The notes under the pieces were generated by a model, which was given only the letters and a program-made list of their open reading frames with translations, did no database searches and was not told the origin of the DNA. This document shows positions 1-64,000 of a stretch of DNA of 64,000 bases, piece after piece. This DNA is from Promethearchaeota archaeon (GTDB lineage: Archaea; Asgardarchaeota; Lokiarchaeia; Sigyniarchaeales; SOKP01). Both the position numbers and the translations under genes were made by a program. How positions within the stretch are numbered: the first letter of the stretch is position 1; every line of letters begins with the position of its first letter. Location of the stretch: positions 8,617 through 72,616 of the forward strand of contig JBHLNZ010000002.1 of assembly GCA_048941015.1 (NCBI GenBank), read 5' to 3'.

Positions 1-630
1 GAAGAAATTCAACCTTATCTCGAAATTGCAGTCGATAAAATTCTGGAGGGAAATATTATTGCTTTTCCTACAGACTCTGTTTATGGGATAGGAGGAGATC
101 CTCTTAATCATAATGTTATTGATAAAATATATAAAATAAAATTTCGGGACAAGTCCAAAGGTTTATTACTATTAGTTTCTGATCTAGAAGAAGCTGCAAA
201 AATTGCTGAATTCAATGAATTAGCAACCAGATTAGCTAAGGAATTTTGGCCAGGACAACTTACTTTAATCTTGAAAAGAAAAGAGCCAAATATTATTCCA
301 CAAGAACTAACTGCTTTTAAGGATACTATAGGGTTAAGAATTCCGAGTAATGAAATTCTTTTGAATATTTTAAAAATATTAAAATTAAGAGGATTTTTTG
401 GAGGAATCATAGGGACTTCAGCAAATTATTCGGGAGAATCTCCTAGTATCAGTGGTGATGAAGTAGCTAAAAAATTTTTAAGTCCAATTGATTTAATAAT
501 TGATGGTGGTAAATCAAAATCAAAAGTAGCTACGACGATTATTAAATGTACGAGTGAGAAGCCAGAATTTTTACGTATTGGAAAAATTACGGAAGAACAA
601 ATACAAGAAATGCTTAAGATTAATAACTAA
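1..630 (+). CDS. tsaC: L-threonylcarbamoyladenylate synthase, YrdC/Sua5 (TsaC) family; 5' end cut by window edge
   Basis: Frame 1 is open from nt 1 (EEIQPYLEIAVDKILEGNIIAFPTDSVYGIGGDP...) and runs into the listed 271..630 ORF. FPTDSVYG, GLRIPS and TSAN.SG motifs are typical of the YrdC fold. Confidence 0.8.
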   Translation, partial: EEIQPYLEIAVDKILEGNIIAFPTDSVYGIGGDPLNHNVIDKIYKIKFRDKSKGLLLLVSDLEEAAKIAEFNELATRLAKEFWPGQLTLILKRKEPNIIPQELTAFKDTIGLRIPSNEILLNILKILKLRGFFGGIIGTSANYSGESPSISGDEVAKKFLSPIDLIIDGGKSKSKVATTIIKCTSEKPEFLRIGKITEEQIQEMLKINN

Positions 631-649
631 AAAAATTTGGGGTTCAAAT

Positions 650-1180
650 TTGAATAATTTCAATCTATTGGTGTCTACTTCACGATTTAATGAAGTGAAC
701 GCGAAAGCAGAACTATGGTTTTTGTTGTTGATTTGCGGAGATAAATATCCTATAATTGCTAGTGTTGAATTTTCAGGTCTTATAACAGCCTTTACAAGAC
801 TTGATGCTAAAGACGTAATTGTTAAAATTAAAGAGATTTTGGAAAAAGATCCAAACTTTTTTCAATACATTCTAAAAATTATTCCTATTGATTATGTTTG
901 TGAAACAAATATAGGGACAATAAAAGAATTAGTTCAAAAAAATTATGAAGCTTATATCAATCATGATGAATCATTTAAAATTCTTTTGAAGCGAAGAAAA
1001 AATGAAAAAATCGATAGGTATGTTTTCATAGAAAGTATAGCAAAATTAGTTGACAAGAAAGTAGATTTAACTAATCCAGACAAATTGATTTGGATTGAAG
1101 TATTGGGAAACAGATGTGGTATCTCATTCTTAAAATCTGATCAAATAATTAGTTTGAATTCTAAAACTTTAAAGAATTAA
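650..1180 (+). CDS. THUMP-domain RNA-binding protein (start uncertain)
   Basis: C-terminal VDLTNPDKLIWIEVLGNRCGISFL is a typical THUMP signature. The listed GTG at 554 overlaps tsaC by 77 nt. An in-frame TTG at 650 lies just after the tsaC stop. Confidence 0.6.
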   Translation: MNNFNLLVSTSRFNEVNAKAELWFLLLICGDKYPIIASVEFSGLITAFTRLDAKDVIVKIKEILEKDPNFFQYILKIIPIDYVCETNIGTIKELVQKNYEAYINHDESFKILLKRRKNEKIDRYVFIESIAKLVDKKVDLTNPDKLIWIEVLGNRCGISFLKSDQIISLNSKTLKN

Positions 1181-1833
1181 ACCGAACTAACTTTTTCTAA
1201 GCTCAACAATGCCATTCGCTCACAGATTAGATCATTTAAAGCTAAATAAAGAGAGTTGAGATCATCTATATTTGGATTTTCGATATCAACATCAATATTA
1301 TATGATTTCAATATTGAGGTTATTTGATTTACTGAGAAACCAAAGTATTTACTTATTATATTAAATTTTTCAATATTTAGGTTGTTAAGAATAAATTTAG
1401 TTTCAACAGCTTTCAATAACGTATTTACATAATTATATATTTTATTTATAGTTTGATCAGATGATATTATACACAAATTAATTATTCCTTTCTTTAAATA
1501 TTCTAAATCAATTCCGAAATCATTAATCGCATCTTTTATTTGCCTTTTTGTTGCTAGATATAATAAAAATTCAAGTTCTTTCTGATTTGATATGTTCGTT
1601 TCATAATAGAAAGATTTTTGTGTGAAATAACATGCATGATAAATATGTTGAGTATTCAATACGTACTTGTCATTGAAAAACTGTAAGTAGCTATTTTTAT
1701 ATTTATTTTTAATTACATTTACTAATTCAAGTAAGTGTTGTAATTCTAAATTACTAGAATCTAATTTAATTTGACCAATTCCAACGAAATATTTTAATTG
1801 TATATCATATATTAAAAACTCTTCAATAATCAT
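1177..1833 (-). CDS. cgi121: KEOPS subunit Cgi121-like protein
   Basis: ELEFLLYLATKRQIKDAINDFGI...GIINLCIISSD and C-terminal LICERMALLSLEK resemble archaeal Cgi121. The internal Met (MIIEEF) at 1833 abuts the EcfT stop, so the first 34 codons of the listed ORF are probably not translated. Confidence 0.45.
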   Translation of the reverse strand: MIIEEFLIYDIQLKYFVGIGQIKLDSSNLELQHLLELVNVIKNKYKNSYLQFFNDKYVLNTQHIYHACYFTQKSFYYETNISNQKELEFLLYLATKRQIKDAINDFGIDLEYLKKGIINLCIISSDQTINKIYNYVNTLLKAVETKFILNNLNIEKFNIISKYFGFSVNQITSILKSYNIDVDIENPNIDDLNSLYLALNDLICERMALLSLEKVSSV

Positions 1834-2582
1834 AATGGAAAACTCCAGCCAACCCAGCTTGGAAGCAAATTGAATTCTATCCGAATAAAAATTATAATTG
1901 AAAATATTAAAAGTAAGTAAATTGTAAATAGCCAATCCTTAAAGTCATATTTAATAATAAAATAAAATGTGCGTTCTTTTTTACTACCAAATGCTCTTGA
2001 TTCAAGAGCTTCTGCTACGTTGAAAGCCCGTTTGATTGAATTCACTATTAATGGAACAAGTAAAGGGAATAGATTTTTTATTTGGTTTATTATCCCTTTC
2101 TTTTGCAGTTCATAACCTCGACTCTGTTGGGCATCAATTATACTTTGTGCTTCAATTGCTATCGTAGGAACAAAACGAAATGCTAATGAAAAAGAGAAAG
2201 CAAATTCATAAGGAAATTTCATTGAAATTAATGATAATGCTAAATCATTAGGATCTACCGTTAAGAAGAAGATTGAGAAAGCGGAAATCATTATTGAAAT
2301 TCTTAAGATCATAGCTATAGCAAAATTTAATGATAAGAACAATGTATTCAAGAAAAGTACCAATAAGAAGAGAAACGATAAGCCGCGGATACTTTTAAAC
2401 CACATTTTAAATAATCTTCCAGAAAAGATTATCGGAATTAACGTTAAAAATAACAACAATAACGGAATGATTTCAGTAAATAATAATGCGCTTATTGTGT
2501 AGATTATTGCAAATAATAATTTAGCTCGAGGATCTAAATTATGTATGAAAGTTTGCTTTTTTAAAAACTTAAAAGCATTCAA
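1830..2582 (-). CDS. ecfT: ECF transporter transmembrane (T) component, EcfT/CbiQ family
   Basis: Polytopic membrane protein with LDPRAKLL near the N-terminus and conserved Arg-containing cytoplasmic helices. It lies directly downstream of two ECF-type ABC ATPases. Confidence 0.8.
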   Translation of the reverse strand: MNAFKFLKKQTFIHNLDPRAKLLFAIIYTISALLFTEIIPLLLLFLTLIPIIFSGRLFKMWFKSIRGLSFLFLLVLFLNTLFLSLNFAIAMILRISIMISAFSIFFLTVDPNDLALSLISMKFPYEFAFSFSLAFRFVPTIAIEAQSIIDAQQSRGYELQKKGIINQIKNLFPLLVPLIVNSIKRAFNVAEALESRAFGSKKERTFYFIIKYDFKDWLFTIYLLLIFSIIIFIRIEFNLLPSWVGWSFPL

Positions 2583-2627
2583 AAATTCTAATGAAATTGA
2601 CTATTCCCCTCTCTAACATTATAGATT

Positions 2628-3464
2628 TTATTTTAAATAATCATTCAGAAAATTTATGACTTCTTCTTGTTTAAATATATCTTTTGGAACATTTATACCG
2701 TTCTCTTGTAAAGCATCTTTAAATTGGTAAATTTGTGGTAAAACTAATGATGCTTTTGTAATTAAATTTTTATTAGCTAATATCTCTCTTGTAGGACCAT
2801 CAGCAATTATATTTCCTTCTGACATTAAAATCGTTCTAGGAACATATTCCAATGAGAATTCAATATTATGAGTGACAATTATTATTGTTTTTCCAGCCTC
2901 TCTTTCACTTTGAAGAAGATCGATGAGAAATTTAATTTCCTTTGCATCTTGACCTAGGGTAGGTTCATCGAATATCAATATTTGTGGATTTCGGCAAATT
3001 ATAGAAGCTACAGCCAATTTCTTAGATTCTCCACCTGATAAATTAAAAGGAGATCTTTCTTTATATTTTTCTAAATTAAATTGTTTTAATATATTTTGAG
3101 TTTTAATTTGAACTTCTTCTTTACCTAAATCGAGATTTTTCAAAGAAAATTTAATTTCTTCTTCAATAGTGTTGGAAAATAACTGATGCATAGGATTTTG
3201 AAAAACAATTCCTACATACTTAGATAGATTCGCAATAGTTTTATTGTTAGTATTTTCACCATTTATATAAATTTGACCTTTTATTGGTCGCAATAACCCA
3301 TTTAACGTTCTAATAAGAGTAGTTTTCCCTGCTCCATTCTGTCCCATTATTGCTATGAAATCTCCCTTATGAACGATTAAATTAATTTGATTAAGAGCTC
3401 TTGTTCCATTTGGATAAACATATTCGACGTCCTTTATAAGAATTTGTGGAATGACTTTAGAAAT
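2628..3464 (-). CDS. ecfA2: ECF transporter ATPase EcfA2 (no canonical start codon; see findings)
   Basis: Walker A GQNGAGKTT, signature LSGGESKK and Walker B ILIFDEPT. The conserved N-terminal strand (ILIKDVEYVYPNGTRALNQINLIVHKGDFIAIMG) extends upstream of the only ATG (3347), to ATT at 3464 or ATA at 3470. Confidence 0.8.
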   Translation of the reverse strand: MSKVIPQILIKDVEYVYPNGTRALNQINLIVHKGDFIAIMGQNGAGKTTLIRTLNGLLRPIKGQIYINGENTNNKTIANLSKYVGIVFQNPMHQLFSNTIEEEIKFSLKNLDLGKEEVQIKTQNILKQFNLEKYKERSPFNLSGGESKKLAVASIICRNPQILIFDEPTLGQDAKEIKFLIDLLQSEREAGKTIIIVTHNIEFSLEYVPRTILMSEGNIIADGPTREILANKNLITKASLVLPQIYQFKDALQENGINVPKDIFKQEEVINFLNDYLK

Positions 3465-3466
3465 AT

Positions 3467-4321
3467 TTATCTCCTCTGTGTAAGATTAACATTTTTTAAA
3501 GCTATTATTACTTCTTCAATCGAAATAGGAATTTTATTTTCAAATAACTTTGGATTATTTAACTGAGTGAAAATTGAGTAAATGATAGGTTTATTTATAT
3601 TTAATTTTTGAAAATTTTCGCTTTGTATTACATTTTCTTTACTATCATGAGTGATTATTCTTCCCTTATCAATAATTATAATTTCATCAACTACAGGAAG
3701 AACCAAATCCATTCGATGTTCACTTATGATAACAGTCACATTCTTTTCTTTTTGAATCTTTTTTAATAATAACATTATTTTGTAAGCAAAAAAAGGATCT
3801 AAGCTAGCAGTAGGTTCGTCTAATATTATAATTTTTGGATTTAACACCAATATTGAAGCAATAGCAACTCTTTGTTGTTCTCCACCACTTAATTCAAAAG
3901 GAGCTTTATCTATCAAATGTTCGATCTCTGTGAGTCTAACTACTTCTTTTATACTTTTTTCTATAATATCTCTTGGTATACCTAGATTTTCCATGCCAAA
4001 AGCAATTTCGTGCTCCACATTCATAGCAATTAATTGGTTTTCTGGATTTTGAAAAACTATTCCCACAAGGGTGGATAAATCTGCAATTGGAGTTGAAACA
4101 GTATTCCTTCCAGAAATTTCAACAGAACCCTTATAATATCCAGCATAAAATTGGGGTATTAACCCATTCATACATCTTATAAGGGAAGTTTTTCCAGAAC
4201 CAGTCTCACCAGCTAATAAAATGAATTTATTGGGATTTACTTTTAAATCTATATCATTTAAGGCATAATCCTCGTTTCCTTTATATCGAAAGGAAAACTT
4301 ATTAAATTTTATTAAACTCAT
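3467..4321 (-). CDS. ecfA1: ECF transporter ATPase EcfA1
   Basis: Walker A GETGSGKTS, signature LSGGEQQR and Walker B IIILDEPT. Confidence 0.85.
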   Translation of the reverse strand: MSLIKFNKFSFRYKGNEDYALNDIDLKVNPNKFILLAGETGSGKTSLIRCMNGLIPQFYAGYYKGSVEISGRNTVSTPIADLSTLVGIVFQNPENQLIAMNVEHEIAFGMENLGIPRDIIEKSIKEVVRLTEIEHLIDKAPFELSGGEQQRVAIASILVLNPKIIILDEPTASLDPFFAYKIMLLLKKIQKEKNVTVIISEHRMDLVLPVVDEIIIIDKGRIITHDSKENVIQSENFQKLNINKPIIYSIFTQLNNPKLFENKIPISIEEVIIALKNVNLTQRR

Positions 4322-4355
4322 ATTGAAGAAGAAAGAAATCTTATTTTTTATTAGA

Positions 4356-5363
4356 TTACGACATTATTAAAATTTGTTTAATATTTTCTAATATCTCATT
4401 TATTGCTACTTTTAAATCATAAATCCCACTTACACTAGCAGCTCCATCATGACCTCCTCCACTTCCTTCGCTTACATTATTCAAAATCTTACCAAGGTGT
4501 AATCCAGTTTCTAAACAAATATCACTTCTAGCACGGGTAGTAATTTTAAATTCTGATTTTTCCTTTGAACTAACGATTACTATATCAAAACCAAGATTTA
4601 TTAACATAGAAGCAACAGAAGCACCAAAACTGCTTACCTTTGTAATTCCTATTAGATATTTATCTATCTTTATCAATTGTGCTCTTTGCATTCCTTTAAT
4701 CTTAGCAATTTTTTCTGATATATCTACATTATATGTTAGTAAAGTTAGAATGTCTTGAATTTCTATTTCTTTAGTCAATAATTCTGAACTTCGTTTTAAT
4801 GTATCATTATTCGAATATTTAAAAAAGCCAGAATCAGTTAAAATTGCAGCTAAAATAAGAGATCTATATAATGGGGGAAAATTTACCTGGGAATATTTTG
4901 AAAGTTCATAAATTATTTCTGCTGTAGACGTAAAGTTGTCATATATTAAATTTTTTGAGATTATATTATTATTGTATCTTTTATTTAGATTTAAATGATG
5001 ATCTACAAATATAAATGGAATTTGAGAATGATCAATGTCAAATTGAGACTCAAATTCAACTAGATCTAAATTATTTGTATCTAATATAATCATAACCTCA
5101 AAATTGGATAAATCTACTTTTGTATTATATGTAAAATCAAAATCTGGATGCTTATTAGAAAATTTTTCTCTGAATTCTTTTACTTGTTTAGTTATCTCAG
5201 AAAATTTAATTTCTATATTTGGATTAGATAAAATTAAATTAAGAAGATATTTTAAGAGATAGGAAGAAACAAACCCATCAACATCAACTAAATTATGAGT
5301 AGTAATTAAAATACTTTTATTTTTTAGGAAAGAAAGAAAGTCATCAAATTTTTGATAAATCAT
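4356..5363 (-). CDS. DHH/DHHA1 family phosphoesterase (NrnA-like)
   Basis: Motifs HNLVDVDG, ILDT, VDHH and C-terminal GGGHDGAAS. Confidence 0.75.
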   Translation of the reverse strand: MIYQKFDDFLSFLKNKSILITTHNLVDVDGFVSSYLLKYLLNLILSNPNIEIKFSEITKQVKEFREKFSNKHPDFDFTYNTKVDLSNFEVMIILDTNNLDLVEFESQFDIDHSQIPFIFVDHHLNLNKRYNNNIISKNLIYDNFTSTAEIIYELSKYSQVNFPPLYRSLILAAILTDSGFFKYSNNDTLKRSSELLTKEIEIQDILTLLTYNVDISEKIAKIKGMQRAQLIKIDKYLIGITKVSSFGASVASMLINLGFDIVIVSSKEKSEFKITTRARSDICLETGLHLGKILNNVSEGSGGGHDGAASVSGIYDLKVAINEILENIKQILIMS

Positions 5364-5378
5364 ATAAATTCTTTTTAT

Positions 5379-5735
5379 TTATGTGTTTTTGAGATCTGCT
5401 TGAAGTGATTTCTGTAATGTCTCGAAACTATTTTTAGTCCTTTCGGTTTTTTGATCGATTGTTTTTAATCTCATTTCTAATGTAACTTTTAGATTCTTTT
5501 TCTCATCAAGTAGTTTATCTCGTGAACTTTTTACCATCACTCCTCCAATATTTTTATACACAATAGTATCAGCTGAAGCTTCGGTTAAATTTTCGATTGC
5601 TAGTTCTGTTTCCTTTAATGAAGTTTCGAGTTGAATCTTCTGTTGAGTTAGAAATTCAAGACTTTGACTTAATGCTGATAAATTTTGAATTTTCTTTTTA
5701 GTCTCTTCATCTAATTGGTCAAAATTTATTGTCAT
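5379..5735 (-). CDS. pfdB: prefoldin beta subunit
   Basis: 118-aa two-helix coiled coil with a central beta-hairpin (IVYKNIGGVMVKSS). Its position at the end of the exosome superoperon is conserved. Confidence 0.8.
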   Translation of the reverse strand: MTINFDQLDEETKKKIQNLSALSQSLEFLTQQKIQLETSLKETELAIENLTEASADTIVYKNIGGVMVKSSRDKLLDEKKNLKVTLEMRLKTIDQKTERTKNSFETLQKSLQADLKNT

Positions 5736-5817
5736 TTAATTTAACACATTTTATATTTTGAATTTAAAAAATATTAAAACTAATATGAAATTTACGGATT
5801 ATTCGAAAAATTTTTTA

Positions 5818-6084
5818 TTATTCGTCAGTAATTCGAACGCTATTATCTATTATTTTTCCAAAGTTAATAATTTCATTAACTGAGGCTCTAAAAGCAGTAA
5901 TATCATTACTTTCAATTTGAAATGTTAAAGATTTTTCTTTTTTTTCAATAACAATTTTAGATCTTAAAGATCTTCTATTACTAAATTCAGGTAAAAAGGA
6001 GTTGTATGAAATCTCACACAATTCAGAATTTTTAAAGTTGAGTTCTATTACAGATTTAATATTATAGAAATTCTGATTATTCAT
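5818..6084 (-). CDS. pcc1: KEOPS subunit Pcc1-like protein
   Basis: 88 aa; LTFQIESNDITAFRASVNEIINFGKII matches the Pcc1/CTAG pattern. Its start overlaps the eL43 stop by 1 nt. Confidence 0.55.
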   Translation of the reverse strand: MNNQNFYNIKSVIELNFKNSELCEISYNSFLPEFSNRRSLRSKIVIEKKEKSLTFQIESNDITAFRASVNEIINFGKIIDNSVRITDE

Positions 6085-6383
6085 TATTCTTCTATTGCTT
6101 CCAATTCTCTTTGCTTTCGTTTTGATACTCTAAAAGATTCTGCTCCTCGAGGTGTTTCTATGTAATAAGCTCCTCCTGTAAATCGAGCATCGCATTTTCT
6201 ACAATGCCATATACCTGTGGACACTCTTTCTATAAATCCTTTTGATTCACATTTAGGACATTTAATCTTACCACTTTTTTGCCGCTCCATGATTAATCTC
6301 CATTTTTTCCTCACATTAGCACCATATCTTGCTTGAAATCTGCCGGAAATGCCACTTTTTTTAAGTTTACTCACTTTAAACAC
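6084..6383 (-). CDS. rpl37ae: ribosomal protein eL43 (L37Ae)
   Basis: Zinc ribbon CPKC...CRKC followed by FTGGAY; basic N-terminus; GTG start. Confidence 0.9.
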   Translation of the reverse strand: MFKVSKLKKSGISGRFQARYGANVRKKWRLIMERQKSGKIKCPKCESKGFIERVSTGIWHCRKCDARFTGGAYYIETPRGAESFRVSKRKQRELEAIEE

Positions 6384-6517
6384 AATTTATTTTAGTTTTT
6401 AATAATAAAATAAAAAATTTTATGAACTATAAACTTTACCTTAAGGCTACCTTGTAAAGTCATAAAATAGAACATTAAATATAAAAAAAATAATCAAATA
6501 AAATTTTATTTTAAAAT

Positions 6518-7345
6518 TTATTTATAATCGACTTTATATTGCCATAAATCTAAATCTTTTCGTATCTTTTTTCCAATTTCCATAGATTTTTGGCAAAGCA
6601 TTTTAATTTCATCAACAGAAAACGTTGCTGGTCCACTTTTTTGAATTGATGTAATTTTATTTTCAGTGACGGAAATAGATATTTTACCTTCACAAATTAG
6701 CTCCTCTGGCAAATTAGGATCTAAGAAGATCGTATCTTCGATTTTTCCATAAGTTAATACTAAAGGGAGTTCTTTTACTATTGTTTCTCCAGTTAAATAT
6801 TTTCCAGTCCATTCTAGATTACCATCAACCAATTTTCCTTCAGGTACATGGCTAGAAATCAAAGAAACTAGTGCACTAATCCCTCCTGCGTCAATTAAAT
6901 TACCTGCATAATTAATTACATATATATCAACGAATAATATATAAACAGCCTCATTTTCTTTTATGCATAATTTCTTTGTTTGAACGCAATCAGCATGTCT
7001 AATTCCACGATCTACAACACGAGCTAACTCAATAGACTGCTCATCTGGTGGTCCTCTTTCAAACAATGGAGATGCTAAAGGTAATAATTCAGCCATGATT
7101 GTACAAACACCTTCATCCGGAATATCAGGAAAAGGTTCACCAACTTCATATTTTAACCCTGTGATAACTCGAGTATCTCCTAATTGAACATCAGCAGACC
7201 CTTCAGCAGAAGCTATAAGGTCATGATCAATCTTCCATTTACGATATTCCCACAATCCTCGACCATCAATTCGTTCTTCTTTTTTTAAATTATGAATAAT
7301 ATAATTTTTTTCTACTCTTGAAATAATTCGTTTTATATTCATCAT
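6518..7345 (-). CDS. rrp42: exosome complex component Rrp42
   Basis: RNase PH-like fold (RIDGR, DGNLIDAGG-type segment), adjacent to Rrp41. Confidence 0.85.
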   Translation of the reverse strand: MMNIKRIISRVEKNYIIHNLKKEERIDGRGLWEYRKWKIDHDLIASAEGSADVQLGDTRVITGLKYEVGEPFPDIPDEGVCTIMAELLPLASPLFERGPPDEQSIELARVVDRGIRHADCVQTKKLCIKENEAVYILFVDIYVINYAGNLIDAGGISALVSLISSHVPEGKLVDGNLEWTGKYLTGETIVKELPLVLTYGKIEDTIFLDPNLPEELICEGKISISVTENKITSIQKSGPATFSVDEIKMLCQKSMEIGKKIRKDLDLWQYKVDYK

Positions 7346-7347
7346 GG

Positions 7348-8109
7348 TTATTTCTCTCCTCCTATTGTTTCTTGTTGAATTGCTATATACTTACTTTTCA
7401 GTGTTTCAAGTTGCATTTGATAAATTTTTGCCATTGCATCTTTTGCTAATACTAGACATTGATTTATCTCATTCAAAGTCATATCCCCATCAAATTGTAG
7501 TAGTGAAATTTCTTCATTAAACCATGTTATGGCGCATGGTAAATCTGCTCCTCCCGCTTTGTCTTCTATTCCTGACAAGTCTGTTACTAATTCTCCATCA
7601 ATTCTTCCTATTGCGACAGAAGTGACAAGACTTCTCATAGGGATGCCTGCATCTGCTAATGCTAATGCGGCTACGGTGGTACTTGCACATCTTGTTCCTC
7701 CATCAGCATCCATGACATCAATAAAAACTTCAAAGGCGGTACCAGGATATAATTCAAGAAAAAGAACAGGTTCCAAACAATCAGTTATTATCATTGAAAT
7801 TTCTTTCTCTCTTCTACCCGGAGCAGGTCGTTTGCGGTCAAATACTGAAAATGTTGCCATACGATAAAAAACTCTCAATACACCTCTATCAGGTTTCGCT
7901 AAATGATGTGGGTGAACTTCTCTTGGTCCATAAACAGCAGCATAAATCTTATTATTACCCCATTCTAAGTATGCAGAACCATCGGCGTTGTTAATTACTC
8001 CAACTTTCATTTTAATAGGTCTTAACTCATGTTTATCTCGACCATCAAGTCTTTTACCATCTTCTCTAAATAATTTGGTTGGATATTCATCTTTAATAAT
8101 TAACGGCAT
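7348..8109 (-). CDS. rrp41: exosome complex exonuclease Rrp41 (RNase PH domain)
   Basis: REDGKRLDGR, GSAYLEWGNNK and DADGGTRCAS motifs. Confidence 0.9.
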   Translation of the reverse strand: MPLIIKDEYPTKLFREDGKRLDGRDKHELRPIKMKVGVINNADGSAYLEWGNNKIYAAVYGPREVHPHHLAKPDRGVLRVFYRMATFSVFDRKRPAPGRREKEISMIITDCLEPVLFLELYPGTAFEVFIDVMDADGGTRCASTTVAALALADAGIPMRSLVTSVAIGRIDGELVTDLSGIEDKAGGADLPCAITWFNEEISLLQFDGDMTLNEINQCLVLAKDAMAKIYQMQLETLKSKYIAIQQETIGGEK

Positions 8110-8891
8110 TATGCTATACCTCTTTCTTTTTTTTCATTTTCTATATAAAGGGACATTCGGTCTGTTAAGCCAACCGTATGAGCTTCCCTTTCGATTTTTC
8201 TTATTGCATCAATAAGCAGCCTTTCATGAGCGATATCATCGCCTTTTAGCCAAATTCGCCCATTTTGTGTTACAAAAATATTACAATTGGTTAGGTTCTT
8301 AAGAATCTTAATCATTGAACCATTTCGACCAATAACTCGTGGAATTTTTGGTGGATCAATAGAAATTACAATTCCATTCGATCTCTTACCTAAGTATTTA
8401 CCAACAGTTGTTAATTCTGGTCTATTTAATCTATCTGCAGATATAACTTTTACAATTAAGATATCACCAATTTCATATTTCTCTGTTGACGTATCTTCTT
8501 GTTGATGAGAAGATCCTCTCCCAACTCTTAATTTACTTCTTTTAGTAGTATTTCTTGGTTTTAATATCCCAATATCTTTCGCATTAATATCACAAATATA
8601 TTTAACAGGACTTTTATCAACCACTAGCGCTATAATTTTATCTCCAGGACGAGGTGTATAAAAACCTCTAAGCGGAATTACATTTATATAATTTTTCTTT
8701 ATTTGTTTTAATCCTATATTTAAGGAGATAATTTTAGACTTCTCTTTATTTAAAATTGTCCCTCTTCCTGGCAAAAAATTTTCTGTATCTTCGCTTAATA
8801 CTTCTCCAGGAACAACTAAATCTCTAGTAGTTTCTTCATCTTCAAATTCGTCACTATCTTCAGGTTCTTCATCTAACTCATCATTTTCCAT
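8109..8891 (-). CDS. rrp4: exosome RNA-binding subunit Rrp4 (S1 + KH) with acidic N-terminal extension
   Basis: VVPGEVL, S1-like PRPGDKIIALV and KH segment IPRVIGRNGSMIKIL. Its stop overlaps the rrp41 start by 1 nt. Confidence 0.85.
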   Translation of the reverse strand: MENDELDEEPEDSDEFEDEETTRDLVVPGEVLSEDTENFLPGRGTILNKEKSKIISLNIGLKQIKKNYINVIPLRGFYTPRPGDKIIALVVDKSPVKYICDINAKDIGILKPRNTTKRSKLRVGRGSSHQQEDTSTEKYEIGDILIVKVISADRLNRPELTTVGKYLGKRSNGIVISIDPPKIPRVIGRNGSMIKILKNLTNCNIFVTQNGRIWLKGDDIAHERLLIDAIRKIEREAHTVGLTDRMSLYIENEKKERGIA

Positions 8892-8984
8892 ATGTAGTTA
8901 TTCACTCTCCTTGCATTTATTTATATTTATTCCTAACCTTTCTCCAAAAAATAACGCAAATCGAATTAATTAAAAATAATAAGG

Positions 8985-9776
8985 CTAGGATTTCAAGAGT
9001 TTGGTTTGAACTCTACCATGTGTTAGTTTGTTTAATTTATCTATTAGTTCCATTTGTAATCCTGCTGGAAGAACCACGACTGAAACCCACGAACCATCTG
9101 ATTGCCATTCTTCTTTTTTGATTTGCGCTAACTGAGCAACGATATTATAACCCTTAGCTGTAAATGCTGAAGGTATTTTTATTGCTAATTCAACTTGTTC
9201 CATTCGAATAGGGATGATTGCTCTCAAACTTTTGACAATATCATCTACTTGTTCTTCGGCACTTCTAATTAAATCGATTTTGACTTTTGCTTCTTCAATT
9301 GCTTTTTCAATTCTCTGATAAGGATGGGGTTTTTTATTTTGAGGGTTAATTGCATTTTTTGAAATAATTGTAATAATTTGCTTTAGTTTCTTTTGTCGTT
9401 CTTCTTCTCTCTGACTTTTAGTCCAGTGAACTTCTCCGTCAAGTAAAATATAAGCAGCTATCGTTCTGCCATCAGTAGTATTGAATACAGCTTCCATATC
9501 ACCATCAGTTGCTTTTTTTCCTCGTCTCAAATCTTCAAAAATAGTAAAGCTTTCAAAAATGAGATCAATAGAGATATTTGGATTATCTAATATTTCTTTA
9601 ACTGTTAAACGAGACTTCTTACTTCCTTCTTTTAACCTTTTATCAATTTCTTCTCGAATTATTTTTTTTGCTTCCCAAGCTTTATCGGGATCTAATAACA
9701 TTTCAAATGTTCTTCCCTCTTTCTCAATACGTCCAATAATATATCCGCCTAAATCAATTCTAGCTCTGTCAATCAT
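8985..9776 (-). CDS. sdo1: SBDS-family ribosome maturation protein (Sdo1)
   Basis: N-terminal FYSH-like GRTFEMLLDPDKAWE. Its position between psmA and rrp4 is conserved. Confidence 0.85.
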   Translation of the reverse strand: MIDRARIDLGGYIIGRIEKEGRTFEMLLDPDKAWEAKKIIREEIDKRLKEGSKKSRLTVKEILDNPNISIDLIFESFTIFEDLRRGKKATDGDMEAVFNTTDGRTIAAYILLDGEVHWTKSQREEERQKKLKQIITIISKNAINPQNKKPHPYQRIEKAIEEAKVKIDLIRSAEEQVDDIVKSLRAIIPIRMEQVELAIKIPSAFTAKGYNIVAQLAQIKKEEWQSDGSWVSVVVLPAGLQMELIDKLNKLTHGRVQTKLLKS

Positions 9777-9896
9777 AAAATGAATTCACAACATTTGATA
9801 TTGAAATTACCGTTTTTTGCCTATTCCTTTTACTGATCTTCGCATTATATGATAATTATTAATGGGGCTGAGCTTGAAGCTTCAAATTTTGAATTT

Positions 9897-10613
9897 TTAT
9901 AATTTGGCTAATAATTCTTCCTTCTCATCTAAACCTAATAATTTGAATTTAGCATCTTCTTTTAATATGAAGGCTACATCACACGTATTTTTACTTAAAT
10001 TATCGCCCATTAATTCTTTTAAAGTTCTTAATGGTAATAACTTTAATTCTTCATCACTAATATCTTCTTTATAATTTTCTTCAAGAAAAGCCCTAGCTTC
10101 TGCTGCACCTGACCCTATAGCAAAGGCTTTATATCCCCATAAAGCTCCACTTGGATCTGTTAAAAATAAAGACGCTTTACCATCTGAATCAATTCCAGCT
10201 ATAAGAAGACTCACTCCAAAAGGTCTAACACCCGCATTTTGAGTAAATAACTGAAGATATTCACAAATATTTAATGTACTGTCTTTTACAGATATTTTCT
10301 CATCATAGTTAAGTAAATTAACTTGCGCTTGAACTCTAGCCCTTTCTACTAACACACGAGCGTCAGCAGTAAGTCCGGCAATAGCCACACCAACATGATC
10401 GTCAATTTTAAAAATTTTCTCTGAACCAATAACTTCTTGAAGTTCAGAGCTCTTTTTTTCGACGGCAAACACAACAGAATTATTATTCCTACATACAATA
10501 GCCGTCGTACCTCTACGAACCGCTTCAATTGCATATTCTACTTGAAAAAGACGCCCTTCTGGTGAAAATTGGGTTATTGCCATGTCATAACCTCTTCCTG
10601 CTTGCTGGAACAT
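9897..10613 (-). CDS. psmA: proteasome subunit alpha
   Basis: YDMAITQFSPEGRLFQVEYA signature. AAGGAG Shine-Dalgarno about 8 nt upstream of the ATG. Confidence 0.92.
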   Translation of the reverse strand: MFQQAGRGYDMAITQFSPEGRLFQVEYAIEAVRRGTTAIVCRNNNSVVFAVEKKSSELQEVIGSEKIFKIDDHVGVAIAGLTADARVLVERARVQAQVNLLNYDEKISVKDSTLNICEYLQLFTQNAGVRPFGVSLLIAGIDSDGKASLFLTDPSGALWGYKAFAIGSGAAEARAFLEENYKEDISDEELKLLPLRTLKELMGDNLSKNTCDVAFILKEDAKFKLLGLDEKEELLAKL

Positions 10614-10777
10614 GATAATTCTCCTTGCGAAATTTTAATTAATATTTATTTGCATTATTTTTTTTTCTGATTAAAAAGTAGTAATAAATAATGAAATATA
10701 TATTTTTTTTTAATATTTCAAAAAGTTCTGAAGATAATATTAGATTATGAAAAGCCTTACATGTTAATATTTTTGCT

Positions 10778-11158
10778 TTAACTCCATGCTACTTTATTTA
10801 TAAAAATAGACCACTCTAAGATAATCATACCTTCGTCTCTGGTATGAGCAATGAGGTAATCTCCCTCTTTAGTAACAGAACCTACAATATTTCCTTTTCC
10901 GCCCACGATATTTTTAGCGGCTAATTGAATTTCATCATTTTTTAAAATCGCGAATCTGCTATCTTGAAATTTAAGAGCAGATTCTTTTTTTTTCCATGCA
11001 TTAAGAATTCCTTTAGCTTCTTCTGAGGTTATTTTGAAATCTTCAGATTTAAATATAATATTCCCTTCACTATTTAACAAAAATACCTCTTCTACCCCTT
11101 CAAATTCCCTAAGTTGCTCAACAAGATGAAAAAATCTCTTCTCTTCCACTATTTTCAC
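10778..11158 (-). CDS. small alpha/beta protein, profilin-like (alternative: roadblock/LC7 fold)
   Basis: 126 aa. The pattern VEEVFLLNSEGNIIFKSEDF ... LKFQDSRFAILKNDEIQLAAKNIVGGKGNIVGSVTKEGDYLIAHT follows the profilin layout: a G.kY.vlr.d-like strand pair followed by a Gly-rich loop. Confidence 0.4.
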   Translation of the reverse strand: MKIVEEKRFFHLVEQLREFEGVEEVFLLNSEGNIIFKSEDFKITSEEAKGILNAWKKKESALKFQDSRFAILKNDEIQLAAKNIVGGKGNIVGSVTKEGDYLIAHTRDEGMIILEWSIFINKVAWS

Positions 11159-11317
11159 TTCGAAAATATTTTAATCTTGACTCTCAAATGAAATTTTTTG
11201 AATTTAAATCTTTTTAGAACGAAAACATCTTAAATTTTTAAGAAAGAAAAATATATTATACATTAATTTTACTATCTAATTCATTAAGTAAAAAGCGGGT
11301 TAAATAATAGAAATTTT

Positions 11318-12103
11318 ATGGCACAAAAACTAGTTCTTTCTGACAAAATTTATAATATCAATTTTAAAAAAAAAAAAAGTAGTATTTTATCAAGATATTA
11401 TAAATACTTAAACGAGAAAATTCTGGGTTTTCCCGATACTAAAATTATAATTAAGAAATTAAGAGATTATGATAAAAGGATTGAAATAACTATTAATGGC
11501 CCAGAGGAGGTTTTTGTAACAAACATTCTAAAGAAAGAAATCGGTTTTGTTCATCAATTTGATCAGATTAAAGAAAAAAATACGTATAAAGGAACCATTG
11601 TAGATCTCGGTAAGGTAGGTTTTGGAATTTTTGTAGATTGTGCTATTTTAAACCCCGAAGTTGATGTTTTAATTACTTTACATACTCTTAGAGAGCAATT
11701 ATGTAATGGAAAAGAGAAATCTTTAAGAGAAATTATTAAAACCTATGATTTAATAGAAAACTTTCCGCTATTTATACATATAACTTCAATTGATCTAAAG
11801 AAAAAACAAATTGAAGGTAGAATTGGTGATAGAACAATTGGATTCTTCAAATTTCTATTGAATGAAAAGTTAGATGCGGTTTTAATTACTGGAGAAACAA
11901 AAGCTCAGCTTAAAAAAGCTTTAATTAAAACAAACCATTATCGCGATATAGCAAAAATTGAAAGATTTGGATTTCTAGAAAATATCGTTCTTCTTAAACG
12001 AGGAACAAATGCTCCAGGGATTATTAATGAGATAGGCAAGTATCTCAAAGGATGTAAATTAAGTGCGATCAGACCTGATAAGATTAGCAAGTTATTTGAA
12101 TAA
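11318..12103 (+). CDS. conserved hypothetical protein with S1/OB-like segment
   Basis: 261-aa ORF with coding-like composition. YKGTIVDLGKVGFGIFVDCAI resembles an S1 motif. No firm family assignment. Confidence 0.5.
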   Translation: MAQKLVLSDKIYNINFKKKKSSILSRYYKYLNEKILGFPDTKIIIKKLRDYDKRIEITINGPEEVFVTNILKKEIGFVHQFDQIKEKNTYKGTIVDLGKVGFGIFVDCAILNPEVDVLITLHTLREQLCNGKEKSLREIIKTYDLIENFPLFIHITSIDLKKKQIEGRIGDRTIGFFKFLLNEKLDAVLITGETKAQLKKALIKTNHYRDIAKIERFGFLENIVLLKRGTNAPGIINEIGKYLKGCKLSAIRPDKISKLFE

Positions 12104-12111
12104 AGCTAAAA

Positions 12112-12214
12112 TGGTGGGCCCAGGGAGGATTGAACTCCCGACCTTCTCGGTGTAAGCGAGATGTTTTTTATTCAATTTCGAAAAATTGAATCATAACCAC
12201 TAGACCATGGGCCC
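12112..12214 (-). tRNA. tRNA-Val(UAC) with about 27-nt intron in the D-arm region; CCA encoded
   Basis: Reverse complement reads GGGCCCA-TG-GTCTAGTGGTTATGA[TTCAATTTTTCGAAATTGAATAAAAAA]CA-TCTCG-CTTACAC-CGAGA-AGGTC-GGGAG-TTCAATC-CTCCC-TGGGCCC-A-CCA. The acceptor, anticodon and T arms pair perfectly. The D stem closes only after removing the insert. Confidence 0.85.
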
Positions 12215-12355
12215 TTATTATTCCAATATTAAAATTAGCAATTTATGATATTTTGATATTAATACTTCAAAACTTTAATTATTTTTTATTTTTTAAATTT
12301 TTGAAAATTCATAACGGACGCATACGTTATAAAGACTTTTTATCTTTTTATTGAT

Positions 12356-13201
12356 ATGGTATCAAAAGTACATCCAGATCTTAGATGCAATTACTTTGAC
12401 AGAATAGATTCTAAAGAAAAAGCATATTGGCTTGGATTTATATATGCTGATGGATGTATAAATATAGACAAAAGGAGTGAAGGAACAAGGAGATTAATGA
12501 TTAAAATCAAGAAGGAGGATGACTTTTTAATAAAGGCATTTGCTAAAACAATTAGTTTTAATTCTAATAGAATAAAGTTAAATAAAAATAATGGAATGCT
12601 TAGAATTATAATTGGGAATAAGAAATTAACAAGATATTTAATAAATTGGGGTGTTATTCCTAGAAAATCAAAAGTGATCCAAATGCCTAAATTTCAAAAA
12701 AGAGAATATTATTTAGCATTTCTCCTTGGATTTTTTGACGTAGATGGAACAGAAGGAACAAGCAAAATTACATCAGGAAGTAAAAAATTTTTAGAACAAA
12801 TCAAGCAATTATTTAATTTAAATTTTAAAATTCATCAAAAACAAGGTAAAGGTAAGGGTTATGATTTGTTTTTAGGAAAAGAGTTGTTTAATGAAATGCT
12901 AGATAATTATAAACACAGTTTACCAAGGAAAAGAAATAAATTTTCAATTAATGCAGAGAAAATTAGCAAAATGAAAGTAAATGCTTGGAAAGGACACCAC
13001 AAAAGAAAATTTATTATAACTCAAGAAAAATTGGAGATTCTTGTTTGGAAAATACCAAAATCCGAAATTGCGAGAATTTATAATGTATCAGATACTACTA
13101 TTGCGAAATGGTGTAAAAAGTTAGGAATCAAAAGTCCTTCTAGAGGCTATTGGTCGAAGAAGCATAATCAAATAATAGATCATCAGAATAATGATAAATA
13201 A
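12356..13201 (+). CDS. free-standing double-motif LAGLIDADG homing-endonuclease-like protein with C-terminal HTH
   Basis: Two LAGLIDADG motifs (YWLGFIYADGCI and YLAFLLGFFDVDGTEG). C-terminal HTH-like SEIARIYNVSDTTIAKWCKKLGI. Confidence 0.75.
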   Translation: MVSKVHPDLRCNYFDRIDSKEKAYWLGFIYADGCINIDKRSEGTRRLMIKIKKEDDFLIKAFAKTISFNSNRIKLNKNNGMLRIIIGNKKLTRYLINWGVIPRKSKVIQMPKFQKREYYLAFLLGFFDVDGTEGTSKITSGSKKFLEQIKQLFNLNFKIHQKQGKGKGYDLFLGKELFNEMLDNYKHSLPRKRNKFSINAEKISKMKVNAWKGHHKRKFIITQEKLEILVWKIPKSEIARIYNVSDTTIAKWCKKLGIKSPSRGYWSKKHNQIIDHQNNDK

Positions 13202-13317
13202 TAAAAATTAAACTATTTCTATTTATTTAATGAAACAATTTGATTAATTTCAATATTAGATTTTTTTTTAAAAAAGTATTAAAATTTTTTATTGTTATTA
13301 ATTAATTAAGGAAAATT

Positions 13318-13400
13318 GCAAATGTCGCTTAGCCTGGTAGAGCGCTGGTCTGCTAAACCGGTGTCCGATGGACTCGTGGGTTCAAATCCCACCATTTGCG
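13318..13400 (+). tRNA. tRNA-Ser(GCU)
   Basis: GCAAATG acceptor pairs with CATTTGC. Anticodon stem CTGGT/ACCGG with loop CTGCTAA. Long variable arm (GTCC..GGAC). T arm GTGGG-TTCAAAT-CCCAC. Confidence 0.85.
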
Positions 13401-13519
13401 CTTAATTATCTTTCATTCTGAAAAAAATTTGCTAATATCAACATAAAATTTAGATAATTCAGATTACACTTCAAATAATATAAAAAAAAAGTGAAGTTTA
13501 TTAAATCAACTTGAATATC

Positions 13520-14701
13520 TTATTTCTTTCTCTCTTTTAAATATCTTCTTATCACTGACTCAATATACCACCAAAATATTCCTGCAGGAATACATATAAT
13601 CCAATTAATTATTAGATGTCCAAAGCATGCTATAGAGTCCCCGGTGGAGATACCAAAAATGCTAGCACAGTAATGATTACCGTAAAGATACTTAACAATT
13701 CCGAGATAAAAAATTTGCGTTAATAAAATATGATACGTCGATTTTCCGATTACAATAATTCCTTTGGAAATAAAGTTATCTGACTGCTTGGGTAATGCTT
13801 TCATAGCAATGAGGAAAAGGAATGCAGAGTAAGGAAATACGAATAAATTATAATCTCCCCGAATAAATGCAAAACGAAAGTCATTGAATTGATAATTCCA
13901 AAGATAAATTAGACTCAATGGAAATAGGATAAACATAAAAAGATTTTGTTTAGCGAAAATATTAGGATTTCTTGAAAACCACATCCCTAAAGCAACGGCA
14001 GAGATCATAAATAATATATTTGTAGCGAAAACCATGTATCTGAGTTGAAAATCATAATACGCTTCCCAAGTGGGAAATGGCGGTGCTCCTATGAAGAAGA
14101 AAATGTAAAATTGGATTAAGATTTCAAGAACATAACAAAAGAATAATGTTAATGCAGCCCATATAAGTTTTCCAGAAAATCCTTTATACAATAAGGGAAG
14201 AATAATGATTGCACTAAAAATTACAGGTAAAAACCATATTCCTGGACCGTAAAAAGGTAATATTCCCATTATAAGATGAGGAAACTGAAATCTGTTATAA
14301 TTACCATCAGGATCCCATGTTTGAGTAAGAAACATAGCCTCAAAATTAAAATCATAAAGTATTAACCCAATTATTGTAGAAATTAAATATAAAATAAGAT
14401 ATGGAAATATATATCGCCAAAACTTACGTTTCCAATAACTCCATGAATAAAATTGCCTTAAAGATGTTTGTCCCCTACTTTTATAAGAATAACCAAGGTT
14501 AAACCCCATAATCACTAGAAAGATTGGAATTGAAATTCGTTCCCAAAATGAAGCTCCTATCTCACCTTTAATGCTCCACGGAATTGTATGATCAAAAATT
14601 ACCAAGAAAATCATAACTGCTTTTAAAAAATCAATTTGAAAAAGGTGGCTTTTTTCTGATCTCCCTAATTCTTTTTCTTTAAAAGTCGTTATTTCATTCA
14701 A
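13520..14701 (-). CDS. acyltransferase family 3 integral membrane protein
   Basis: About 10 hydrophobic segments. N-terminal DFLKAVMIFLVIFDHT is typical of the OafA/acyltransferase_3 family. TTG start is uncertain. Confidence 0.6.
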   Translation of the reverse strand: MNEITTFKEKELGRSEKSHLFQIDFLKAVMIFLVIFDHTIPWSIKGEIGASFWERISIPIFLVIMGFNLGYSYKSRGQTSLRQFYSWSYWKRKFWRYIFPYLILYLISTIIGLILYDFNFEAMFLTQTWDPDGNYNRFQFPHLIMGILPFYGPGIWFLPVIFSAIIILPLLYKGFSGKLIWAALTLFFCYVLEILIQFYIFFFIGAPPFPTWEAYYDFQLRYMVFATNILFMISAVALGMWFSRNPNIFAKQNLFMFILFPLSLIYLWNYQFNDFRFAFIRGDYNLFVFPYSAFLFLIAMKALPKQSDNFISKGIIVIGKSTYHILLTQIFYLGIVKYLYGNHYCASIFGISTGDSIACFGHLIINWIICIPAGIFWWYIESVIRRYLKERKK

Positions 14702-14911
14702 ATTTAATCATTTTATTAATTTTTGGTTTAAATTTAATATGATTTGTTATTTTCAAAATCATATCAACTTTAAAGTGTTACTATAAATAGATTGATTTTA
14801 ACAATTTTGTTAAATACAATTATGATAAATTATTTTTTAAAATTAAAAAATAATAAGAACAGGTTTAATTAATTGAATAAAATAAGTGATTACACTTTCT
14901 GTTAACTCAAT

Positions 14912-15394
14912 TTATTCTGAAATGATTTCGAATACCATTTTCTCAATAATTGGTTTTTTAGTATATCTTTTATCATAATACCAACCAACTAAATGAGGTT
15001 GTAATTCTTTATCTGGAAGGTTAGGAACTACTATTATCATTACACCATTTGAAAGGTATTTTAATATTCTTTTATCAATTTGATGTAGTTTTTCATTACC
15101 AGAAGGATGAGAATGCCATTGCCATACTATATCAACTCCCATTTCTTGTTTAAACTTCCGCATGTTGTAAATTTTTGATTTTTTATAACGCATCCAGCTT
15201 CTAGGTTTTACATGAGCTTTAGTTCTCCTTAGATCGGGATTCATTATAAATTTACTGACAATACCGAAGTTTTCTTTACGATCCGCAAAAAGCCATCCGT
15301 GTATAATATAAGGATACTCTTCAGCAGCTTTTTGAGTAATTTCATTAAAAATACGTTCGGGTATCAAATATCTAAAATCCTTAGTCGCACTCAT
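14912..15394 (-). CDS. JAB1/MPN (JAMM-like) domain protein
   Basis: WQWHSHPSGNEKLHQID resembles the JAMM HxHx7Sx2D metal site, with His in the Ser position. An upstream Glu lies in AAEEYPYIIHGWLF. Confidence 0.55.
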   Translation of the reverse strand: MSATKDFRYLIPERIFNEITQKAAEEYPYIIHGWLFADRKENFGIVSKFIMNPDLRRTKAHVKPRSWMRYKKSKIYNMRKFKQEMGVDIVWQWHSHPSGNEKLHQIDKRILKYLSNGVMIIVVPNLPDKELQPHLVGWYYDKRYTKKPIIEKMVFEIISE

Positions 15395-15572
15395 TATGTA
15401 TCTTCCTCAAATATGAACCAATGAAGGATAAAATTTATATTTTTCTTTAAATAGATTATCAGCTGAATTATATTACAAGGAAGAATAAAAAAAGATTTAT
15501 TTTAGTTAATATACTCATATTTAATACCCATAATTTATAAAGAACTCACTAATAAGAAGAAATTTAACAACG

Positions 15573-15677
15573 CAGACGTAGCCTAGTTGGTAAGACGCCG
15601 GCCTTGAGATTTTTATGATCTAAACAACATAGCCGGTGCGCGTAAGCGCTCGGGGGTTCGAGTCCCTCCGTCTGCGC
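15573..15677 (+). tRNA. tRNA-Ser(UGA) with about 22-nt intron at or near the canonical 37/38 position
   Basis: GCAGACG acceptor pairs with CGTCTGC. Anticodon stem CCGGC/GCCGG is interrupted after CTTGAG by ATTTTTATGATCTAAACAACAT. Long variable arm GCGC..GCGC. T arm GGGGG-TTCGAGT-CCCTC. Confidence 0.85.
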
Positions 15678-15709
15678 TAGTTATTGGAATTAAGATTTAA
15701 TCCATTATG

Positions 15710-15783
15710 GGCTATTGGCGCAGGCAGGTAGCGCAACCGGCTCTTAACCGGCAGGTCGGGGGTTCGAATCCCTCATAGCCCGC
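15710..15783 (+). tRNA. tRNA-Lys(CUU)
   Basis: GGGCTAT pairs with ATAGCCC. D arm GCGC..GCGC. Anticodon stem ACCGG/CCGGC with loop CTCTTAA. T arm GGGGG-TTCGAAT-CCCTC. Confidence 0.9.
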
Positions 15784-15857
15784 TATAATTTTTAATCTTT
15801 TTTAGGTCATGTTTTTGTTCATTTAGAAATCTCGCAATGAAGAGATTCTTAAAAAAT

Positions 15858-16814
15858 TTATAAATATTTAAATATAATCTCGAAATCAGAAAAATCAAAA
15901 GGCTTTAAGATATAACCATCTGCTAATGTTTCTTGTATTTTTTTTTTAACCTCCGAACCTGGTATAGCAGTTAATAGAAATACGGGTATGTTTTTAGTTC
16001 TATTATTAGACTTTATCATTTTACAGATTTCATATCCATTATAATCAGGTAATATTATATCCAGCAAAATTACTTTAGGCGAATTATTTCTTAATTCTTC
16101 TAAACCTTTCGAGCCACTAATTACACCATTACAACTATAATTCTTACTTTCGAAATAACTGGTAAGCAATCGAATTGTTGCCAAATCGTCTTCAATTAAG
16201 AGTATATCATATTGGGAAGCTTCAATTTTAATATCTTCTAGAATGTTTATGATTTTATTTTCAAGCAAGATCGATTGATCAAATATGTTTTGAATGGTAG
16301 ATAAGATATTTTCGTCAAGAGTTTTCTTATAATTCTCAAGTAATAACTGAGAAAAGCCCTTTATCGAAGTTAATGGCTCTTTTAATGCATGAGAAAGATT
16401 TGTAAGAACTTTATTATCTAATATATTTAAATTATCTCCAATTATGCTAGATTTCTGGTCTATAAAATAATCAACCGCTTCACGTATTAATTTTGAAATT
16501 GTATTATATTTATCTTTATTTATATCAATAAATTCTTGCCAATCTGATTTTGTTTGTTCCTCAACATATAAAGAAATACGTTCCTTATCTCGATCATAAA
16601 TCTTCTCTCCTTTTAACCATTTTTTAAATGCTTCTGTTATTTGATCACGCCATATCGCATTTTTACCTGTTTCTTCTTCATATTGTTCCATTAATTTTTT
16701 GACTTTATCATTCTTTAAATCTAAGTTTTCTATCTCTTCATCAGGTAAAAGAGGATCACGATGTTTATCTTCATGATTAACGTTAATATTTTCATCCTTA
16801 GCTATGAATAACAC
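15858..16814 (-). CDS. RHH-like + HisKA-like + receiver (REC) domain protein lacking a kinase ATPase domain (paralog A)
   Basis: RISLYVEEQTKSDWQEFI...ISKLIREAVDYFI is ribbon-helix-helix-like. H-box LSHALKEPLTSIKGFSQLL. REC with IEDD, LLDIILPD, LTA and LKP. Confidence 0.7.
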   Translation of the reverse strand: MLFIAKDENINVNHEDKHRDPLLPDEEIENLDLKNDKVKKLMEQYEEETGKNAIWRDQITEAFKKWLKGEKIYDRDKERISLYVEEQTKSDWQEFIDINKDKYNTISKLIREAVDYFIDQKSSIIGDNLNILDNKVLTNLSHALKEPLTSIKGFSQLLLENYKKTLDENILSTIQNIFDQSILLENKIINILEDIKIEASQYDILLIEDDLATIRLLTSYFESKNYSCNGVISGSKGLEELRNNSPKVILLDIILPDYNGYEICKMIKSNNRTKNIPVFLLTAIPGSEVKKKIQETLADGYILKPFDFSDFEIIFKYL

Positions 16815-16996
16815 CTATTTTTTAATACGTTTGAAAGCTCTTTGATTTCAATTTTGTGAATATTATTTAAATTATTACAAAAAAAAATAATTTTTTATCA
16901 CTAAAAATACTTTATATTTTTTTTCAATTACTTTTTTTGTAAAGGAATTATTATTTTGAAATCTTTTTTTCAAAAATACAATAAAAACAGATTTAA

Positions 16997-18001
16997 CTAT
17001 TTTATTACTCCATTTAATATTTCAAAAATTATTTCAAAATCCGAGAAATTAAATGGTTTTAAAATGTAACCATCGGCTCTCGTTTCATCTAAGTGTCTTT
17101 CGACTTCAGATCCAGATATTGCAGTAAGAAAATAAATAGGTATTTTTTTAAATTCTTTATCAGATTTGATTGTTTTACATATATCATAGCCACTTAAATC
17201 AGGTAAAATTATATCTAATAATATTATTTTAGGTTGAGCTCTCCCTAACTCTTCCAAGCCTTTAGAACCACTAACGACACCTTTACAAGCATATCCTTTA
17301 CTCTCGAAATAACTAGTAATTAATCGGATTGTAGCAAGGTCATCTTCAATTAATAAAATATCATAAGCATGGTTCTGCATTTTAATGTTATCTAAAAAGT
17401 TTACAATTCTATTTTCAAGAAGATTGCTCTGATCTAGAATACTTTTTAATTTTTCCTTAATATCTTCATTTAATTTATTTTTATAGCTTTCATTCTCAAA
17501 AAGAAACTGAGAATACCCTTTAATTGAGGTTAAAGGTTCTTTTAAATCGTGTGAAATGTCAGAAATAGTTTTTTTATCCAATTTAGATAATTTACTTATT
17601 GCTTTATCTGAATCATCTATAAATGTTTTAACGCTTTGTCTTATCAGCTCTGAAAAGGATGGAAAATCATCCTTATGGGTATTTATGAATTCTTGCCATT
17701 TCTCTTTTGTATCTTCAGATACATAAAGGGAGATTCTTTCTTTATCACGTGTGTAAATCTTTTCTCCTTTTAACCATTTTTTAAATGCTTCAGTCACTTG
17801 ACTACGCCACACAGCATATTTATCTGTTTCCTTTTGATATTTTTTCATTAACTTTTTAACTTTTTCACTTTCTAAATCTAAATTATCAATTTCTTCATCT
17901 GATAAAGAAATTTTCTCATTTGAATTTGATGTTTCGTTCTCATTCTCATTGATTTCTTCTTTTTTGTCCTCTGAACTCTTATTCTCTTTTACTATCGGCA
18001 T
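16997..18001 (-). CDS. RHH-like + HisKA-like + receiver (REC) domain protein lacking a kinase ATPase domain (paralog B)
   Basis: Same architecture as 15858..16814. REC domains are visibly about 70% identical. H-box ISHDLKEPLTSIKGYSQFL. Confidence 0.7.
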   Translation of the reverse strand: MPIVKENKSSEDKKEEINENENETSNSNEKISLSDEEIDNLDLESEKVKKLMKKYQKETDKYAVWRSQVTEAFKKWLKGEKIYTRDKERISLYVSEDTKEKWQEFINTHKDDFPSFSELIRQSVKTFIDDSDKAISKLSKLDKKTISDISHDLKEPLTSIKGYSQFLFENESYKNKLNEDIKEKLKSILDQSNLLENRIVNFLDNIKMQNHAYDILLIEDDLATIRLITSYFESKGYACKGVVSGSKGLEELGRAQPKIILLDIILPDLSGYDICKTIKSDKEFKKIPIYFLTAISGSEVERHLDETRADGYILKPFNFSDFEIIFEILNGVIK

Positions 18002-18497
18002 TTCACCTTATTGATCAATATATTAAAAAATTCTTTTTACCACAAAATATCTATTAGTTCTGAATTAATTAATTCAAAAATAAAAAAAAAGTAAGATTAT
18101 TTAATTCTATCCAAAAAGAAAACTGTTTTATCCATGTATAAAAACAAATTAGATCTAAATATTTCGGATAAAGGCTACCAGTAAATTTTGCTAATTTGTC
18201 GTGTGAAAAAAAAGAGAACTTTTTACCTTTCATTTCAAAAAAAATTGATTATAATGAGGACATACCTATGTGATATATCTATTTTTAAAGAATTAATTTA
18301 CAAATTTTGTCATAAAAATTTTTATATTCATGAACGATCATTTCTGATAACAAAAAGATTTAAATATGAATTTTGAATATTAAAGAGTAACAAAAAAAAA
18401 ATTGTGTGTACAAAAATAAATATTTTATGTTCAAAAAATTCCCGTGAAAAAAAATATTTTGTATCTAATTTATGGTTATGATTGAGGTATTTATAAT

Positions 18498-19388
18498 ATG
18501 GTTGTTGAAATAGATGTTACACAAAATTTTTGCCCAGAATGTGGAGGTTCTACAATAGCTATCGAAGAAAGAGGAGAAACAGTATGTCAGGCTTGTGGAT
18601 TAGTTGTTGGAGAAAGAGGCCTAGATATCACTCATAGCGGAATCAGGGCATATTCAAAACATGAAAAAGACAAAAAAGAAAGAACAGGATCTCCAATGTC
18701 AATTTTGATGCCTGATATTGGATTAAGTACAATAATAGATAGAACCAAAATTAAAAATCCTGATCTAAGACGTGCTGCGAAATGGAACACTCATTTATCC
18801 TGGGAAAAGAGAAATATGTTGATGGCGATAACAGAATTAAAACGGATAGGAGGCAATTTAAATTTTCCCGAGCGTGTAAAAAAATCTGCTGTTCGACTTT
18901 ATAAGGAAGTATTTAAAAGGCAATTATTACGCGGGAGGTCAATAAATGGAATGGTAGCCGCATGTGCTTATTATGCTTGTAAAGATGAGAAGGTTCCTAT
19001 AACACTTCAAGAGATTTTAGAGGAGGCATCTATTAATGATAACATTGTAAAGAAATGTTATAAGATTTTAGTCCGTGAATTAAACTTAAAAATTTCTCAT
19101 ATTGATCCTGTATCATTAATCCCACGATACTGTGCTGATTTGAGTTTAGGAATTGAAGTAGAAAAAGAAGCTATGCGGGTTTTACAAAATTTTATTAATA
19201 AAACTTCAATTTCTGGCAAAGATCCAAAAGGTTTATGTGCGGGAGCTATTTATTTAGTCTCTAAGATTAGAAATGTAAAAGTAAGTCAAAAAGATATTTC
19301 AGGTATTGTAGGTGTCACAGAAGTGACATTACGTTCAAGATATAAAGAATTATTAAAAAATATAAGTTTTAATTTTCGAGCAGATTAA
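18498..19388 (+). CDS. tfb: transcription initiation factor IIB (TFB)
   Basis: N-terminal zinc ribbon CPECGG...CQACG followed by two cyclin-like repeats (RGRSINGMVAACAYYACK, GKDPKGLCAGAIYL). Confidence 0.92.
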   Translation: MVVEIDVTQNFCPECGGSTIAIEERGETVCQACGLVVGERGLDITHSGIRAYSKHEKDKKERTGSPMSILMPDIGLSTIIDRTKIKNPDLRRAAKWNTHLSWEKRNMLMAITELKRIGGNLNFPERVKKSAVRLYKEVFKRQLLRGRSINGMVAACAYYACKDEKVPITLQEILEEASINDNIVKKCYKILVRELNLKISHIDPVSLIPRYCADLSLGIEVEKEAMRVLQNFINKTSISGKDPKGLCAGAIYLVSKIRNVKVSQKDISGIVGVTEVTLRSRYKELLKNISFNFRAD

Positions 19389-19424
19389 AAATATTTTTTC
19401 TATGTTTTTTTTTATAGGAGAAAA

Positions 19425-20513
19425 TTACAAATTTTCTCGAAACCAAGTTTTTGAATATTCAAAAAATTTTTTGTATCCCTCACAATAAAAAGATCTATCT
19501 GGATGGGGATTGTCTGGAAATATCCGATCTTTAATACAGCCTCCATTACATAAACTTAACCAATCACAATTTAAACATTCTTTTGAAAGTTTCTGCTTCC
19601 TTAACCCAAATTTGTTATCTCTTTTATTTTTCAATTCAGATAAACTTAATTCTGCTAAATTTCCGAGTCTTTCTTCTTTTTGAGCAAAAAAGTCACAAGG
19701 ATAGACATCTCCATTATATTCAACTAATAAATAATCTGCACATTTTTCTTCTAATACGCACAATCCTCTTGGTAGTTTATTATGATACGCTATAATACTA
19801 TTAAATAATCTTATTGAAGTTTTATCTGGATCTTTACTCCAAAGATCAAAAAATTCACATAAGAATCGTCCATATTGAGAAGAATTTATAGAATAAGATG
19901 CTCTTTTGCCATTTTGATATACCTCAAGTGCAGGAATAAATTGTAAATGATAAAAACCATTCTCTATAAAAAAATCATAAAGTTCTTTAACCTGATTAAC
20001 GTTTGATCTACTCACAACACATAGAATATTAAATTCCACTTTATTTTTTCTCATAGAATCAGCGGCATTCATAACTTTCTGCCATACAGACTTTTTACCT
20101 TTGCTTTTTCGATATTTATCATGAATTCGCTTTGGACCGTCTAAACTTAGACCAATCAAAAATTTATAGTTATAAAAAAATTCACACCAATCATCATTAA
20201 TAAGGATTCCATTTGTTTGAAACGCATTTCCTATAACTTGACCAGGTTCTCCATGTTTTTGTTGAAACTTAACAACTTTTTTAAAGAAATTTAACCCAGC
20301 TAAAGTTGGTTCTCCACCTTGCCAACCAAAAATTGATTCTTTAAATCTAAATCTAAGAAATTGTGAAACCATCCGATCAAGAATATTATAACTCATTCTA
20401 GGGTGTTTAGATTTGGGGTATAATTCTTCAACTCTAAGATAAAAGCAATATGTACATCTCAAATTGCAGTCAAAAGAAACAGGTTTAATGAGTAATTGAA
20501 AAGGTTTCATCAA
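19425..20513 (-). CDS. radical SAM / SPASM-domain maturase (anaerobic sulfatase-maturase-like)
   Basis: CNLRCTYCFY (CX3CX2C), GGEPTL, and C-terminal Cys clusters CLNCDWLSLCNGGC. Confidence 0.75.
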   Translation of the reverse strand: MMKPFQLLIKPVSFDCNLRCTYCFYLRVEELYPKSKHPRMSYNILDRMVSQFLRFRFKESIFGWQGGEPTLAGLNFFKKVVKFQQKHGEPGQVIGNAFQTNGILINDDWCEFFYNYKFLIGLSLDGPKRIHDKYRKSKGKKSVWQKVMNAADSMRKNKVEFNILCVVSRSNVNQVKELYDFFIENGFYHLQFIPALEVYQNGKRASYSINSSQYGRFLCEFFDLWSKDPDKTSIRLFNSIIAYHNKLPRGLCVLEEKCADYLLVEYNGDVYPCDFFAQKEERLGNLAELSLSELKNKRDNKFGLRKQKLSKECLNCDWLSLCNGGCIKDRIFPDNPHPDRSFYCEGYKKFFEYSKTWFRENL

Positions 20514-20595
20514 TTTGCATTAAAATTTGTAGTGAATAATAATTTAATATTGGAACAGAGTAACACAGATCAATTGCGCATGGTCTTTTCTAAAT

Positions 20596-21324
20596 TTACT
20601 TTTTGTGGCCGGTTCTTCGAGCAGCTATTAATCCTATTTTTCTACCAGGAGGTGCATTTCTTGATGTAGTAGTAGGAATATGAGGATGTTTATGTCTCCC
20701 ACCTCCAAATGGATGATCACTAGCGTTCATAGCAGATCCTCTAACTACGGGCCATTTTACTGCTTTAGATTTTAAGGAGTGAAATTTATTACCTGCTTTA
20801 AGAAAAGGTTTATCGGTTCTCCCACCACCAGCTACAACTCCGACAGTACAGAGACACGTTTCATGGAACCATTTTGTTTTTTTTGATCGAAATAACAGTT
20901 CTACCTTATTTTTAGACTTATTTCGAACTATCGCTGCAACACCGGATGATCTAGCAAATTTACCGCCGTCTTGTGGGGTTCCCTCTATATTAAAGACAAG
21001 TGTTCCTATTGGCATCTTTTTTAAAGGTAAAATATTCCCTACTTTTACATCCTGTCCATATCCAGTTTTAGATTGAGTAAATTCTTCACCTACATAGACT
21101 CCTTCAGGTGGGAGCCAGAAACCTTTTTGTTCATCTTCATATCTTATCTTTGCTATAGGTGCACCTCTTCCTGGAGAATGAATTAACTCAGTCACCTTAA
21201 ATGTGAAAGCTTTTTCACTTTTTTTGAAGGGGCGATATTTAATTTGACCTATATGTCTATGACTTGGAGAACGTGCCCATAAATTTCCATATCCTTTCCT
21301 TTGTACTAAGATTCGTTTACCCAT
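20596..21324 (-). CDS. rpl2: ribosomal protein uL2
   Basis: GRGAPIAKI, MPIGTLVFNIE and GSAMNASDHPFGGG signature. ATG at 21324 (MGKRILVQRKG) is preferred over the upstream GTG at 21333. Confidence 0.92.
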   Translation of the reverse strand: MGKRILVQRKGYGNLWARSPSHRHIGQIKYRPFKKSEKAFTFKVTELIHSPGRGAPIAKIRYEDEQKGFWLPPEGVYVGEEFTQSKTGYGQDVKVGNILPLKKMPIGTLVFNIEGTPQDGGKFARSSGVAAIVRNKSKNKVELLFRSKKTKWFHETCLCTVGVVAGGGRTDKPFLKAGNKFHSLKSKAVKWPVVRGSAMNASDHPFGGGRHKHPHIPTTTSRNAPPGRKIGLIAARRTGHKK

Positions 21325-21431
21325 AAATTTCACAAATAATTATGCGATACTTCTTCAAATTATTGAAAGTTTAAATTTTTTTTTATTTTGACTAAAATAA
21401 AGCTAGAATTAGGATAAAATTAAAAAAAATA

Positions 21432-22790
21432 TTACAGTTTTTTGCTTTTCAATAATTCATCGATATTATAATTAAAGGCAATAGGGATTTCCCTCTCGAT
21501 AAATTCACCCGCAATATTAGTTAAAAGCAAGTCTTTAATTTCCTCTTCATTCTTTGTCTGTCCTAATACCCAGCCTAGCTTAACATACCCAACTTCAGGT
21601 AACATGTTTTTACCCGCAATAACTCCTAAATTTAGTAATTCTCTTCCTGTTGAATAAACATTCATCCCTACAAAACCATGTAAAGTTTGAGTTGTCATAA
21701 TAATAGTTAAGCCTTCTTCAATTGCTCGTTTTATTGAATCATATATGAGTGTACTTACGTGTCCTAATCCTGTACCAGCAATAACAATTCCCTTATATTT
21801 CTTATCTATATAATATTCTATTATTTCATTTTCCATTCCCGGATAGAAATATATTAAAGCTACTTTTTTTTCAAAATTAGTATTTGCTATTGTATTCGCC
21901 TTATTCCTTTTCCTATAATCTTTTTTAAACATTTGAACTTTTCTATTCCTCACCATACCAAGAGGGATATCGTCGATAGTTCGAAAAGTATGTCTTACTG
22001 AAGAATGCATCTTCCTTACAAGCGTTCCCCGATGAATTAAACCGTAATCATGTGAAGGAGAACCGAGCATAGTGACTACTACTTCTGCTATATCAGAACC
22101 AGCAACGGTTGCAGCGTTTATTAAATTTAAAGCTGCATCGGAAGAAGGGCGATCAGAACTCCTTTGACTACCAGTAATAACAACTGGGATAGATAAATCT
22201 TCTAACATGAATGATAAGGCAGCACTTGTAAAACTCATAGTATCTGTTCCATGACCAATTATAATGCCATTAATACCAGAGTTAGCAGCATCTTTGACTT
22301 TTTCTGCTAATTTTTGCCAATACTCATGCCTCATATTTTCAGATAAGATTTCAAACACCATTTCACATTCAAGATTACATATTTCTGCTAATTCTGGAAC
22401 TGCACTAAATAATTCTCCAGGAGTAAAAGAAGGGATGACTGCCCCTGTAGTATAATCTAATCTTGATGCAACAGTACCTCCTGTACCAAGGAGTCTTACG
22501 TTTGGTAAATTCTTTTTCATGTTAAATTTTTTTTCTGGTATTTTATATTTAGCTTCTTGTTCTCCGATTTTATCGATTTTTATTATCTCGGAGATATTAA
22601 CTCCAATATTGTAATTATTATCTAATTTAATTTCTATATAGTTTGGAGCAGCATATTCAGCTCTCGGTAGAATTATTCCTTCTAACATTGTTTTATCAGT
22701 AGTGACTCTTACTATATCCCAAACTCCAATATTTTTTTCTTCTAATAATTTTTTAGCTTCTTCTTTATATCCTTTAAACTTATCTGCCAT
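21432..22790 (-). CDS. gatD: Glu-tRNA(Gln) amidotransferase subunit D
   Basis: Asparaginase-like domain (LGTGGTVAS, HGTDTM). Lies immediately downstream of gatE. Confidence 0.9.
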   Translation of the reverse strand: MADKFKGYKEEAKKLLEEKNIGVWDIVRVTTDKTMLEGIILPRAEYAAPNYIEIKLDNNYNIGVNISEIIKIDKIGEQEAKYKIPEKKFNMKKNLPNVRLLGTGGTVASRLDYTTGAVIPSFTPGELFSAVPELAEICNLECEMVFEILSENMRHEYWQKLAEKVKDAANSGINGIIIGHGTDTMSFTSAALSFMLEDLSIPVVITGSQRSSDRPSSDAALNLINAATVAGSDIAEVVVTMLGSPSHDYGLIHRGTLVRKMHSSVRHTFRTIDDIPLGMVRNRKVQMFKKDYRKRNKANTIANTNFEKKVALIYFYPGMENEIIEYYIDKKYKGIVIAGTGLGHVSTLIYDSIKRAIEEGLTIIMTTQTLHGFVGMNVYSTGRELLNLGVIAGKNMLPEVGYVKLGWVLGQTKNEEEIKDLLLTNIAGEFIEREIPIAFNYNIDELLKSKKL

Positions 22791-24710
22791 TTATCTCAAC
22801 TCCTTTAGCTTTTCAGTTAATTGAGTTTTCAATTCTTTAGATACTAATGCTCCATCTATTCGTCCTTTTACTTTTTTCATTATTTCACCCATTAATGGTC
22901 CCATTGCTCTCATTTCCTTTTCTAAAATCAACTTTTTATTTGTATTTATTATCTCTCTGATAATTTTATTTAAATCTTCGATTGAAATTGTATCAATATT
23001 AAGTTTATTTATAATTTTTGATATTGTTAAATCAGGAGATTCAGTTTTCATTATTAATATATCTTCGATAATTTCTTTTCCAATTTGTTTTTTCTTCAGT
23101 AATGTGAAAAGATCTATATAATCTTGATGTTTTATTTTTTCTATTTTCTTTCCATCTCTCCTAAGGGCAGTGGTTGTTTCTAAAAGTGTGGTTAAGATGG
23201 TGGAGGGGTTATCAGGATAAACATTAATTAAATTATTAAACAATTCTAACTTATCCTTGAAAATTAATTTCTTAATTAACCTTGATTCTGTGTTATATTT
23301 ATCCGAATATTCTTTTATTACATCCCAGGGATACGTTGGCAAATTATTTTTTATTTCCTCAATTTCATCTTTGGTATTGAAGATTGCTTTAGAATCTGTA
23401 TCTGGATAAAGTCTTGCTCCACCATGCAATTCTCTTAGAAATTCGGTATTCCCATTATCAAGTGCTCGTCTTGTTTCTGGAGGTACTCCTTTAAAGGCAA
23501 ACTTAACTCTTTCGGTAATAACATCCATGGCTTTTTGAACTTCCTTTTTAGTTCCAAGGACTAATACAAAACAATCCTCTTCGCTTGAGTTTAGTTTTTT
23601 TCTAATTTTCATTACTTCCTCTCCAGAAAGTTTATATTTTTTCAGATCTTCATCCGAATGGATAATCCCTTTTATTCCTGTTAAAGTTTTAACTTTACTA
23701 CTTACTTCAGTTCCAAATCTATAATCTTCCATTAAAATTTTCCCAAATAGTCCTTTAAATCCCTCAAAGTTGATACCAAATAATACTTTTCCAGACTTTA
23801 AACCGTTCGAAATGAAACCAGATTTTGAATCCGATATAAAATTAGTTAATTCTATTGATTTCTTAGCAATTTTTTCTTCTTTTAATCCCCTTTTTAGTAA
23901 CTCATTTTTAATTTCAATTAACTTTAATTGGCGAGAAATTTCATGATTTATTAAAGTTGGAATCCATCCTAATTTTTGAACTCCTTTTATTTCAATTCTT
24001 GTCCCTGATTTAATACTCACATTAATATCCTGTCTAATTGACCCAATTACTTTTTTCACACTTGTAGACCAAAGTAATAATCCAATCCTTTCTGCACACT
24101 CTCGGCATTCGTAAGGATCATTAATATCAGGTTTTGTAGTTACTTCAATTAAAGGAATTCCTAATCGATCTAATCGAAAATAATTGGTTTTATTTTCAGT
24201 TTTAATCCTTCTTGCGGCTTCTTCTTCTAAACTTAAGATGAAAATGCCAATTTTCTTACCATTCTCGAGTATTATATTTCCATCTGTACCCAAAATCATA
24301 GTTCTTTGAAACCCGCAGGGTACACTCCCATCAAGATAATTCTTTCGACATACATGCATTTCTTCAATAATATTTGCATTTAAAAGTAATGCTATCTGTA
24401 ATGCAATTTTTCTTGCTTCATTATTACAGGAAAAAGGAGGAGTGTCATCTAATTCATAAGTACAAATAACATCATTGTATCCTTCATATATGATATTCAT
24501 TCCCTTTTCGTATTCTGTTAGCATTGCTTTATCAAAGGTTCCCATCTCTCCTAAAACAGGTCTCATAAACCTCCTTATAGTAAAGTCTGGTTCTCTAGTG
24601 CCTTGGAGTTTACTAGGACATCTACAAAATAACTTTTCTTTTGTCTCAAGTTGTTGATGAATTTCTAATCCGCATTTAAGAGCTAATTTTTTATAATCAA
24701 ATTCTACCAT
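22791..24710 (-). CDS. gatE: Glu-tRNA(Gln) amidotransferase subunit E
   Basis: N-terminal GLEIHQQL, GatB/E core and C-terminal YqeY-like tail. The stop abuts the gatD start. Confidence 0.9.
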   Translation of the reverse strand: MVEFDYKKLALKCGLEIHQQLETKEKLFCRCPSKLQGTREPDFTIRRFMRPVLGEMGTFDKAMLTEYEKGMNIIYEGYNDVICTYELDDTPPFSCNNEARKIALQIALLLNANIIEEMHVCRKNYLDGSVPCGFQRTMILGTDGNIILENGKKIGIFILSLEEEAARRIKTENKTNYFRLDRLGIPLIEVTTKPDINDPYECRECAERIGLLLWSTSVKKVIGSIRQDINVSIKSGTRIEIKGVQKLGWIPTLINHEISRQLKLIEIKNELLKRGLKEEKIAKKSIELTNFISDSKSGFISNGLKSGKVLFGINFEGFKGLFGKILMEDYRFGTEVSSKVKTLTGIKGIIHSDEDLKKYKLSGEEVMKIRKKLNSSEEDCFVLVLGTKKEVQKAMDVITERVKFAFKGVPPETRRALDNGNTEFLRELHGGARLYPDTDSKAIFNTKDEIEEIKNNLPTYPWDVIKEYSDKYNTESRLIKKLIFKDKLELFNNLINVYPDNPSTILTTLLETTTALRRDGKKIEKIKHQDYIDLFTLLKKKQIGKEIIEDILIMKTESPDLTISKIINKLNIDTISIEDLNKIIREIINTNKKLILEKEMRAMGPLMGEIMKKVKGRIDGALVSKELKTQLTEKLKELR

Positions 24711-24882
24711 TTAAAATCGAACTTTCTTTTTTAGAGTTAATAAAATACAATAACTTATCAAGTAAGAAGATATTTAATTATTTTCAAAAAAGAATATATT
24801 AATTTAAAATTGAAGTAAGTAGTTAAGCATCGATTTCTTTGTTCGATGATATTTTATAAAAACACAAAAATAGAAAATTTTT

Positions 24883-27210
24883 TTAGGTATTCCTATAACA
24901 ATATCTATTTTTAATATCATTTTGTACAGCTTTTGGAAGTTCTATATAGCGAGCGCTATAACCTGAAACGCGAACCATAAAATTTTGGTACTTTTCTGGA
25001 TTTTTTTGAGCATCTTCAAGATCTGAAAACGATATGGAATTAAATTGTATATGAGATCCATTTAATTCGATATAAGCTTTTAGCAAGGATTCTAAAATTT
25101 TTCCTTCATTAATCTTTACAATACCAGGATCAATATTTAATGTGCAAGCTAATCCATTAGCCAGGAGTGAATGGTCTAACTTGGTGATACTATTGATTGT
25201 AGCTGTAAGACTCTTTTCACCGATAAATCCAGGAGCGATATCTCTCGTTAAAGGTTTACCTTTTTTTCTTCCAGAAGGGAGCGCTCCAGTAAAAATACCA
25301 AAACCAACATGTGTAGTCATGGCATGAATGCCTACTCGATATTCGCCTCCTCTTGCAGATTTAAGGCCCTTTACAGATCTAAATAGTATCTCTCCTACCT
25401 TTTTAGCATACTTATCTGCATCTAGATTATCATTTCCATATTTTGGACATTTATACAAAAGATAATTATGTAATTCTTTAAAACCTCTAAAGTTATTTTT
25501 AATAGCATCTACAATTTCTGCCATGGTATATTGCTTTTGTATAAAGACAGCCCAATCAATAGCAGCAAGAGAGTCAACTACGTCAGAAAATCCTGTAACA
25601 TGAATGCCTGCAAAATTATATTTTGCTGAACCTTCACCTACATCGTATCCCTTTTCAAAACAACCTTTTATAGATAATGACATTAATGGAGTAGGTTTAA
25701 TCTTTTGATGAGCTTGCTGATAAGCATTAGCAGCATTAGCAGCCATCTCCATCATTGATTTTAGATTAATTTCAAATGCTTGGAGAACTTCCTCTATTGA
25801 TCTAAAACGAGAAGGATCAATAGTGTTTTTGATATATTGACTAATATAAGATTTATCAGTTCCTAACGCGAGTTCTAATGCTTTTGCAGTGTTAAGAAAT
25901 ACAGCACCTGTATTATCATATGATGCACCTGATGTTGATAACCCTACACATCCAACAACTCCATAATCTCTTGCTTCTTCCAAAGATATCCCGAAGCGCA
26001 TTAAACTTTTAACAACTAACTCATCATTATAACAACCTATAATATTTTTGCCCTTTGCTAGTATTTCTGCTATTTTTTTATATATTTCATGTGGAGTTTG
26101 TTTGTTTAATCTTACTACTAAATTTGGACTAGGAACTTCAGTTTCATCAACAGCTTTTAAAAATAAATATGTTAATTCATTCGTAGCATCCTTTCCACTT
26201 TTATCAAAACCACCAATCAATACATTTTGTGTTGTCGCCATGCCTCCAAAATATTGGGTAGCTATTGAGTCATATAATGCTATGATTTCATTAGTTTTTA
26301 ATAAAAGATTTTTAAAAAGCTTCAGAGCATTTTCAACATTTCCACCATAATATGGTAAAAGATATTGATCAGTCCTTCCAAAGGAGATTCCATGCTCAAA
26401 ATTTTCTAAATGAAGAGCCATATGAATAAACCAAAGAAATTGCATTGCCTCTTGTAAATCCCTTGGTGGATTTTCGGGAATATGTTTACAACATTCTGCA
26501 ATCTTCTTCAATTCTTTTTTCCTGATTTGGTTTACTTCCTTTTCTGCTAAGATTTCAGCTTGATTAGCATACTTTCTACTGTAATTAATTAAGGCTTTAG
26601 ATATAATTATCATAGATTTATAAAAAGCAATTTTCTCTGCTCCCATTAAATCTGAAGTTAAAAGATTTTCAGTATCTTTTAATTTTTCTTCTGATAATTT
26701 TATATATTTTCTTAATCCCATAGATAATAATCTTGGATAGTCTATAACCGCATGTGCAATTCCTCCTATTTCTGTTGCAACATACGCACACCCACTGAAA
26801 GAAGTTTCAAATACTTCTTCTGGAGCTAATTCTCTTGCATATTTATCTATTTTAAAATTTTCATAAAAAGGAGCAATCTCTTCTCTTAGTATCTTTTTAT
26901 CATGCTCATTAATATTTATCGGATTTATATTACGATTAGGAAGGATATCAAGTTCCTTCATAATTCTAAAACCACTTGCTTCTAATCTTGGTATAGCAAC
27001 TGGAATATTATTATCAAAAGTTCCTACAATAATCTCATCCGGTCTAATAATAATAGGTAAACTTTCTAAAGTAAATCTTAATCCTTCAGCTTGTCTTATG
27101 ATCATAGGTTTTCCAGATGTTTCCTTAAGGGCTTTAGTATAGGATAAGGGAACTTTTAGCGATATATGTGGAGTATCTCGAACAAGATCATTTAATAATT
27201 TTATAGCCAT
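24883..27210 (-). CDS. glycyl-radical enzyme, pyruvate formate-lyase 2 / dehydratase-like family
   Basis: 775 aa. C-terminal glycyl-radical motif MVRVSGYSARYIEL. Candidate thiyl Cys loop YGVVGCVGLS. Confidence 0.8.
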   Translation of the reverse strand: MAIKLLNDLVRDTPHISLKVPLSYTKALKETSGKPMIIRQAEGLRFTLESLPIIIRPDEIIVGTFDNNIPVAIPRLEASGFRIMKELDILPNRNINPININEHDKKILREEIAPFYENFKIDKYARELAPEEVFETSFSGCAYVATEIGGIAHAVIDYPRLLSMGLRKYIKLSEEKLKDTENLLTSDLMGAEKIAFYKSMIIISKALINYSRKYANQAEILAEKEVNQIRKKELKKIAECCKHIPENPPRDLQEAMQFLWFIHMALHLENFEHGISFGRTDQYLLPYYGGNVENALKLFKNLLLKTNEIIALYDSIATQYFGGMATTQNVLIGGFDKSGKDATNELTYLFLKAVDETEVPSPNLVVRLNKQTPHEIYKKIAEILAKGKNIIGCYNDELVVKSLMRFGISLEEARDYGVVGCVGLSTSGASYDNTGAVFLNTAKALELALGTDKSYISQYIKNTIDPSRFRSIEEVLQAFEINLKSMMEMAANAANAYQQAHQKIKPTPLMSLSIKGCFEKGYDVGEGSAKYNFAGIHVTGFSDVVDSLAAIDWAVFIQKQYTMAEIVDAIKNNFRGFKELHNYLLYKCPKYGNDNLDADKYAKKVGEILFRSVKGLKSARGGEYRVGIHAMTTHVGFGIFTGALPSGRKKGKPLTRDIAPGFIGEKSLTATINSITKLDHSLLANGLACTLNIDPGIVKINEGKILESLLKAYIELNGSHIQFNSISFSDLEDAQKNPEKYQNFMVRVSGYSARYIELPKAVQNDIKNRYCYRNT

Positions 27211-27395
27211 TATGAACCTTGATATCTATTATAATAAAGATTTAGCTAAAATTCTTTTTATGGTTAATTGTTATAAGAATTAAGCTAATTAAAATTCTGC
27301 ATGTAAATTAACAAAATTGTAATGAATCAGAAATTAATAGAATAAGCATTTAAAAAAAGTAGTTAAATAAAATATAATTTATATTTAGTTCAATT

Positions 27396-29027
27396 TTAAA
27401 TAAGCTTTTTTGAAACATAAACACCATCTAACCTATAGCCTAATTCATAAAACCAATCCCTTGCACCTATTCCGCTAATTACAGCTAACTTATTAGCGTC
27501 AAATTCTTCTGAAGATATTTTTTCAGCATTTTCGAGTAACATTTTACCGAATCCTCTATGTTGGATTTGGCTATAACGGTCAGGTTTTGAATCTTTTGGT
27601 ACTAATTCGCCTACAACTTTAATTTCTCTTACAACCATAGTTTTACCATCATTTAATTCCGATCTATGTGCAAATTCAGATGGTTTTCTTAGACGTAAAT
27701 AACCAACTAGATAATTATCTTGCAAATTCTCATAGGATAAAAAAACTTCTGCTCCTTTTGAAGCCTTATAATTTAAACGTTTTAATTTGATATTTTTTAA
27801 GGAATTTTCATCTTTCAATAACTGTTTATTAGAGATACCGTATTCTCGGCACCTAATACAATTACATTTAGCATTTAATTCTTTTAATCTTTCCTGAACT
27901 AATTGTCTTAGATTGCTTTTATTACATCCTGCTTCTATTAATGGAGCTGGTATATCTCTCATGATACGTTGTATTCTTACATATGAAGGTAATTTTTGCT
28001 TAATATTTGCTATTAAATCGATCAACTGGTCAGTAGTATAAGGAAGATAATTCCCTTCTTTCCACCACTTATATAATTCAGTTCCTTTTATAACCAAACA
28101 TGGATAAATTTTAAGCATATCTGGGCGATAATCAGGATTTGAATATAGTATATTGAACATTTCGAGATCTTTTGGATAATCTGAACCTGGTAAATTAGGC
28201 ATTATATGAGCATTAATTTTTAAACCACTATCTTTAGCAATCCTGATTGCTTCTATACTATCTTCAATAGTATGTCCCCTGTTAATTAAATTGTAAATCT
28301 CATTATAAACCGTTTGAATCCCAATTTCTACTCGCGTTGTTCCAAAAGTGAGCATTCTATCAACATGAAATTCTTTACAATAATCTGGCCTTGTTTCTAT
28401 TGTTAATCCAATTAATCTTCTTTTAGATTTTTCAGCTGAATTTTTAGCGTTTTCAAGGGTATCTACTTTCTTATTAATTATTCCCTCATATGCGCCTTTT
28501 ATGAAATATTCTTGGTAATTTCTATCAGCTGAAAGGAATGTTCCCCCCATTATGATTAATTCAATTTTATCTACTTGATGACCTATGGCCTCTAAATCAT
28601 TGATTCTACTTTTTACCTGTTTACAAGGTTCATAGTCATTATAAATTGAACGCATCGCAGCAGGTTCACGTCCAGTATAAGATTGTGCCGCTTTATTTCC
28701 AGGTTGAGAATCTTGACCAGGACAGTAAATGCAAGTGCCTGGACAAGGAAGCGGTTTTGTCATTATTGCTATGACAGACACTCCAGATTGAGTTCTTGTT
28801 GTTCTTCTTTTAAGAATTTGAGTTATAATTTGTTTTTCTTCATTTGTAGCAAAATCTAGTATAGTAGCATTTTTAATGACTTTATTATAATTATATTTTT
28901 TTCCTATTTTACCTTTAATATTTGTTATTTTTTGACGTGAAGTTCCTGGATTTCTAATTAAGTAATTTATAACATCTCTAGAAATTTTTTCGATAATATT
29001 TGTGTTATCAACTTCAACAGGAACCAT
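27396..29027 (-). CDS. elp3: Elp3-family tRNA uridine(34) modification enzyme (radical SAM + GNAT)
   Basis: CPGTCIYCPG cluster, radical-SAM core, and C-terminal GNAT (HRGFGKMLLENAE). Confidence 0.88.
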   Translation of the reverse strand: MVPVEVDNTNIIEKISRDVINYLIRNPGTSRQKITNIKGKIGKKYNYNKVIKNATILDFATNEEKQIITQILKRRTTRTQSGVSVIAIMTKPLPCPGTCIYCPGQDSQPGNKAAQSYTGREPAAMRSIYNDYEPCKQVKSRINDLEAIGHQVDKIELIIMGGTFLSADRNYQEYFIKGAYEGIINKKVDTLENAKNSAEKSKRRLIGLTIETRPDYCKEFHVDRMLTFGTTRVEIGIQTVYNEIYNLINRGHTIEDSIEAIRIAKDSGLKINAHIMPNLPGSDYPKDLEMFNILYSNPDYRPDMLKIYPCLVIKGTELYKWWKEGNYLPYTTDQLIDLIANIKQKLPSYVRIQRIMRDIPAPLIEAGCNKSNLRQLVQERLKELNAKCNCIRCREYGISNKQLLKDENSLKNIKLKRLNYKASKGAEVFLSYENLQDNYLVGYLRLRKPSEFAHRSELNDGKTMVVREIKVVGELVPKDSKPDRYSQIQHRGFGKMLLENAEKISSEEFDANKLAVISGIGARDWFYELGYRLDGVYVSKKLI

Positions 29028-29135
29028 TATATCATACTCTTAAAAAGATTTGAAATTTCATAGAATTTTTTTATGTCTCAAATTATATATTTTGGCATGA
29101 AGTTAATATTTTGTGACAATATATAATAAAAGATT

Positions 29136-29151
29136 TGTTATGCTCATAACA
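29136..29151. promoter_or_regulatory. perfect 7-2-7 palindrome TGTTATG-CT-CATAACA; candidate operator
   Basis: Read directly from the sequence. Its core TATGCTCAT (29139-29147) recurs inverted as ATGAGCATA at 29212-29220, about 45 nt upstream of the HTH-roadblock gene. Confidence 0.35.
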
Positions 29152-29261
29152 TAGAATCCGGGGTATAACTATAAAAAGATTTATATATAACTTATTTTAT
29201 TAAATGTAACAATGAGCATAATATTAATAATTAATAAAATTTAACTGAGTAGGGATTTAAT

Positions 29262-29840
29262 TTGCCAATGACCTTAGGACAGAAAATAATAAAGGAATTA
29301 AAAATAAAAGCGCTTACTATTTCTCAAATAAGTGAGATCTTAAAAAAAGACGAGGCGACCATAAGAACTACAATTAATCGATTAAAAGAGAAAAGATTAG
29401 TTGCAGAAACAGGGGATTTTTTAGATAGATATAAAATTTATAAAATTGCTGATAAGTCGATGAATGCTATTTTTGCTTTAAAATTACTGATGAATATCAA
29501 AGGTGTAAAAGCAGTGAATCTCGTAACTACTGAAGGTATACCTATTGATAGTATTCTTCCAAAAACCGTGGATCCTAAAGATGAAATGAAGTATGCTTCT
29601 ATGACTTCCGCTTTTGTATCTCTTGGAGAAAGGGCTTGTAAAGAGACCAAAAAAGGAGATTTGAATCTAGTGTTAATTGATGGAAAGGATGGTAAGCTTC
29701 TTGTTGTAGGATGTGGTCCAGAATTTGTCATATCACTTTCATTAGATGACACAATTAGCAATAATCAATTATTTTCCGAATATTTTAAAACAATTGACAT
29801 AGTCAGATCTACACTTATTAATTTACAAGAAGAAGAATAA
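29262..29840 (+). CDS. winged-HTH + roadblock/LC7 domain fusion protein
   Basis: N-terminal MarR-like wHTH (LTISQISEILKKDEATIRTTINRLKEKRLV). C-terminal roadblock pattern (IKGVKAVNLVTTEGIPIDS...LNLVLIDGKDGKLLVV). ATG at 29268 is a likely alternative start. Confidence 0.6.
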   Translation: MPMTLGQKIIKELKIKALTISQISEILKKDEATIRTTINRLKEKRLVAETGDFLDRYKIYKIADKSMNAIFALKLLMNIKGVKAVNLVTTEGIPIDSILPKTVDPKDEMKYASMTSAFVSLGERACKETKKGDLNLVLIDGKDGKLLVVGCGPEFVISLSLDDTISNNQLFSEYFKTIDIVRSTLINLQEEE

Positions 29841-29846
29841 AAGTAT

Positions 29847-30701
29847 TTAATCTAATGGAACTTTTTTACCTGTAAAATCTCTTTTATATTTACCAAAATC
29901 GTCCAATTGTCTTAAAATTTTCGAATCAAACACTGGTCCTTCCTTACATACTAACAATCCTAAAGGATCGACTGCACATAATCCACATAGACCACATCCA
30001 CATCTCATAACTCTTTCAAGACTTACTTGAACATTGATATGATATTTTTCACAAATTTGAAAGATTTCATAAACCATTTTTTCAGGACCACATGTAAATA
30101 TATTACAATTAGAAAGATTTGATCTGGGTTGTTCTTTAAGTATTTTGTCAAAATATTGAGACGCATATCCTTTATATCCTAAACTTCCATCATCTGTGCA
30201 GTAAAATAATTCTGAATTTCTTTTTTCAAGCATTTTAAAATCTTTTAAATATATTAACTCACTATTGACTTTTGCTCCTTCAATTATTTTTATTTCATGT
30301 TTATGTTTCATTAGTTCAAAAGCAAGAAATTTGAGGGGGGCAATTCCTATACCCCCTCCAACTAAAATTGAAATTTTTGAATTATCATAGGGAAATTTAA
30401 AGAAATTTCCTAAAGGACCTCTTATTCCAAAATAATCTCCTTTCTTTAATTCAGAAAGAGCATTTGAACATTCTCCTATGCTTTTAACTGTGATAAACCA
30501 ATCACCATAATCATTGCATCCTGATATAGACATTGGTATTTCATCTATACCGGGAACCCAAACCATAACAAATTGCCCAGGTTTTGGCATAATATAATTA
30601 GCTCGATCTAAATCTTTCATATTGAAAACGATAGTTTTGATCCCTTCACATTCTTCAAAGATTTCTTTAATTCTAGTAGTTTTAATGATATTATTACTCA
30701 A
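29847..30701 (-). CDS. pyrK: dihydroorotate dehydrogenase electron-transfer subunit
   Basis: FAD/NAD-binding fold (VGGGIGIAPL) and C-terminal 2Fe-2S Cys cluster CGCGLCGLC...C. Overlaps the pyrD stop. Confidence 0.85.
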   Translation of the reverse strand: MSNNIIKTTRIKEIFEECEGIKTIVFNMKDLDRANYIMPKPGQFVMVWVPGIDEIPMSISGCNDYGDWFITVKSIGECSNALSELKKGDYFGIRGPLGNFFKFPYDNSKISILVGGGIGIAPLKFLAFELMKHKHEIKIIEGAKVNSELIYLKDFKMLEKRNSELFYCTDDGSLGYKGYASQYFDKILKEQPRSNLSNCNIFTCGPEKMVYEIFQICEKYHINVQVSLERVMRCGCGLCGLCAVDPLGLLVCKEGPVFDSKILRQLDDFGKYKRDFTGKKVPLD

Positions 30702-31620
30702 ATTCAGGATCCTCTTGAACTCTATAATTATGAGCTAAACCTTTTATATCAGAAATAGAATTGTAGTTATTACTTTTTAAGTAATCAATTAAGTTTTGGT
30801 TTATTTCATCAATAATATGATCCCCTTGATAGAGTGCCGTTCCAATTTGGACAGCTGAAGCTCCAGCAAGAAAAAATTCAATAACATCATTAGCTGTGAA
30901 AATTCCTCCACAGCCTACAATTGGAATCTTTAAAATTTTATAAAGATCAAAGACTTTCTTAATCGCAACTGGATGAATCGATTTACCTGAAAGCCCTCCA
31001 CTACCATGTGATAAAACAGGTCGTTTAGTGTTTATATCTATAATCATTGCAGATAAGGTATTTATAGCTACAACAGCATCAGCACCAGCCTTTTCAGCAG
31101 CTAATGCTATTTCAGTGATATTAGTAACATTTGGATTTAATTTTACAAATAATGGGATCGAAAGAACTTTCTTTAATTCAGAAACCAGGATAAAGGTTAA
31201 ATCCTTATCGATTCCGATTGATGATACCTTAGAATGAGGGCAAGAAATATTAATTTCAATGGCATCAGCTCCAGCTACCATTGCTTTTCTAGCAACATTA
31301 ATATAAGTCTCATTATTCTCGCCAAATATACTTACTATCAAAGGAAATTTATACTTTTTCATTTCTTTAATTTCATTAACAAAGTAATCGATTCCTGGAT
31401 TACCAAGACCTACACTGTTTAAAAACGTATCAGGATAAACTTCAATAATAGAGGGATTTTTATATCCCTTTCGAGGTTTAGGACCGATAGATTTAGTTGT
31501 TATAGCTCCTATTCCTACATCAACTAATCTTTTCATTGTAGAAAAAGAAACCCCTAAAATACCTGATGCTAAAACAAGAGGGGATTTTAACTTTAATCCA
31601 GAAATATTTACTTCAAGCAT
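30694..31620 (-). CDS. pyrD: dihydroorotate dehydrogenase catalytic subunit (class 1B)
   Basis: SPLVLASG, NLSCPH-like INISCPHS, and GGLSG...GCGGI motifs. Confidence 0.9.
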   Translation of the reverse strand: MLEVNISGLKLKSPLVLASGILGVSFSTMKRLVDVGIGAITTKSIGPKPRKGYKNPSIIEVYPDTFLNSVGLGNPGIDYFVNEIKEMKKYKFPLIVSIFGENNETYINVARKAMVAGADAIEINISCPHSKVSSIGIDKDLTFILVSELKKVLSIPLFVKLNPNVTNITEIALAAEKAGADAVVAINTLSAMIIDINTKRPVLSHGSGGLSGKSIHPVAIKKVFDLYKILKIPIVGCGGIFTANDVIEFFLAGASAVQIGTALYQGDHIIDEINQNLIDYLKSNNYNSISDIKGLAHNYRVQEDPEFE

Positions 31621-31689
31621 TACTATTATAATTTAAAGCATTATTATTATTATTATTTAAGAATTTATATCCTAGATAAAAAAAGAAAA

Positions 31690-32904
31690 ATGAAGTGCTT
31701 TATAATAGAAACATTAATTGGAATTTTTGCTGTTGATGAACTTGGAAATATAATTAACTTTATTGACTTTAATGACGATTTTCAAAGAATTATAGTATTT
31801 TATACTTTATTAGATTCCAAATCCTTGCAAAAAGAATATGAAGTTTTTTTAAAAGAACTAAATACTTCTGGGTTTAATGAATTCTTTTTTGATAACAAGC
31901 AGTTAGAAGAAATTACATCCTTTAAATTAAAATATAAAACGTTTTATGTTAAAAAAGCATTGGAATTTAGAGATTTCCGTTTTAATTTACAAGAGAAAAT
32001 AAACAGTATAGGTTTAAGTAAAACAGAAGAAGAGTTATTAGCTACTTACAAAAAAGTTGAACAAGAATTCATTAGGAAGAAAGTGAAAGAAGCTGGAGAA
32101 CAGGATGATATTATTGTTATTCAAACTATTGAAACTCTTGAGATCCTTAAAAAATCAATAAGTTTATTTATGAGTAGGTTAAGAGAATGGTATGGTTTAC
32201 ATTTTCCGGAACTGACTGATAAATTAGTTGAAGATAATATAATCTTAGCTGAAATGATTTTATCTTTGGGTAACAGAGAAAATTTTACTTTTAATAATAT
32301 TAAAAGAAATTTTGAGTTTACTGAAAAAAGAATTGAAAAAATTCAGAGTTTAGCCTCAAATTCAATGGGAGCTGATATTGATTTAAAAATTATTCAAGAA
32401 TATGCAAACCAAGTTTTATCATTAGATAAATATAGGAACGAACTAGAAAACTATTTAGATAATTTAATGGAAAAATTCGCACCAAATCTTACAACATTAG
32501 TTGGAAGTTTGATTAGCGCTAAATTGATATCAAAAGCAGGTAATTTAAAAAAACTTGCATATATGCCAGCTTCCCGCATCCAATTATTAGGAGCAGAAAA
32601 AGCATTATATAGGTTTCTAAAAACAGGTGAGAAACAACCAAAACATGGTTTAATCTTTCAATGGAACCTTATCAGAGGAAGTCGCCCATGGAATCGCGGT
32701 AAAATATCTCGTCTTATCTCTGGAAAAATAGGAATTGCCGCAAAAGTAGATTATTTTGGTGGAGATTTTATAGCTGATTCAATTTCGAAGGAAATTGAAG
32801 ATAAAATAAAAGAAATTGAAATTAAATATCCTAAACCTCCACTTGTTAAAAAGAAACCACAAAGAATGACTAAAAAGCAAAAAAAGAAGAAATCAAGAAG
32901 GTAA
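31690..32904 (+). CDS. nop5: C/D box sRNP protein Nop5 (Nop56/58)
   Basis: LREWYGLHFPEL, GAEKALYRFLKTG and a Lys-rich tail. Lies upstream of fibrillarin. Confidence 0.9.
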   Translation: MKCFIIETLIGIFAVDELGNIINFIDFNDDFQRIIVFYTLLDSKSLQKEYEVFLKELNTSGFNEFFFDNKQLEEITSFKLKYKTFYVKKALEFRDFRFNLQEKINSIGLSKTEEELLATYKKVEQEFIRKKVKEAGEQDDIIVIQTIETLEILKKSISLFMSRLREWYGLHFPELTDKLVEDNIILAEMILSLGNRENFTFNNIKRNFEFTEKRIEKIQSLASNSMGADIDLKIIQEYANQVLSLDKYRNELENYLDNLMEKFAPNLTTLVGSLISAKLISKAGNLKKLAYMPASRIQLLGAEKALYRFLKTGEKQPKHGLIFQWNLIRGSRPWNRGKISRLISGKIGIAAKVDYFGGDFIADSISKEIEDKIKEIEIKYPKPPLVKKKPQRMTKKQKKKKSRR

Positions 32905-32911
32905 GATCGTA

Positions 32912-33610
32912 ATGAATGAAGTAGAAATTAGAAATCATCCAAAGTATAGGAATGTTTTTATTTCTGGAAGTCAAGAAAAATTAAAATTATATACAAAAAA
33001 TTTAACTCCCGGAAAAAGAGTTTATGGGGAAAAATTAGTTTCCTTTAGAGGAGAAGAATATAGAGAATGGGATCCTTATCGAAGTAAATTATCTGCTTTA
33101 ATTTTAAAAAATCCTGAGTTTAATTTTTTTTCTAATAATCTAAAAACCTTGTATTTAGGTGCGTCATCAGGAACAACAATATCCCACCTATCAGATATCA
33201 CTCCTAAAGGAATTATTTATGGAATCGAATTTGCTGAACGTAGTATTCGACAATTGATTCAGAATACTCAAAATAGGAAAAATATCATCCCAATTTTGGC
33301 TGACGCCAATTATCCCAATCATTATGCTAAATCTATTTTTACATCAATAGATTTAATTTATCAGGATATTGCACAACCTAATCAAGCTGAAATTGCTTTA
33401 AAAAATTCTAAGTACTACCTAAAAAATGATGGTTTACTTATTCTCGCTATTAAATCTCAATCTATAGACAGCATTCAAAAATCAGATAAAGTATATATGA
33501 ATGAGAGAAAAGTTCTCGAAAGTGAAAGTTATAAAATTATTGAAAGTTATAATATTCACCAATATGCTGCTAATCATATGGTTCTTTTAGTCAAGAAGGG
33601 TTTTAGTTAA
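32912..33610 (+). CDS. flpA: fibrillarin-like rRNA/tRNA 2'-O-methyltransferase
   Basis: LYLGASSGTTISHLSDI SAM-binding motif; YREWDPYRSKL. Confidence 0.92.
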   Translation: MNEVEIRNHPKYRNVFISGSQEKLKLYTKNLTPGKRVYGEKLVSFRGEEYREWDPYRSKLSALILKNPEFNFFSNNLKTLYLGASSGTTISHLSDITPKGIIYGIEFAERSIRQLIQNTQNRKNIIPILADANYPNHYAKSIFTSIDLIYQDIAQPNQAEIALKNSKYYLKNDGLLILAIKSQSIDSIQKSDKVYMNERKVLESESYKIIESYNIHQYAANHMVLLVKKGFS

Positions 33611-34319
33611 AAAATTCGGTAATCTTCTTATTAGAAATTTCATCATTATAAATTCTTTTTGCTGTTTCCCAAGTTTTTCGCGTGAAAGGGGGAAGTTTTT
33701 TCTTACTTTTCACCCAATTTTGAATATATTTTACAGTTTTTTTATCGGATGGATATCCAGACCCAAAATCACCATATTGAAGTTTTAATTCCTCTATTAG
33801 TGAATCTCTTTTCTCTTTTGCAATAATTGAGGCAGCCGAAACAATTGGATAGATTTGATCTCCTTTATGTTTAGAGATGATCTTTTTTGGCTTATAGTTT
33901 AATAAATTTTTAATAGAGATTCCATATCTTTTTTCATTTACATCGGCAGCATCAATATATATCTCATCAGGTTTTAAAAGATTAATAATTTCAGCCATCT
34001 TTGACTCTTCAAGTTTGTTGAGAGAAATTTTTCGTTCTTCTCTACTGTCAATCTCTTTAGCATTAACTATAATTATTTTATGAGAGTAACAATTATTTTT
34101 TATAATTTCAGCCATTTCTTTTCTTTTTCTAGGTGATAATTTTTTTGAATCTTTTACACCAATTTCTGATAATAAATTCAAATTAGTTTTAAAGTAACAC
34201 ACTCCACATAAAACCATAGGACCTAATACTGGGCCTCTTCCAGCCTCATCTATTCCACAGGTTAGAGTTAGATCATTTTTGAGAATCTTGGATAAGCTCA
34301 ATGAATTCTTCTTCATCAT
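33603..34319 (-). CDS. rnhB: ribonuclease HII
   Basis: GIDEAGRGPVLGPMV catalytic motif; DSKKLS; SAASIIAK. The start is uncertain because the ORF overlaps the upstream gene end. Confidence 0.88.
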   Translation of the reverse strand: MMKKNSLSLSKILKNDLTLTCGIDEAGRGPVLGPMVLCGVCYFKTNLNLLSEIGVKDSKKLSPRKRKEMAEIIKNNCYSHKIIIVNAKEIDSREERKISLNKLEESKMAEIINLLKPDEIYIDAADVNEKRYGISIKNLLNYKPKKIISKHKGDQIYPIVSAASIIAKEKRDSLIEELKLQYGDFGSGYPSDKKTVKYIQNWVKSKKKLPPFTRKTWETAKRIYNDEISNKKITEFFN

Positions 34320-35283
34320 CAATTTTTTCTAAATCTTTTACTTTTACAATAGGAATTGTTCGCTTTTTTAAAGTTTCAGATATTTTTACATTATTATTAA
34401 TTATAAATAGAGAGTTCTTATGAAAGATGTTAGTAAAAGTTCTTAAACATTTAAGATTTAGTTCATTTATCTTCTTTTCTTCTTCAGAAAGTCCTGAAAA
34501 GACTGGATAAAAATCGCGTTCTAATATGCTATTTGGTTTTTTTGAATATAATGATAGCTTAAAAGGTATTGGTCCCTTTTTGTACCAGTAAGCTGAAATA
34601 CCAATATCACTAATTATAGTTTGAATATGAGATTCAAACTCATTTAATTCGTCTTTAAGAGAAGTTTTTACTTGATCAAAATCAAATTGGATATTCCATT
34701 CAAAAATGTTAATCTTCTTAAATATCTCACTATTTTGTAAGATTTCGCATATTTTATTAGCTACGGTCTCTGATGGTCTCATATTTTCCGTTTCATATGC
34801 ACATACTGTTCTTTTAGTGACTCCTAACTTATCTGATAAGTCTTTTCTACTTACTGATAATTTTTCTCTCAATGTCTTCATAAGATCTCCATCAAGAAAT
34901 ATTACCCCACCACCCCGTTTTGCTAGGATATAGGGATATTTATTTTGGTTAAAAATATTTTCTAATGTATCTAATGAGATAAATGGTAAATTTTCTCTTA
35001 TATAAATTGTATTTTCTTCTAATCTATTGTATCTATTCCTAATTCCTATTAGAATTGGTTTTGATTTCAATAGTAAGGATAAAGATTTTAGATCTCTTAT
35101 TACATCAGGGTTAAGATTATCAATATTGGGAAAAACCTTTACACTAAAAAACAGATCATTTTTTTTTACTAAAAGATCAAAACAAAATTTATTTTTTTCA
35201 TTAGCAAAATTTTCTAAAGCTAATGTTTCAAAATCAGCTTTTTTTAATATTTGATTGATTTTTTGGAGAATTTGCTCAGTCAT
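34273..35283 (-). CDS. archaeal transcriptional regulator with central XRE-type HTH
   Basis: LREKLSVSRKDLSDKLGVTKRTVCAYETENMRPS is a classic HTH_3 segment embedded in a protein of about 330 aa. Confidence 0.65.
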   Translation of the reverse strand: MTEQILQKINQILKKADFETLALENFANEKNKFCFDLLVKKNDLFFSVKVFPNIDNLNPDVIRDLKSLSLLLKSKPILIGIRNRYNRLEENTIYIRENLPFISLDTLENIFNQNKYPYILAKRGGGVIFLDGDLMKTLREKLSVSRKDLSDKLGVTKRTVCAYETENMRPSETVANKICEILQNSEIFKKINIFEWNIQFDFDQVKTSLKDELNEFESHIQTIISDIGISAYWYKKGPIPFKLSLYSKKPNSILERDFYPVFSGLSEEEKKINELNLKCLRTFTNIFHKNSLFIINNNVKISETLKKRTIPIVKVKDLEKIDDEEEFIELIQDSQK

Positions 35284-35410
35284 TAATTTCCATATTGTAA
35301 ATGTTTAATATTATAAAAAAACTTTTTTGTTAATTCAAATATCTAAATTAGACTATTTAATTTAATTCAAAAATTATATTTAGTTAATGATTTTTATCCT
35401 ACAATTTTTA

Positions 35411-35974
35411 TTATCTACTAGAAAGCTTTAGGAAATCAGAATCGGTGATAATACCAATATACTTATCAAATTCTTTAACCAAAACTGCTGGATAATTTAG
35501 TAATAGGTTAGATATATCTTTCACGTTCCAACTTTTTTCAACTTCTGGAAATGGTAATTCTTTTATTTGCATTACTTCGACATTTATTATATCTGGATTA
35601 TCTGTTATTAGTTTCTGAATTTTTTTTGAAGTAACGCTTCCTAAATTTTGGTTATCTATGATAGGTAACTGAGAAATACTATATTCACTCATAATATTAA
35701 TTGCTTCTTTCACTTTTGAGCTTGGTTTTATTGATCTAATAATCTTAGTCATTAAATCTGCAGCTGTAACTTCTGGTTTTTTCCTTATCATACTTTCATT
35801 TTCTAAATACTCAAAGATTAACTTAAATTTAGAATAGGGTGGATCCATTGTCCCATTCTCAATTCTTGATATTGTTGATTGAGGTAATCCTAACTTATTA
35901 CCTAATTCTTTTTGACTAATATTTAGACTTTTCCTCAAAGATTTTATTTCTGATAGATCAGGTAAAATATTCAT
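35411..35974 (-). CDS. XRE-type HTH + CBS-domain transcriptional regulator
   Basis: N-terminal LNISQKELGNKLGLPQSTISRIENG. C-terminal CBS pair (ISQLPIID..., VLVKEFDKYIGIITDSDFL). Confidence 0.75.
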   Translation of the reverse strand: MNILPDLSEIKSLRKSLNISQKELGNKLGLPQSTISRIENGTMDPPYSKFKLIFEYLENESMIRKKPEVTAADLMTKIIRSIKPSSKVKEAINIMSEYSISQLPIIDNQNLGSVTSKKIQKLITDNPDIINVEVMQIKELPFPEVEKSWNVKDISNLLLNYPAVLVKEFDKYIGIITDSDFLKLSSR

Positions 35975-36119
35975 CTTATACGTAAAGTTTATTTATCATT
36001 TTTTTAGCGCATATTCAATGCTTTTCCAGCATAAAATTTTTAATAATTATTTTAATTAATCATTAATTTAAAAACATACTTAAAATAACTTTTTATTTAA
36101 ACAAGTAGTTGGTTTAGCG

Positions 36120-37367
36120 ATGTTAAAAATTAATCAATGGGATCTAAAATTTGCTGTGGAACACTCGGATTTCCCTGAAATTGTTGAACGAAAAGGAATA
36201 GGGCATCCTGACAGTGTATGTGACGCAGTTGCGGATGCTTGTTCGAGAGCTTTATGTGTATATTATTTAGAGCATTATGGAAGAGTATATCACCATAATG
36301 TTGATAAAGCAGCGTTAGTTGGGGGAACTGCCAAACCAGAATTCGGCGGTGGTATGATTATTCAGCCACAATATTTTCTAATTGTTGGACGGGCAATAAA
36401 TCAGATTTTAGTAGAATGTGGCGAAGGAAAAAGTAAATTGGAGTACATACCAATTCCAACAATTTGTATTGATACACAGAGAAAGGTACTGTCTAGTATT
36501 TTTAGAAATCTTGACCTTGAAAAGGATATTCAATTTGATTATGCTGTCAGGCCAGGCTCGATAGATTTAACTGGAGTTTTTGATGAATCTCATCATTCAG
36601 AAGAAGTTCCTTTAGCAAACGATACTAGTTTTGGTGTAGGTTATGCACCCTATTCAGATGCAGAGAAGATTACACTTGAGGCTGAAAGACTTATAAATTC
36701 ACCCGCTTTTAAAGATAAGTGTAAAGGTTCAGGCGAAGATGTAAAAGTTATGACGGAAAGAGTAGGGAATAAAGTTGGAATCACAGTTGCCGCTGCTATG
36801 GTAAGTAGATACATTAATGATATTGATGAATATGTTAGTTATACGAATCAGATTAAAGATGCAGTGCTTGATTTGGCGACGAGAATTATACCTGAAAGAG
36901 AAGTCACAGTTCAAGTAAATGTTGCCGATATATTAGAAAAAAATTTAATTTATTTGACTATTACAGGAACTTCCGCAGAAGCTGGAGATGATGGAGAAGT
37001 AGGGCGTGGAAATCGATCGAATGGATTAATTACTCCCTGCAGAACCATGAGTTTAGAAGCAGTATGTGGTAAAAATCCTATTAATCATGTAGGAAAAATT
37101 TATAATGTGCTCGCCCATAATATGGCAAAAGAAATAGTAAATAGAGGGAGTGGTGATATTATTGAGGCACATGTTAAACTCCTGTCTCAAATTGGTCGAC
37201 CAATAAATGATCCCTGGATCAATTCTATAAGTTTAATTGGAGCTCAAAATGTAAATTTTTCTAGCATCGAGAAAATTGCCAAGGAAGTTTCTGATGAATT
37301 CTTAGACAAGGATCACTTAATTCAATTGAGAAAAGATCTTATCGCAGGTAAAGAACAAGTATTTTAG
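36120..37367 (+). CDS. mat: archaeal-type S-adenosylmethionine synthetase
   Basis: [17 protein letters not shown] and [18 protein letters not shown] motifs are characteristic of archaeal MAT. Confidence 0.9.
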
Positions 37368-37543
37368 TAAAATATCGTTAATAAAATTCTTTTTTCTATC
37401 TTTTTTTTATTATATAAATTTATTATTATTCTATGATATAAATTAATAATACAACATTAACAAAATTAAGTATCTAATTAAAGAAATTAAAATACAATGT
37501 CTTTAATTTCATAATTTCAGTTTTTAATCAACGTGGTATAATT

Positions 37544-37780
37544 TTGGGCTTGGATAAGTGGATAAAAACAGATAGAGAAGAAAAAAAATCTGATAAAAAA
37601 CCTAAAAGTCAAAAGATTAAACAAGCTAATCAAGTTAAACAATCAGAGAGTCCGTTAAAGCTATCAAAGTACATCTTATTATGTACCAAATGTAAATATC
37701 AAAAGATACTTATGAAAAAAGATTTAGAAGAAAATGATAGAATCTGCCCAAAATGTAAAAATAAGATGAAAATTAAATAA
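37544..37780 (+). CDS. small Lys-rich zinc-ribbon protein
   Basis: 78 aa; CTKC...CPKC knuckles; TTG start. Confidence 0.45.
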   Translation: MGLDKWIKTDREEKKSDKKPKSQKIKQANQVKQSESPLKLSKYILLCTKCKYQKILMKKDLEENDRICPKCKNKMKIK

Positions 37781-37783
37781 AAT

Positions 37784-38026
37784 TTAAATGTTTTTATCTA
37801 TATCTGAAGGATTTAATTCAGGTAGGTTATTTAAATCAAATTTAGTTTCACAATTAGGACATCTATCTTTCTTTTTGCTATATTTAAGTATGAGATAAAG
37901 AAAAAAACCTAACCCGCATGTTAAAAGAACACTAAAACATAATATTTCGTGGTATATATGTTCAAAATTCTTTCTTCTTAACTCCACAACATGTTCGCAG
38001 GTTGGACAATAAACTTTATGACCCAT
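37784..38026 (-). CDS. split zinc-ribbon membrane protein, LITAF/SIMPLE-like architecture
   Basis: CPTC, then 17 aa, then a hydrophobic stretch of about 22 aa (ILCFSVLLTCGLGFFLYLILKY), then SKKKDR and CPNC. Confidence 0.5.
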   Translation of the reverse strand: MGHKVYCPTCEHVVELRRKNFEHIYHEILCFSVLLTCGLGFFLYLILKYSKKKDRCPNCETKFDLNNLPELNPSDIDKNI

Positions 38027-38424
38027 AATTTAATAAAATTATTCTTTAAATTAATTATCAATTGATTTTATTGTATCATTATCAAGTAAATTTATTTAAT
38101 AAAGCAATTATTATTTTTGTAATTTATTTTCAATAAATTTTAATTTTTTCTTATTATTTTAAACGGTAATTATTCTTCTTTCTTTTTTTTTGAAAGATCC
38201 GTTAATATATTCCAAGTACTGCTAACACCTAATTCTTTTAACTTTTTTCTTTCAGTTTCTATATCTTCATTTTTTTCTTCTTTTTCTTCTCTCAATATCA
38301 TCATCTATAATAAGATTATAATAATTAATATCTTGCAAAATAATAAAAGTATAAACTAAATATTATTAATCTTTACTTTTATATCACTTATAAGATCATT
38401 TTATTTAGTGTATATTTCATTCAT

Positions 38425-39432
38425 ATGGAGGATTATAATTTGCCAATATGTTATCATTGCGGGAGAGAGATCTCCGATTTTATTGTCTGTGCTGAGTGTG
38501 GCCAAACTTATTGTTCTATTCATAGTGATCCTGTCGATCATGAATGCAAAATAGTAAAAGAAACTCTTCAACCACAGATAATTTCACCAAATAGACCATT
38601 ATATCAAGAACCTAATATCACTCAATATCAGCACCAATATCCACAATCATACCAAACAAGTTCAGTTGAACGTGGTACAACTGATGGAACGTATACATGG
38701 TATCGTCAAGAACATCAAGTTCCTCCTAATGCTTTTGATCCTGAGTCTGGAATTGAGTTTAAAGGCATACTATTATCTCATAAATCAGAATTATTTCATT
38801 TTTTGATAGGGTGTAGCTTAATTTTCATAATAGGCTTGTTAAATTTCTATGATCCCCAGTTATTTACCCTAGGTTATGGATGGTCTTTATTTATGCTCGC
38901 AGGTTTTTATATGACTGCTTTTCTTTTCCATGAATTAGGGCATCGTCAAACTGCTTTACATTTCGGATTGCAGACAAAATTTAGGCTTCTTACTTTTGGA
39001 ATGTTGATAACCGTTATCGGCTTAATTTCTGGATTAATGAGATTTTTTACTGGTTCTACACTTTTGCCTTCTTTAGCATTACCAGGAGCGGTTGTTGTTC
39101 TTGGTTTGGATAAAATAGATAGAAAAACTGGATTATGCAAAACAGCTGGCCCTTTAGTGAATCTTATATTCGGTACCGGATTGTTTATTATTTCTTTTGT
39201 TATTCCAAAAGCATTGTATCCACTAAATTATTTCTTTGGATTAGCAGCTTATTTAAATTATATGCTGGGCACCTTTAACATGATCCCCATAGGAATTTTA
39301 GATGGACAAAATATATGGAAATGGAATAAAAAAGTCTATATTGCATTAATGCTTTCATTAGCTACTCTGGTTGTTACAACAGGGATAATTATATATACTC
39401 CTTTAGGAATAGATTTTTATTTTCCATTATAA
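38425..39432 (+). CDS. AN1 zinc finger fused to M50/site-2-protease-like intramembrane metalloprotease
   Basis: Exact AN1 spacing C-x2-C-x9-C-x2-C-x4-C-x2-H-x5-H-x-C. HELGH lies in a TM segment. FNMIPIGILDG is the NxxPxxxxDG motif. Confidence 0.7.
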   Translation: MEDYNLPICYHCGREISDFIVCAECGQTYCSIHSDPVDHECKIVKETLQPQIISPNRPLYQEPNITQYQHQYPQSYQTSSVERGTTDGTYTWYRQEHQVPPNAFDPESGIEFKGILLSHKSELFHFLIGCSLIFIIGLLNFYDPQLFTLGYGWSLFMLAGFYMTAFLFHELGHRQTALHFGLQTKFRLLTFGMLITVIGLISGLMRFFTGSTLLPSLALPGAVVVLGLDKIDRKTGLCKTAGPLVNLIFGTGLFIISFVIPKALYPLNYFFGLAAYLNYMLGTFNMIPIGILDGQNIWKWNKKVYIALMLSLATLVVTTGIIIYTPLGIDFYFPL

Positions 39433-39582
39433 TATAATAATAAAATTATTTATTTTCTTATAATTAATAAAAGTTAACAAGATTTATACCTTAAAATATA
39501 TAGATTAAAAAATTTAGTTGCATGTATTTAATGTATCATCAATATCTTATCTTAAGTATAAAATCCACGTTATAGAAAGATT

Positions 39583-40515
39583 ATGACATACTGTGAGCAT
39601 TGTGGGGTAGAAATTGGATATTTACCATTTAAATGTAAATATTGTGGAGGTACATTTTGCAAAAAGCATAGACTTCCCGAAAATCATCAATGTACCTTTG
39701 AATTAAAACACACTCCTGTTGTCCCTTCATCAAGTCGAGAATATTCAGCTAGAACGATTATAGAACCTGTTTCCCAAAAATATTTATCCAAAGGTCCTCG
39801 TGAATTAAAAAAGTATTTAAAAAGACAGGAAAAGCAAAGAAGATACACAATAAGGAGTTATTCAGGAAGAAAGGCAGGAGCAATACGTAATAAGGGAACA
39901 AAAATATTAGTTGGTTTGATTATCATCTTCTCAATTATGGGTCTAATTTTTGAAGGTTTTGGTGTCCCTCAATATATATTTTTAAGTTTAAGTGGGCTAA
40001 TTATTAATTTTACTTTCCACACTATAATTACATCCTTATTTATTGCACAAACAAGTATTTTTTGGATTTTCTTTCTTTTAATTATGATTTATTTTTTGTA
40101 TATAATTGCTAGAAACATTGAATTAACATATGGTACTTCCTTTCTAATCAAGTTATACTTAATTTGTACATTATTATCAGCTTTGTTTTATATATTATTA
40201 AGATTAGCTTTAATTCCTTTCAATTATCCTTTAACCTTTCGATATGATTATGTTGGATTAGCATGGGGGGGTATTTTAGGGTTAATTTCATATTCGATAT
40301 TTCCAGCAATGAATAGAGAAATTACTGCGCTAATGTATTTTTTTCCAATTAGATTGAAAGGAAAAACATTTCTATATATTATTATATTAATTAGACTTAT
40401 ACCAGGTTTATTGTTTGCATTATTTGCTCCATTTTATTTATGGATGTATTTACCGGATTTAGGAGGGATTCTGGGGGCATATATCGTCTTTAAATATCAA
40501 AAAGCAAGCCGTTAA
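39583..40515 (+). CDS. AN1 zinc finger fused to rhomboid-like polytopic membrane domain, apparently lacking catalytic Ser/His
   Basis: Exact AN1 spacing C-x2-C-x10-C-x2-C-x4-C-x2-H-x5-H-x-C. Rhomboid-like [28 protein letters not shown] stands where GxSG is expected. Confidence 0.55.
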
Positions 40516-40607
40516 TTAAATCTCGTTCGAATATTTCCATAAAAAATATGAAGTAAAAATCCTTTACTTTTTTAGATTAACAAATATTAAATATTAGGAT
40601 AATTGAC

Positions 40608-41264
40608 ATGTCTGAAAAAGAAGTCTTAAAAATTATTGAGTTAAACGAGGATTTAATAGAGAATAATGAAATACTAGCAAAAAAAAATAAAGAAATTTTT
40701 ACGAAAAATAAGATTAATTCATTTGATATAGTTGGCGCTATAGGAGCTGGAAAAACAGCGCTTATTGAAGCTATTGTAAAACAGAAATCTAAAGAGAAAA
40801 AAATCCTCGTCATAAATGGTGATGTTGCTACAAGAATCGATGCGGATAGAATTGAAAAACATGGAGTAAAAACAATTCAAATTAATACTGGAAGAGAGTG
40901 TGCATTAAATTCATATCATATTTCCCAAGTTTTAAAAAATTTTGATATAAGCAGATATGATACCGTATTTATAGAAAATGTCGGCAATTTGATCTGTCCA
41001 TCAGATTTTATTTTAGGTACAGATAAGCGTGTTGTAGTTGTTTCAATAACAGAAGGTCCATGGGTTATTCGAAAACACCCGATGTTATTTAAATATTCAG
41101 ACATAGCAGTAATTAATAAAATAGATTTAAGTGATGTAATGGAAGTTGATATTAAAGAAATGATAAATGATGCTAAGGAAATTAATCCAAATCTCAAAAT
41201 AATTACAACAAGCACAGTAACTGGAGAAAATGTCGATAAATTAATAGAACTATTATTTTCCTAA
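40608..41264 (+). CDS. hypB: hydrogenase nickel-incorporation GTPase HypB
   Basis: P-loop GAIGAGKTAL, ENVGNLICP and NKIDL motifs. Confidence 0.88.
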   Translation: MSEKEVLKIIELNEDLIENNEILAKKNKEIFTKNKINSFDIVGAIGAGKTALIEAIVKQKSKEKKILVINGDVATRIDADRIEKHGVKTIQINTGRECALNSYHISQVLKNFDISRYDTVFIENVGNLICPSDFILGTDKRVVVVSITEGPWVIRKHPMLFKYSDIAVINKIDLSDVMEVDIKEMINDAKEINPNLKIITTSTVTGENVDKLIELLFS

Positions 41265-41349
41265 TAAAAAAGTAAAATTGATATAATCAAGACAGATTAT
41301 GAATTAAAAGAATCATAATTTAAATTAAAAATAAAATCTCTGATAAAAG

Positions 41350-41778
41350 ATGAGCTTAAGACAATATAATACTGAATTAGGACTACTTATTGATAAAATA
41401 GTAAAAGTATATTTAGATCAAGATAAATTCTTTGTAGGTCAATTAAAAGGAGTTTCAGAAGATTCTAACCTTATTATTGTAAATGCGAAGAATGAAAAAA
41501 ATAAAGTATTTCCGAAGATTTTGATAAGGTCTTCTTATTATAATTACGTAACTGTTGAAGAGGAACCATTTCCTATGAAAGCTTTAGCAGATAGAATTGC
41601 AACAATCTTTTCAAAAGGCCATGTAAACTACATTGAGGACCAAAATATTATTTCTATTTTAAATGGTAAAATTATTGTTGATGAAGAAGGAGTAAGAGGA
41701 TCTGGTCCATCTGCTGATAGGGTTAAAAAAATATTCGAACAATTTAGAATGGATTTAGAAAATCCATCAGAAGAATAA
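41350..41778 (+). CDS. Sm-like (LSm) domain protein with C-terminal extension
   Basis: IVKVYLDQDKFFVGQLKGVSEDSNLIIVNA...KILIRSSYYNYVTV follows the Sm1/Sm2 pattern. Confidence 0.45.
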   Translation: MSLRQYNTELGLLIDKIVKVYLDQDKFFVGQLKGVSEDSNLIIVNAKNEKNKVFPKILIRSSYYNYVTVEEEPFPMKALADRIATIFSKGHVNYIEDQNIISILNGKIIVDEEGVRGSGPSADRVKKIFEQFRMDLENPSEE

Positions 41779-41793
41779 TTTTTTTTATTAATT

Positions 41794-42312
41794 CTATTTT
41801 TCTTTAAAAATATCTAATAAGTTCTTCAATGTTAAATCATCTATTACATTTTTTAAAACGGCCTTTCCTATTGGTGTGACTTTAATCAATCCTAAATCTT
41901 TCAATTCACGTAAATAGTCCTTTTGAATTAGGAAATTGATATCAGAAGCCCATACTTCAGAAAAAATTTCTTTTAAGTCACTAATTTTTATGTTTTCATC
42001 AATTTCTTTACTTAAAGCTACTATTAAAGCTAAAGTACCATATTGCGAAGGTGTAATGTCATCATCTTTTCCATTAGTGGCTAATACATAGAATTTTTGA
42101 TCTAAAAATTTCGAGGTGACAATTTCAAATCCAATCTTTTTCAAATTCAAGTAAATACTATTAATAATATCTTCGAAGTTAAAATTCTTGGATAAATTTC
42201 TTAGATCTTCTTCTCTTATCATTTTTTGGGGACTTGTTAATATCAATCTTGTTATTTGCTCAACAGTTTCTTCAAAATTAGTATTTTCCATATTTAGCTC
42301 ATTCATTCTCAT
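41794..42312 (-). CDS. operon gene 8: ScpB/MukE-like tandem winged-helix protein (tentative)
   Basis: 172 aa. The two WH-like halves are VEQITRLILTSPQKMIREEDL...GFEIV...KFYVLAT and SQYGTLALIVALSKE...ISDLKEIF...LRELKDLGLIKV. Overlaps gene 7 by 14 nt. Confidence 0.4.
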   Translation of the reverse strand: MRMNELNMENTNFEETVEQITRLILTSPQKMIREEDLRNLSKNFNFEDIINSIYLNLKKIGFEIVTSKFLDQKFYVLATNGKDDDITPSQYGTLALIVALSKEIDENIKISDLKEIFSEVWASDINFLIQKDYLRELKDLGLIKVTPIGKAVLKNVIDDLTLKNLLDIFKEK

Positions 42313-43894
42313 TAATTTTTATTATTTTTAAATTCTTAATTTTATCTTTTAGTTCAATATTAGATAAAATAAAGATTAGATTAAATTGAGTTAGATTATT
42401 TTTAACCTCAAATTGTGGTAATATTTTTTTCATTGTTCTTATTAGAGAGCCTCTTTTATTATAAATAGGGGGAAGAAATAAATTAGAGAATAAAATGTTT
42501 TCACTTCTAATTAATACTTTTATAGAAACATATAAAGTTATAACAAAAAATATTTTTTCTGGAGTTGTTAATTGTTCGAAGTAAATTTGTTCCTTATTAT
42601 TTCTTATAAAAGTCAATAAAATGAAGAAATTCTGTGAATTTTCTTCAATGGTTATCTCAAGATTGACTGATAAATTTATTTCATTTAAAAAGGTTTTCAA
42701 TAAAACTTCTAAATCTTGAATAAGAATTTCAATTTTTCTAAAACTTTCAAGTGAGGTTTTTGTGTTATTTTCATTAAAGCTAATTTTTGTTTTACTTAAT
42801 TCGTTAATTTTCTTTTCTATCTTTTTTAATTCACTTTTTATTGATGATAAATCAAATAGGCATTCAGGATTATACAACTTACTTAACTTTTCAATCTTTT
42901 TTAACTCAATTTCTAATTCTTCAATTTCTTGCACGATAATAGTTGGATTTCTCACTGTTCTTGCTTTCATATCGCTTAAGTCATTCATAATTTTAGCCTC
43001 GGAAGAATTCATTTCTTTTATAACTTCCTGCTGTAAAATTTTCATTTTTTTTTCATCATTTCGTATTGTTTCTAAGATTTTTTGGTAATCCGATTCATAA
43101 GTTAAAAATTGGGGTTCAATTTTCTGATATTTTTCTTTAGAGTTATCCAATTTTGTTTTAGTTTGATTAATCTGAGATTGAACTTCCTTTGCCTGTATTT
43201 GGAGATTTCTTATTCTTTGAGAATAAGACGTGGCTGAGTTTTTACCTGTTTCACTAGATGAGTCAATTTCCATATCACGAGTAATTTTATTAATTTGACT
43301 AAAAAGATTTTTTCTTTTCGTAATTAAATTCTGGATCTGTTGATTATATTCATCAATTACTTTTTTTACTTGATCAAATTGATTACTTATCTTTATAAAA
43401 TCTTGTTCCAAGTATTTTGACTTATTTTTATTAAGCTTTATCGAATCATCTAATTTCTTTAATAAATCTTTTGTTGCTGCTAAATCACTTAACTTTTGAT
43501 ACTTTCTCGAAAGTTCTAATTCCTCTAGCAAAATTTTCTTTGTTTTACTGAGTGTATTGATTTTAAAAATTAAAATTAATTCTTGGACAATTTGATGATA
43601 TTGACTTATTATTTCGAGATTTTTCATACTTGTATTATTAAATTTTTTTAAAAAAGAAAGTAAATTTAAAGAGAGATGAATTTTTTCAAATTGTTCAGGA
43701 AGACTTTGTAATAAATGAATAAAGTCTTCTAAAGGAATTAATTCTATTTTATTTAGAATTTTTAAATATTGTTCATCAAAATCCTCGAGCAATTGATCTT
43801 TTTTGAATTTACCAAGAATTAAAGTATATTTATCTCTAATTTCTATTTCCTTTGATCCAATAGAAAGTATATTTTCATGAAGTTTAATTTTTAT
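42299..43894 (-). CDS. operon gene 7: SMC/Rad50-like coiled-coil protein with degenerate ATPase motifs (start non-canonical; see findings)
   Basis: The ORF is open in frame up to the gene-6 stop. The extension encodes (E)IKIKLHENILSIGSKEIEIRDKYTLILGKFKKDQ, an SMC/Rad50 N-terminal head pattern with a degenerate P-loop. About 350 aa of heptad-rich sequence follow. C-terminal LTTPEKIFFVITLYVS...LFSNLFLPP occupies the LSGGE / Walker B positions. Confidence 0.5.
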   Translation of the reverse strand: MKIKLHENILSIGSKEIEIRDKYTLILGKFKKDQLLEDFDEQYLKILNKIELIPLEDFIHLLQSLPEQFEKIHLSLNLLSFLKKFNNTSMKNLEIISQYHQIVQELILIFKINTLSKTKKILLEELELSRKYQKLSDLAATKDLLKKLDDSIKLNKNKSKYLEQDFIKISNQFDQVKKVIDEYNQQIQNLITKRKNLFSQINKITRDMEIDSSSETGKNSATSYSQRIRNLQIQAKEVQSQINQTKTKLDNSKEKYQKIEPQFLTYESDYQKILETIRNDEKKMKILQQEVIKEMNSSEAKIMNDLSDMKARTVRNPTIIVQEIEELEIELKKIEKLSKLYNPECLFDLSSIKSELKKIEKKINELSKTKISFNENNTKTSLESFRKIEILIQDLEVLLKTFLNEINLSVNLEITIEENSQNFFILLTFIRNNKEQIYFEQLTTPEKIFFVITLYVSIKVLIRSENILFSNLFLPPIYNKRGSLIRTMKKILPQFEVKNNLTQFNLIFILSNIELKDKIKNLKIIKINENE

Positions 43895-43909
43895 TTCACT
43901 TCTACTTTG

Positions 43910-44944
43910 TTAATCAATTTTATCAAAATGATTTTTAAATTCTTTATACTCCTTTTCCTTTTTCTTTTTTCTTTTTCTAATTATTTCTAGTGGATCTGAT
44001 TCATTATCTTTCATTATTAGATATTTTTCTTGAAAAGATTCGGTGAATTGTGATTTAAATTTTTCAATTTTTTCTGTAACTTCATCGCTAAGTTTTATAT
44101 CTTCTGATTTTTTTGTGGATTTAGGCTTTTTTAGTGTTTGCCTTTTTCCTTTCCGTAATTTCCTTTCAAATTCTTTGTGGGATAATTTTAAGTAATCTTC
44201 ATATAATCCCTTTCTTTCTTCTTGTTCTTTTTTTAATTTTTCAAATTCTTCCATTTCTTTGATCTTTTTTAGAATTTCCTTCTTATTTTTAATTTCTTCA
44301 TGACTTGCTTGATTTTCAAGACTTTTTAAAAATTTCTCAAAAGTTAATTCGGGATTTCTATAAAATTTCTCTTTAAATTGATCCTTTAGTAAAGGATCGA
44401 TATTATTTGGTAAATTCCTTAATTGGATTTCAAGTTTCTTTTGAAGAATTTTATTATAAAAAGCATTTAGTTTCATAATGATACTAGAAAAAATTGTGTT
44501 TTGTTTTAAAGAATCAAATAATTCAACCCATTTAACTAAATCAATTGCTAAGGTATAAGATGTCTTATCCAATATTTTAGATATTTTTTTATTTTCTATG
44601 AAAAAAAGACCTATTAGGTGAGTATCTCCTTTTTGTAATTTCAAACTTTTTAATTTATCTTTATAGCTCTCCTTATATCTTTTTATTAAACTATTTCTAA
44701 AATCTAAGAAACTCTTAATATTTTCATTAGTAATTTCAGTGAGATTATTATTAATTTTGTTTAAAGTTTTAAACATATTTTCTAATTCAAGTGAATTCTG
44801 AGTATCTGGAAAAGTCAGATTTAATTTTGAGTTCTTTAATTTTTCTGATATTTCGTTTAATTGATTGATTTTTCCTTGAAGATCATCTATAGATGAGGTT
44901 AGTTCTTTAATTTTTTCTAGATTAAATGATTGAGTCTTTTTCAT
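43910..44944 (-). CDS. operon gene 6: coiled-coil protein with Lys/Glu-rich C-terminal half
   Basis: 344-aa ORF with ATG start, 21 nt downstream of the AAA gene. No recognisable family. Confidence 0.6.
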   Translation of the reverse strand: MKKTQSFNLEKIKELTSSIDDLQGKINQLNEISEKLKNSKLNLTFPDTQNSLELENMFKTLNKINNNLTEITNENIKSFLDFRNSLIKRYKESYKDKLKSLKLQKGDTHLIGLFFIENKKISKILDKTSYTLAIDLVKWVELFDSLKQNTIFSSIIMKLNAFYNKILQKKLEIQLRNLPNNIDPLLKDQFKEKFYRNPELTFEKFLKSLENQASHEEIKNKKEILKKIKEMEEFEKLKKEQEERKGLYEDYLKLSHKEFERKLRKGKRQTLKKPKSTKKSEDIKLSDEVTEKIEKFKSQFTESFQEKYLIMKDNESDPLEIIRKRKKKKEKEYKEFKNHFDKID

Positions 44945-44965
44945 TGTTAAATTGTAATAATATTT

Positions 44966-46084
44966 TTATAATTCTCGTGGTCCTGATAAACTTTTTCTAT
45001 TATTAGGCAATGGAATATTTCTTTCAATTCTTTTTCTAGAATCACTTAAAATATCTTGTCTTTCTACGTGAATAGCAGTTCCTCCAACTAATTTCAGTGA
45101 ATTATAAAATAGATCGTAAGTTAAACGCTCAGTATTAATAGCTTTTAAGATTGCGACTCTAGTTCCTCTTTCTATATCTGATCCTGAATATCCGTATGTT
45201 AACTCTAATAGTCCTTCCATTTTAAATTTCTTATTAAATTCGTTCCATAATAAATTATTATCAAATTCAGAGACTTTATGCCCTATTTTCTTTTCTAATG
45301 AACTTCTAATTTCATCAATTTTCTGATGCTCGTTATTTAAGTTATTGAATATTGAATTATCAACTCCAATTTTAGCACTTTTAACTTTATTAAGGAATAC
45401 CTCAATAATTTGTTTTCTTAAATTATAATCAGGAAATTCAAAACTTAAATGAAATGTAAATCTTCTCCAGATTGCTGAATCAAGTTGATGCTGATGGTTA
45501 GTTGCCCCAAAAATAGCCAATGGAACCCCTTCATAATTAATTCTATCAATTACTTGTAGAAAAGAGATGACAGCACGTTTTATTTCTCCTACCTCATGAA
45601 TATTTGATCTTTCAGAACCAATAGCATCAATCTCATCGAAAAATAATATAAAAGAGCCTCTTTCTTTTGCTATTTCTGCTGATAAATCTACAACACGTCT
45701 AATTTGTTTGATTGTATCTCCTAACAATGGCGATACAAGGCGATCAGTTTCTACAACACAGATAGGAATATTATATTTCTTAGCAAAACCTCTTGTTAGT
45801 GAGGTTTTTCCTGTACCTGGTGGACCATATAAAAGAACAGTTAAACTTGGGTTAAGTTTTGCTCCTTTTAATTGTTCCATAAAATCATCATATTTTTTTA
45901 AAGCCGTAAAGAAATCATCAAGAATCTCTTTTTTAACTTCATTACCTAAGATATCATCAACAGTTTCTCTAATTTCATTTGGAAAATAAACAGCTCCAAA
46001 TTTCCCCATCCGGTCTTTTATTACGTCATCTGTATAGGTGGTTTTTACTTCAACTTCTTTTTTTGAATTACTAATTTTTCTCAA
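44966..46084 (-). CDS. operon gene 5: classical-clade AAA ATPase, single AAA domain, no recognisable N-terminal substrate domain
   Basis: Walker A LLYGPPGTGKTS, Walker B ILFFDEIDAIG, second region of homology GATNHQHQLDSAIWRRF, and lid GYSGSDIE. TTG start. Confidence 0.85.
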   Translation of the reverse strand: MRKISNSKKEVEVKTTYTDDVIKDRMGKFGAVYFPNEIRETVDDILGNEVKKEILDDFFTALKKYDDFMEQLKGAKLNPSLTVLLYGPPGTGKTSLTRGFAKKYNIPICVVETDRLVSPLLGDTIKQIRRVVDLSAEIAKERGSFILFFDEIDAIGSERSNIHEVGEIKRAVISFLQVIDRINYEGVPLAIFGATNHQHQLDSAIWRRFTFHLSFEFPDYNLRKQIIEVFLNKVKSAKIGVDNSIFNNLNNEHQKIDEIRSSLEKKIGHKVSEFDNNLLWNEFNKKFKMEGLLELTYGYSGSDIERGTRVAILKAINTERLTYDLFYNSLKLVGGTAIHVERQDILSDSRKRIERNIPLPNNRKSLSGPREL

Positions 46085-46099
46085 CTCTTTTTTAGTGAT

Positions 46100-47407
46100 T
46101 TATTTATTTTTCCTTTCTTTATCAAATTTTTCACAAAATTCTGCTATCTCAATAATAAAATCCTTAAGGTTATCAATTTGTGAACCTATAAAATTAAAAA
46201 TTTCTTTTCTATACTGAGGCGAATCTCTTATTTTCATTTTATTTAATCCTAAATAATTTGGGAAACAAATAAGCTTCATTAAATAAGGGAGGATTTTCTC
46301 GTTTGTTTGTAAATCTTTGAAAATAGAATAAAAAATATTTTCATCAGATAATTTCCACTTTAAAATTCCCATATAAATTAAAAAAGAGAAATTCATTGAA
46401 ATCCAATTGATTAATTCTTTTGATAAAAAACCTCTTCTCTGAGCAGCAAATGCTAAATAATATAAGATCAAAGTTTCATTACTAAATTGAGGTAATAATC
46501 TTATAGTTCCATCTGATTGTTTACTCTCACGTAAAAAGTTGGATTTCAGAAGCAAATCTACGAAATCTTCTTTAGGTGCTAAGAAAATATTGTCAATAAC
46601 TCGTAAACCTATTCTTTCAGAAAGAGACGTAATTGCTTCTTCTTCTGCGTTAGCAATAGAATCAATAAAAGGTGCAAAGACTTCATTTTTTAATATCATG
46701 GGGATTTCATAGTTCTCTTTTTCAGGAAAATCTCCAAAGTTAGGATCTAAATTGAATAAAGATGTAATATTATTTATTACTTGATAAACTTTGGGCGTCA
46801 TTCCGGGAATTTCAAAGAAGTCAGAACTTTCAATTTTTTCTCGGTAATAAGTATGAGGTTGTAAAATATGTCTTTGACATTCGTAAAAATTTGTTGAATA
46901 GCTTAATAATTTTTGATAAACTAAGTTTAGATTTTGTGCTCGTGGAAACAATTTATCTTCAATATATTTAACTAAAATATATAAATATGTGTTCTTTAAA
47001 TCTGTTTCATCAGGATTAGTTATTCTACGTAATATATTTAAAGCTTCGACTGATTCAAAGAGAAAGTCAATAATGTAATCTTTTATATCTATTATTGGGA
47101 TTTCTTCACGATATTTAACAATAAAATCCTTAATAATCTCGTACACGTTAGATCTATACATCGCAGAAAATTCAGATAAAGCTCTAACCTTTCTAATATT
47201 CCTTTTTTCTTCTTCTTGGCGTATTTTATCTAATACTTCAGTGTCAAGGAGAAGATCAGCATCTAAATCACTTATAATTCTTCTTGTTTCTCTAAGTATA
47301 GGTCGCATATGGCTTATAAAAGTAAGATATCTCGGAAGTATATCAGTCCATTTCTCTCTTTTTCTGCTTGGTTTTACTGTTCTCGAAGATTTTTTCTTAT
47401 AACTCAT
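46100..47407 (-). CDS. operon gene 4: hypothetical protein (435 aa)
   Basis: Long ORF with ATG start and a basic N-terminus, 25 nt from gene 3. No recognisable motif. Confidence 0.6.
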   Translation of the reverse strand: MSYKKKSSRTVKPSRKREKWTDILPRYLTFISHMRPILRETRRIISDLDADLLLDTEVLDKIRQEEEKRNIRKVRALSEFSAMYRSNVYEIIKDFIVKYREEIPIIDIKDYIIDFLFESVEALNILRRITNPDETDLKNTYLYILVKYIEDKLFPRAQNLNLVYQKLLSYSTNFYECQRHILQPHTYYREKIESSDFFEIPGMTPKVYQVINNITSLFNLDPNFGDFPEKENYEIPMILKNEVFAPFIDSIANAEEEAITSLSERIGLRVIDNIFLAPKEDFVDLLLKSNFLRESKQSDGTIRLLPQFSNETLILYYLAFAAQRRGFLSKELINWISMNFSFLIYMGILKWKLSDENIFYSIFKDLQTNEKILPYLMKLICFPNYLGLNKMKIRDSPQYRKEIFNFIGSQIDNLKDFIIEIAEFCEKFDKERKNK

Positions 47408-47432
47408 TAAATTATCACCTTTTTAAAACTTA

Positions 47433-48569
47433 TTATTCTTCATAACCAACTAAAACTTCAGCAAAAATATTTGCAATTTCAATAAAAATTGGGATTTCTA
47501 CTCTGCAGAGATTTCCTAGAATCCACTTGTTGACATCTTTTAATAAAAAGCGGATTTGATTATGTATTTTTTTATTAACTTCTGAATCAATTATTTTTGT
47601 TAACCATAATCCCCCTCCTAGTCTATATGCAATTATTTTAATTAATGGTTCAAATAGTGGTTCTAATACTTCTCTCATCATCCAAGATTTAGGGATTATA
47701 CTCATTTTTTGTTGATCGAAACTAGGATCATTAAGAATTGGGTTAGTTTCATCGACTGTAACTTTAGGCATAAAACTAAGTAATAAAATTAATGCAAATA
47801 TTGCTGAAATCCCATTAACCGTATAAGTGCCCCCAATTTTTTCAAGATCATCCCGATTGACTGCGATGTTAGATAGAAACATACAAATAAAGATATTTCT
47901 ATCAAATTCTTCAGAAACATATGCATATCCTAATTGTTCATCAATAATAAGATATTTTTCTTCAAGGATTTTTATAATCTCATCTGGAAATGTATAAAAA
48001 GTATAAATTCTTTTCTCACTTTTTCTTACATCCTTTTCAATAATCAATTCCTTAGAAATAAGACCAAACATGTCTATTAAATCTTCTAATTGTTTTTTTA
48101 CATAATGCTTAGGTTTATTAGGATCGCCAAACATCGCAAAAAATTGATGGTCTACAATATGAAAGTCGTTCCTTTTACTAAATGCCTCAACCATTCTATC
48201 TATTATTGGCCCTTGGCTACCAGAAGCAATAGCTTTAGCTTTCGAGGTGACAAATCCATTTAATAATTCATTTATAATAAAATCTTGTTCATGAGTTCTT
48301 GATTTTAAGATTTGGGTAAAATTTTTTGCAAAGTCTTTAATTGTAGGAAAGAAGGAATTTTGAATTTTATCATCGATCGATTTTACAAAGAGCTCTCCAT
48401 TATTTTTTGGAAAATGAAGTTTTATATTATTTAGCCTTTGTATTAAAGCTTCTTTAGCTCCAGGTATATTATCTATATCTCTATTTTCAATTTGTTCAAT
48501 TGCTTTATTCAATCCAATTTCAAAATCCTTTAATAATTCTTTCCAGGTTTTGTCGCTAACTTCTGTCAT
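47433..48569 (-). CDS. operon gene 3: hypothetical protein (378 aa)
   Basis: Long ORF with ATG start. One hydrophobic segment (GISAIFALILLLSFMP). No recognisable family. Confidence 0.6.
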   Translation of the reverse strand: MTEVSDKTWKELLKDFEIGLNKAIEQIENRDIDNIPGAKEALIQRLNNIKLHFPKNNGELFVKSIDDKIQNSFFPTIKDFAKNFTQILKSRTHEQDFIINELLNGFVTSKAKAIASGSQGPIIDRMVEAFSKRNDFHIVDHQFFAMFGDPNKPKHYVKKQLEDLIDMFGLISKELIIEKDVRKSEKRIYTFYTFPDEIIKILEEKYLIIDEQLGYAYVSEEFDRNIFICMFLSNIAVNRDDLEKIGGTYTVNGISAIFALILLLSFMPKVTVDETNPILNDPSFDQQKMSIIPKSWMMREVLEPLFEPLIKIIAYRLGGGLWLTKIIDSEVNKKIHNQIRFLLKDVNKWILGNLCRVEIPIFIEIANIFAEVLVGYEE

Positions 48570-48609
48570 AAATTCTCAATCTTCTTAGCCTATAATAATT
48601 AATATCCTA

Positions 48610-49563
48610 TCAATTTAATTCTAACTTTACTTTATTTAATGCGTTTATTAACGGTTTTAGAATTTTTTTATCATAGATATTTGGAGAAGATACTCCCTTT
48701 TGGGCTTTCCATCCCATTTGTGTACCCTCACCCATCTCTCTTTGACCATATTTCAGTATTTTACTGAGATCTCGAATCCACCAATAAAACCTTAACCATC
48801 TTTTATTAGGATTATCTTTTGAATATATAACTACGACCGCTTTCCACTCTCCCATTAACCATTTAATTGTAATCCCACTTACAGGCAAGTAATAATTGAT
48901 TGGAAAGTTACTATGAAAACGTAAATCAAGATCTTCGGCAGAGATATTAAATATTGGTTGATTATATCCTTCTAAAATAACTATCTCTCCACAATGAGGA
49001 CACTCATAGTGTGATTTCATCTTATCCATCTTTTTTTGACATTTTGGGCAAGTTTTATTCTCTATTATTCTATATTTAAAAAGATCTATATTTTTTTCTT
49101 TTTCTTGTTCCTCTTTAGTTTTTGCTTGCTGCTTTCCATACTTTCCCTTCCAATTCCAAATTTCATCAAAAGAGATCTCAATTTGTTCCAATGCTCTTAT
49201 TAAATTTTCAAGAACGTGCTTATCATATATTTTAAGCATTCCAGCATGTTGATAACTTTTCCACCAAGAAAGTCTTACATATTTTTCATCTTTTAAGAAG
49301 GGGCTATGGCATATTAAAACAGCTAATAAACGATTTTCTGTTTTGCTTATTGTAATCCCTTTCTCACATACTTCATATTCTTTATTGAGGCTGACGTTAT
49401 TATGAAAATATTCTCCATCTTGAAAATCCCCTTCTTCAACTTCATCCTTTTCTTTTCTTTTTGAAATTTCATCTTTTTCTTTAATAATTTTTCTACATTG
49501 AGGACATTGAAAAATACCTGCTACTAATGGTTCCATATCAATATTACATAAAGGACATTTCAC
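48610..49563 (-). CDS. operon gene 2: internally duplicated zinc-ribbon protein
   Basis: Two copies of [CxxC...CxxC ribbon + module of about 110 aa]. Module 1 has CPLC..CPQC with VRLSWWKS and KIYDKHVLENLIRAL. Module 2 has CPKC..CPHC with LRFYWWIRD and NIYDKKILKPLINAL. Confidence 0.65.
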   Translation of the reverse strand: MKCPLCNIDMEPLVAGIFQCPQCRKIIKEKDEISKRKEKDEVEEGDFQDGEYFHNNVSLNKEYEVCEKGITISKTENRLLAVLICHSPFLKDEKYVRLSWWKSYQHAGMLKIYDKHVLENLIRALEQIEISFDEIWNWKGKYGKQQAKTKEEQEKEKNIDLFKYRIIENKTCPKCQKKMDKMKSHYECPHCGEIVILEGYNQPIFNISAEDLDLRFHSNFPINYYLPVSGITIKWLMGEWKAVVVIYSKDNPNKRWLRFYWWIRDLSKILKYGQREMGEGTQMGWKAQKGVSSPNIYDKKILKPLINALNKVKLELN

Positions 49564-50678
49564 TCTGAATCATCACTACTGGTAATAAGTAATCTTTCAT
49601 AATCGAGATTTAAAAGTTTTAATTCTTTTCTATTAAATTTCGAAATTTTTTCATTTAATTCTATAACATTACTCCTTAATTCAATAAGAGAGTCTTGAAT
49701 ATTATTTATGATGTTGTCTTCATTAAATGAGACTTTTTCAATAAATTTAAGATAATTATATTTTTTTTCTTTTCCAGAATAAAATCTTTTGATACCTAAT
49801 AATTTAGTTTCAATATTCTCTGATTTAAATCTAAAATCTAAAAGTGATAATAATTTTGAATACCAATGCTTAAAGATTTTATTATTCTTATCAATTTTTT
49901 CAAAATTAAATTTCTCTGGAAGCTCTACTTTTTCATCCTTTAGAGATTTAATAATATCTTTTTGTTCCTTTATTGCTCTAATTATTTTTTTTATAATGGG
50001 CAGATTATTTAATATTGGATCAAAAATTTCAATAAACTTAGCAATCTTGTCTTGAATTTCCTTAAATCTTTGATAAAATCCTTCAATAGTAATTTCAATT
50101 TTTATCGTTTGATAAACATTACCAAATTGATCAAGGATGATGTAAAGATCATCTGATAAAGTATAATCATGTTCTCCAATTTCAGAAATAAGATGATGTA
50201 TTACATTAGATCTTTCACATCTAACATCTTTTAGCTTTGGTAACGCTAAATTGAAATTTCTGCGTGTTAAATTTTTAAATTTTTTGTTAATTATTAAAAA
50301 TAAGGTATCAGCAGGTACAGAAATTATGTCATTTTCAATGGTGATCGTTTCTTCTCCTAATTTAACAATAAAATCTTCATCTTTTTGCTCAAATTCTCTA
50401 ACACTTCTAATATTTTTGAATAAACCCAAATCAATTGTGATTTCAATAAATTCTTGATTCCAAAAGTTCAAAATATTAGTTTTATATATTTCATCTAATT
50501 CTAAAATCTTCTCGTAGGCTTCTATTATTTTTTTATTAGTTAAATTTTTGAATAAGTCGTTTCTTATAACATATAAAAATAAAACGATATATCTCATATC
50601 AATATCATCGAGAATTTTCTCGATTAAGTCTTTATCATATTCCATTACTAAATTCTTATGTTCCAAACCTAAAATCAA
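49560..50678 (-). CDS. operon gene 1: hypothetical protein (372 aa)
   Basis: Long ORF. Its stop overlaps the gene 2 start by 4 nt. TTG at 50678, or ATG 33 nt downstream. Confidence 0.6.
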   Translation of the reverse strand: MILGLEHKNLVMEYDKDLIEKILDDIDMRYIVLFLYVIRNDLFKNLTNKKIIEAYEKILELDEIYKTNILNFWNQEFIEITIDLGLFKNIRSVREFEQKDEDFIVKLGEETITIENDIISVPADTLFLIINKKFKNLTRRNFNLALPKLKDVRCERSNVIHHLISEIGEHDYTLSDDLYIILDQFGNVYQTIKIEITIEGFYQRFKEIQDKIAKFIEIFDPILNNLPIIKKIIRAIKEQKDIIKSLKDEKVELPEKFNFEKIDKNNKIFKHWYSKLLSLLDFRFKSENIETKLLGIKRFYSGKEKKYNYLKFIEKVSFNEDNIINNIQDSLIELRSNVIELNEKISKFNRKELKLLNLDYERLLITSSDDSE

Positions 50679-50856
50679 CTTGTTAAGTAATAATTGATTC
50701 AGCTAAAAAGAGTAATTAAAGAAATTAAGCATTCCTAAAAAATCTTTCGATTTCCTTGAATCTACAACAGAAAAAAGCGAAAATTTTTTAGATTTGATTT
50801 CCTTTTACTTCTTGAATTAGAAATTTAAATTATCTATTTTAAAAAGTTGAATATCA

Positions 50857-51438
50857 ATGGGAAGAAGAAAAAGAAAACAGCAGACTTATAAACGCGTAAA
50901 AAAAGTTCCTAAGATTTTCACTTGCCCAAACTGTGGGGAAAAGTCAGTAAAAGTGGAAAATATAAGGAAATCAGCAATTGCTACTGTTAAATGTGGGCAT
51001 TGCGGTTTAACTAAAGATGTATTGGTTAACTCTATTTCAGAACCAGTGGATGCTTTCGGTGATTTTATTGATATCTATTATGCTGATCAAGAAATTCAGA
51101 GACTAGAAAGACGTATTGCTAAATTAAAAAAGGATAACCAATGGGGGGAGCTTGCTCTTTCCTATTCAATTTTAGCAGATTTATGTAAAGCAAAAGCTGC
51201 TGAGTTATTAGAAGATTCTGAAAATGTTGATGAAGATGAAGTATTAAGATGGAGATCAAAAGCTGAACAGTATAAGAAGCTAGAAAAGGAAGCATTACTA
51301 CAACTAGAAACTCTTGAATTAGAAAAAGGTATTAAAACTGATGAAGAGTCATTATTTTCTGAACATGATGAAAGTGATATAAAAAAAGAACGAAAAATAA
51401 ATGATATCTTTGATGATCCAGGATTTTTAGAATGGTAA
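50857..51438 (+). CDS. elf1: transcription elongation factor Elf1 homolog with about 110-aa acidic coiled-coil C-terminal extension
   Basis: MGRRKRK basic head, then FTCPNCGEKSV...VKCGHCG...ISEPVDAFGDFIDIYY. This matches the Elf1 zinc-ribbon layout (F.C.fC.hekSV...C..CG...l.epvDvy.dwiD). Confidence 0.8.
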   Translation: MGRRKRKQQTYKRVKKVPKIFTCPNCGEKSVKVENIRKSAIATVKCGHCGLTKDVLVNSISEPVDAFGDFIDIYYADQEIQRLERRIAKLKKDNQWGELALSYSILADLCKAKAAELLEDSENVDEDEVLRWRSKAEQYKKLEKEALLQLETLELEKGIKTDEESLFSEHDESDIKKERKINDIFDDPGFLEW

Positions 51439-53163
51439 ATTAGGTTTTAAAATTCTAATTTTTACTTTTGCAGGGATATATTTCCAAATAGGTAATTTTA
51501 CAACAAACTGAAAAAATCGATTCATACTTAATTTATTTTTTAATATAAAATAGCTCCAATTACGAAAAGCTAAGTTATTAAAAAGGTGCATCAAGTTTAC
51601 TCCAAAGATATTGTATCTAGAAGCAAGAAAACTTGCAAAGTATGCTCCAAATCTTTTAGTTTGAGGAATTGATTCTGGATATACAGATTCTGAGAGAGCT
51701 CTATTAAATATTTCATAAATCGAGAATATCGGAATTAGATTATTCAGATTTTCTTCTACTTTTCTACTGTAATTTGGATTATCTAAAGATAAATTAGATA
51801 ACTCATTTAATTTATATATAGCAAATTTGTAGTGTTTTTCTTTAAAGGAAAACCACATTTCTTCCATAGTAACTCTTAGATTTTTTAATATATTAAGTAG
51901 TTTTTTTTCATCAAAAGTAAAATGATATTTTTTTTCATAATATTTAATATATAATAGGAATATTGAATCAGGTATTTGTTTTTCAAAGTGATTAGTGTTA
52001 TACCATTCTGAGAAGAAATCAATATCGTATTCTGTGGGAGTGTGAATTGTATGGGTATTTAAGGGAGTATTCCATATTAATTCAAGTAATTTTTCCATAA
52101 GTTTGATGGTATTAGTAAATTTCTCAATTATAGAATAATTTTGCTGCTTTTTAGGATTTCGAACTGATTTAGCTTTCGAGCGTTTAAATCGAATCTTAAT
52201 TTTTTCGGTTATTTTTAATTGTTTAATAAATTCTTTCTTTTTTTTTTTATAGAGAATGATCTTTTTAATTAATAATTGTTTAAGCTTCATCAATTCTTTA
52301 ATGTAAGAATAAAAGTCCACATTATATTTATTTAAAATTTCATGATAGCTAATTAATGGAATTTCAATATAAGGTCTATGTATTTTTGAATCAATTTTCA
52401 TAGCATGATCTCCAATAGAATAGGAGAAAATAATCTTGTGAAGAACTTCTTTTAAATTCATGAAATTTCCCAATTTTTTTGGATCATTCGTAAAATACCC
52501 ATGCAAAAGGGTATCAATTCCCTTAAACACATTATTCTCATATTCAGAGATAATTACAGATTCAAACTCTCCTGGATGATGTCTTTTGATTTTAAATCTT
52601 TTTCCTACTAAAAAAATTGCTTGATTTGCTCTGTGGCAAACAGTGTGGCTCCATTTTAATATAGGTTCAAGAATCTTACCATAAGTGAGGTTATAACCAT
52701 AAAATTCTGGTCCAAAATATATTGGAAATCCAAATCCACGAGAAGTAGAAAATGTAAACTGAAAAATGTTTCTTGTTTTCTCTCCTTTTAAAAATCCGGG
52801 AAATTTATAGTGTAAAGCAAATCGTGGGTATAATGCATCAAGCCCTAAATTCATCCATGCTTCAAATAGAAGTATGCTATCAGGGAATTTAAAGGAGTCT
52901 ATTTTGCTTAATAAATTGTCACTTAAAGTATTTAATAAAGTGGGGATAGATTGAAGCCAGTTTTTTTCTATCTCAAACTTTTTTGCTCCTTTATTGAATT
53001 TTTTTAATAAAAGTGTCGTAATTTGATTTTGCAAACTAGCTTTTTTAAAATAATAATTATTTAAAACTCTAATAAAAGATGTTATTTCTAATATTTGACG
53101 TTGAAGATCGTGAGTAACTCTGACATATAATGCTTGTTCAGAAAGATTTGAATTATGTAGCAA
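51427..53163 (-). CDS. hypothetical protein (578 aa)
   Basis: Long ORF convergent with elf1 (12-nt overlap). Central Lys-rich linker. No recognisable family. Confidence 0.55.
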   Translation of the reverse strand: MLHNSNLSEQALYVRVTHDLQRQILEITSFIRVLNNYYFKKASLQNQITTLLLKKFNKGAKKFEIEKNWLQSIPTLLNTLSDNLLSKIDSFKFPDSILLFEAWMNLGLDALYPRFALHYKFPGFLKGEKTRNIFQFTFSTSRGFGFPIYFGPEFYGYNLTYGKILEPILKWSHTVCHRANQAIFLVGKRFKIKRHHPGEFESVIISEYENNVFKGIDTLLHGYFTNDPKKLGNFMNLKEVLHKIIFSYSIGDHAMKIDSKIHRPYIEIPLISYHEILNKYNVDFYSYIKELMKLKQLLIKKIILYKKKKKEFIKQLKITEKIKIRFKRSKAKSVRNPKKQQNYSIIEKFTNTIKLMEKLLELIWNTPLNTHTIHTPTEYDIDFFSEWYNTNHFEKQIPDSIFLLYIKYYEKKYHFTFDEKKLLNILKNLRVTMEEMWFSFKEKHYKFAIYKLNELSNLSLDNPNYSRKVEENLNNLIPIFSIYEIFNRALSESVYPESIPQTKRFGAYFASFLASRYNIFGVNLMHLFNNLAFRNWSYFILKNKLSMNRFFQFVVKLPIWKYIPAKVKIRILKPNLPF

Positions 53164-53325
53164 TTATTTAAACCGATAAATAAAATTATCCTTATAATTG
53201 TATATCTTTTTTTTTTTAAAATTTTAATCTAAAAATATTATAAGCTTGAATCGAGAAGCTTTTTCTTTTTGAAATATAAGAAGATGTAAGAAGCTCAAAA
53301 TTTCAAAAACTTCAAAATTATTGGA

Positions 53326-53787
53326 TTATCCTTGTTGCTTTCTTCTACTAAATAATTCCTTTAATTCCCCCATTATTGCACCTCTTAATGTTAAAGGGGT
53401 AGCAGGCCGAGCAGGACCAGGTCCTCCCGGAGGGCCGCCAGGTGGAGGTGGAGGACCGCCAGGTGGACCACCAGGTGGTGGCAGAGGGCCGCCAGGTGGA
53501 CCACTAGATGGAGGAGGAGCGCTAACAGGTGCAGATGGAGTGGATACCATAGGGGTAGCTCCAGCACCTCTTGTCTTTAAAGCTGCCACGTCATTATTCA
53601 TAGTATTGATTCTAGATTCCAGATTGGAAATTTTTTGATTCAAAGTTGCTAAGGATTGATCGACCAAATCAGGAATCCTTAAAATCATCATCATCATTTT
53701 TTCGACAATGTCTCCAAACGCATTTAATTTTTCTTCAATTGGGGCTCTTCGTGTCTCTTGCATAAAATTTGCGAATTCTTCTGCCAT
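53326..53787 (-). CDS. coiled-coil protein with polyproline/glycine tract and short C-terminal amphipathic helix
   Basis: 153 aa. N-terminal heptad region. Residues 78-131 read TPMVSTPSAPVSAPPPSSGPPGGPLPPPGGPPGGPPPPPGGPPGGPGPARPAT. C-terminus is LTLRGAIMGELKELFSRRK. Confidence 0.65.
   Translation of the reverse strand: MAEEFANFMQETRRAPIEEKLNAFGDIVEKMMMMILRIPDLVDQSLATLNQKISNLESRINTMNNDVAALKTRGAGATPMVSTPSAPVSAPPPSSGPPGGPLPPPGGPPGGPPPPPGGPPGGPGPARPATPLTLRGAIMGELKELFSRRKQQG
53395..53556 (-). repeat. GC-rich imperfect tandem codon repeat encoding PPGG/PPPP tracts
   Basis: Reiterated ccgccaggtgg / ggaccaccaggtgg units on the plus strand. This is the only strongly GC-rich non-tRNA stretch in the window. 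Confidence 0.8.
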
Positions 53788-53932
53788 TTTCCTCTCTCAA
53801 TAGTTATTAATATTGAATACGACTAGTATTTTTTTTTAATAATTATATATTTGATATGTTTAATAAATTTAAGTTCATCTGAATTAGTAGAAATTCAAGT
53901 TACAATTATAAAAAAAATAGATTATTTTAAAT

Positions 53933-54565
53933 TTAACTTGATTTGTTAACTGAATTTTTTAAAATTATCCATAAATTATCAAGTTCATCTCTTACTTCTA
54001 TAAATTGGTGGATCTTTTTAAGAAGAACATCTCTCGCCCGATCAAAATCTCTTTGAAAATCGTTTAATTCGGCTTCTAAAAGCTTCATTTTATCGCCTTC
54101 CATTAAGTCATTTTTTTTCTTTTCAACTGTTAGAGCTTTTTTAATAACAGCAGCTCTTTTGTTTGCAACTTCAATTAAAGCATCGGCTAATTCTTCTTTC
54201 TTTTGAATGAAATATTCCTTATTTACAATTAAATTTTTGATAGCATCAATATAGCCATTATTAACTTTAATATATTCTTCATTTTTTCGAATGATATCAT
54301 GAAATAGATTTACTTCTTCATCTTTTACATTAGCTCTTTTCTCTCTTACTAAAGTTTGCATTTGTTTTAAAACATCACGAAAAGATCTATTAAGCATATC
54401 TCGTTCGACATTAGCTTTAGTTAAATCATCAGCATACTTTTTTTGAGAACTAATTAGAGCGCTTTGGGCTTTTGCCAATTTTTTAATTTCTTTAACTAGA
54501 TCTTTTTCCATACTGGCTAATTCCAGTTCATCTTCATGGGTGATTATAGGACTCATTTTAGACAT
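53933..54565 (-). CDS. coiled-coil protein (210 aa), family unassigned
   Basis: Almost entirely helical, heptad-like charged sequence with an ATG start. Confidence 0.55.
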   Translation of the reverse strand: MSKMSPIITHEDELELASMEKDLVKEIKKLAKAQSALISSQKKYADDLTKANVERDMLNRSFRDVLKQMQTLVREKRANVKDEEVNLFHDIIRKNEEYIKVNNGYIDAIKNLIVNKEYFIQKKEELADALIEVANKRAAVIKKALTVEKKKNDLMEGDKMKLLEAELNDFQRDFDRARDVLLKKIHQFIEVRDELDNLWIILKNSVNKSS

Positions 54566-54639
54566 TTTATATTTAACAAATTTTAATATTATTCTTATGT
54601 AAATTCTTAATTATATTTTTTAGTCTTTTTTTAATTTGA

Positions 54640-55677
54640 CTATGTTATTGGATATGATGCTGTTAAAATATTATCCTTATAATTTGCTTTGATTACTTTC
54701 GCTTTAATTACTTTCCCTATTAGATCTTCAGAAAAAGTTAATGGTCTTTTTAGCAGTACTTTTATACCAACATTGTTATTAATTTTACCAATACATTCCC
54801 AATTCCACCTACCTTGTGAGACAATCTGTAGGTTTATAAGATCATTTTTTTTTAAAGCTGAAGAATACGAAGTAGTTCGTTTATGTATTCCAAAATCTTT
54901 TGGACCTAGTTTCAATTTAATATTATATTTTTTTTCTAATTTCGACAGATATTTATAAAAATAATCCCAAGATTTGGGACGGATTTTTTTCAATTTTCTT
55001 CCAGTTTTATATATTAAATATTTTTGAATGCCTATTTGAATTTTGAGTTCAGAATAACCTTCATTACGTAAATTTAAAACATATTGAATTATTTCTTCAA
55101 TATCCAAGTCATTTACACCAGGAAACCAGACTGGAGCAATTAAAACATTAATATTGGTGTTTAATAGAGTTTCAATGTTTTTAATAACTTTGTGTAGATC
55201 ATAATTCGAACAATCACATAAATAGTATGCTAAATCTTCATTTAATGTGTTTAAACTTATGTTGATACGAGTTAGGTTGTTATTATTTAACATTTGAATG
55301 TTTTTTGAATTAAGCATTATCCCATTACTTTGCATAGAAACAACTTTTATTCCTTTAACATTCCATAGCTCACTTAAGAGTTTAAATAAATCTGGATAAA
55401 GTAGTATTTCACCATACGGAGCAATATGAATTTCTATATCATGATATCCTTTTATTTTCACTAAAGATTTTACTTTTTTTATAAGGTATTTATATTCAAC
55501 TATAAAATTAGTATGATAATCACCAGCTTTTACAAAACAGTATTTGCATTTGAGGTTACATAAAGTTATAGGTTTAAGTTCAATTATATTTGTCCCACGA
55601 TCAATTAAACCGATAAAATCTACACCCATTATGGGGATATTAGAATTCTCATCAATATGAATAAAATTATTTATCAT
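54640..55677 (-). CDS. radical SAM domain protein
   Basis: CNLKCKYCF (CX3CX2C) near the N-terminus, with a TIM-barrel-like alternation. Confidence 0.7.
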   Translation of the reverse strand: MINNFIHIDENSNIPIMGVDFIGLIDRGTNIIELKPITLCNLKCKYCFVKAGDYHTNFIVEYKYLIKKVKSLVKIKGYHDIEIHIAPYGEILLYPDLFKLLSELWNVKGIKVVSMQSNGIMLNSKNIQMLNNNNLTRINISLNTLNEDLAYYLCDCSNYDLHKVIKNIETLLNTNINVLIAPVWFPGVNDLDIEEIIQYVLNLRNEGYSELKIQIGIQKYLIYKTGRKLKKIRPKSWDYFYKYLSKLEKKYNIKLKLGPKDFGIHKRTTSYSSALKKNDLINLQIVSQGRWNWECIGKINNNVGIKVLLKRPLTFSEDLIGKVIKAKVIKANYKDNILTASYPIT

Positions 55678-55703
55678 TTCTATTAAAAATTTATACTTAT
55701 TAC

Positions 55704-56777
55704 TTAATTTTTATATCGTAAAATAGCAACAAGAGATCCTAAGTCTTTAATTTGTTTCCCCGTTGGATGATCACTACTGAGAATATGAATTTTACCTCCC
55801 TGATTTTCAACATCAGTCAGAATCTTCTCAATTTTGAGTTTTTGATCTTTGGTTGCCCCTCTAATTAAAATATCGACACAAAATAATTCCTTAATTGCTC
55901 CCTTTTGGGCAGCTTTAGATACTTCATTGGAACCAATAGCAATCATATCAGGATCAGTCCCTAATAACATAAGAATTTCTTCAATTTTTTCAGACTCTTG
56001 TAAAATTCTTATATTCTTTTTTATTGAGATTAAATCTTTTGATTTTAGAGTTTCTAAAATTCCACTTTCGGTCCCTGAACTTGCATGAATACTCTTTATT
56101 ATTGAGAGATATTCTGGATTGGATTTTTCCTTAATGTATTTGATAAAAAGATCACGTGTATTGCCAGGTCCACATATTACTATTAAATTTATTTGAATAT
56201 CATTTGATTTTTCATCAATAATTTTCTTTATAATAGAAAAAAATTCTTCTAAAGCCTTTTTACGATGTGATTGTTCATATCTTTTTCCAGGAATCGTTTT
56301 TTTTACTGTAGCTATCTTATTATGACTGAAATTCGTTATTAACTCTATAGTAGATAAACCTGTTTCAATGGCAATCATAAGAATTATAAAATTACTCTCA
56401 AATTTAGAGGATTCTTTTAAACGTTTTAATTCACTTCTAAGCCATTCTTCCTTAATAATTGTTAATGTTTGTCCAATTTCTATATTAAAAGTATGATAAG
56501 TTCCGAAGCTAACAAAATCTTCTGGACCTTCTAAAATTGTTCCTTTAACTCTTAACCTATTTGAAAATTCATGAAACGATACTGCCTCTACTTTCAATTT
56601 TAGTGTCATGGGTTTTCTTTCTCCTTTTGATCCTTCTTTTAAGACAACTCTCCTATGGGTTCGAGCTATAACTTTATCATTTTCTGAAATTAAGTTGTAA
56701 AGCGTCCAAAGATCGTTCAGACTCTCCACTTTAACAGTGATCTCTTGAGTTTTTTTGTTAATTTCCAGAATTTTCAA
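55704..56777 (-). CDS. pelA: Pelota (Dom34) mRNA surveillance / ribosome rescue factor
   Basis: N-terminal VKVESLNDLWTLYNLI, central and eRF1-like C-terminal domains (VCGPGNTRD-like ICGPGNTRD). TTG start. Confidence 0.88.
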   Translation of the reverse strand: MKILEINKKTQEITVKVESLNDLWTLYNLISENDKVIARTHRRVVLKEGSKGERKPMTLKLKVEAVSFHEFSNRLRVKGTILEGPEDFVSFGTYHTFNIEIGQTLTIIKEEWLRSELKRLKESSKFESNFIILMIAIETGLSTIELITNFSHNKIATVKKTIPGKRYEQSHRKKALEEFFSIIKKIIDEKSNDIQINLIVICGPGNTRDLFIKYIKEKSNPEYLSIIKSIHASSGTESGILETLKSKDLISIKKNIRILQESEKIEEILMLLGTDPDMIAIGSNEVSKAAQKGAIKELFCVDILIRGATKDQKLKIEKILTDVENQGGKIHILSSDHPTGKQIKDLGSLVAILRYKN

Positions 56778-56911
56778 ATTTTATACCAATCTTAATAGAT
56801 GATTTGCGATAATTAAAAGTAGTGATGTATATTTCAAAAGGTTAATTTTGTCTAAAATAAGATAATTTGAAGATAATAAAAAAATAAATAAAAAAGCTGT
56901 TAACAATTAAA

Positions 56912-57064
56912 TTATTCATTTGCTCCAAGAGCTTGCTTTACTTTTTCCAACTCTTCCATACGTTTCTTTTTCTCTTCTTCGCGGCGTTTTAATTCCTCCT
57001 CATCTACTTTTTGTAGACTGACTCCTTTCTTAATCTCTTCCTGCAATTCTTTATCTATAGGCAT
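56912..57064 (-). CDS. 50-aa micro-protein with WH2/beta-thymosin-like motif (below ORF-track length cut-off)
   Basis: The ATG at 57064 through TAA (ending at 56912) translates to MPIDKELQEEIKKGVSLQKVDEEELKRREEEKKKRMEELEKVKQALGANE. AGGTG Shine-Dalgarno sits 7 nt upstream. A TATAAAAATATA box lies about 45 nt upstream. Confidence 0.5.
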   Translation of the reverse strand: MPIDKELQEEIKKGVSLQKVDEEELKRREEEKKKRMEELEKVKQALGANE

Positions 57065-57166
57065 TCCTCAACACCTTTTTTTAATAAAATTTGAGAATCT
57101 GTTAATATATTTTTATACCAATATTAAAAAAATCTTTATTTTTAAGTTTAAGTTTATAGAAAAACT

Positions 57167-57622
57167 CTAAAATTTTAATTCCATCAAATAAGCGCTTTCT
57201 TTTTGACGATAATACTGTTCAATTTTACCTATTATACGGAAATTGAATTTCTTATATAAATCTATTGCACTTACATTTGTAGTTTTAACATTTAAAATAA
57301 TCCTTTTAACTCCTTTTATTTTTTTAATCCGTTCTAGCGTTTTGTTTAAAAGAAGTGAACCATATCCTAGTTTTTGAAATTTCTTTTGAATAACAAAATT
57401 AATTATATTTACTCTGTCTTCATCATCTTTTATAGCAATGACGAAACCAATGATCTTTTTACTTAAGTTATTGTCTTCGATTTTTAAAAATAAAGTATTT
57501 TGTAAGATTAGTTTTTTTATTGTTTCTCTTGAAAATGCATCTTCTCTAAACATTTTTTTTTCTATTTTGATAAGTTGTTCTAAATCATTCAATTCAACAC
57601 GTTCAATCATCATTAGAATCAA
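57167..57622 (-). CDS. GNAT N-acetyltransferase (RimI / N-terminal acetyltransferase-like)
   Basis: Acetyl-CoA motif QKKFQKLGYGSLLLNK, about 150 aa. The start is uncertain because of a 20-nt overlap with the upstream gene. Confidence 0.75.
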   Translation of the reverse strand: MILMMIERVELNDLEQLIKIEKKMFREDAFSRETIKKLILQNTLFLKIEDNNLSKKIIGFVIAIKDDEDRVNIINFVIQKKFQKLGYGSLLLNKTLERIKKIKGVKRIILNVKTTNVSAIDLYKKFNFRIIGKIEQYYRQKESAYLMELKF

Positions 57623-58754
57623 TCTCTGCTTTGAAAATCTTAATTGGGGTTTTTTCAGTGATTTGACAGTAATCTGCTTCTCTAAAAGGAGTAATCTCCA
57701 TAATATATCCTTCCAATTTTTTTGAATCTATTAATTCTATAAAATTTTTATCAATAGCGACACTTATCGGCAATTTTATGGCTTGATTACTAAATAATAA
57801 ATACTTTTTAGGAATTTTAAACTTTTTTAAAAGAAAATTACGTAATTCTATTAGTTTATTAATATTTCCTTCAATTTGAGCATACATTAAAAGCCCTTCT
57901 TTATTTATAACTTCGTAAGGTTCTTTAATTTTTTTAGCTCGACGGCTATATCTTTCCTTTAATTGCCAATAATCTTTAGCAATTATGGGACAAAAATGTA
58001 TTTTTATGGAAACTTTATGGGCAATTCGTTCTATAAACTCAAGAGCCATTTCTTTACTATTTTCAACTGAAGCGATAGTTCCATCTTTTAGTTTAAAACC
58101 CTTCTCTTTCAGGTACCTACTATTGGGAAAACAATACTCAAATTCATTGAGATTAATAAAATCTGCTCCTATCTTATCCAAATAAAATGTGAATTCTTCT
58201 AATTCATTAGCATATTTTCTTAAAGGAATCATAGGAACTTCTGCTCCAACTGACATTTTTTTCTTCAATGCATACTTAATAACGCCCCAATTTTCTTTTG
58301 AAGGGTTGAATCTAATTTCATCTAGGCCAGCTTGACTAAGCTCATTTGCGATTGCTTCACTAAATCCTAATCCATTTGTATAAAGATGAATATGAAACTT
58401 CTTTCCTTTTTCAGTTTTTAAAAATTTTATATATTTAAGCGTTTTTTCTAAATTTGGTTTAAACAAAGGATCGCCACCCGTAACACTAACTCCTTTTGCA
58501 CCAGTTTTGTCAATTTCATCCAATAATTGCTCAATTTGAGTGATTTTTATTTCATTTATGAAAGTAGAATTTTTACCTTTTCTCTCTTCAGATATTGGGC
58601 AATACCACCAACAATGCTCCGGATCCTGACATAAACCATTTAAAAATAATACTGCTTTTTCTCCATTAAGACACTGTTGGCATCCTTTGGGGATCCCTCT
58701 CCTTTTTAAATAATATGTTTGGGCTTTCGATTTAATTATAATGGATTTAGTCAT
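57603..58754 (-). CDS. radical-SAM-related protein with atypical Cys cluster (PflA-related archaeal family)
   Basis: CQQC-x14-CQDPEHCWWYC (Cx5Cx3C instead of CX3CX2C), followed by the GGDPL motif. Confidence 0.55.
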   Translation of the reverse strand: MTKSIIIKSKAQTYYLKRRGIPKGCQQCLNGEKAVLFLNGLCQDPEHCWWYCPISEERKGKNSTFINEIKITQIEQLLDEIDKTGAKGVSVTGGDPLFKPNLEKTLKYIKFLKTEKGKKFHIHLYTNGLGFSEAIANELSQAGLDEIRFNPSKENWGVIKYALKKKMSVGAEVPMIPLRKYANELEEFTFYLDKIGADFINLNEFEYCFPNSRYLKEKGFKLKDGTIASVENSKEMALEFIERIAHKVSIKIHFCPIIAKDYWQLKERYSRRAKKIKEPYEVINKEGLLMYAQIEGNINKLIELRNFLLKKFKIPKKYLLFSNQAIKLPISVAIDKNFIELIDSKKLEGYIMEITPFREADYCQITEKTPIKIFKAEIDSNDD

Positions 58755-59458
58755 CTTAAATATAGCTTTTTCCTTATAATTGATTTTTTATCTGCTAATT
58801 TTTTTAAAACTTCTTCGGTTGATTCATTAATGCTAAGCTGACGTTTTAAAAAAACTCCTGTTTTACCATGCTTTTCTCTTCTAAGTAGGACTTTCTTCCG
58901 ATCTAAAATAGTCTCAATGCTTACATTTATTTCTTTAGCAACTAAATGTTCATTACCTATAACTGAATATTCATCATATCCTTTTGGATTTGGTTTAATA
59001 AGTACTAACCTCTTATCTATACCTGGGATTCTATCATTACTTTTTAAACCCTTAATATCTAATTTTCCTCCAAAATCATAAAATTCCATCGATTTTTTAT
59101 CAAATCTAGAAAGTGGGAGAGTTATACTTTCTAATTCGCTTAAATATATGTATAATTTAACTGAATCATTGGGAGTTGCCATAACTATTTCTCTATGGTA
59201 ATTAGAAAAACCATTTTTTTGTAATATATATTCGATTTGATAAGAAGGAATTAATTGAGGGATAATAATATCTATATCACTATCTTGATGAACATCCCCA
59301 CGAGCAATGCTTCCAAAAATAAATGCCTTAATCCCTTCGTTTTCAAATAAGTTTAATAAGCGAAGAGAAGCTTTACGTTTTTGATTTAGTAAATTCCAAT
59401 CCGATTTTGTAAAAAAAACAGTATTATTATAATTTTTTAAAATTTTTCCTCTTAGCAT
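58751..59458 (-). CDS. Pol-beta-superfamily nucleotidyltransferase domain protein
   Basis: FIFGSIARGDVHQDSDIDIII (GS...DxD signature). Confidence 0.7.
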   Translation of the reverse strand: MLRGKILKNYNNTVFFTKSDWNLLNQKRKASLRLLNLFENEGIKAFIFGSIARGDVHQDSDIDIIIPQLIPSYQIEYILQKNGFSNYHREIVMATPNDSVKLYIYLSELESITLPLSRFDKKSMEFYDFGGKLDIKGLKSNDRIPGIDKRLVLIKPNPKGYDEYSVIGNEHLVAKEINVSIETILDRKKVLLRREKHGKTGVFLKRQLSINESTEEVLKKLADKKSIIRKKLYLR

Positions 59459-59466
59459 AATTTCAA

Positions 59467-60297
59467 TTATTTTTTCTGGAAATTATTATTCATTTTCTCT
59501 ATAAGAAATATAATTTTACTTAAAAGAATAGTCTCATAATACTTAAAGGAGCCACTGGCTTCTATTATCATAAATTTAAATAAATCCTTATTATATGGAA
59601 AAATTTTAGTCTTAAAACTTTTAAGATTTAAATTTTTTAAAAAAAGATTTGAACGAGCGCTAAATATGATTTTTAAATGCTTTTTTGAGAGGTTTAAATC
59701 CTTGAGAGCTAAGATATTCTTCACATTCGACTCATTGATTCGAGGATTAATTAGAAATAGCCCAGTAGAATGAATATCACTTAAAAAAAAATTGAATGAA
59801 AGAAAGCATTTTCCATAATTAATTAAGACATATTTAGAATTCAAAATTTTATTATTATTAGCAAAAATTTTCATAATCGTCGTGCCAAATTTTTCAATAT
59901 TTTTTTTATTTTCTTCAATCAAAAATGTTTCATGAATTTTTTTTATATATATATTAATAACGTTAAATCCGTAGCTTGAAAGTCCCTCAGTTAATATCTT
60001 AGTTATTTTTTTCTTTCTATTAGTTCTTATAATGATTATAGAAGGCCTTGCTAAAGCTTGTTCTTTAAATTTCGAATTTTCTATTAAATTTAAGTTTTTT
60101 ATCTTAATTGTTGTCCTGTTATAATTAAATTGTAATATTATTTTATAGTTGCTTCTAATTAAAGATTCATTAGATAATGAATATCTCCATCTACTTAATC
60201 CTTTGAAAATTTTGACTCCTATTAAAAATAGAATTAAAAAAAAAATTAGAATTAAATCAATTAAAATCCAGTTTAAACGAAAGATGTTAAATGGCAT
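59467..60297 (-). CDS. membrane-anchored hypothetical protein
   Basis: N-terminal TM helix (WILIDLILIFFLILFLIGV). Otherwise unassigned. Confidence 0.5.
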   Translation of the reverse strand: MPFNIFRLNWILIDLILIFFLILFLIGVKIFKGLSRWRYSLSNESLIRSNYKIILQFNYNRTTIKIKNLNLIENSKFKEQALARPSIIIIRTNRKKKITKILTEGLSSYGFNVINIYIKKIHETFLIEENKKNIEKFGTTIMKIFANNNKILNSKYVLINYGKCFLSFNFFLSDIHSTGLFLINPRINESNVKNILALKDLNLSKKHLKIIFSARSNLFLKNLNLKSFKTKIFPYNKDLFKFMIIEASGSFKYYETILLSKIIFLIEKMNNNFQKK

Positions 60298-60311
60298 TTC
60301 TTATTTATTAA

Positions 60312-60632
60312 TTATACTTGGTTAACAATAGATTGAATCCAATTTAGATATCTCTCAGAACCTTTTTCAATTTTAAATCCTATGCATTCTGGGTTCTCGT
60401 AACTGTGTATCTCATTGATTTTCTCAATAAGAATTTCGCTTTTTTTTCCTGTACTTTTAATTATTAGTAAGTGTTCATTATCTTGTTCAATGCATCCTTT
60501 CCAATGATATATAGAAAAAATATTTTGAATGATGTTTACACAAGCAGCGAGATGATTTTCTATAAGAACTTTTGCGATCCTTTTTCCTTCTTCAATATTT
60601 GGAACTGTGACAAAGAAAATATAATAGTTCAT
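60312..60632 (-). CDS. cutA: divalent-cation tolerance protein CutA
   Basis: 106 aa; AACVNI...SIYHWKG...E motif. Confidence 0.85.
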   Translation of the reverse strand: MNYYIFFVTVPNIEEGKRIAKVLIENHLAACVNIIQNIFSIYHWKGCIEQDNEHLLIIKSTGKKSEILIEKINEIHSYENPECIGFKIEKGSERYLNWIQSIVNQV

Positions 60633-60859
60633 AACTATCCTTATTTTATTTTGCAGATATTAAACTATTATTTGATTACAAATCATATGAGATTTACGGT
60701 TTTTTACTTTATAAAAAAATAATCATTTAAAAGGCCTAAATAATTAATGAAGAAAAGTCTACTATTTTTCTTATAAAGAAATTTAAATTATTATAATTTT
60801 ATTAAATATGCAATTAAGAAGAGAAAATAAAAAATCTAATAAAGGAGTTTGAAAAGACT

Positions 60860-61585
60860 TTGATTCATGCATTTTATCTTATTGACCAGCACACGGGTAT
60901 TTGCTTAATCCATAGGAAGTATGGAACAATTGAATTTAATCAAGATTTAGTATCAGGATTCCTAACAGCTCTTAAGGATTTTAGTATTGAATTTTCAAAA
61001 GGAAGTGGAGAATTGAAAATAATCGATATGCAAGTATTCTATTTACTATTAGTTTTTAAAGAGGGAATTCTTTGTACTGCTGCTGCTGATAAAAATGATG
61101 ACGCAAAAATTACCCATAAAGCACTGAGCGATATAATTGATAAATTTGTAAGAGATTTTGGTGATAAAATTGAAACATGGGGCGGAGATGTTAGAATATT
61201 TAAGGGTTTTGAAGGTATTGTTGATGAGATCTTACACAGCGGAAAGATTGCTGAAATGCAGTTAAAAATCCCTATTTTAAAAATTTTTGAAAAAGATTTC
61301 CTTAAGTCTCGAAAACTGTTGGCTAAAAAAGGTCTAATACTTTCTGAAGAAGACTTACGTAAAGTACAGCATCAAAAACCTAATTGGACATTTAAGAGAC
61401 TTCCAACGCAGGTAATAACTCAAGGTTTTTTAGATAATGAAATGTATAAGATAGCTCATCTAGCAGATGGTTTTCATACTATTTCCGATATTGCAGAGGA
61501 ATCTGGTAAACCAGAGTCTGAGATTCAAGTTATGATAGATGATTTGGACGATTTAGGTTTATTAAAGTTTATTGAAATTAAATAA
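60860..61585 (+). CDS. longin/roadblock-like N-terminal domain + C-terminal winged-helix protein (tentative)
   Basis: IHAFYLIDQHTGICLIHRKYG...NQDLVSGFLTALKDFSIEF follows the small alpha/beta sensor-domain pattern. The C-terminal segment DGFHTISDIAEESGKPESEIQVMIDDLDDLGLLKF is WH-like. TTG start. Confidence 0.4.
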   Translation: MIHAFYLIDQHTGICLIHRKYGTIEFNQDLVSGFLTALKDFSIEFSKGSGELKIIDMQVFYLLLVFKEGILCTAAADKNDDAKITHKALSDIIDKFVRDFGDKIETWGGDVRIFKGFEGIVDEILHSGKIAEMQLKIPILKIFEKDFLKSRKLLAKKGLILSEEDLRKVQHQKPNWTFKRLPTQVITQGFLDNEMYKIAHLADGFHTISDIAEESGKPESEIQVMIDDLDDLGLLKFIEIK

Positions 61586-61727
61586 TTTAAATTCTTCATA
61601 TTCTATTTTTAACGGCTATGCTTATTCATTATTAATGAAAAGTAAAGCTAATTTGTGAATAATTATATCGGTTTCTATTTAATTAAATGATAAAATTTAT
61701 GAAAATTATATTATTAAATACTTTAGG

Positions 61728-63200
61728 ATGAATATTAATAAAATTGATAGTAATGTATACGAGATTTCGCCAACTACTATAATGTCTCGAGTAGGAGGTA
61801 CAATAGAGAAATTTCAAATGAAAGTTCCAGTTCACATTTATGCTAATGAGTACATTTTAGAAAAAATTAAAAAAGATAGAACTCTTGAACAAATTAGTAA
61901 TGTTGCATGTTTGCCAGGAGTTAAAAAACATGCTATTGCATTATCTGATGCTCATCAAGGATATGGTTTTTGTATTGGAGGTGTGGCAGGTACAGACGCG
62001 GAGGATGGAATGATCTCTCCTGGGGGAGTTGGTTATGATATAAACTGTGGTGTAAGACTTTTAAGAACAAATTTAATGCTAAATGATGTGAATGCGACAC
62101 TTTCAAATCTATTGAATTCAATATTTAAAAATATCCCTTCTGGTTTAGGTTCAAAAGGTAAATTAAATATAAGTTATTCAGATCTTGACAAAGTTTTAAA
62201 TAGTGGAATGAATTGGGCTCTTGAGAATGATTATGCTGTTGAAGAAGATCTCCAACATTGTGAAGAAAGAGGATGTTTAAAAGAAGCTAATGCAGACTTA
62301 ATCTCTATTAAGGCAAAACAGAGAGCTATTAAACAATTGGGTTCTTTAGGGAGTGGAAATCATTTTCTTGAGATTCAAAGAGTCGATGAGATATATAATG
62401 AATTTATAGCCAAAAAGCTTGGAATTTTTGAAAAAGATCAAGTTACAGTAATGGTCCATACTGGATCAAGAGCCCTTGGGCATCAAGTTTGTACTGATTC
62501 TTTACGAAGTATAGAACAAGCGATGAAGAAGTATAATATTAAAGTTCCAGATCGTGAGTTAGCTTCTGTTCCAGCTAATACAAAAGAAGCTCAAAATTAT
62601 CTAAGTCAAATGGCATGTGCAGCAAATTTTGGGTTTACTAATCGTCAATTAATAACTCATTGGTTAAGGGAATCTTTTCAGAACCATTTTAAGAAGAGTT
62701 TTGAAGATTTAGATCTGCATTTAATTTATGGAGTATGCCATAATATTCTTAAAATAGAGGAACATGAAATTAACGGCAAAAAGATGAAATTAAATGTACA
62801 TCGCAAAGGAGCAACAAGAGCTTTCCCTCCCGATCATCCTGTTCTTACTCAAGATTATAAAAGTATCGGACAACCTGTTTTAATTCCTGGTACTATGGGT
62901 TCAGCATCATATTTATGTGTTGGTAAGCTCAAAGCTATGGATTTATCATTTGGATCTACAGCCCATGGATCTGGGCGTGTGATGTCAAGATCTAAAGCAA
63001 CTAAACGTTATTGGGGCGCAAAAGTAAAGGAAGAATTGGGGAGCAGGGGAATACTAGTTAAAGCAGCATCTATGAAAGTAATAGCTGAAGAGGCTCCTGG
63101 AGCTTATAAGGATATTGATCAGGTAGTTCAGGTAAGTCATGACCTTGATATAATTGAAAAGGTTGTAAGACTTGTTCCCGTTGGAGTCGTAAAAGGTTAA
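61728..63200 (+). CDS. rtcB: RNA-splicing ligase RtcB
   Basis: GVGYDINCGVRLL, GSGNHFLE and HSGSR-like HTGSRALGH motifs. Confidence 0.92.
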   Translation: MNINKIDSNVYEISPTTIMSRVGGTIEKFQMKVPVHIYANEYILEKIKKDRTLEQISNVACLPGVKKHAIALSDAHQGYGFCIGGVAGTDAEDGMISPGGVGYDINCGVRLLRTNLMLNDVNATLSNLLNSIFKNIPSGLGSKGKLNISYSDLDKVLNSGMNWALENDYAVEEDLQHCEERGCLKEANADLISIKAKQRAIKQLGSLGSGNHFLEIQRVDEIYNEFIAKKLGIFEKDQVTVMVHTGSRALGHQVCTDSLRSIEQAMKKYNIKVPDRELASVPANTKEAQNYLSQMACAANFGFTNRQLITHWLRESFQNHFKKSFEDLDLHLIYGVCHNILKIEEHEINGKKMKLNVHRKGATRAFPPDHPVLTQDYKSIGQPVLIPGTMGSASYLCVGKLKAMDLSFGSTAHGSGRVMSRSKATKRYWGAKVKEELGSRGILVKAASMKVIAEEAPGAYKDIDQVVQVSHDLDIIEKVVRLVPVGVVKG

Positions 63201-63213
63201 AGTCTTCTCATTT

Positions 63214-63651
63214 TTATATATCAAAAACGACATTTATTTCAATCTCCTTCTTTTTTTCTTCTATTGACATGTAAGAATAAGTAATAGCTTTCACTTCAGT
63301 TCCAATCTCATGTTTCTGTTTATCAAATTTTTCTCCTTTCATAATTGCTTCTAATTCATATTTTTCGTTTAAGCGTTTGATTTTTAAAACATTTATATAG
63401 CAAAAAATAAGTTCTTCAACATCAAATATAAAAAGAAATTCAGAGAGAAAATCAAATAAAAGAGCTTCTTTATCCTCAGCTTTAATTCTTATCCGTTTTT
63501 CAATCGAGGGGGTAATATTTTCTAATTTTGGCGATATTGTAGCCATTAAACTATATGCGGTCTGAGAAAAAGCTTCTTCAAGGGTAGATCCCCAACTTTT
63601 AACTTGAACGTCTGCAGTATGCTCTTTAAATTCATAACCTGCGTTTTTCAT
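63214..63651 (-). CDS. archease (RtcB cofactor)
   Basis: YEFKEHTADVQVKSWG N-terminus and KAITYS near the C-terminus. Confidence 0.88.
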   Translation of the reverse strand: MKNAGYEFKEHTADVQVKSWGSTLEEAFSQTAYSLMATISPKLENITPSIEKRIRIKAEDKEALLFDFLSEFLFIFDVEELIFCYINVLKIKRLNEKYELEAIMKGEKFDKQKHEIGTEVKAITYSYMSIEEKKKEIEINVVFDI

Positions 63652-63766
63652 AATGAATTCTCCCTTTTTAATTTAAAGGAAGGTTATCGTGATAGAATAA
63701 TTTTATTCATTATTAAAATCATTTTTTTAGGAGTTTATAACTTTTAAGAAAAACCATATATTACTT

Positions 63767-64000
63767 ATGTTAAGTACAATATGTGATGATATTATTTATT
63801 ATCAACAAATAAAGTTTCGAAGATTTTATTCAAACCAGGAAATTAAATATTATCAATATTTTATTGAAAAAACGGAAGTTAAACCAAAAATAGTGATTCT
63901 TATAGATAATTTTGTTTACTTTTTTGTTGATAATAAGAAGTATTTTAAAGCAAAAGCAAAAATCAATGGAATTCGACACCAACTAGCATCTAAAAAGGTA
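63767..64000 (+). CDS. hypothetical protein, 3' end cut by window edge
   Basis: Frame is open from the ATG at 63767 to the window end (MLSTICDDIIYYQQIKFRRFYSNQEIKYY...). No family recognised. Confidence 0.3.
   Translation, partial: MLSTICDDIIYYQQIKFRRFYSNQEIKYYQYFIEKTEVKPKIVILIDNFVYFFVDNKKYFKAKAKINGIRHQLASKKV

Follow-up and report, generated by a model that had tools for sequence, protein, structure and literature searches.

The question raised by this locus is what kind of machinery is encoded by eight closely packed genes that include an AAA ATPase and a relative of the SMC/Rad50 proteins. The locus lies in a window of 64,000 nt, which is the whole stretch of DNA that was analysed (assembly GCA_048941015.1, contig JBHLNZ010000002.1, positions 8,617 to 72,616), and the operon coordinates given here are positions within this window. 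According to the ORF calls, the eight genes, g1 to g8, are co-directional minus-strand ORFs spanning 41794-50678, and with their flanks they are as follows.

50857-51438, plus strand: Elf1, divergent from the operon (Pfam 2.4e-19)
50679-50856, no strand assigned: g1-elf1 divergent intergenic region of 178 nt, the presumed promoter region
49560-50678, minus strand: g1, 372 aa, first gene of the operon, family unknown
48610-49563, minus strand: g2, 317 aa, duplicated unit of CxxC..CxxC zinc ribbon and alpha/beta domain
47433-48569, minus strand: g3, 378 aa, paralogue of g4
46100-47407, minus strand: g4, 435 aa, helical N-bundle, winged-helix-like middle and helical C-part
44966-46084, minus strand: g5, 372 aa, single-domain classical AAA ATPase, IetA-like
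43910-44944, minus strand: g6, 344 aa, lysine- and glutamate-rich helical protein, pI 9.5, fast-evolving
42299-43909, minus strand: g7, about 535 aa, SMC fold with a short coiled coil and degenerate ATPase motifs
41794-42312, minus strand: g8, 172 aa, acidic winged-helix protein, candidate kite subunit
41350-41778, plus strand: Lsm, convergent with the operon

These coordinates confirm the tight packing of eight minus-strand ORFs, divergent from elf1, that an earlier note on this DNA had described. The overlaps are 4 nt (g1/g2) and 14 nt (g7/g8), and the gaps between the operon ORFs are 40, 25, 15 and 21 nt; the gaps of 15-40 nt given in that note hold for the other junctions, but not for g6/g7 unless g7 starts at a non-canonical codon. 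On the upstream side of the operon the only gap longer than 40 nt is the g1-elf1 region, which is AT-rich and has TATA-like stretches. The GC content of the operon is about that of its flanks, and of the island markers looked for at the locus, repeats and RNA genes, none was found.

The eight-gene order, whose conservation in relatives the earlier note had proposed to check, is kept in 52 of 75 related loci, in which all eight genes lie collinearly on the same strand. Among these 52 complete loci 50 have the Elf1-Lsm position, and of the 23 partial loci 16 are incomplete simply because a contig ends within them. Because the same order is kept in the 52 loci, the tight arrangement is, judged from sequence, far beyond chance, and the observation of the operon is confirmed, its status as a single operon resting on spacing and synteny. 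The median intergenic gaps in the conserved loci are 2-45 nt, with a median of 44.5 nt for the g5-g6 gap in the Lokiarchaeial form, and the position flanked by Elf1 and Lsm is fixed in at least 50 species-level genomes. Moreover, g1-g5 are 59-88% identical and are conserved to the same degree as Lsm (median identity of 79% for g3, 81% for g4 and 83% for the neighbouring Lsm), with g6 and g7 as the fast-evolving members (medians of 46% and 40%). The operon is not found throughout the Lokiarchaeial group: in L066 it is reduced to a truncated g7 and g8, and in L003 and L072 a Dpd-like island replaces g1-g5, with g6-g8 kept beside Lsm within the flank examined. The best explanation is that the operon is vertically inherited at a single locus in the Lokiarchaeia (NCBI phylum Promethearchaeota).

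It is noted that g7 was called from a TTG at 43792 (42299-43792, 497 aa), which is its sole canonical start and which lies downstream of the segment TLILGKFKKDQ. Upstream the frame stays open as far as the g6 stop codon, TAA (43910-43912), no ATG, GTG or TTG is present in frame among the 39 codons ahead of the TTG, and the homologues, of 505-551 aa, cover the conserved N-terminus that corresponds to 43793-43909 here. If a non-canonical start is used, which is possible, the ATA at 43894 would be an example. The AF2 model of g7 (pLDDT 84.1) is matched by Foldseek to Rad50 (1e-9), the Pyrococcus Smc head (2.8e-6) and also to MukB, Smc5/6, LmuB and JetC, with a probability of 0.98-1.0, which bears out the head, coiled coil and head layout seen before. 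The positions of Walker A, signature and Walker B are occupied by GKFKK, LTTPEK and FSN, which are conserved within the family, so that none of the three motifs is present in g7; a hinge and a zinc hook are also absent. The predicted structure thus shows g7 to be an SMC/Rad50-fold protein without ATPase motifs, and its reading as ATPase-dead from TLILGKFKKDQ and LTTPE, both of which are present, is upheld. Among the 62 homologues found the named taxa are all Asgard lineages, the exceptions being one labelled 'archaeon' and one labelled 'marine sediment metagenome'.

By contrast with g7, g5 is predicted from its sequence to be catalytically intact and active. As claimed before, it belongs to the classical AAA ATPases (Pfam AAA, 1.1e-24) and consists of little more than the AAA core, and it shows the motifs GPPGTGKT and ILFFDEID and the SRH LDSAIWRRF; the stretch ahead of the fold, put at about 40 residues in the earlier note, is 40-80 residues depending on the fold start chosen, since the IetA match begins at residue 43 and that of Pfam AAA at residue 83. 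The Walker A, Walker B, sensor-1 and RRF arginines are kept in 48 of 48 orthologues, with Walker B and sensor-1 showing a single conservative substitution apiece, and the pore-loop SPLLG does not vary. The matches to IetA (PADLOC, 1.8e-58, 197 bits) and phrog_3757 (195 bits) are far above those to PAN or Cdc48 (about 85 bits), whereas the NCBIfam IteA match (178 bits, 3.4e-52) does not reach the cut-off of 510; the nearest PDB sequences are VAT, p97 and Cdc48.

The proteins g1, g3, g4 and g6, with a total of 1529 aa, remain as unrecognisable as they were said to be, with no match to any Pfam, NCBIfam, PHROG or PADLOC family; profile searches of these four collections give no characterised system that absorbs the eight genes, and a search of PDB sequences with the g1-g4 and g7 profiles gives no match. 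The orthologues of g1 (59-79% identity, 53 loci) are related weakly, by HMM, to the first gene of distant operons (36 bits in L078, 20 bits in L077 and 20 bits in L085). That g2 is a duplicated zinc-ribbon module is borne out by BLASTP of its two halves (E 1e-9, 154 columns); its Pfam zinc-ribbon matches are below the cut-offs, 30 orthologues keep every one of the eight ribbon cysteines, the alpha/beta domain carries an R-x-x-WW motif, and among the distant operons L077, L080 and L085 have an orthologue (34-59 bits). It is newly recognised that g3 and g4 are paralogues, as judged by hhalign (98.0%, E 2.5e-13, 283 columns), with g3 12-333 aligned to g4 91-400, a span that contains an invariant hydrophobic stretch of g3 (254-272, KD19 hydropathy 2.13). 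The identity of g3 is 71-84% over 59 loci, with orthologues in 9 of the 9 distant operons examined (L077-L085), and g4 has the top conservation within the operon (72-88%, 65 loci). The AF2 model of g4 (pLDDT 86.4, pTM 0.87) has no Foldseek match with E <= 0.001 in PDB or BFVD, so that g4 is predicted to have a confident fold without a PDB match, which is new here; its matches are confined to 34 clusters (50% identity) in a set of 1.84 billion representatives.

A further new point is that rare, distant relatives pair the g1-g5 module with a full-length SMC. In L077, L078, L080, L081, L084 and L085 the order g1/g2/g3/g4/AAA is followed by an SMC-type gene, i.e., in 6 of the 6 distant loci with sequence beyond the AAA, and winged-helix partners and a g8 orthologue lie downstream of the SMC, the neighbouring genes being completely different from the Lokiarchaeial flanks. 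The SMC of L081 exceeds the Pfam cut-offs for SMC_N (59 bits) and SMC_hinge (24.5 bits), that of L080 has the Pyrococcus Smc head and Smc5 as nearest PDB sequences, and the long SMCs have their top scores with SMC_prok_A and Pyrococcus Smc (92-166 bits against a cut-off of 729), matching SMC proper and not Rad50 or MukB among PDB sequences. In PADLOC a distant-operon SMC matches LmuB (65 bits) and partner X, a winged-helix protein, matches LmuC (3e-9). One partner also gives a weak Nse4_C match. Most of the distant SMCs have a hinge together with intact Walker A, signature and Walker B motifs, and the P-loop is intact in 5 of the 6; since the SMC of L078 is degenerate despite its full length, the loss of the ATPase took place within this operon family. 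The segment from LTTPEK to FSN of g7 is collinear with that from SSGQK to IDE of the L080 SMC with identical spacing, and hhalign of g7 with the long SMCs gives 48.8% for the arm and 0.6% and 5.3% for head pieces, values not significant alone; the kinship of g7 to the long SMCs is thus suggested by fold and position. As the distant relatives have a full-length SMC, the Lokiarchaeial form would be a reduced SMC complex tied to an AAA module.

For g8 (53-81% identity, 73 loci), hhalign (94.5%, E 7.8e-8) indicates orthology to the gene of 164-172 aa with which the distant SMC operons end. Its assignment as a winged-helix partner stands, but not as one of ScpB/MukE type, the top two PDB matches of its family profile being, marginally, MAGE-G1 (E 0.027) and NSMCE3/Nse3 (E 0.043). 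For g6 (28-64% identity, 69 loci), no recurring Pfam family was found among 18 diverse members, no hhalign match to the long-SMC partners X and Y, to the 182-aa protein of L078 or to the long SMCs, and no similarity to any kleisin; it is possible that g6 is a kleisin-like or linker subunit.

We propose, with about an even chance of being right, a model in which the operon encodes a multi-subunit complex of two modules. Module A (g1-g5) would consist of the intact AAA ATPase g5, the paralogues g3 and g4, g2 with its double zinc ribbon, and g1, and module B (g6-g8) would be a reduced remnant of an SMC-kleisin-kite type complex, with g7 as a hinge-less mini-SMC in which other conserved residues replace the ATP site, g8 as its kite-like winged-helix partner, and the charged helical g6 perhaps as kleisin or linker. 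The complex would act on DNA or chromatin as other SMC complexes do, with the SMC-derived part of the Lokiarchaeial form having turned into a scaffold that passively binds or bridges DNA. The AAA hexamer would be the only motor left, with g1-g4 as adaptors, and would assemble, remodel or remove the scaffold by pulling on a subunit, with the lysine-rich g6 tail as a candidate for the handle.

An alternative is that the operon is an SMC-type defence directed at viruses or plasmids, comparable to Lamassu, Wadjet or restriction by Smc5/6, that became fixed in the Lokiarchaeial chromosome, with the SMC-like part sensing foreign DNA and the IetA-like AAA with g1-g4 serving as effector or regulator. 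Eukaryotic Smc5/6 restricts viral and extrachromosomal DNA, which counts for this alternative, as do the preference of g5 for IetA and phrog_3757 over PAN and Cdc48, its closest named relatives being anti-phage IetA proteins, the Foldseek matches of g7 to LmuB and JetC, the LmuB and LmuC matches in distant operons, the rapid evolution of g6 and g7, the Dpd-like defence island at the exact place of g1-g5 in one lineage, and the loss of most of the operon in L066. It is noted, however, that a fixed position between housekeeping genes and an Lsm-like conservation of g1-g5 are the opposite of patchy, horizontally moved islands, that the IetS protease, the JetD/MksG nuclease and the LmuA effector are all absent, with no nuclease or toxin domain found in the eight proteins by family searches, that a dead SMC would be unable to perform the ATP-driven DNA scanning needed by Wadjet and Lamassu, and that the long SMCs match SMC proper. 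We consider a fixed defence system unlikely, and the operon, instead of being a mobile defence island, probably encodes a housekeeping complex associated with DNA.

It could also be supposed that the machine does not act on DNA, g6/g7 forming a structural scaffold of cytoskeletal, membrane-remodelling or protein-assembly kind that the AAA disassembles as Vps4 or NSF do their substrates. This would be consistent with the loss of every ATP-binding motif and the hinge in g7, with the charged, coiled-coil-like g6, with the SRH of g5, whose RRF pattern we take to be that of Vps4 and the meiotic clade, and with the hydrophobic stretch of g3. However, since the positional counterpart of this stretch should be a buried helix of the g4 model, it is probably not a membrane anchor, and hydropathy gives no segment above the usual transmembrane threshold in the other seven proteins; moreover, ESCRT-III, actin and tubulin-like partners are missing from the operon, and the ancestry is that of DNA-handling components, an SMC with hinge and winged-helix partners, which makes such a scaffold rather improbable. 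Still less probable, in our view, is that g1-g5 have nothing to do with g6-g8 and the two units just happen to lie side by side: L003 and L072 retain g6-g8 without g1-g5 and the two parts evolve at very different rates, but an SMC-type gene follows module A in all six distant loci despite different neighbours, and the short g5-g6 gap leaves no room for a separate control region. The interpretation given in the earlier note is supported; of the functions it had offered, the evidence favours the DNA-handling, SMC-derived one and weakens mobile defence.

No description of an AAA ATPase with a dead SMC relative and four proteins of unknown family was found in the literature. The nearest systems are the SMC-kleisin-kite operons, of which two are reported for TACK as well as Asgard archaea and three for some Asgard archaea, one of them being kin to Smc5/6 and having partners of Nse4-like and Nse1/3-like kind (van Hooff et al., bioRxiv 10.1101/2024.01.07.573240; Yoshinaga and Inagaki, PMC8665677). 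In likeness to the archaeal operons and to eukaryotic Smc5/6 with its Nse1, Nse3 and Nse4, an SMC-fold protein is encoded beside small winged-helix partners in an Asgard lineage, the g8 profile reaches Nse3/MAGE first in PDB, and a distant-operon SMC has a hinge and full-length alignment to Smc5, with the weak Nse4_C partner. By contrast, the SMC-like protein of the window has only about 535 aa and lacks hinge and ATPase motifs, no kleisin is recognisable in its operon, and five extra conserved genes, including the AAA ATPase, are present in the same operon, which are mentioned by neither of the two papers.

The likeness to IetAS is that IetA is the closest named family of g5, but the match is limited to the AAA core and falls far below the equivalog cut-off, the operon lacks an IetS subtilisin-like protease, and g5 has wholly different partners. 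As to Smc-ScpAB, g7 agrees in fold with the Smc heads of Pyrococcus and Geobacillus, and the size of g8 is that of a tandem winged-helix partner; however, no ScpA or ScpB profile matches, the long SMCs score far below the family cut-off, g7 is dead as an ATPase, and at least one of the related genomes has a canonical SMC of its own besides (L066, 620 bits). Lamassu (LmuACB) and Wadjet (JetABCD) likewise have a short SMC-like protein and partner subunits in one operon, and LmuB, JetC and LmuC are reached by g7 or the distant operons. With respect to these two systems, however, the operon of the window is without the LmuA effector and the JetD Toprim nuclease, the only significant PADLOC match of its proteins is a coiled-coil match to JetC, its ATP site is lost, and its locus lies at a conserved housekeeping position rather than being patchy.

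Eight ORFs on the minus strand fill positions 41794–50678 of the AT-rich window (GC about 0.23–0.33), and they are called here g1 to g8 in operon order:

49560–50678, minus strand, g1, protein without known relatives
48610–49563, minus strand, g2, protein with zinc-ribbon likeness
47433–48569, minus strand, g3, protein without known relatives
46100–47407, minus strand, g4, protein without known relatives
44966–46084, minus strand, g5, AAA ATPase
43910–44944, minus strand, g6, protein without known relatives
42299–43909, minus strand, g7, SMC-like protein
41794–42312, minus strand, g8, winged-helix protein

The genes g1 and g2 overlap by 4 nt and g7 and g8 by 14 nt, with the remaining junctions having gaps of 40, 25, 15 and 21 nt. 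The operon is flanked by housekeeping genes, namely those of Elf1 (divergent), Lsm (convergent), a CobW/HypB-type GTPase, zf-AN1 proteins and the archaeal SAM synthetase. It is noted that beyond elf1 there is a 578-aa ORF (51427–53163, minus strand) with no Pfam match, which is 49–74% identical in 29 related loci, and that on the other side two adjacent plus-strand genes (38425–40515), both of which begin with a zinc finger of the AN1 type, a Peptidase_M50 segment being present in the first as well, belong to a conserved neighbourhood with the CobW-type GTPase and Lsm.

The AF2 model of g7 (pLDDT 84.1) has the SMC/Rad50 layout, with N-terminal beta strands (residues 13–33), two long antiparallel helices (77–215 and 226–312) and a C-terminal alpha/beta lobe (413–531). 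The Foldseek search with this model gave 53 PDB matches at E <= 0.001, where the top 19 all belong to the SMC superfamily, including Rad50 (E 1e-9), Smc, MukB, Smc5/6, LmuB, YydD, JetC and cohesin, and a few Tc-toxin and dynein chains come lower. For Rad50, the Pyrococcus Smc head with joint, MukB, Smc5/6, LmuB and JetC the probability is 0.98–1.0. Based on the predicted structure, g7 has the bipartite ABC-type head and the long antiparallel coiled coil that define the SMC/Rad50 fold. The protein contains none of the Walker A motif GxxGxGK[ST], the signature LSGG[QE] and the Walker B motif hhhhDE; the corresponding positions read GKFKK, LTTPEK and FSN and are conserved across the g7 family. 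As to a dimerisation element, no SMC_hinge match and no conserved CxxC or cysteine column is present in the family alignment, the members having 0–3 cysteines each, and the coiled-coil tip is modelled as a 10-residue low-confidence loop (216–225). Against the family profiles g7 gives no Pfam SMC_N match and NCBIfam SMC matches (E about 1e-6) on the coiled coil only, while the g7 profile against the PDB sequences gives coiled-coil noise only.

The motifs that were cited in the earlier note are all found in the window, including the pseudo-P-loop TLILGKFKKDQ that it ascribed to g7. This last one, however, lies inside the 39 codons upstream of the sole canonical g7 start, which is TTG at 43792. 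In the region 43793–43912, g6 and g7 share one reading frame with a single TAA, the g6 stop, between them, and the conserved 39-codon N-terminal stretch, open up to that TAA, has no in-frame ATG, GTG or TTG, although the g7 homologues of 505–551 aa span it. In most other genomes g7 starts at a GTG that is located 13 nt after the g6 stop; in the window this GTG (in AGTGAA context) is present, one base out of frame, with a stop two codons later. Since the closest species-level relative (L004, about 9380–9530) shows the same absence of a canonical start, the missing start is probably a property of the lineage, by re-initiation, read-through or a non-canonical start, and not an error of assembly.

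By contrast with g7, which has no ATP site, g5 is the only intact NTPase of the Lokiarchaeial operon. It is a classical AAA ATPase (PF00004, E 1.1e-24, 87.8 bits versus the cut-off of 21.2), with the anti-phage IetA as its closest named family (PADLOC 1.8e-58; NCBIfam IteA 178 bits, below the equivalog cut-off of 510) and VAT, p97 and Cdc48 as its closest solved relatives. The Walker A, Walker B and sensor-1 motifs and the RRF arginines (the SRH arginine fingers) are present in 48 of the 48 orthologues, the only variants being VLFFDE for ILFFDE and, once, STN for ATN. At the pore loop the sequence is SPLLG, which is hydrophobic and not aromatic.

The other two genes that lie with g7 can be characterized as follows. 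The g8 profile, after enlargement by distant orthologues, gave MAGE-G1 (E 0.027) and NSMCE3/Nse3 (E 0.043) as the top two PDB matches, both marginal. Nse3 is the kite subunit of Smc5/6. For the kleisin of the operon g6 is the sole candidate. Comparisons of g6 by hhalign with the long SMCs of the distant operons described below, with their partner proteins X and Y and with a 182-aa protein of one of these operons (L078) found no similarity, and a Pfam scan of 18 diverse g6 members gave no recurrent family and no kleisin similarity. The C-terminal tail of g6 is lysine-rich and conserved.

Searches of the eight proteins against Pfam, NCBIfam, PHROGs and PADLOC gave real matches for g5 only, together with sub-threshold zinc-ribbon matches for g2, the two halves of which are homologous to each other (E 1e-9). 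No match was found in these four libraries for g1, g3, g4 and g6, and the profiles of the g1, g2, g3, g4 and g7 families against the PDB sequences gave nothing significant. The proteins g3 and g4 are paralogous (hhalign 98.0%, E 2.5e-13, 283 columns). The model of g4, made from an alignment including the distant relatives, is confident (pLDDT 86.4, pTM 0.87) and consists of a helical bundle, a winged-helix-like middle and a helical C-part, for which Foldseek gave no match at E <= 0.001 in PDB or BFVD. Among 1.84 billion representatives, searched exhaustively with HMMER, only 34 clusters match g4, and therefore the g4 family is very narrow. At residues 252–268 g3 contains an invariant hydrophobic segment, NGISAIFALILLLSFMP (KD19 hydropathy 2.13), with a hydrophobic stretch at about the same position in most distant orthologues. 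A membrane anchor was considered for this segment and rejected, because it falls within the span aligned to g4 (g3 12–333 to g4 91–400). The hydrophobic helix of g4 itself (330–352) is buried in the model, and by its alignment position the g3 segment should be a core helix corresponding to it.

We now consider the conservation of the operon. The scan for the g7 family, with one genome per GTDB species, gave 73 loci, nearly all in Promethearchaeota (Lokiarchaeia) MAGs and a few in genomes labelled by their submitters as Hod-, Hermod-, Thor- or Odinarchaeota; the operon is restricted to Lokiarchaeia and a few relatives. By tblastn with the window proteins, 52 of the 75 loci have all eight genes collinear on a single strand; 50 of these 52 complete loci lie between Elf1 and Lsm, and of the 23 partial loci 16 run into a contig end. 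The gene order, which the earlier note proposed as its own check, is therefore kept. What the note observed is real, and its interpretation is largely right. The median identity to the window is 67% for g1, 74% for g2, 79% for g3, 81% for g4 and 74% for g5, compared with 83% for Lsm and 74% for Elf1 in the flanks, and is 46% for g6, 40% for g7 and 64% for g8. The short intergenic gaps within the operon recur in all genomes, and neither a change in GC content nor any repeat or RNA gene marks the operon as a mobile island.

A few loci depart from this arrangement. In L003 (about 1–9065) and L072 (2053–9080), whose lineage carries the most divergent g7, a Dpd-like DNA-modification or defence island takes the place of g1–g5 directly upstream of g6–g8 and co-directional with them, except for HerA on the other strand; besides HerA it comprises DpdB (99 bits), a BrxP/SspD-like PAPS reductase with 4Fe-4S (173 bits) and a TGT-like gene. 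A DndBCDE-like reading was considered and given up, these parts making up a separate island of the Dpd-like kind. In L066, a complete chromosome (CP070805.1, 3004–11125), only a truncated g7, a 360-aa ORF of the C-terminal two thirds, and g8 adjoin Lsm, with g1–g6 absent from the flank. Just upstream of this remnant, on the other strand, there are a RagA/Gtr1-like GTPase and a canonical SMC (1483 aa, SMC_prok_A 620 bits). In L020 and L031 g1 is missing, and L057 has no recognisable g1–g3 although the contig reaches further upstream.

The origin of the operon was approached through the few distant relatives of g4 (19–47% identity), which we traced to their contigs. One of them (L082, 47%) has the Lokiarchaeial architecture. 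In six others (L077, L078, L080, L081, L084 and L085), orthologues of g1, sometimes g2, g3, g4 and the AAA ATPase (204–325 bits) are followed by an SMC-type protein, which has 1034–1087 aa; in L084 and L085 the contig ends within its gene, which leaves only the N-terminal head visible. The L081 protein is above the Pfam cut-offs for SMC_N and SMC_hinge, and for that of L080 the PDB sequences give a match to the Pyrococcus Smc head (54 bits) and a full-length alignment to Smc5 (32 bits), with none to Rad50 or MukB. Five of the six proteins have an intact GxNGxGKS, and those of L077, L080 and L081, where the P-loop is intact and the C-terminus visible, also have S[ST]GQK and AIDEFD. The sixth, that of L078 (12876–15980, 1034 aa), is of full length, but its motifs are degenerate, with GKYEVDKK for Walker A, DDLHK for the signature and TLDLSN for Walker B. 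It stands either for a stage in between or for a separate loss of the ATPase. Between g7 and these long SMCs the HMM and hhalign scores are below significance; the resulting alignments are topologically correct, and the LTTPEK-to-FSN spacing of g7 is exactly the SSGQK-to-IDE spacing of the long SMCs.

Where the contig allows, the long SMC is followed by three genes (L080 and L081; partly L077 and L078), which code for X, a tandem winged-helix protein of roughly 307 aa (HTH_45/HTH_27, LmuC-like at 3e-9), Y, a kleisin candidate of roughly 300–324 aa with one weak Nse4_C match (E 0.0056), and a g8 orthologue of 164–172 aa (hhalign 94.5%). The homologue search with Y gave only 3 proteins, none with a Pfam domain, and the Nse4_C match is thus unconfirmed. 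In L078 proteins of 182 aa and 172 aa stand in place of the usual partners. On the L084 contig there is also a second SMC_N/AAA_23 protein (885–3878, minus strand, 997 aa) with intact motifs and two small genes, divergent from the operon of g1–g5 plus SMC.

In the simplest reading, the ancestor would be an operon of the SMC-kleisin-kite type already joined to the g1–g5 module. Within this operon family the SMC would have lost its ATPase, and in Lokiarchaeia it would additionally have been shortened to a hinge-less mini-SMC, with its other partners replaced by g6. What derives from the SMC ring would then be a passive scaffold of g6, g7 and g8 that binds or bridges DNA, and the g5 hexamer, targeted by g1–g4, would assemble, remodel or extract this scaffold. 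For the hexamer, g3 and g4 would likely pair as a heterodimeric adaptor, and the lysine-rich tail of g6 is a plausible handle. Tentatively, and as a proposal that we regard as possible rather than probable, this machine would predate the Lokiarchaeial radiation: the AAA unfoldase, the g3/g4 adaptors and the two orphans would load, remodel or remove a Smc5/6-like ring with a MAGE/Nse3-like kite, and the ATPase of the ring would have decayed in Lokiarchaeia as dispensable.

For the role of the operon we argue for a core cellular one over a mobile defence island, because the operon has a fixed position among housekeeping genes and g1–g5 are highly conserved. A defence function that has become fixed in the chromosome is a serious rival to this, since it would be consistent with the similarities to IetA, LmuB and LmuC, with the high rates at which g6 and g7 evolve and with the losses of the operon in some lineages; the same position and conservation that favour the core role speak against its mobile form. 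A cytoskeletal or membrane role, which the earlier note also raised, is less likely, for the ancestry is one of DNA handling and the sole hydrophobic stretch, that of g3, aligns with g4, whose matching helix is buried.

SMC complexes organise chromosomes universally and are driven by ATP, and no known group is more closely related to eukaryotes than the Asgard archaea. In this operon a derivative of an SMC protein, with neither ATP site nor hinge, has been retained across an archaeal class with its replacement residues conserved. Its constant partners are an AAA ATPase that is intact and four proteins for which no relatives are known; one of the four has a confidently predicted fold unmatched in the PDB. 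If the parts cooperate, the operon would be an example from nature of an external motor that powers or regulates an SMC scaffold, would provide a graded series from live long SMC through dead long SMC to dead mini-SMC that is open to biochemistry, and would hold new candidate SMC regulators in the lineage thought ancestral to eukaryotic Smc5/6 and MAGE proteins. If the proposal of an unfoldase acting on a ring is true, the decay of the ring's ATPase would be a natural experiment in driving an SMC-derived scaffold by an external motor, and the machine would correspond in archaea to the accessory regulators of eukaryotic SMC complexes or be their forerunner. Should the operon prove to be a fixed defence system, an unusual domestication of an SMC-type immune module would be at hand.

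Finally, we compare the operon with the known systems. For Wadjet (JetABCD)/MksBEFG, the only PADLOC match is that of the g7 coiled coil to JetC (E 1e-6), with none to JetA, JetB or JetD. For Lamassu, the window proteins have no significant match to LmuA, LmuB or LmuC in PADLOC and do not make up the system, LmuB-like and LmuC-like scores being found only for the SMC and the X protein of the distant operons. It also differs from IetAS, as g5 misses the IetA equivalog score and a peptidase domain as in the IetS protease is absent from all eight proteins. Literature on Asgard IetA, SMC5/kleisin, Nse3/MAGE and Lamassu/Wadjet gave no account of the operon. Two SMC-kleisin-kite operons have been reported for TACK and Asgard archaea, with a third in some of the latter; one of the operons is related to Smc5/6, and an Asgard-only Nse3-like kite clade is reported as well (bioRxiv 10.1101/2024.01.07.573240; PMC8665677); neither source mentions the AAA ATPase or the other genes of the operon. 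Compared with these, what the operon encodes is a so far unreported variation on the SMC complex, linked to a group of orphan proteins and their AAA motor.

Follow-up and report, generated by a model that had tools for sequence, protein, structure and literature searches.

The 64,000-nucleotide stretch of Promethearchaeota DNA analysed here (the window) carries on its minus strand a genuine micro-protein gene, very strongly conserved in Asgard archaea of the Loki type, whose product we consider a candidate new archaeal actin regulator. Since the gene is real, the first half of its product resembles a WH2 motif and relatives of the protein are fused to an archaeal profilin, it is a good, although unproven, candidate; our estimate that it acts on actin stays a little short of an even chance. 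The initial annotation had proposed a 50-codon open reading frame at 56912-57064, and it is present exactly as described, from the ATG at 57064 to the TAA at 56914-56912, with the translation MPIDKELQEEIKKGVSLQKVDEEELKRREEEKKKRMEELEKVKQALGANE (50 aa).

56912..57064, minus strand: coding sequence of the micro-protein, stop codon included (translation, homologues, substitution pattern)

The micro-protein belongs to a previously undescribed Asgard family centred on Lokiarchaeota/Promethearchaeota. Its homologues formed 254 clusters from Asgard metagenomes, each of 48-51 aa and annotated as 'hypothetical protein' alone; the taxon labels of the MAGs, which assign near-identical proteins to Hod-, Hermod-, Thor- and Heimdallarchaeota, were judged unreliable and were left aside. 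The comparison of synonymous and non-synonymous changes, proposed earlier as a check, revealed strong purifying selection on the micro-gene. Against 20 relatives, pS was 0.65-1.08, with synonymous sites mostly saturated, and pN was 0.05-0.17; the mean differences at codon positions 1, 2 and 3 were 6.0, 2.2 and 16.7, so that third-position variation is dominant. For the closest relative (L008), dN/dS was 0.013 (pS 0.48, pN 0.01). An interruption of the frame in close relatives had been named as evidence against the gene, and it was seen in 0 of 26 loci. When the single peptide was compared with Pfam, NCBIfam and the PDB sequences, nothing meaningful matched. An RNA gene was ruled out by the lack of an Rfam match and by the codon-position pattern, which is that of a coding sequence.

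The shortness of the frame, its Lys/Glu low complexity and the uninformative annotation of its homologues could be taken to indicate an untranslated open frame that arose by chance in AT-rich intergenic DNA. This explanation is already effectively refuted and retains next to no probability, given the constant length across the homologous clusters, the low dN/dS with differences mainly at the third codon position, a Shine-Dalgarno element conserved across relatives, and the presence of the same unit embedded inside longer proteins. In addition, the micro-protein is better conserved than the products of the flanking housekeeping genes, with an identity among relatives of 72-96 %, compared with 59-82 % for Pelota and 45-70 % for the GNAT protein.

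The best explanation is that the micro-gene is expressed as a monocistronic unit and yields a 50-residue two-helix protein. The idea that it has expression signals of its own was borne out by a Shine-Dalgarno element kept among relatives, an A/T-rich element further upstream and a run of T after the stop codon:

57072..57076, minus strand: Shine-Dalgarno-like AGGTG, 7 nt upstream of the ATG (sequence)
57130..57160, minus strand: A/T-rich promoter-like region just past the stop codon of the upstream GNAT gene (alignment by eye)
56874..56895, minus strand: oligo-T tract TTTTTTATTTATTTTTTTATT, 17 nt past the stop codon (sequence)

The AGGTG was found where it had been reported (57076..57072), and an AAAGGTG-like element at -14..-8 is kept in most of 21 relatives. 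The TATAAAAATATA box that had also been described does exist at 57117..57106 (-53..-42), but its conservation goes no further than the closest relative. When the 90 nt upstream of the gene were aligned by eye for 22 loci, the conserved feature was a different A/T-rich element with the consensus ACTTATAAATAAATTCTATTATAA at about -85..-60; the region 57130..57160 of the window corresponds to it and may act as the promoter. The oligo-T tract resembles an archaeal terminator and may function as one. The product is Lys/Arg-rich and would therefore yield mostly very short tryptic peptides, so its detection by tryptic proteomics is expected to be poor.

The two genes that flank the micro-gene are transcribed in the same direction:

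57167..57622, minus strand: RimI-like GNAT N-acetyltransferase, directly upstream (TIGR01575, synteny)
55704..56777, minus strand: Pelota, an aeRF1-family ribosome rescue factor, directly downstream (Pfam eRF1_1/2/3, synteny)

The GNAT protein scored 82.4 bits against TIGR01575 (rimI), for which the cut-off is 86.4. The order GNAT - micro-gene - Pelota - radical SAM holds from 96 % to approximately 45 % identical orthologues (L001-L026, L031, L034, L035), and the GNAT gene adjoins the micro-gene in L001-L026, L028, L031, L032, L034 and L035; in L028, the orientation has changed (convergent) and Pelota is absent, with GNAT still adjacent. These conserved neighbours are non-cytoskeletal and point to translation. 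The micro-protein could work together with them, either by serving the RimI-like N-terminal acetyltransferase as a small partner or substrate, or by associating with ribosomes in Pelota-dependent rescue or hibernation; the WH2-like pattern would then be a coincidence in a Lys/Glu-rich helix. The persistence of the gene order and of the GNAT adjacency, the RimI-like nature of the adjacent enzyme and the fact that the charged C-terminal helix, not the WH2-like part, is conserved best all agree with this proposal, and the family N-termini (MAP/MTP/MSP/MPI) would suit acetylation after Met removal. N-termini of this kind, once Met has been removed, are typical acetylation substrates under NatA-type specificity.

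We regard such a partnership as unlikely, however. Each gene has a separate spacer and signals, including the promoter-like element and oligo-T tail of the micro-gene, and the L029/L030 lineage keeps the micro-gene without GNAT or Pelota as neighbours. No ribosomal or translation family was found in Pfam or NCBIfam, and in the PDB there was only a chance-level match to aEF-1beta (1gh8_A, E 0.19-0.42). TMA7 was rejected as a relative: uncurated human and yeast sequences scored negative on the family HMM, no Pfam match to TMA7 was obtained with the window peptide or 40 members, and no such chain appeared among the PDB matches. This proposal also leaves the profilin fusions, the LRR fusions and an 8x array of the unit unexplained, and being an acetyltransferase substrate would be compatible with the actin hypothesis.

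The AF2 model of the 50-aa protein (pLDDT 91.4) consists of a helix at residues 5-13, an extended stretch, GVSLQKVD, at 14-21 and a second helix at 22-48; pLDDT was 88-92 for helix 5-13 and coil 14-21, and 96-97 for helix 22-48. A Foldseek search of the PDB with this model found nothing similar, which is unsurprising for a pair of helices. The protein can be divided into two segments:

57002..57058, minus strand: WH2-like segment, residues 3-21 (AF2, conservation, N-WASP alignment)
56921..57001, minus strand: charged amphipathic helix EEELKRREEEKKKRMEELEKVKQALGA, residues 22-48 (AF2, conservation)

The first segment comprises an amphipathic helix (I3/L7/I11) followed by G14 and the extended L17-Q-K19-V20-D21. 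In this half, L17 is invariant, conservation is 90 % or higher at L7, I11, G14 and K19, and residue 20 is V or P. In the C-terminal helix, R35 and E38 are invariant among distant members, and E31, K32, K34 and L39 reach 90 % conservation or more. The C-terminal third also carries a short hydrophobic seam formed by M36, L39, V42 and L46. The 27-residue charged helix (REEEKKKRMEELEKVKxALG) is the best-conserved part of the family, falls outside any WH2 definition and is present in all fusion proteins. The description of the micro-protein as essentially a WH2 motif is therefore too broad, as its better-conserved half has no WH2 counterpart, whereas the WH2 layout proposed for the N-terminal half (a three-turn amphipathic helix, Gly and L-x-K-V) is indeed conserved throughout the family.

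The WH2 reading is partly supported. Conservation in the N-terminal half coincides with the positions of the WH2 signature (L7, I11, G14, L17, K19, V20), and the N-terminal amphipathic helix of WH2 domains has its equivalent in AF2 helix 5-13, with I3, L7 and I11 conserved. Position 18, within LKK[TV], is Q/E in most members and K in P0137, P0139, P0148 and P0171, which have LKKV; judged by sequence, some members bear a textbook WH2 motif, such as ELMNEIQQGVKLKKV in P0148. Of the three members seen in one distant branch of orthologues, two (P0147 and P0163) show LGSV/LGGV in place of LxKV and the third (P0160) shows LAKV, with the C-terminal helix still conserved. The strict consensus to which the peptide had been assigned, L-x3-I-x2-G-x2-L-[KR]-[KQ]-[VT], is missed because residue 18 is Q, but the peptide fits if [KRQ] is allowed at both positions. 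This relaxed pattern recovered 27 family ORFs and 0 decoys in 320,664 aa of six-frame translation from the same and related genomes.

Profile searches gave results of different strength. At E <= 10, neither the WH2 model of Pfam (PF02205) nor the thymosin model matched the window peptide, any of 40 family members or any of 32 fusion proteins; the canonical-looking P0164 obtained 11.9 bits against PF02205, below its cut-off of 23.1, which indicates that this model is insensitive to single short motifs. When the full family profile was run against the PDB (177,635 sequences), the top match, in register, was the tandem WH2 of N-WASP (3m3n_W), with an E of 0.0085 that is the sum across 3 repeats, and another N-WASP chain, 2vcp_D, was also among the matches. 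A profile restricted to the N-terminal part matched N-WASP WH2 at a non-significant E of 0.6-1, no better than chance matches to Alba or a fluorescent protein. Among 1.8 billion proteins, the family profile found P0164, with its 3x WH2-looking sequence, at E 2e-5. The PDB matches of P0164 were only N-WASP and WIP WH2 domains, and when it served as a query for eukaryotic WH2 proteins with an annotation, just three unnamed sequences, nearly identical to one another, came back. We also built a WH2 HMM from WASP/WAVE/WIP/MIM, with partly uncurated seed sequences, which placed the family ORFs at the top of 5,736 segments obtained by six-frame translation of Asgard DNA. With this HMM, the window peptide scored 5.7 bits (E 3.6), inside the range of the decoys (best decoy 6.6 bits), and family members reached 16-20 bits, including P0148 with 19.9. 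Reciprocally, the family HMM gave 10.9 bits for WAVE1, 9.0 for MIM and 8.3 for actobindin (partly uncurated sequences), the best decoy reaching 5.8.

Additional evidence came from the domain context, which was assessed on paralogous units rather than on the window protein. In approximately 35 clusters, the architecture is profilin - linker - unit - C-terminal domain. The fused domain proved to be a bona fide Asgard profilin fold: Pfam Profilin was detected in 28 of 32 of these proteins (best score 26.3 bits, cut-off 25), their PDB sequence matches were only 5yed/5yee/5zzb/5zza, and the AF2 model of a profilin fusion retrieved with Foldseek the Odin and Loki profilin-actin complexes (E 3.5e-10 to 3e-7). 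The unit in these fusions, GLIDFFKKGGKLEKPD, follows the canonical arrangement hydrophobic-hydrophobic-x-x-hydrophobic .. G .. L-x-K, and the canonical double hydrophobic occurs in fusion paralogues as GLIDFF. In the model of P0206, helix 148-163, coil 164-170 and helix 171-194 reproduce the helix-coil-helix of the micro-protein, although pLDDT is low (below 50 for segment 162-166). Other architectures are an 8x tandem array in P0128 (Promethearchaeota MAG), the repeats of which carry LLGEI/LMDEI, and units placed after LRR domains in P0161 and P0169.

The initial annotation had also listed a profilin-like ORF (10778..11158) and a polyproline ORF in the window, and both exist. The latter is part of the same conserved gene block as the micro-gene:

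53326..53787, minus strand: 153-aa protein with a coiled coil and polyproline (sequence)

Its C-terminus, SLRGAIMGELKxLF, is invariant, and a helix with the same pattern lies before the unit in the fusions with profilin, LRR and RHH; in a search that included 320 kaa of decoys, only the polyproline protein and these three kinds of fusion matched it. Tandem arrays and combinations with LRR or polyPro are typical of actin-binding WH2 proteins such as Spire, Cobl, leiomodin and the WASP family. No cytoskeletal genes were found in the neighbourhoods of the tandem-array protein and two profilin-fusion proteins.

The diversity of these fusions raises another explanation, namely that the unit is a general Asgard helical adaptor or oligomerisation module with a non-actin partner (such as a small GTPase system, regulators that bind nucleic acids or the profilin-fold domain itself), and that the 50-aa form regulates or competes with these interactions. 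The unit is paired with domains that have little in common (profilin fold, LRR, RING-like zinc ribbon, RHH), and the same profilin subfamily is joined to TrmB (wHTH), for which reason it is possibly not a classical actin-binding profilin. Moreover, the confident compact two-helix model is unlike typical WH2 domains, which are disordered, and the hydrophobic seam could pair helices. We consider this explanation rather improbable, if somewhat less so than a partnership with the neighbouring genes. The strictly conserved G-x-x-L-x-K-[VP]-D turn together with the amphipathic helix fits WH2 geometry, some members have a textbook WH2 motif, the arrays and the LRR/polyPro combinations are those of actin-binding WH2 proteins, and no search pointed to another partner.

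If the micro-protein is an actin regulator, its N-terminal helix would most likely occupy the hydrophobic cleft that separates subdomains 1 and 3 in a lokiactin monomer, and the LxKV stretch would follow the surface of actin in the manner of WH2 domains. From there, the long C-terminal helix could extend up towards subdomain 2 and the pointed face and so cap the monomer, as sequestering proteins do, or it could be a rigid spacer or contact element. The stand-alone protein would then buffer actin monomers or hand them over, competing or exchanging with profilin, and where the module is repeated (8x tandem) or fused (profilin-unit, LRR-unit), it might recruit or line up several monomers. The actin binding itself, its geometry and the sequestering or hand-over role are all inferred.

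According to a 2025 preprint on cell motility in Asgard archaea, the regulation of lokiactin seemingly depends mainly on profilins and gelsolins (bioRxiv 10.1101/2025.11.30.690169). A free WH2-like protein that bound actin, with its module reused in tandem arrays and profilin fusions, would mean that sequestration and delivery of monomers, and possibly nucleation, were already part of actin regulation before eukaryotes. It is conceivable, although we find it doubtful, that eukaryotic WH2 has its archaeal ancestor or sister in this family, which would be an abundant stand-alone G-actin binder of Lokiarchaeota, and that the module, in tandem arrays, in profilin and LRR fusions and together with the neighbouring coiled-coil/polyPro protein, makes up a WASP/VASP/Spire-like toolkit for monomer delivery and nucleation that is older than eukaryogenesis; WH2, among the most widespread eukaryotic actin-binding elements, would in that case have an archaeal origin. 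Should the partner turn out to be something other than actin, the micro-protein would still be notable as an unannotated product, shorter than most ORF-length cut-offs, that is better conserved than Pelota across Lokiarchaeota.

As had been suspected, no WH2-only micro-protein or other stand-alone archaeal WH2 protein is described in the literature searched. The only WH2-like element described so far in Asgard archaea is a motif of the two-domain gelsolins, seen on actin in crystal structures, which reads LRRV in Thor, LKHV (LRRT in the structure description) in Heimdall and LVDV/LKDV in Loki (PMC9433394, PMC7444086, bioRxiv 10.1101/2025.11.30.690169). The Loki variants imply that actin binders of this lineage tolerate non-basic residues in the motif. 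In contrast with our family, to which no sequence relationship was found, the gelsolin motif is a four-residue linker between two gelsolin domains, without an amphipathic helix, and is not stand-alone. Another archaeal monomer binder is Arcadin-2 of Crenarchaeota, which docks on crenactin through a short helix at its C-terminus that fits the hydrophobic groove; functionally it resembles thymosin beta-4 in sequestering monomers, but it binds in the opposite orientation (PMC5173319). It belongs to another phylum, acts on another actin, is encoded in the arcade cluster beside crenactin and has no sequence similarity to the family.

The parallel with beta-thymosins that had been drawn is valid for size and layout but not for sequence. 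Like thymosin beta-4 and ciboulot, free peptides of 43-50 residues that are essentially all motif, the micro-protein (50 aa) has an N-terminal helix (5-13), a central LKKT-type extended segment (14-21) and a C-terminal helix (22-48), and by analogy it may sequester monomers and exchange with profilin. Sequence similarity to thymosin beta-4 was rejected because an uncurated thymosin beta-4 sequence scored -0.3 and -8.8 bits on the family HMMs, and there was no match to Pfam PF01290. Furthermore, the helix-to-L spacing of the family is of the WH2 type (I-x2-G-x2-L), and its C-terminal helix is much longer and starts directly after LxKV-D, with no extended linker. The WH2 domains of WASP/N-WASP, WAVE, WIP and MIM differ from the family in several respects: where they have a second Leu, the family has E/D at the first helix position, Q/E replaces the first basic residue of LKKV, and the motif runs straight into the 27-residue conserved charged helix, which is absent from any WH2. 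The family is also archaeal and stand-alone, and falls below the threshold of the curated model. The likeness lies in the WH2 plan of approximately 20 residues, with a three-turn amphipathic helix, often a Gly, and then an extended stretch comparable to the L-[KR]-[KR]-[VT] of WH2 domains; for N-WASP, ELQEEIKKGVSLQKVDEE against LLDQIRQGIQLKKVEQ aligned in register, and the tandem repeats and the polyPro and LRR neighbours of WH2 proteins are likewise seen in paralogues of the family.

On the minus strand, we found the 50-codon ORF described in the initial annotation; it runs from the ATG at 57064 to the TAA at 56914-56912, and its product, the micro-protein, is MPIDKELQEEIKKGVSLQKVDEEELKRREEEKKKRMEELEKVKQALGANE. 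In this window (G+C of about 27-30 %), it is located between two genes of the same orientation:

57167..57622, minus strand, GNAT acetyltransferase gene
56912..57064, minus strand, micro-gene
55704..56777, minus strand, Pelota gene

The proposed Shine-Dalgarno sequence AGGTG is present at 57076..57072, 7 nt 5' of the ATG, and a comparison of upstream regions revealed that an AAAGGTG-type sequence is retained at -14..-8 among relatives. The proposed TATA box, TATAAAAATATA, is also present (57117..57106), but its conservation stops at the closest relative; the conserved upstream A/T-rich element is a different one, ACTTATAAATAAATTCTATTATAA, at about -85..-60. An oligo-T tract lies 3' of the stop codon, and no Rfam family matched the micro-gene region. 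The spacer towards Pelota includes a 41-codon hydrophobic ORF with a TTG start (56781..56906, minus strand) that overlaps the oligo-T tract; on the related contigs L001-L007, no gene is called in this spacer, and the ORF is probably spurious.

A search of 5.8 billion proteins retrieved 254 clusters of homologues, all of 48-51 aa, with identities of 73-100 % among the 120 clusters listed; the listed homologues come from Asgard metagenome bins throughout, and their sole name is 'hypothetical protein'. Neither Pfam nor NCBIfam contains the family, and the micro-protein defines a new Asgard family. The reading frame is uninterrupted in 26 related loci. Against 20 relatives, pS was 0.65-1.08 (largely saturated) and pN 0.05-0.17, and dN/dS was 0.013 against the closest relative, L008 (pS 0.48, pN 0.01); mean pairwise differences at codon positions 1, 2 and 3 were 6.0, 2.2 and 16.7. 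Identity in relatives is higher for the micro-protein (72-96 %) than for Pelota (59-82 %), GNAT (45-70 %) and the radical-SAM genes of the neighbourhood. The micro-gene is thus a real and remarkably constrained gene, which confirms the observation, while its interpretation as an actin-monomer-binding motif is partly supported.

The AlphaFold2 model, obtained with a 45-sequence alignment as input, is confident (pLDDT 91.4) and predicts a helix at residues 5-13, a non-helical stretch at 14-21 (GVSLQKVD) and a second helix at 22-48; a Foldseek search with this very small model gave no match. In a family alignment deliberately chosen to be diverse (identities down to 42 %), L17, R35 and E38 are invariant, and conservation reaches at least 90 % at G14, E31, K32, K34 and L39. 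In the N-terminal half, L7, I11, G14 and K19 reach at least 90 %; given the L7/I11/G14/L17/K19 pattern, the conserved residues of this half therefore correspond to the WH2 signature positions. However, the most conserved stretch of the whole family is the C-terminal helix, REEEKKKRxEELxKxKxAL, an element that WH2 domains lack. The ORF is consequently not 'essentially' a WH2 motif, as had been claimed, but a WH2-like element followed by a conserved charged helix.

The strict form of the proposed consensus ending, L-[KR]-[KQ]-[VT], failed since residue 18 is Q; a form that tolerates Q matches, and in 320,664 aa translated in six frames from the window and 35 related loci, it detected 27 ORFs of the family and not a single decoy. 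None of the curated WH2 models matched the window peptide, 40 family members or 32 of the profilin-fusion proteins described below. The Pfam WH2 model is insensitive, because it gives only 11.9 bits to P0164, a protein in which three repeats of the type LKNEIKKGPVLKKTMSVDKSSP look like canonical WH2. This protein (169 aa, from a 774-bp contig of an ENA metagenome whose source organism may be a protist) was retrieved at E 2e-5 in an exhaustive family-profile search of 1.84 billion representatives, and it was the only non-family WH2-type protein among the retrievals; its sole PDB matches are the WH2 domains of N-WASP and WIP.

The best PDB match of the full family profile was the N-WASP tandem WH2 construct 3m3n_W, with an E-value of 0.0085 that sums over three in-register repeats, and N-WASP 2vcp_D was also among the matches. 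The profile of the N-terminal half alone gave E 0.6-1, the level of chance matches to Alba and a fluorescent protein. With a custom WH2 HMM (seeds from WASP, N-WASP, WAVE, WIP and MIM, some of them taken from the PDB output), family ORFs took nearly all top ranks when 5,736 segments from the six-frame translation of Asgard DNA were scanned; P0148 (ELMNEIQQGVKLKKV) scored 19.9 bits, L022 16.2 and P0137 14.6, whereas the window peptide, at 5.7 bits (E 3.6), stayed below the best decoy (6.6 bits). In the reciprocal test with the family HMM, where no decoy exceeded 5.8 bits, the scores were 10.9 bits for WAVE1, 9.0 for MIM and 8.3 for actobindin. Both thymosin beta-4 and TMA7 scored negatively, so the suggested parallel with beta-thymosins finds no specific resemblance. 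Across the family, similarity to WASP/WAVE-type WH2 exceeds background; for the window sequence by itself, it does not. A strict WH2 reading is weakened by the distant branch, where P0147 and P0163 carry LGSV/LGGV at the LxKV position (LAKV in P0160) while the C-terminal helix is kept. Taken alone, sequence statistics are equivocal about the WH2 identity of the N-terminal half.

The most informative evidence is the domain context. The exhaustive family-profile search located the unit, that is, the WH2-like segment plus the charged helix, within longer Asgard proteins:

P0128 (497 aa, Promethearchaeota MAGs), about eight to nine tandem units
P0161 and P0169, LRR, unit, and RING-like zinc ribbon or RHH domain
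P0159, RHH domain, then unit
P0144, P0162 and P0172, N-terminal domain, one to four units, C-terminal domain

The repeats of P0128 have the helices LLGEI, LMDEI and IMSEI, followed by LKKID, LQKIS and LDKPD. The P0144 group carries an Asgard profilin as its N-terminal domain: the Pfam Profilin model was detected in 28 of 32 members (best 26.3 bits, cut-off 25), the only PDB sequence matches were 5yed, 5yee, 5zzb and 5zza, and BLASTP aligned the domain with the profilin-like ORF of the window at E 4e-7. For the AlphaFold2 model of P0206, one of these profilin fusions, the top Foldseek matches were Odin and Loki profilin/actin complexes (E 3.5e-10 to 3e-7), and the profilins of Thor, yeast and plants came next. 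The profilin-like ORF itself (10778..11158, minus strand), noted initially, is supported by its best PDB sequence match, 5zza_P (Odin profilin/actin, E 3e-5), with Thor profilin 7pbh_A also among the matches; its Pfam Profilin score, 21.5 bits, is under the cut-off of 25. It adjoins a proteasome alpha subunit-like gene (9897..10613).

The profilin-fusion family comprises about 35 clusters, and homology of its unit, PKLREELMKGLIDFFKKGGKLEKPDExDIKRREKERKQRMEELEKVLxALE, with the micro-protein is clear. The WH2-type helix of this unit shows the canonical double-hydrophobic pattern, and the helix-coil-helix layout is the same, but with low pLDDT in that part of the model. In two metagenomic proteins (P0226, P0227), the profilin-fold subfamily found fused to the unit is joined, without it, to a TrmB-type winged-helix regulator (PF01978); it is unusual for a transcription factor to carry a profilin-fold sensor domain. 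Classical eukaryotic contexts of WH2 are tandem arrays (Spire, Cobl), LRR plus WH2 (leiomodin) and WH2 beside profilin-recruiting sequences (WASP/VASP). Mainly on the strength of the profilin fusions, the tandem arrays and the conserved motif, we favor actin-monomer binding as the best single explanation for the micro-protein, at somewhat less than an even chance. The combination of the unit with RHH and RING-like domains, and that of the profilin subfamily with TrmB, call for caution about these actin-type contexts. Of the two main rival readings, the one in which the unit is a generic adaptor helix with a partner other than actin seems rather unlikely.

The micro-gene belongs to a conserved block (NTP-transferase, radical SAM, GNAT, micro-gene, Pelota, radical SAM, 210-aa coiled-coil protein, polyproline protein) that is kept in all 20 species-level relatives found. 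The GNAT-micro-Pelota order survives in a distant branch (L031, L034, L035), and it is chiefly this synteny that speaks for a function linked to translation or acetylation. The micro-protein would then be a partner of these neighbors, the other main rival reading, which we consider quite unlikely. The GNAT is RimI-like (TIGR01575, 82 bits), its adjacency is deep (also L028, L031, L032, L034 and L035, despite the change of orientation in L028), and it may be the N-terminal acetyltransferase of the micro-protein, whose N-termini are MAP, MTP, MSP or MPI. In L028, the GNAT gene is convergent and Pelota is absent, and in L029 and L030 neither gene is adjacent. One complete Asgard block, L025 (DATKTW010000134.1), is labelled 'Candidatus Nanopelagicaceae bacterium' and was probably mis-binned into a bacterial MAG. 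One submitter's Hod-, Hermod-, Thor- and Heimdallarchaeota labels, placed on near-identical proteins, look unreliable. The 210-aa Lys/Glu-rich coiled-coil protein (53933..54565, minus strand), encoded between the radical-SAM and polyproline genes, is 48-93 % identical in relatives and had no family match.

The polyproline protein (53326..53787, minus strand), also noted initially, is present; it has 153 aa, a coiled-coil-like N-terminus and a (GPPGGPP)n tract, and is syntenic in all relatives. Its invariant C-terminus, P-x-SLRGAIMGELKxLF-x-[KR]R (the x before [KR]R being A or S), shares LRxxhMxxLxxhF (h, hydrophobic) with the helix that stands before the unit in its fusions to profilin, LRR and RHH domains, and this pattern matched nothing else in the decoy set. 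RGAIMGEL also parallels RGALLDQI of WASP-family WH2 helices. Polyproline followed by a WH2-type helix is an arrangement similar to that of WASP/VASP, and the protein is a candidate profilin/actin-recruiting factor.

A literature search combining WH2 with Asgard or lokiactin, and thymosin with Asgard, yielded no stand-alone archaeal WH2/thymosin-like protein. The only WH2-like elements described were linker motifs of Asgard gelsolins, LRRV, LKHV (LRRT in the structure description) and LVDV/LKDV (PMC7444086, PMC9433394, bioRxiv 10.1101/2025.11.30.690169). According to a 2025 preprint on Asgard cell motility, regulation of lokiactin seems to depend mainly on profilins and gelsolins, and the main text of this lokiactin Co-IP study names no such small protein (bioRxiv 10.1101/2025.11.30.690169). 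A Lys/Arg-rich 50-mer would presumably also be hard to detect by tryptic proteomics. A functional analogue is Arcadin-2 of Crenarchaeota, whose helix binds the hydrophobic groove of crenactin (PMC5173319).
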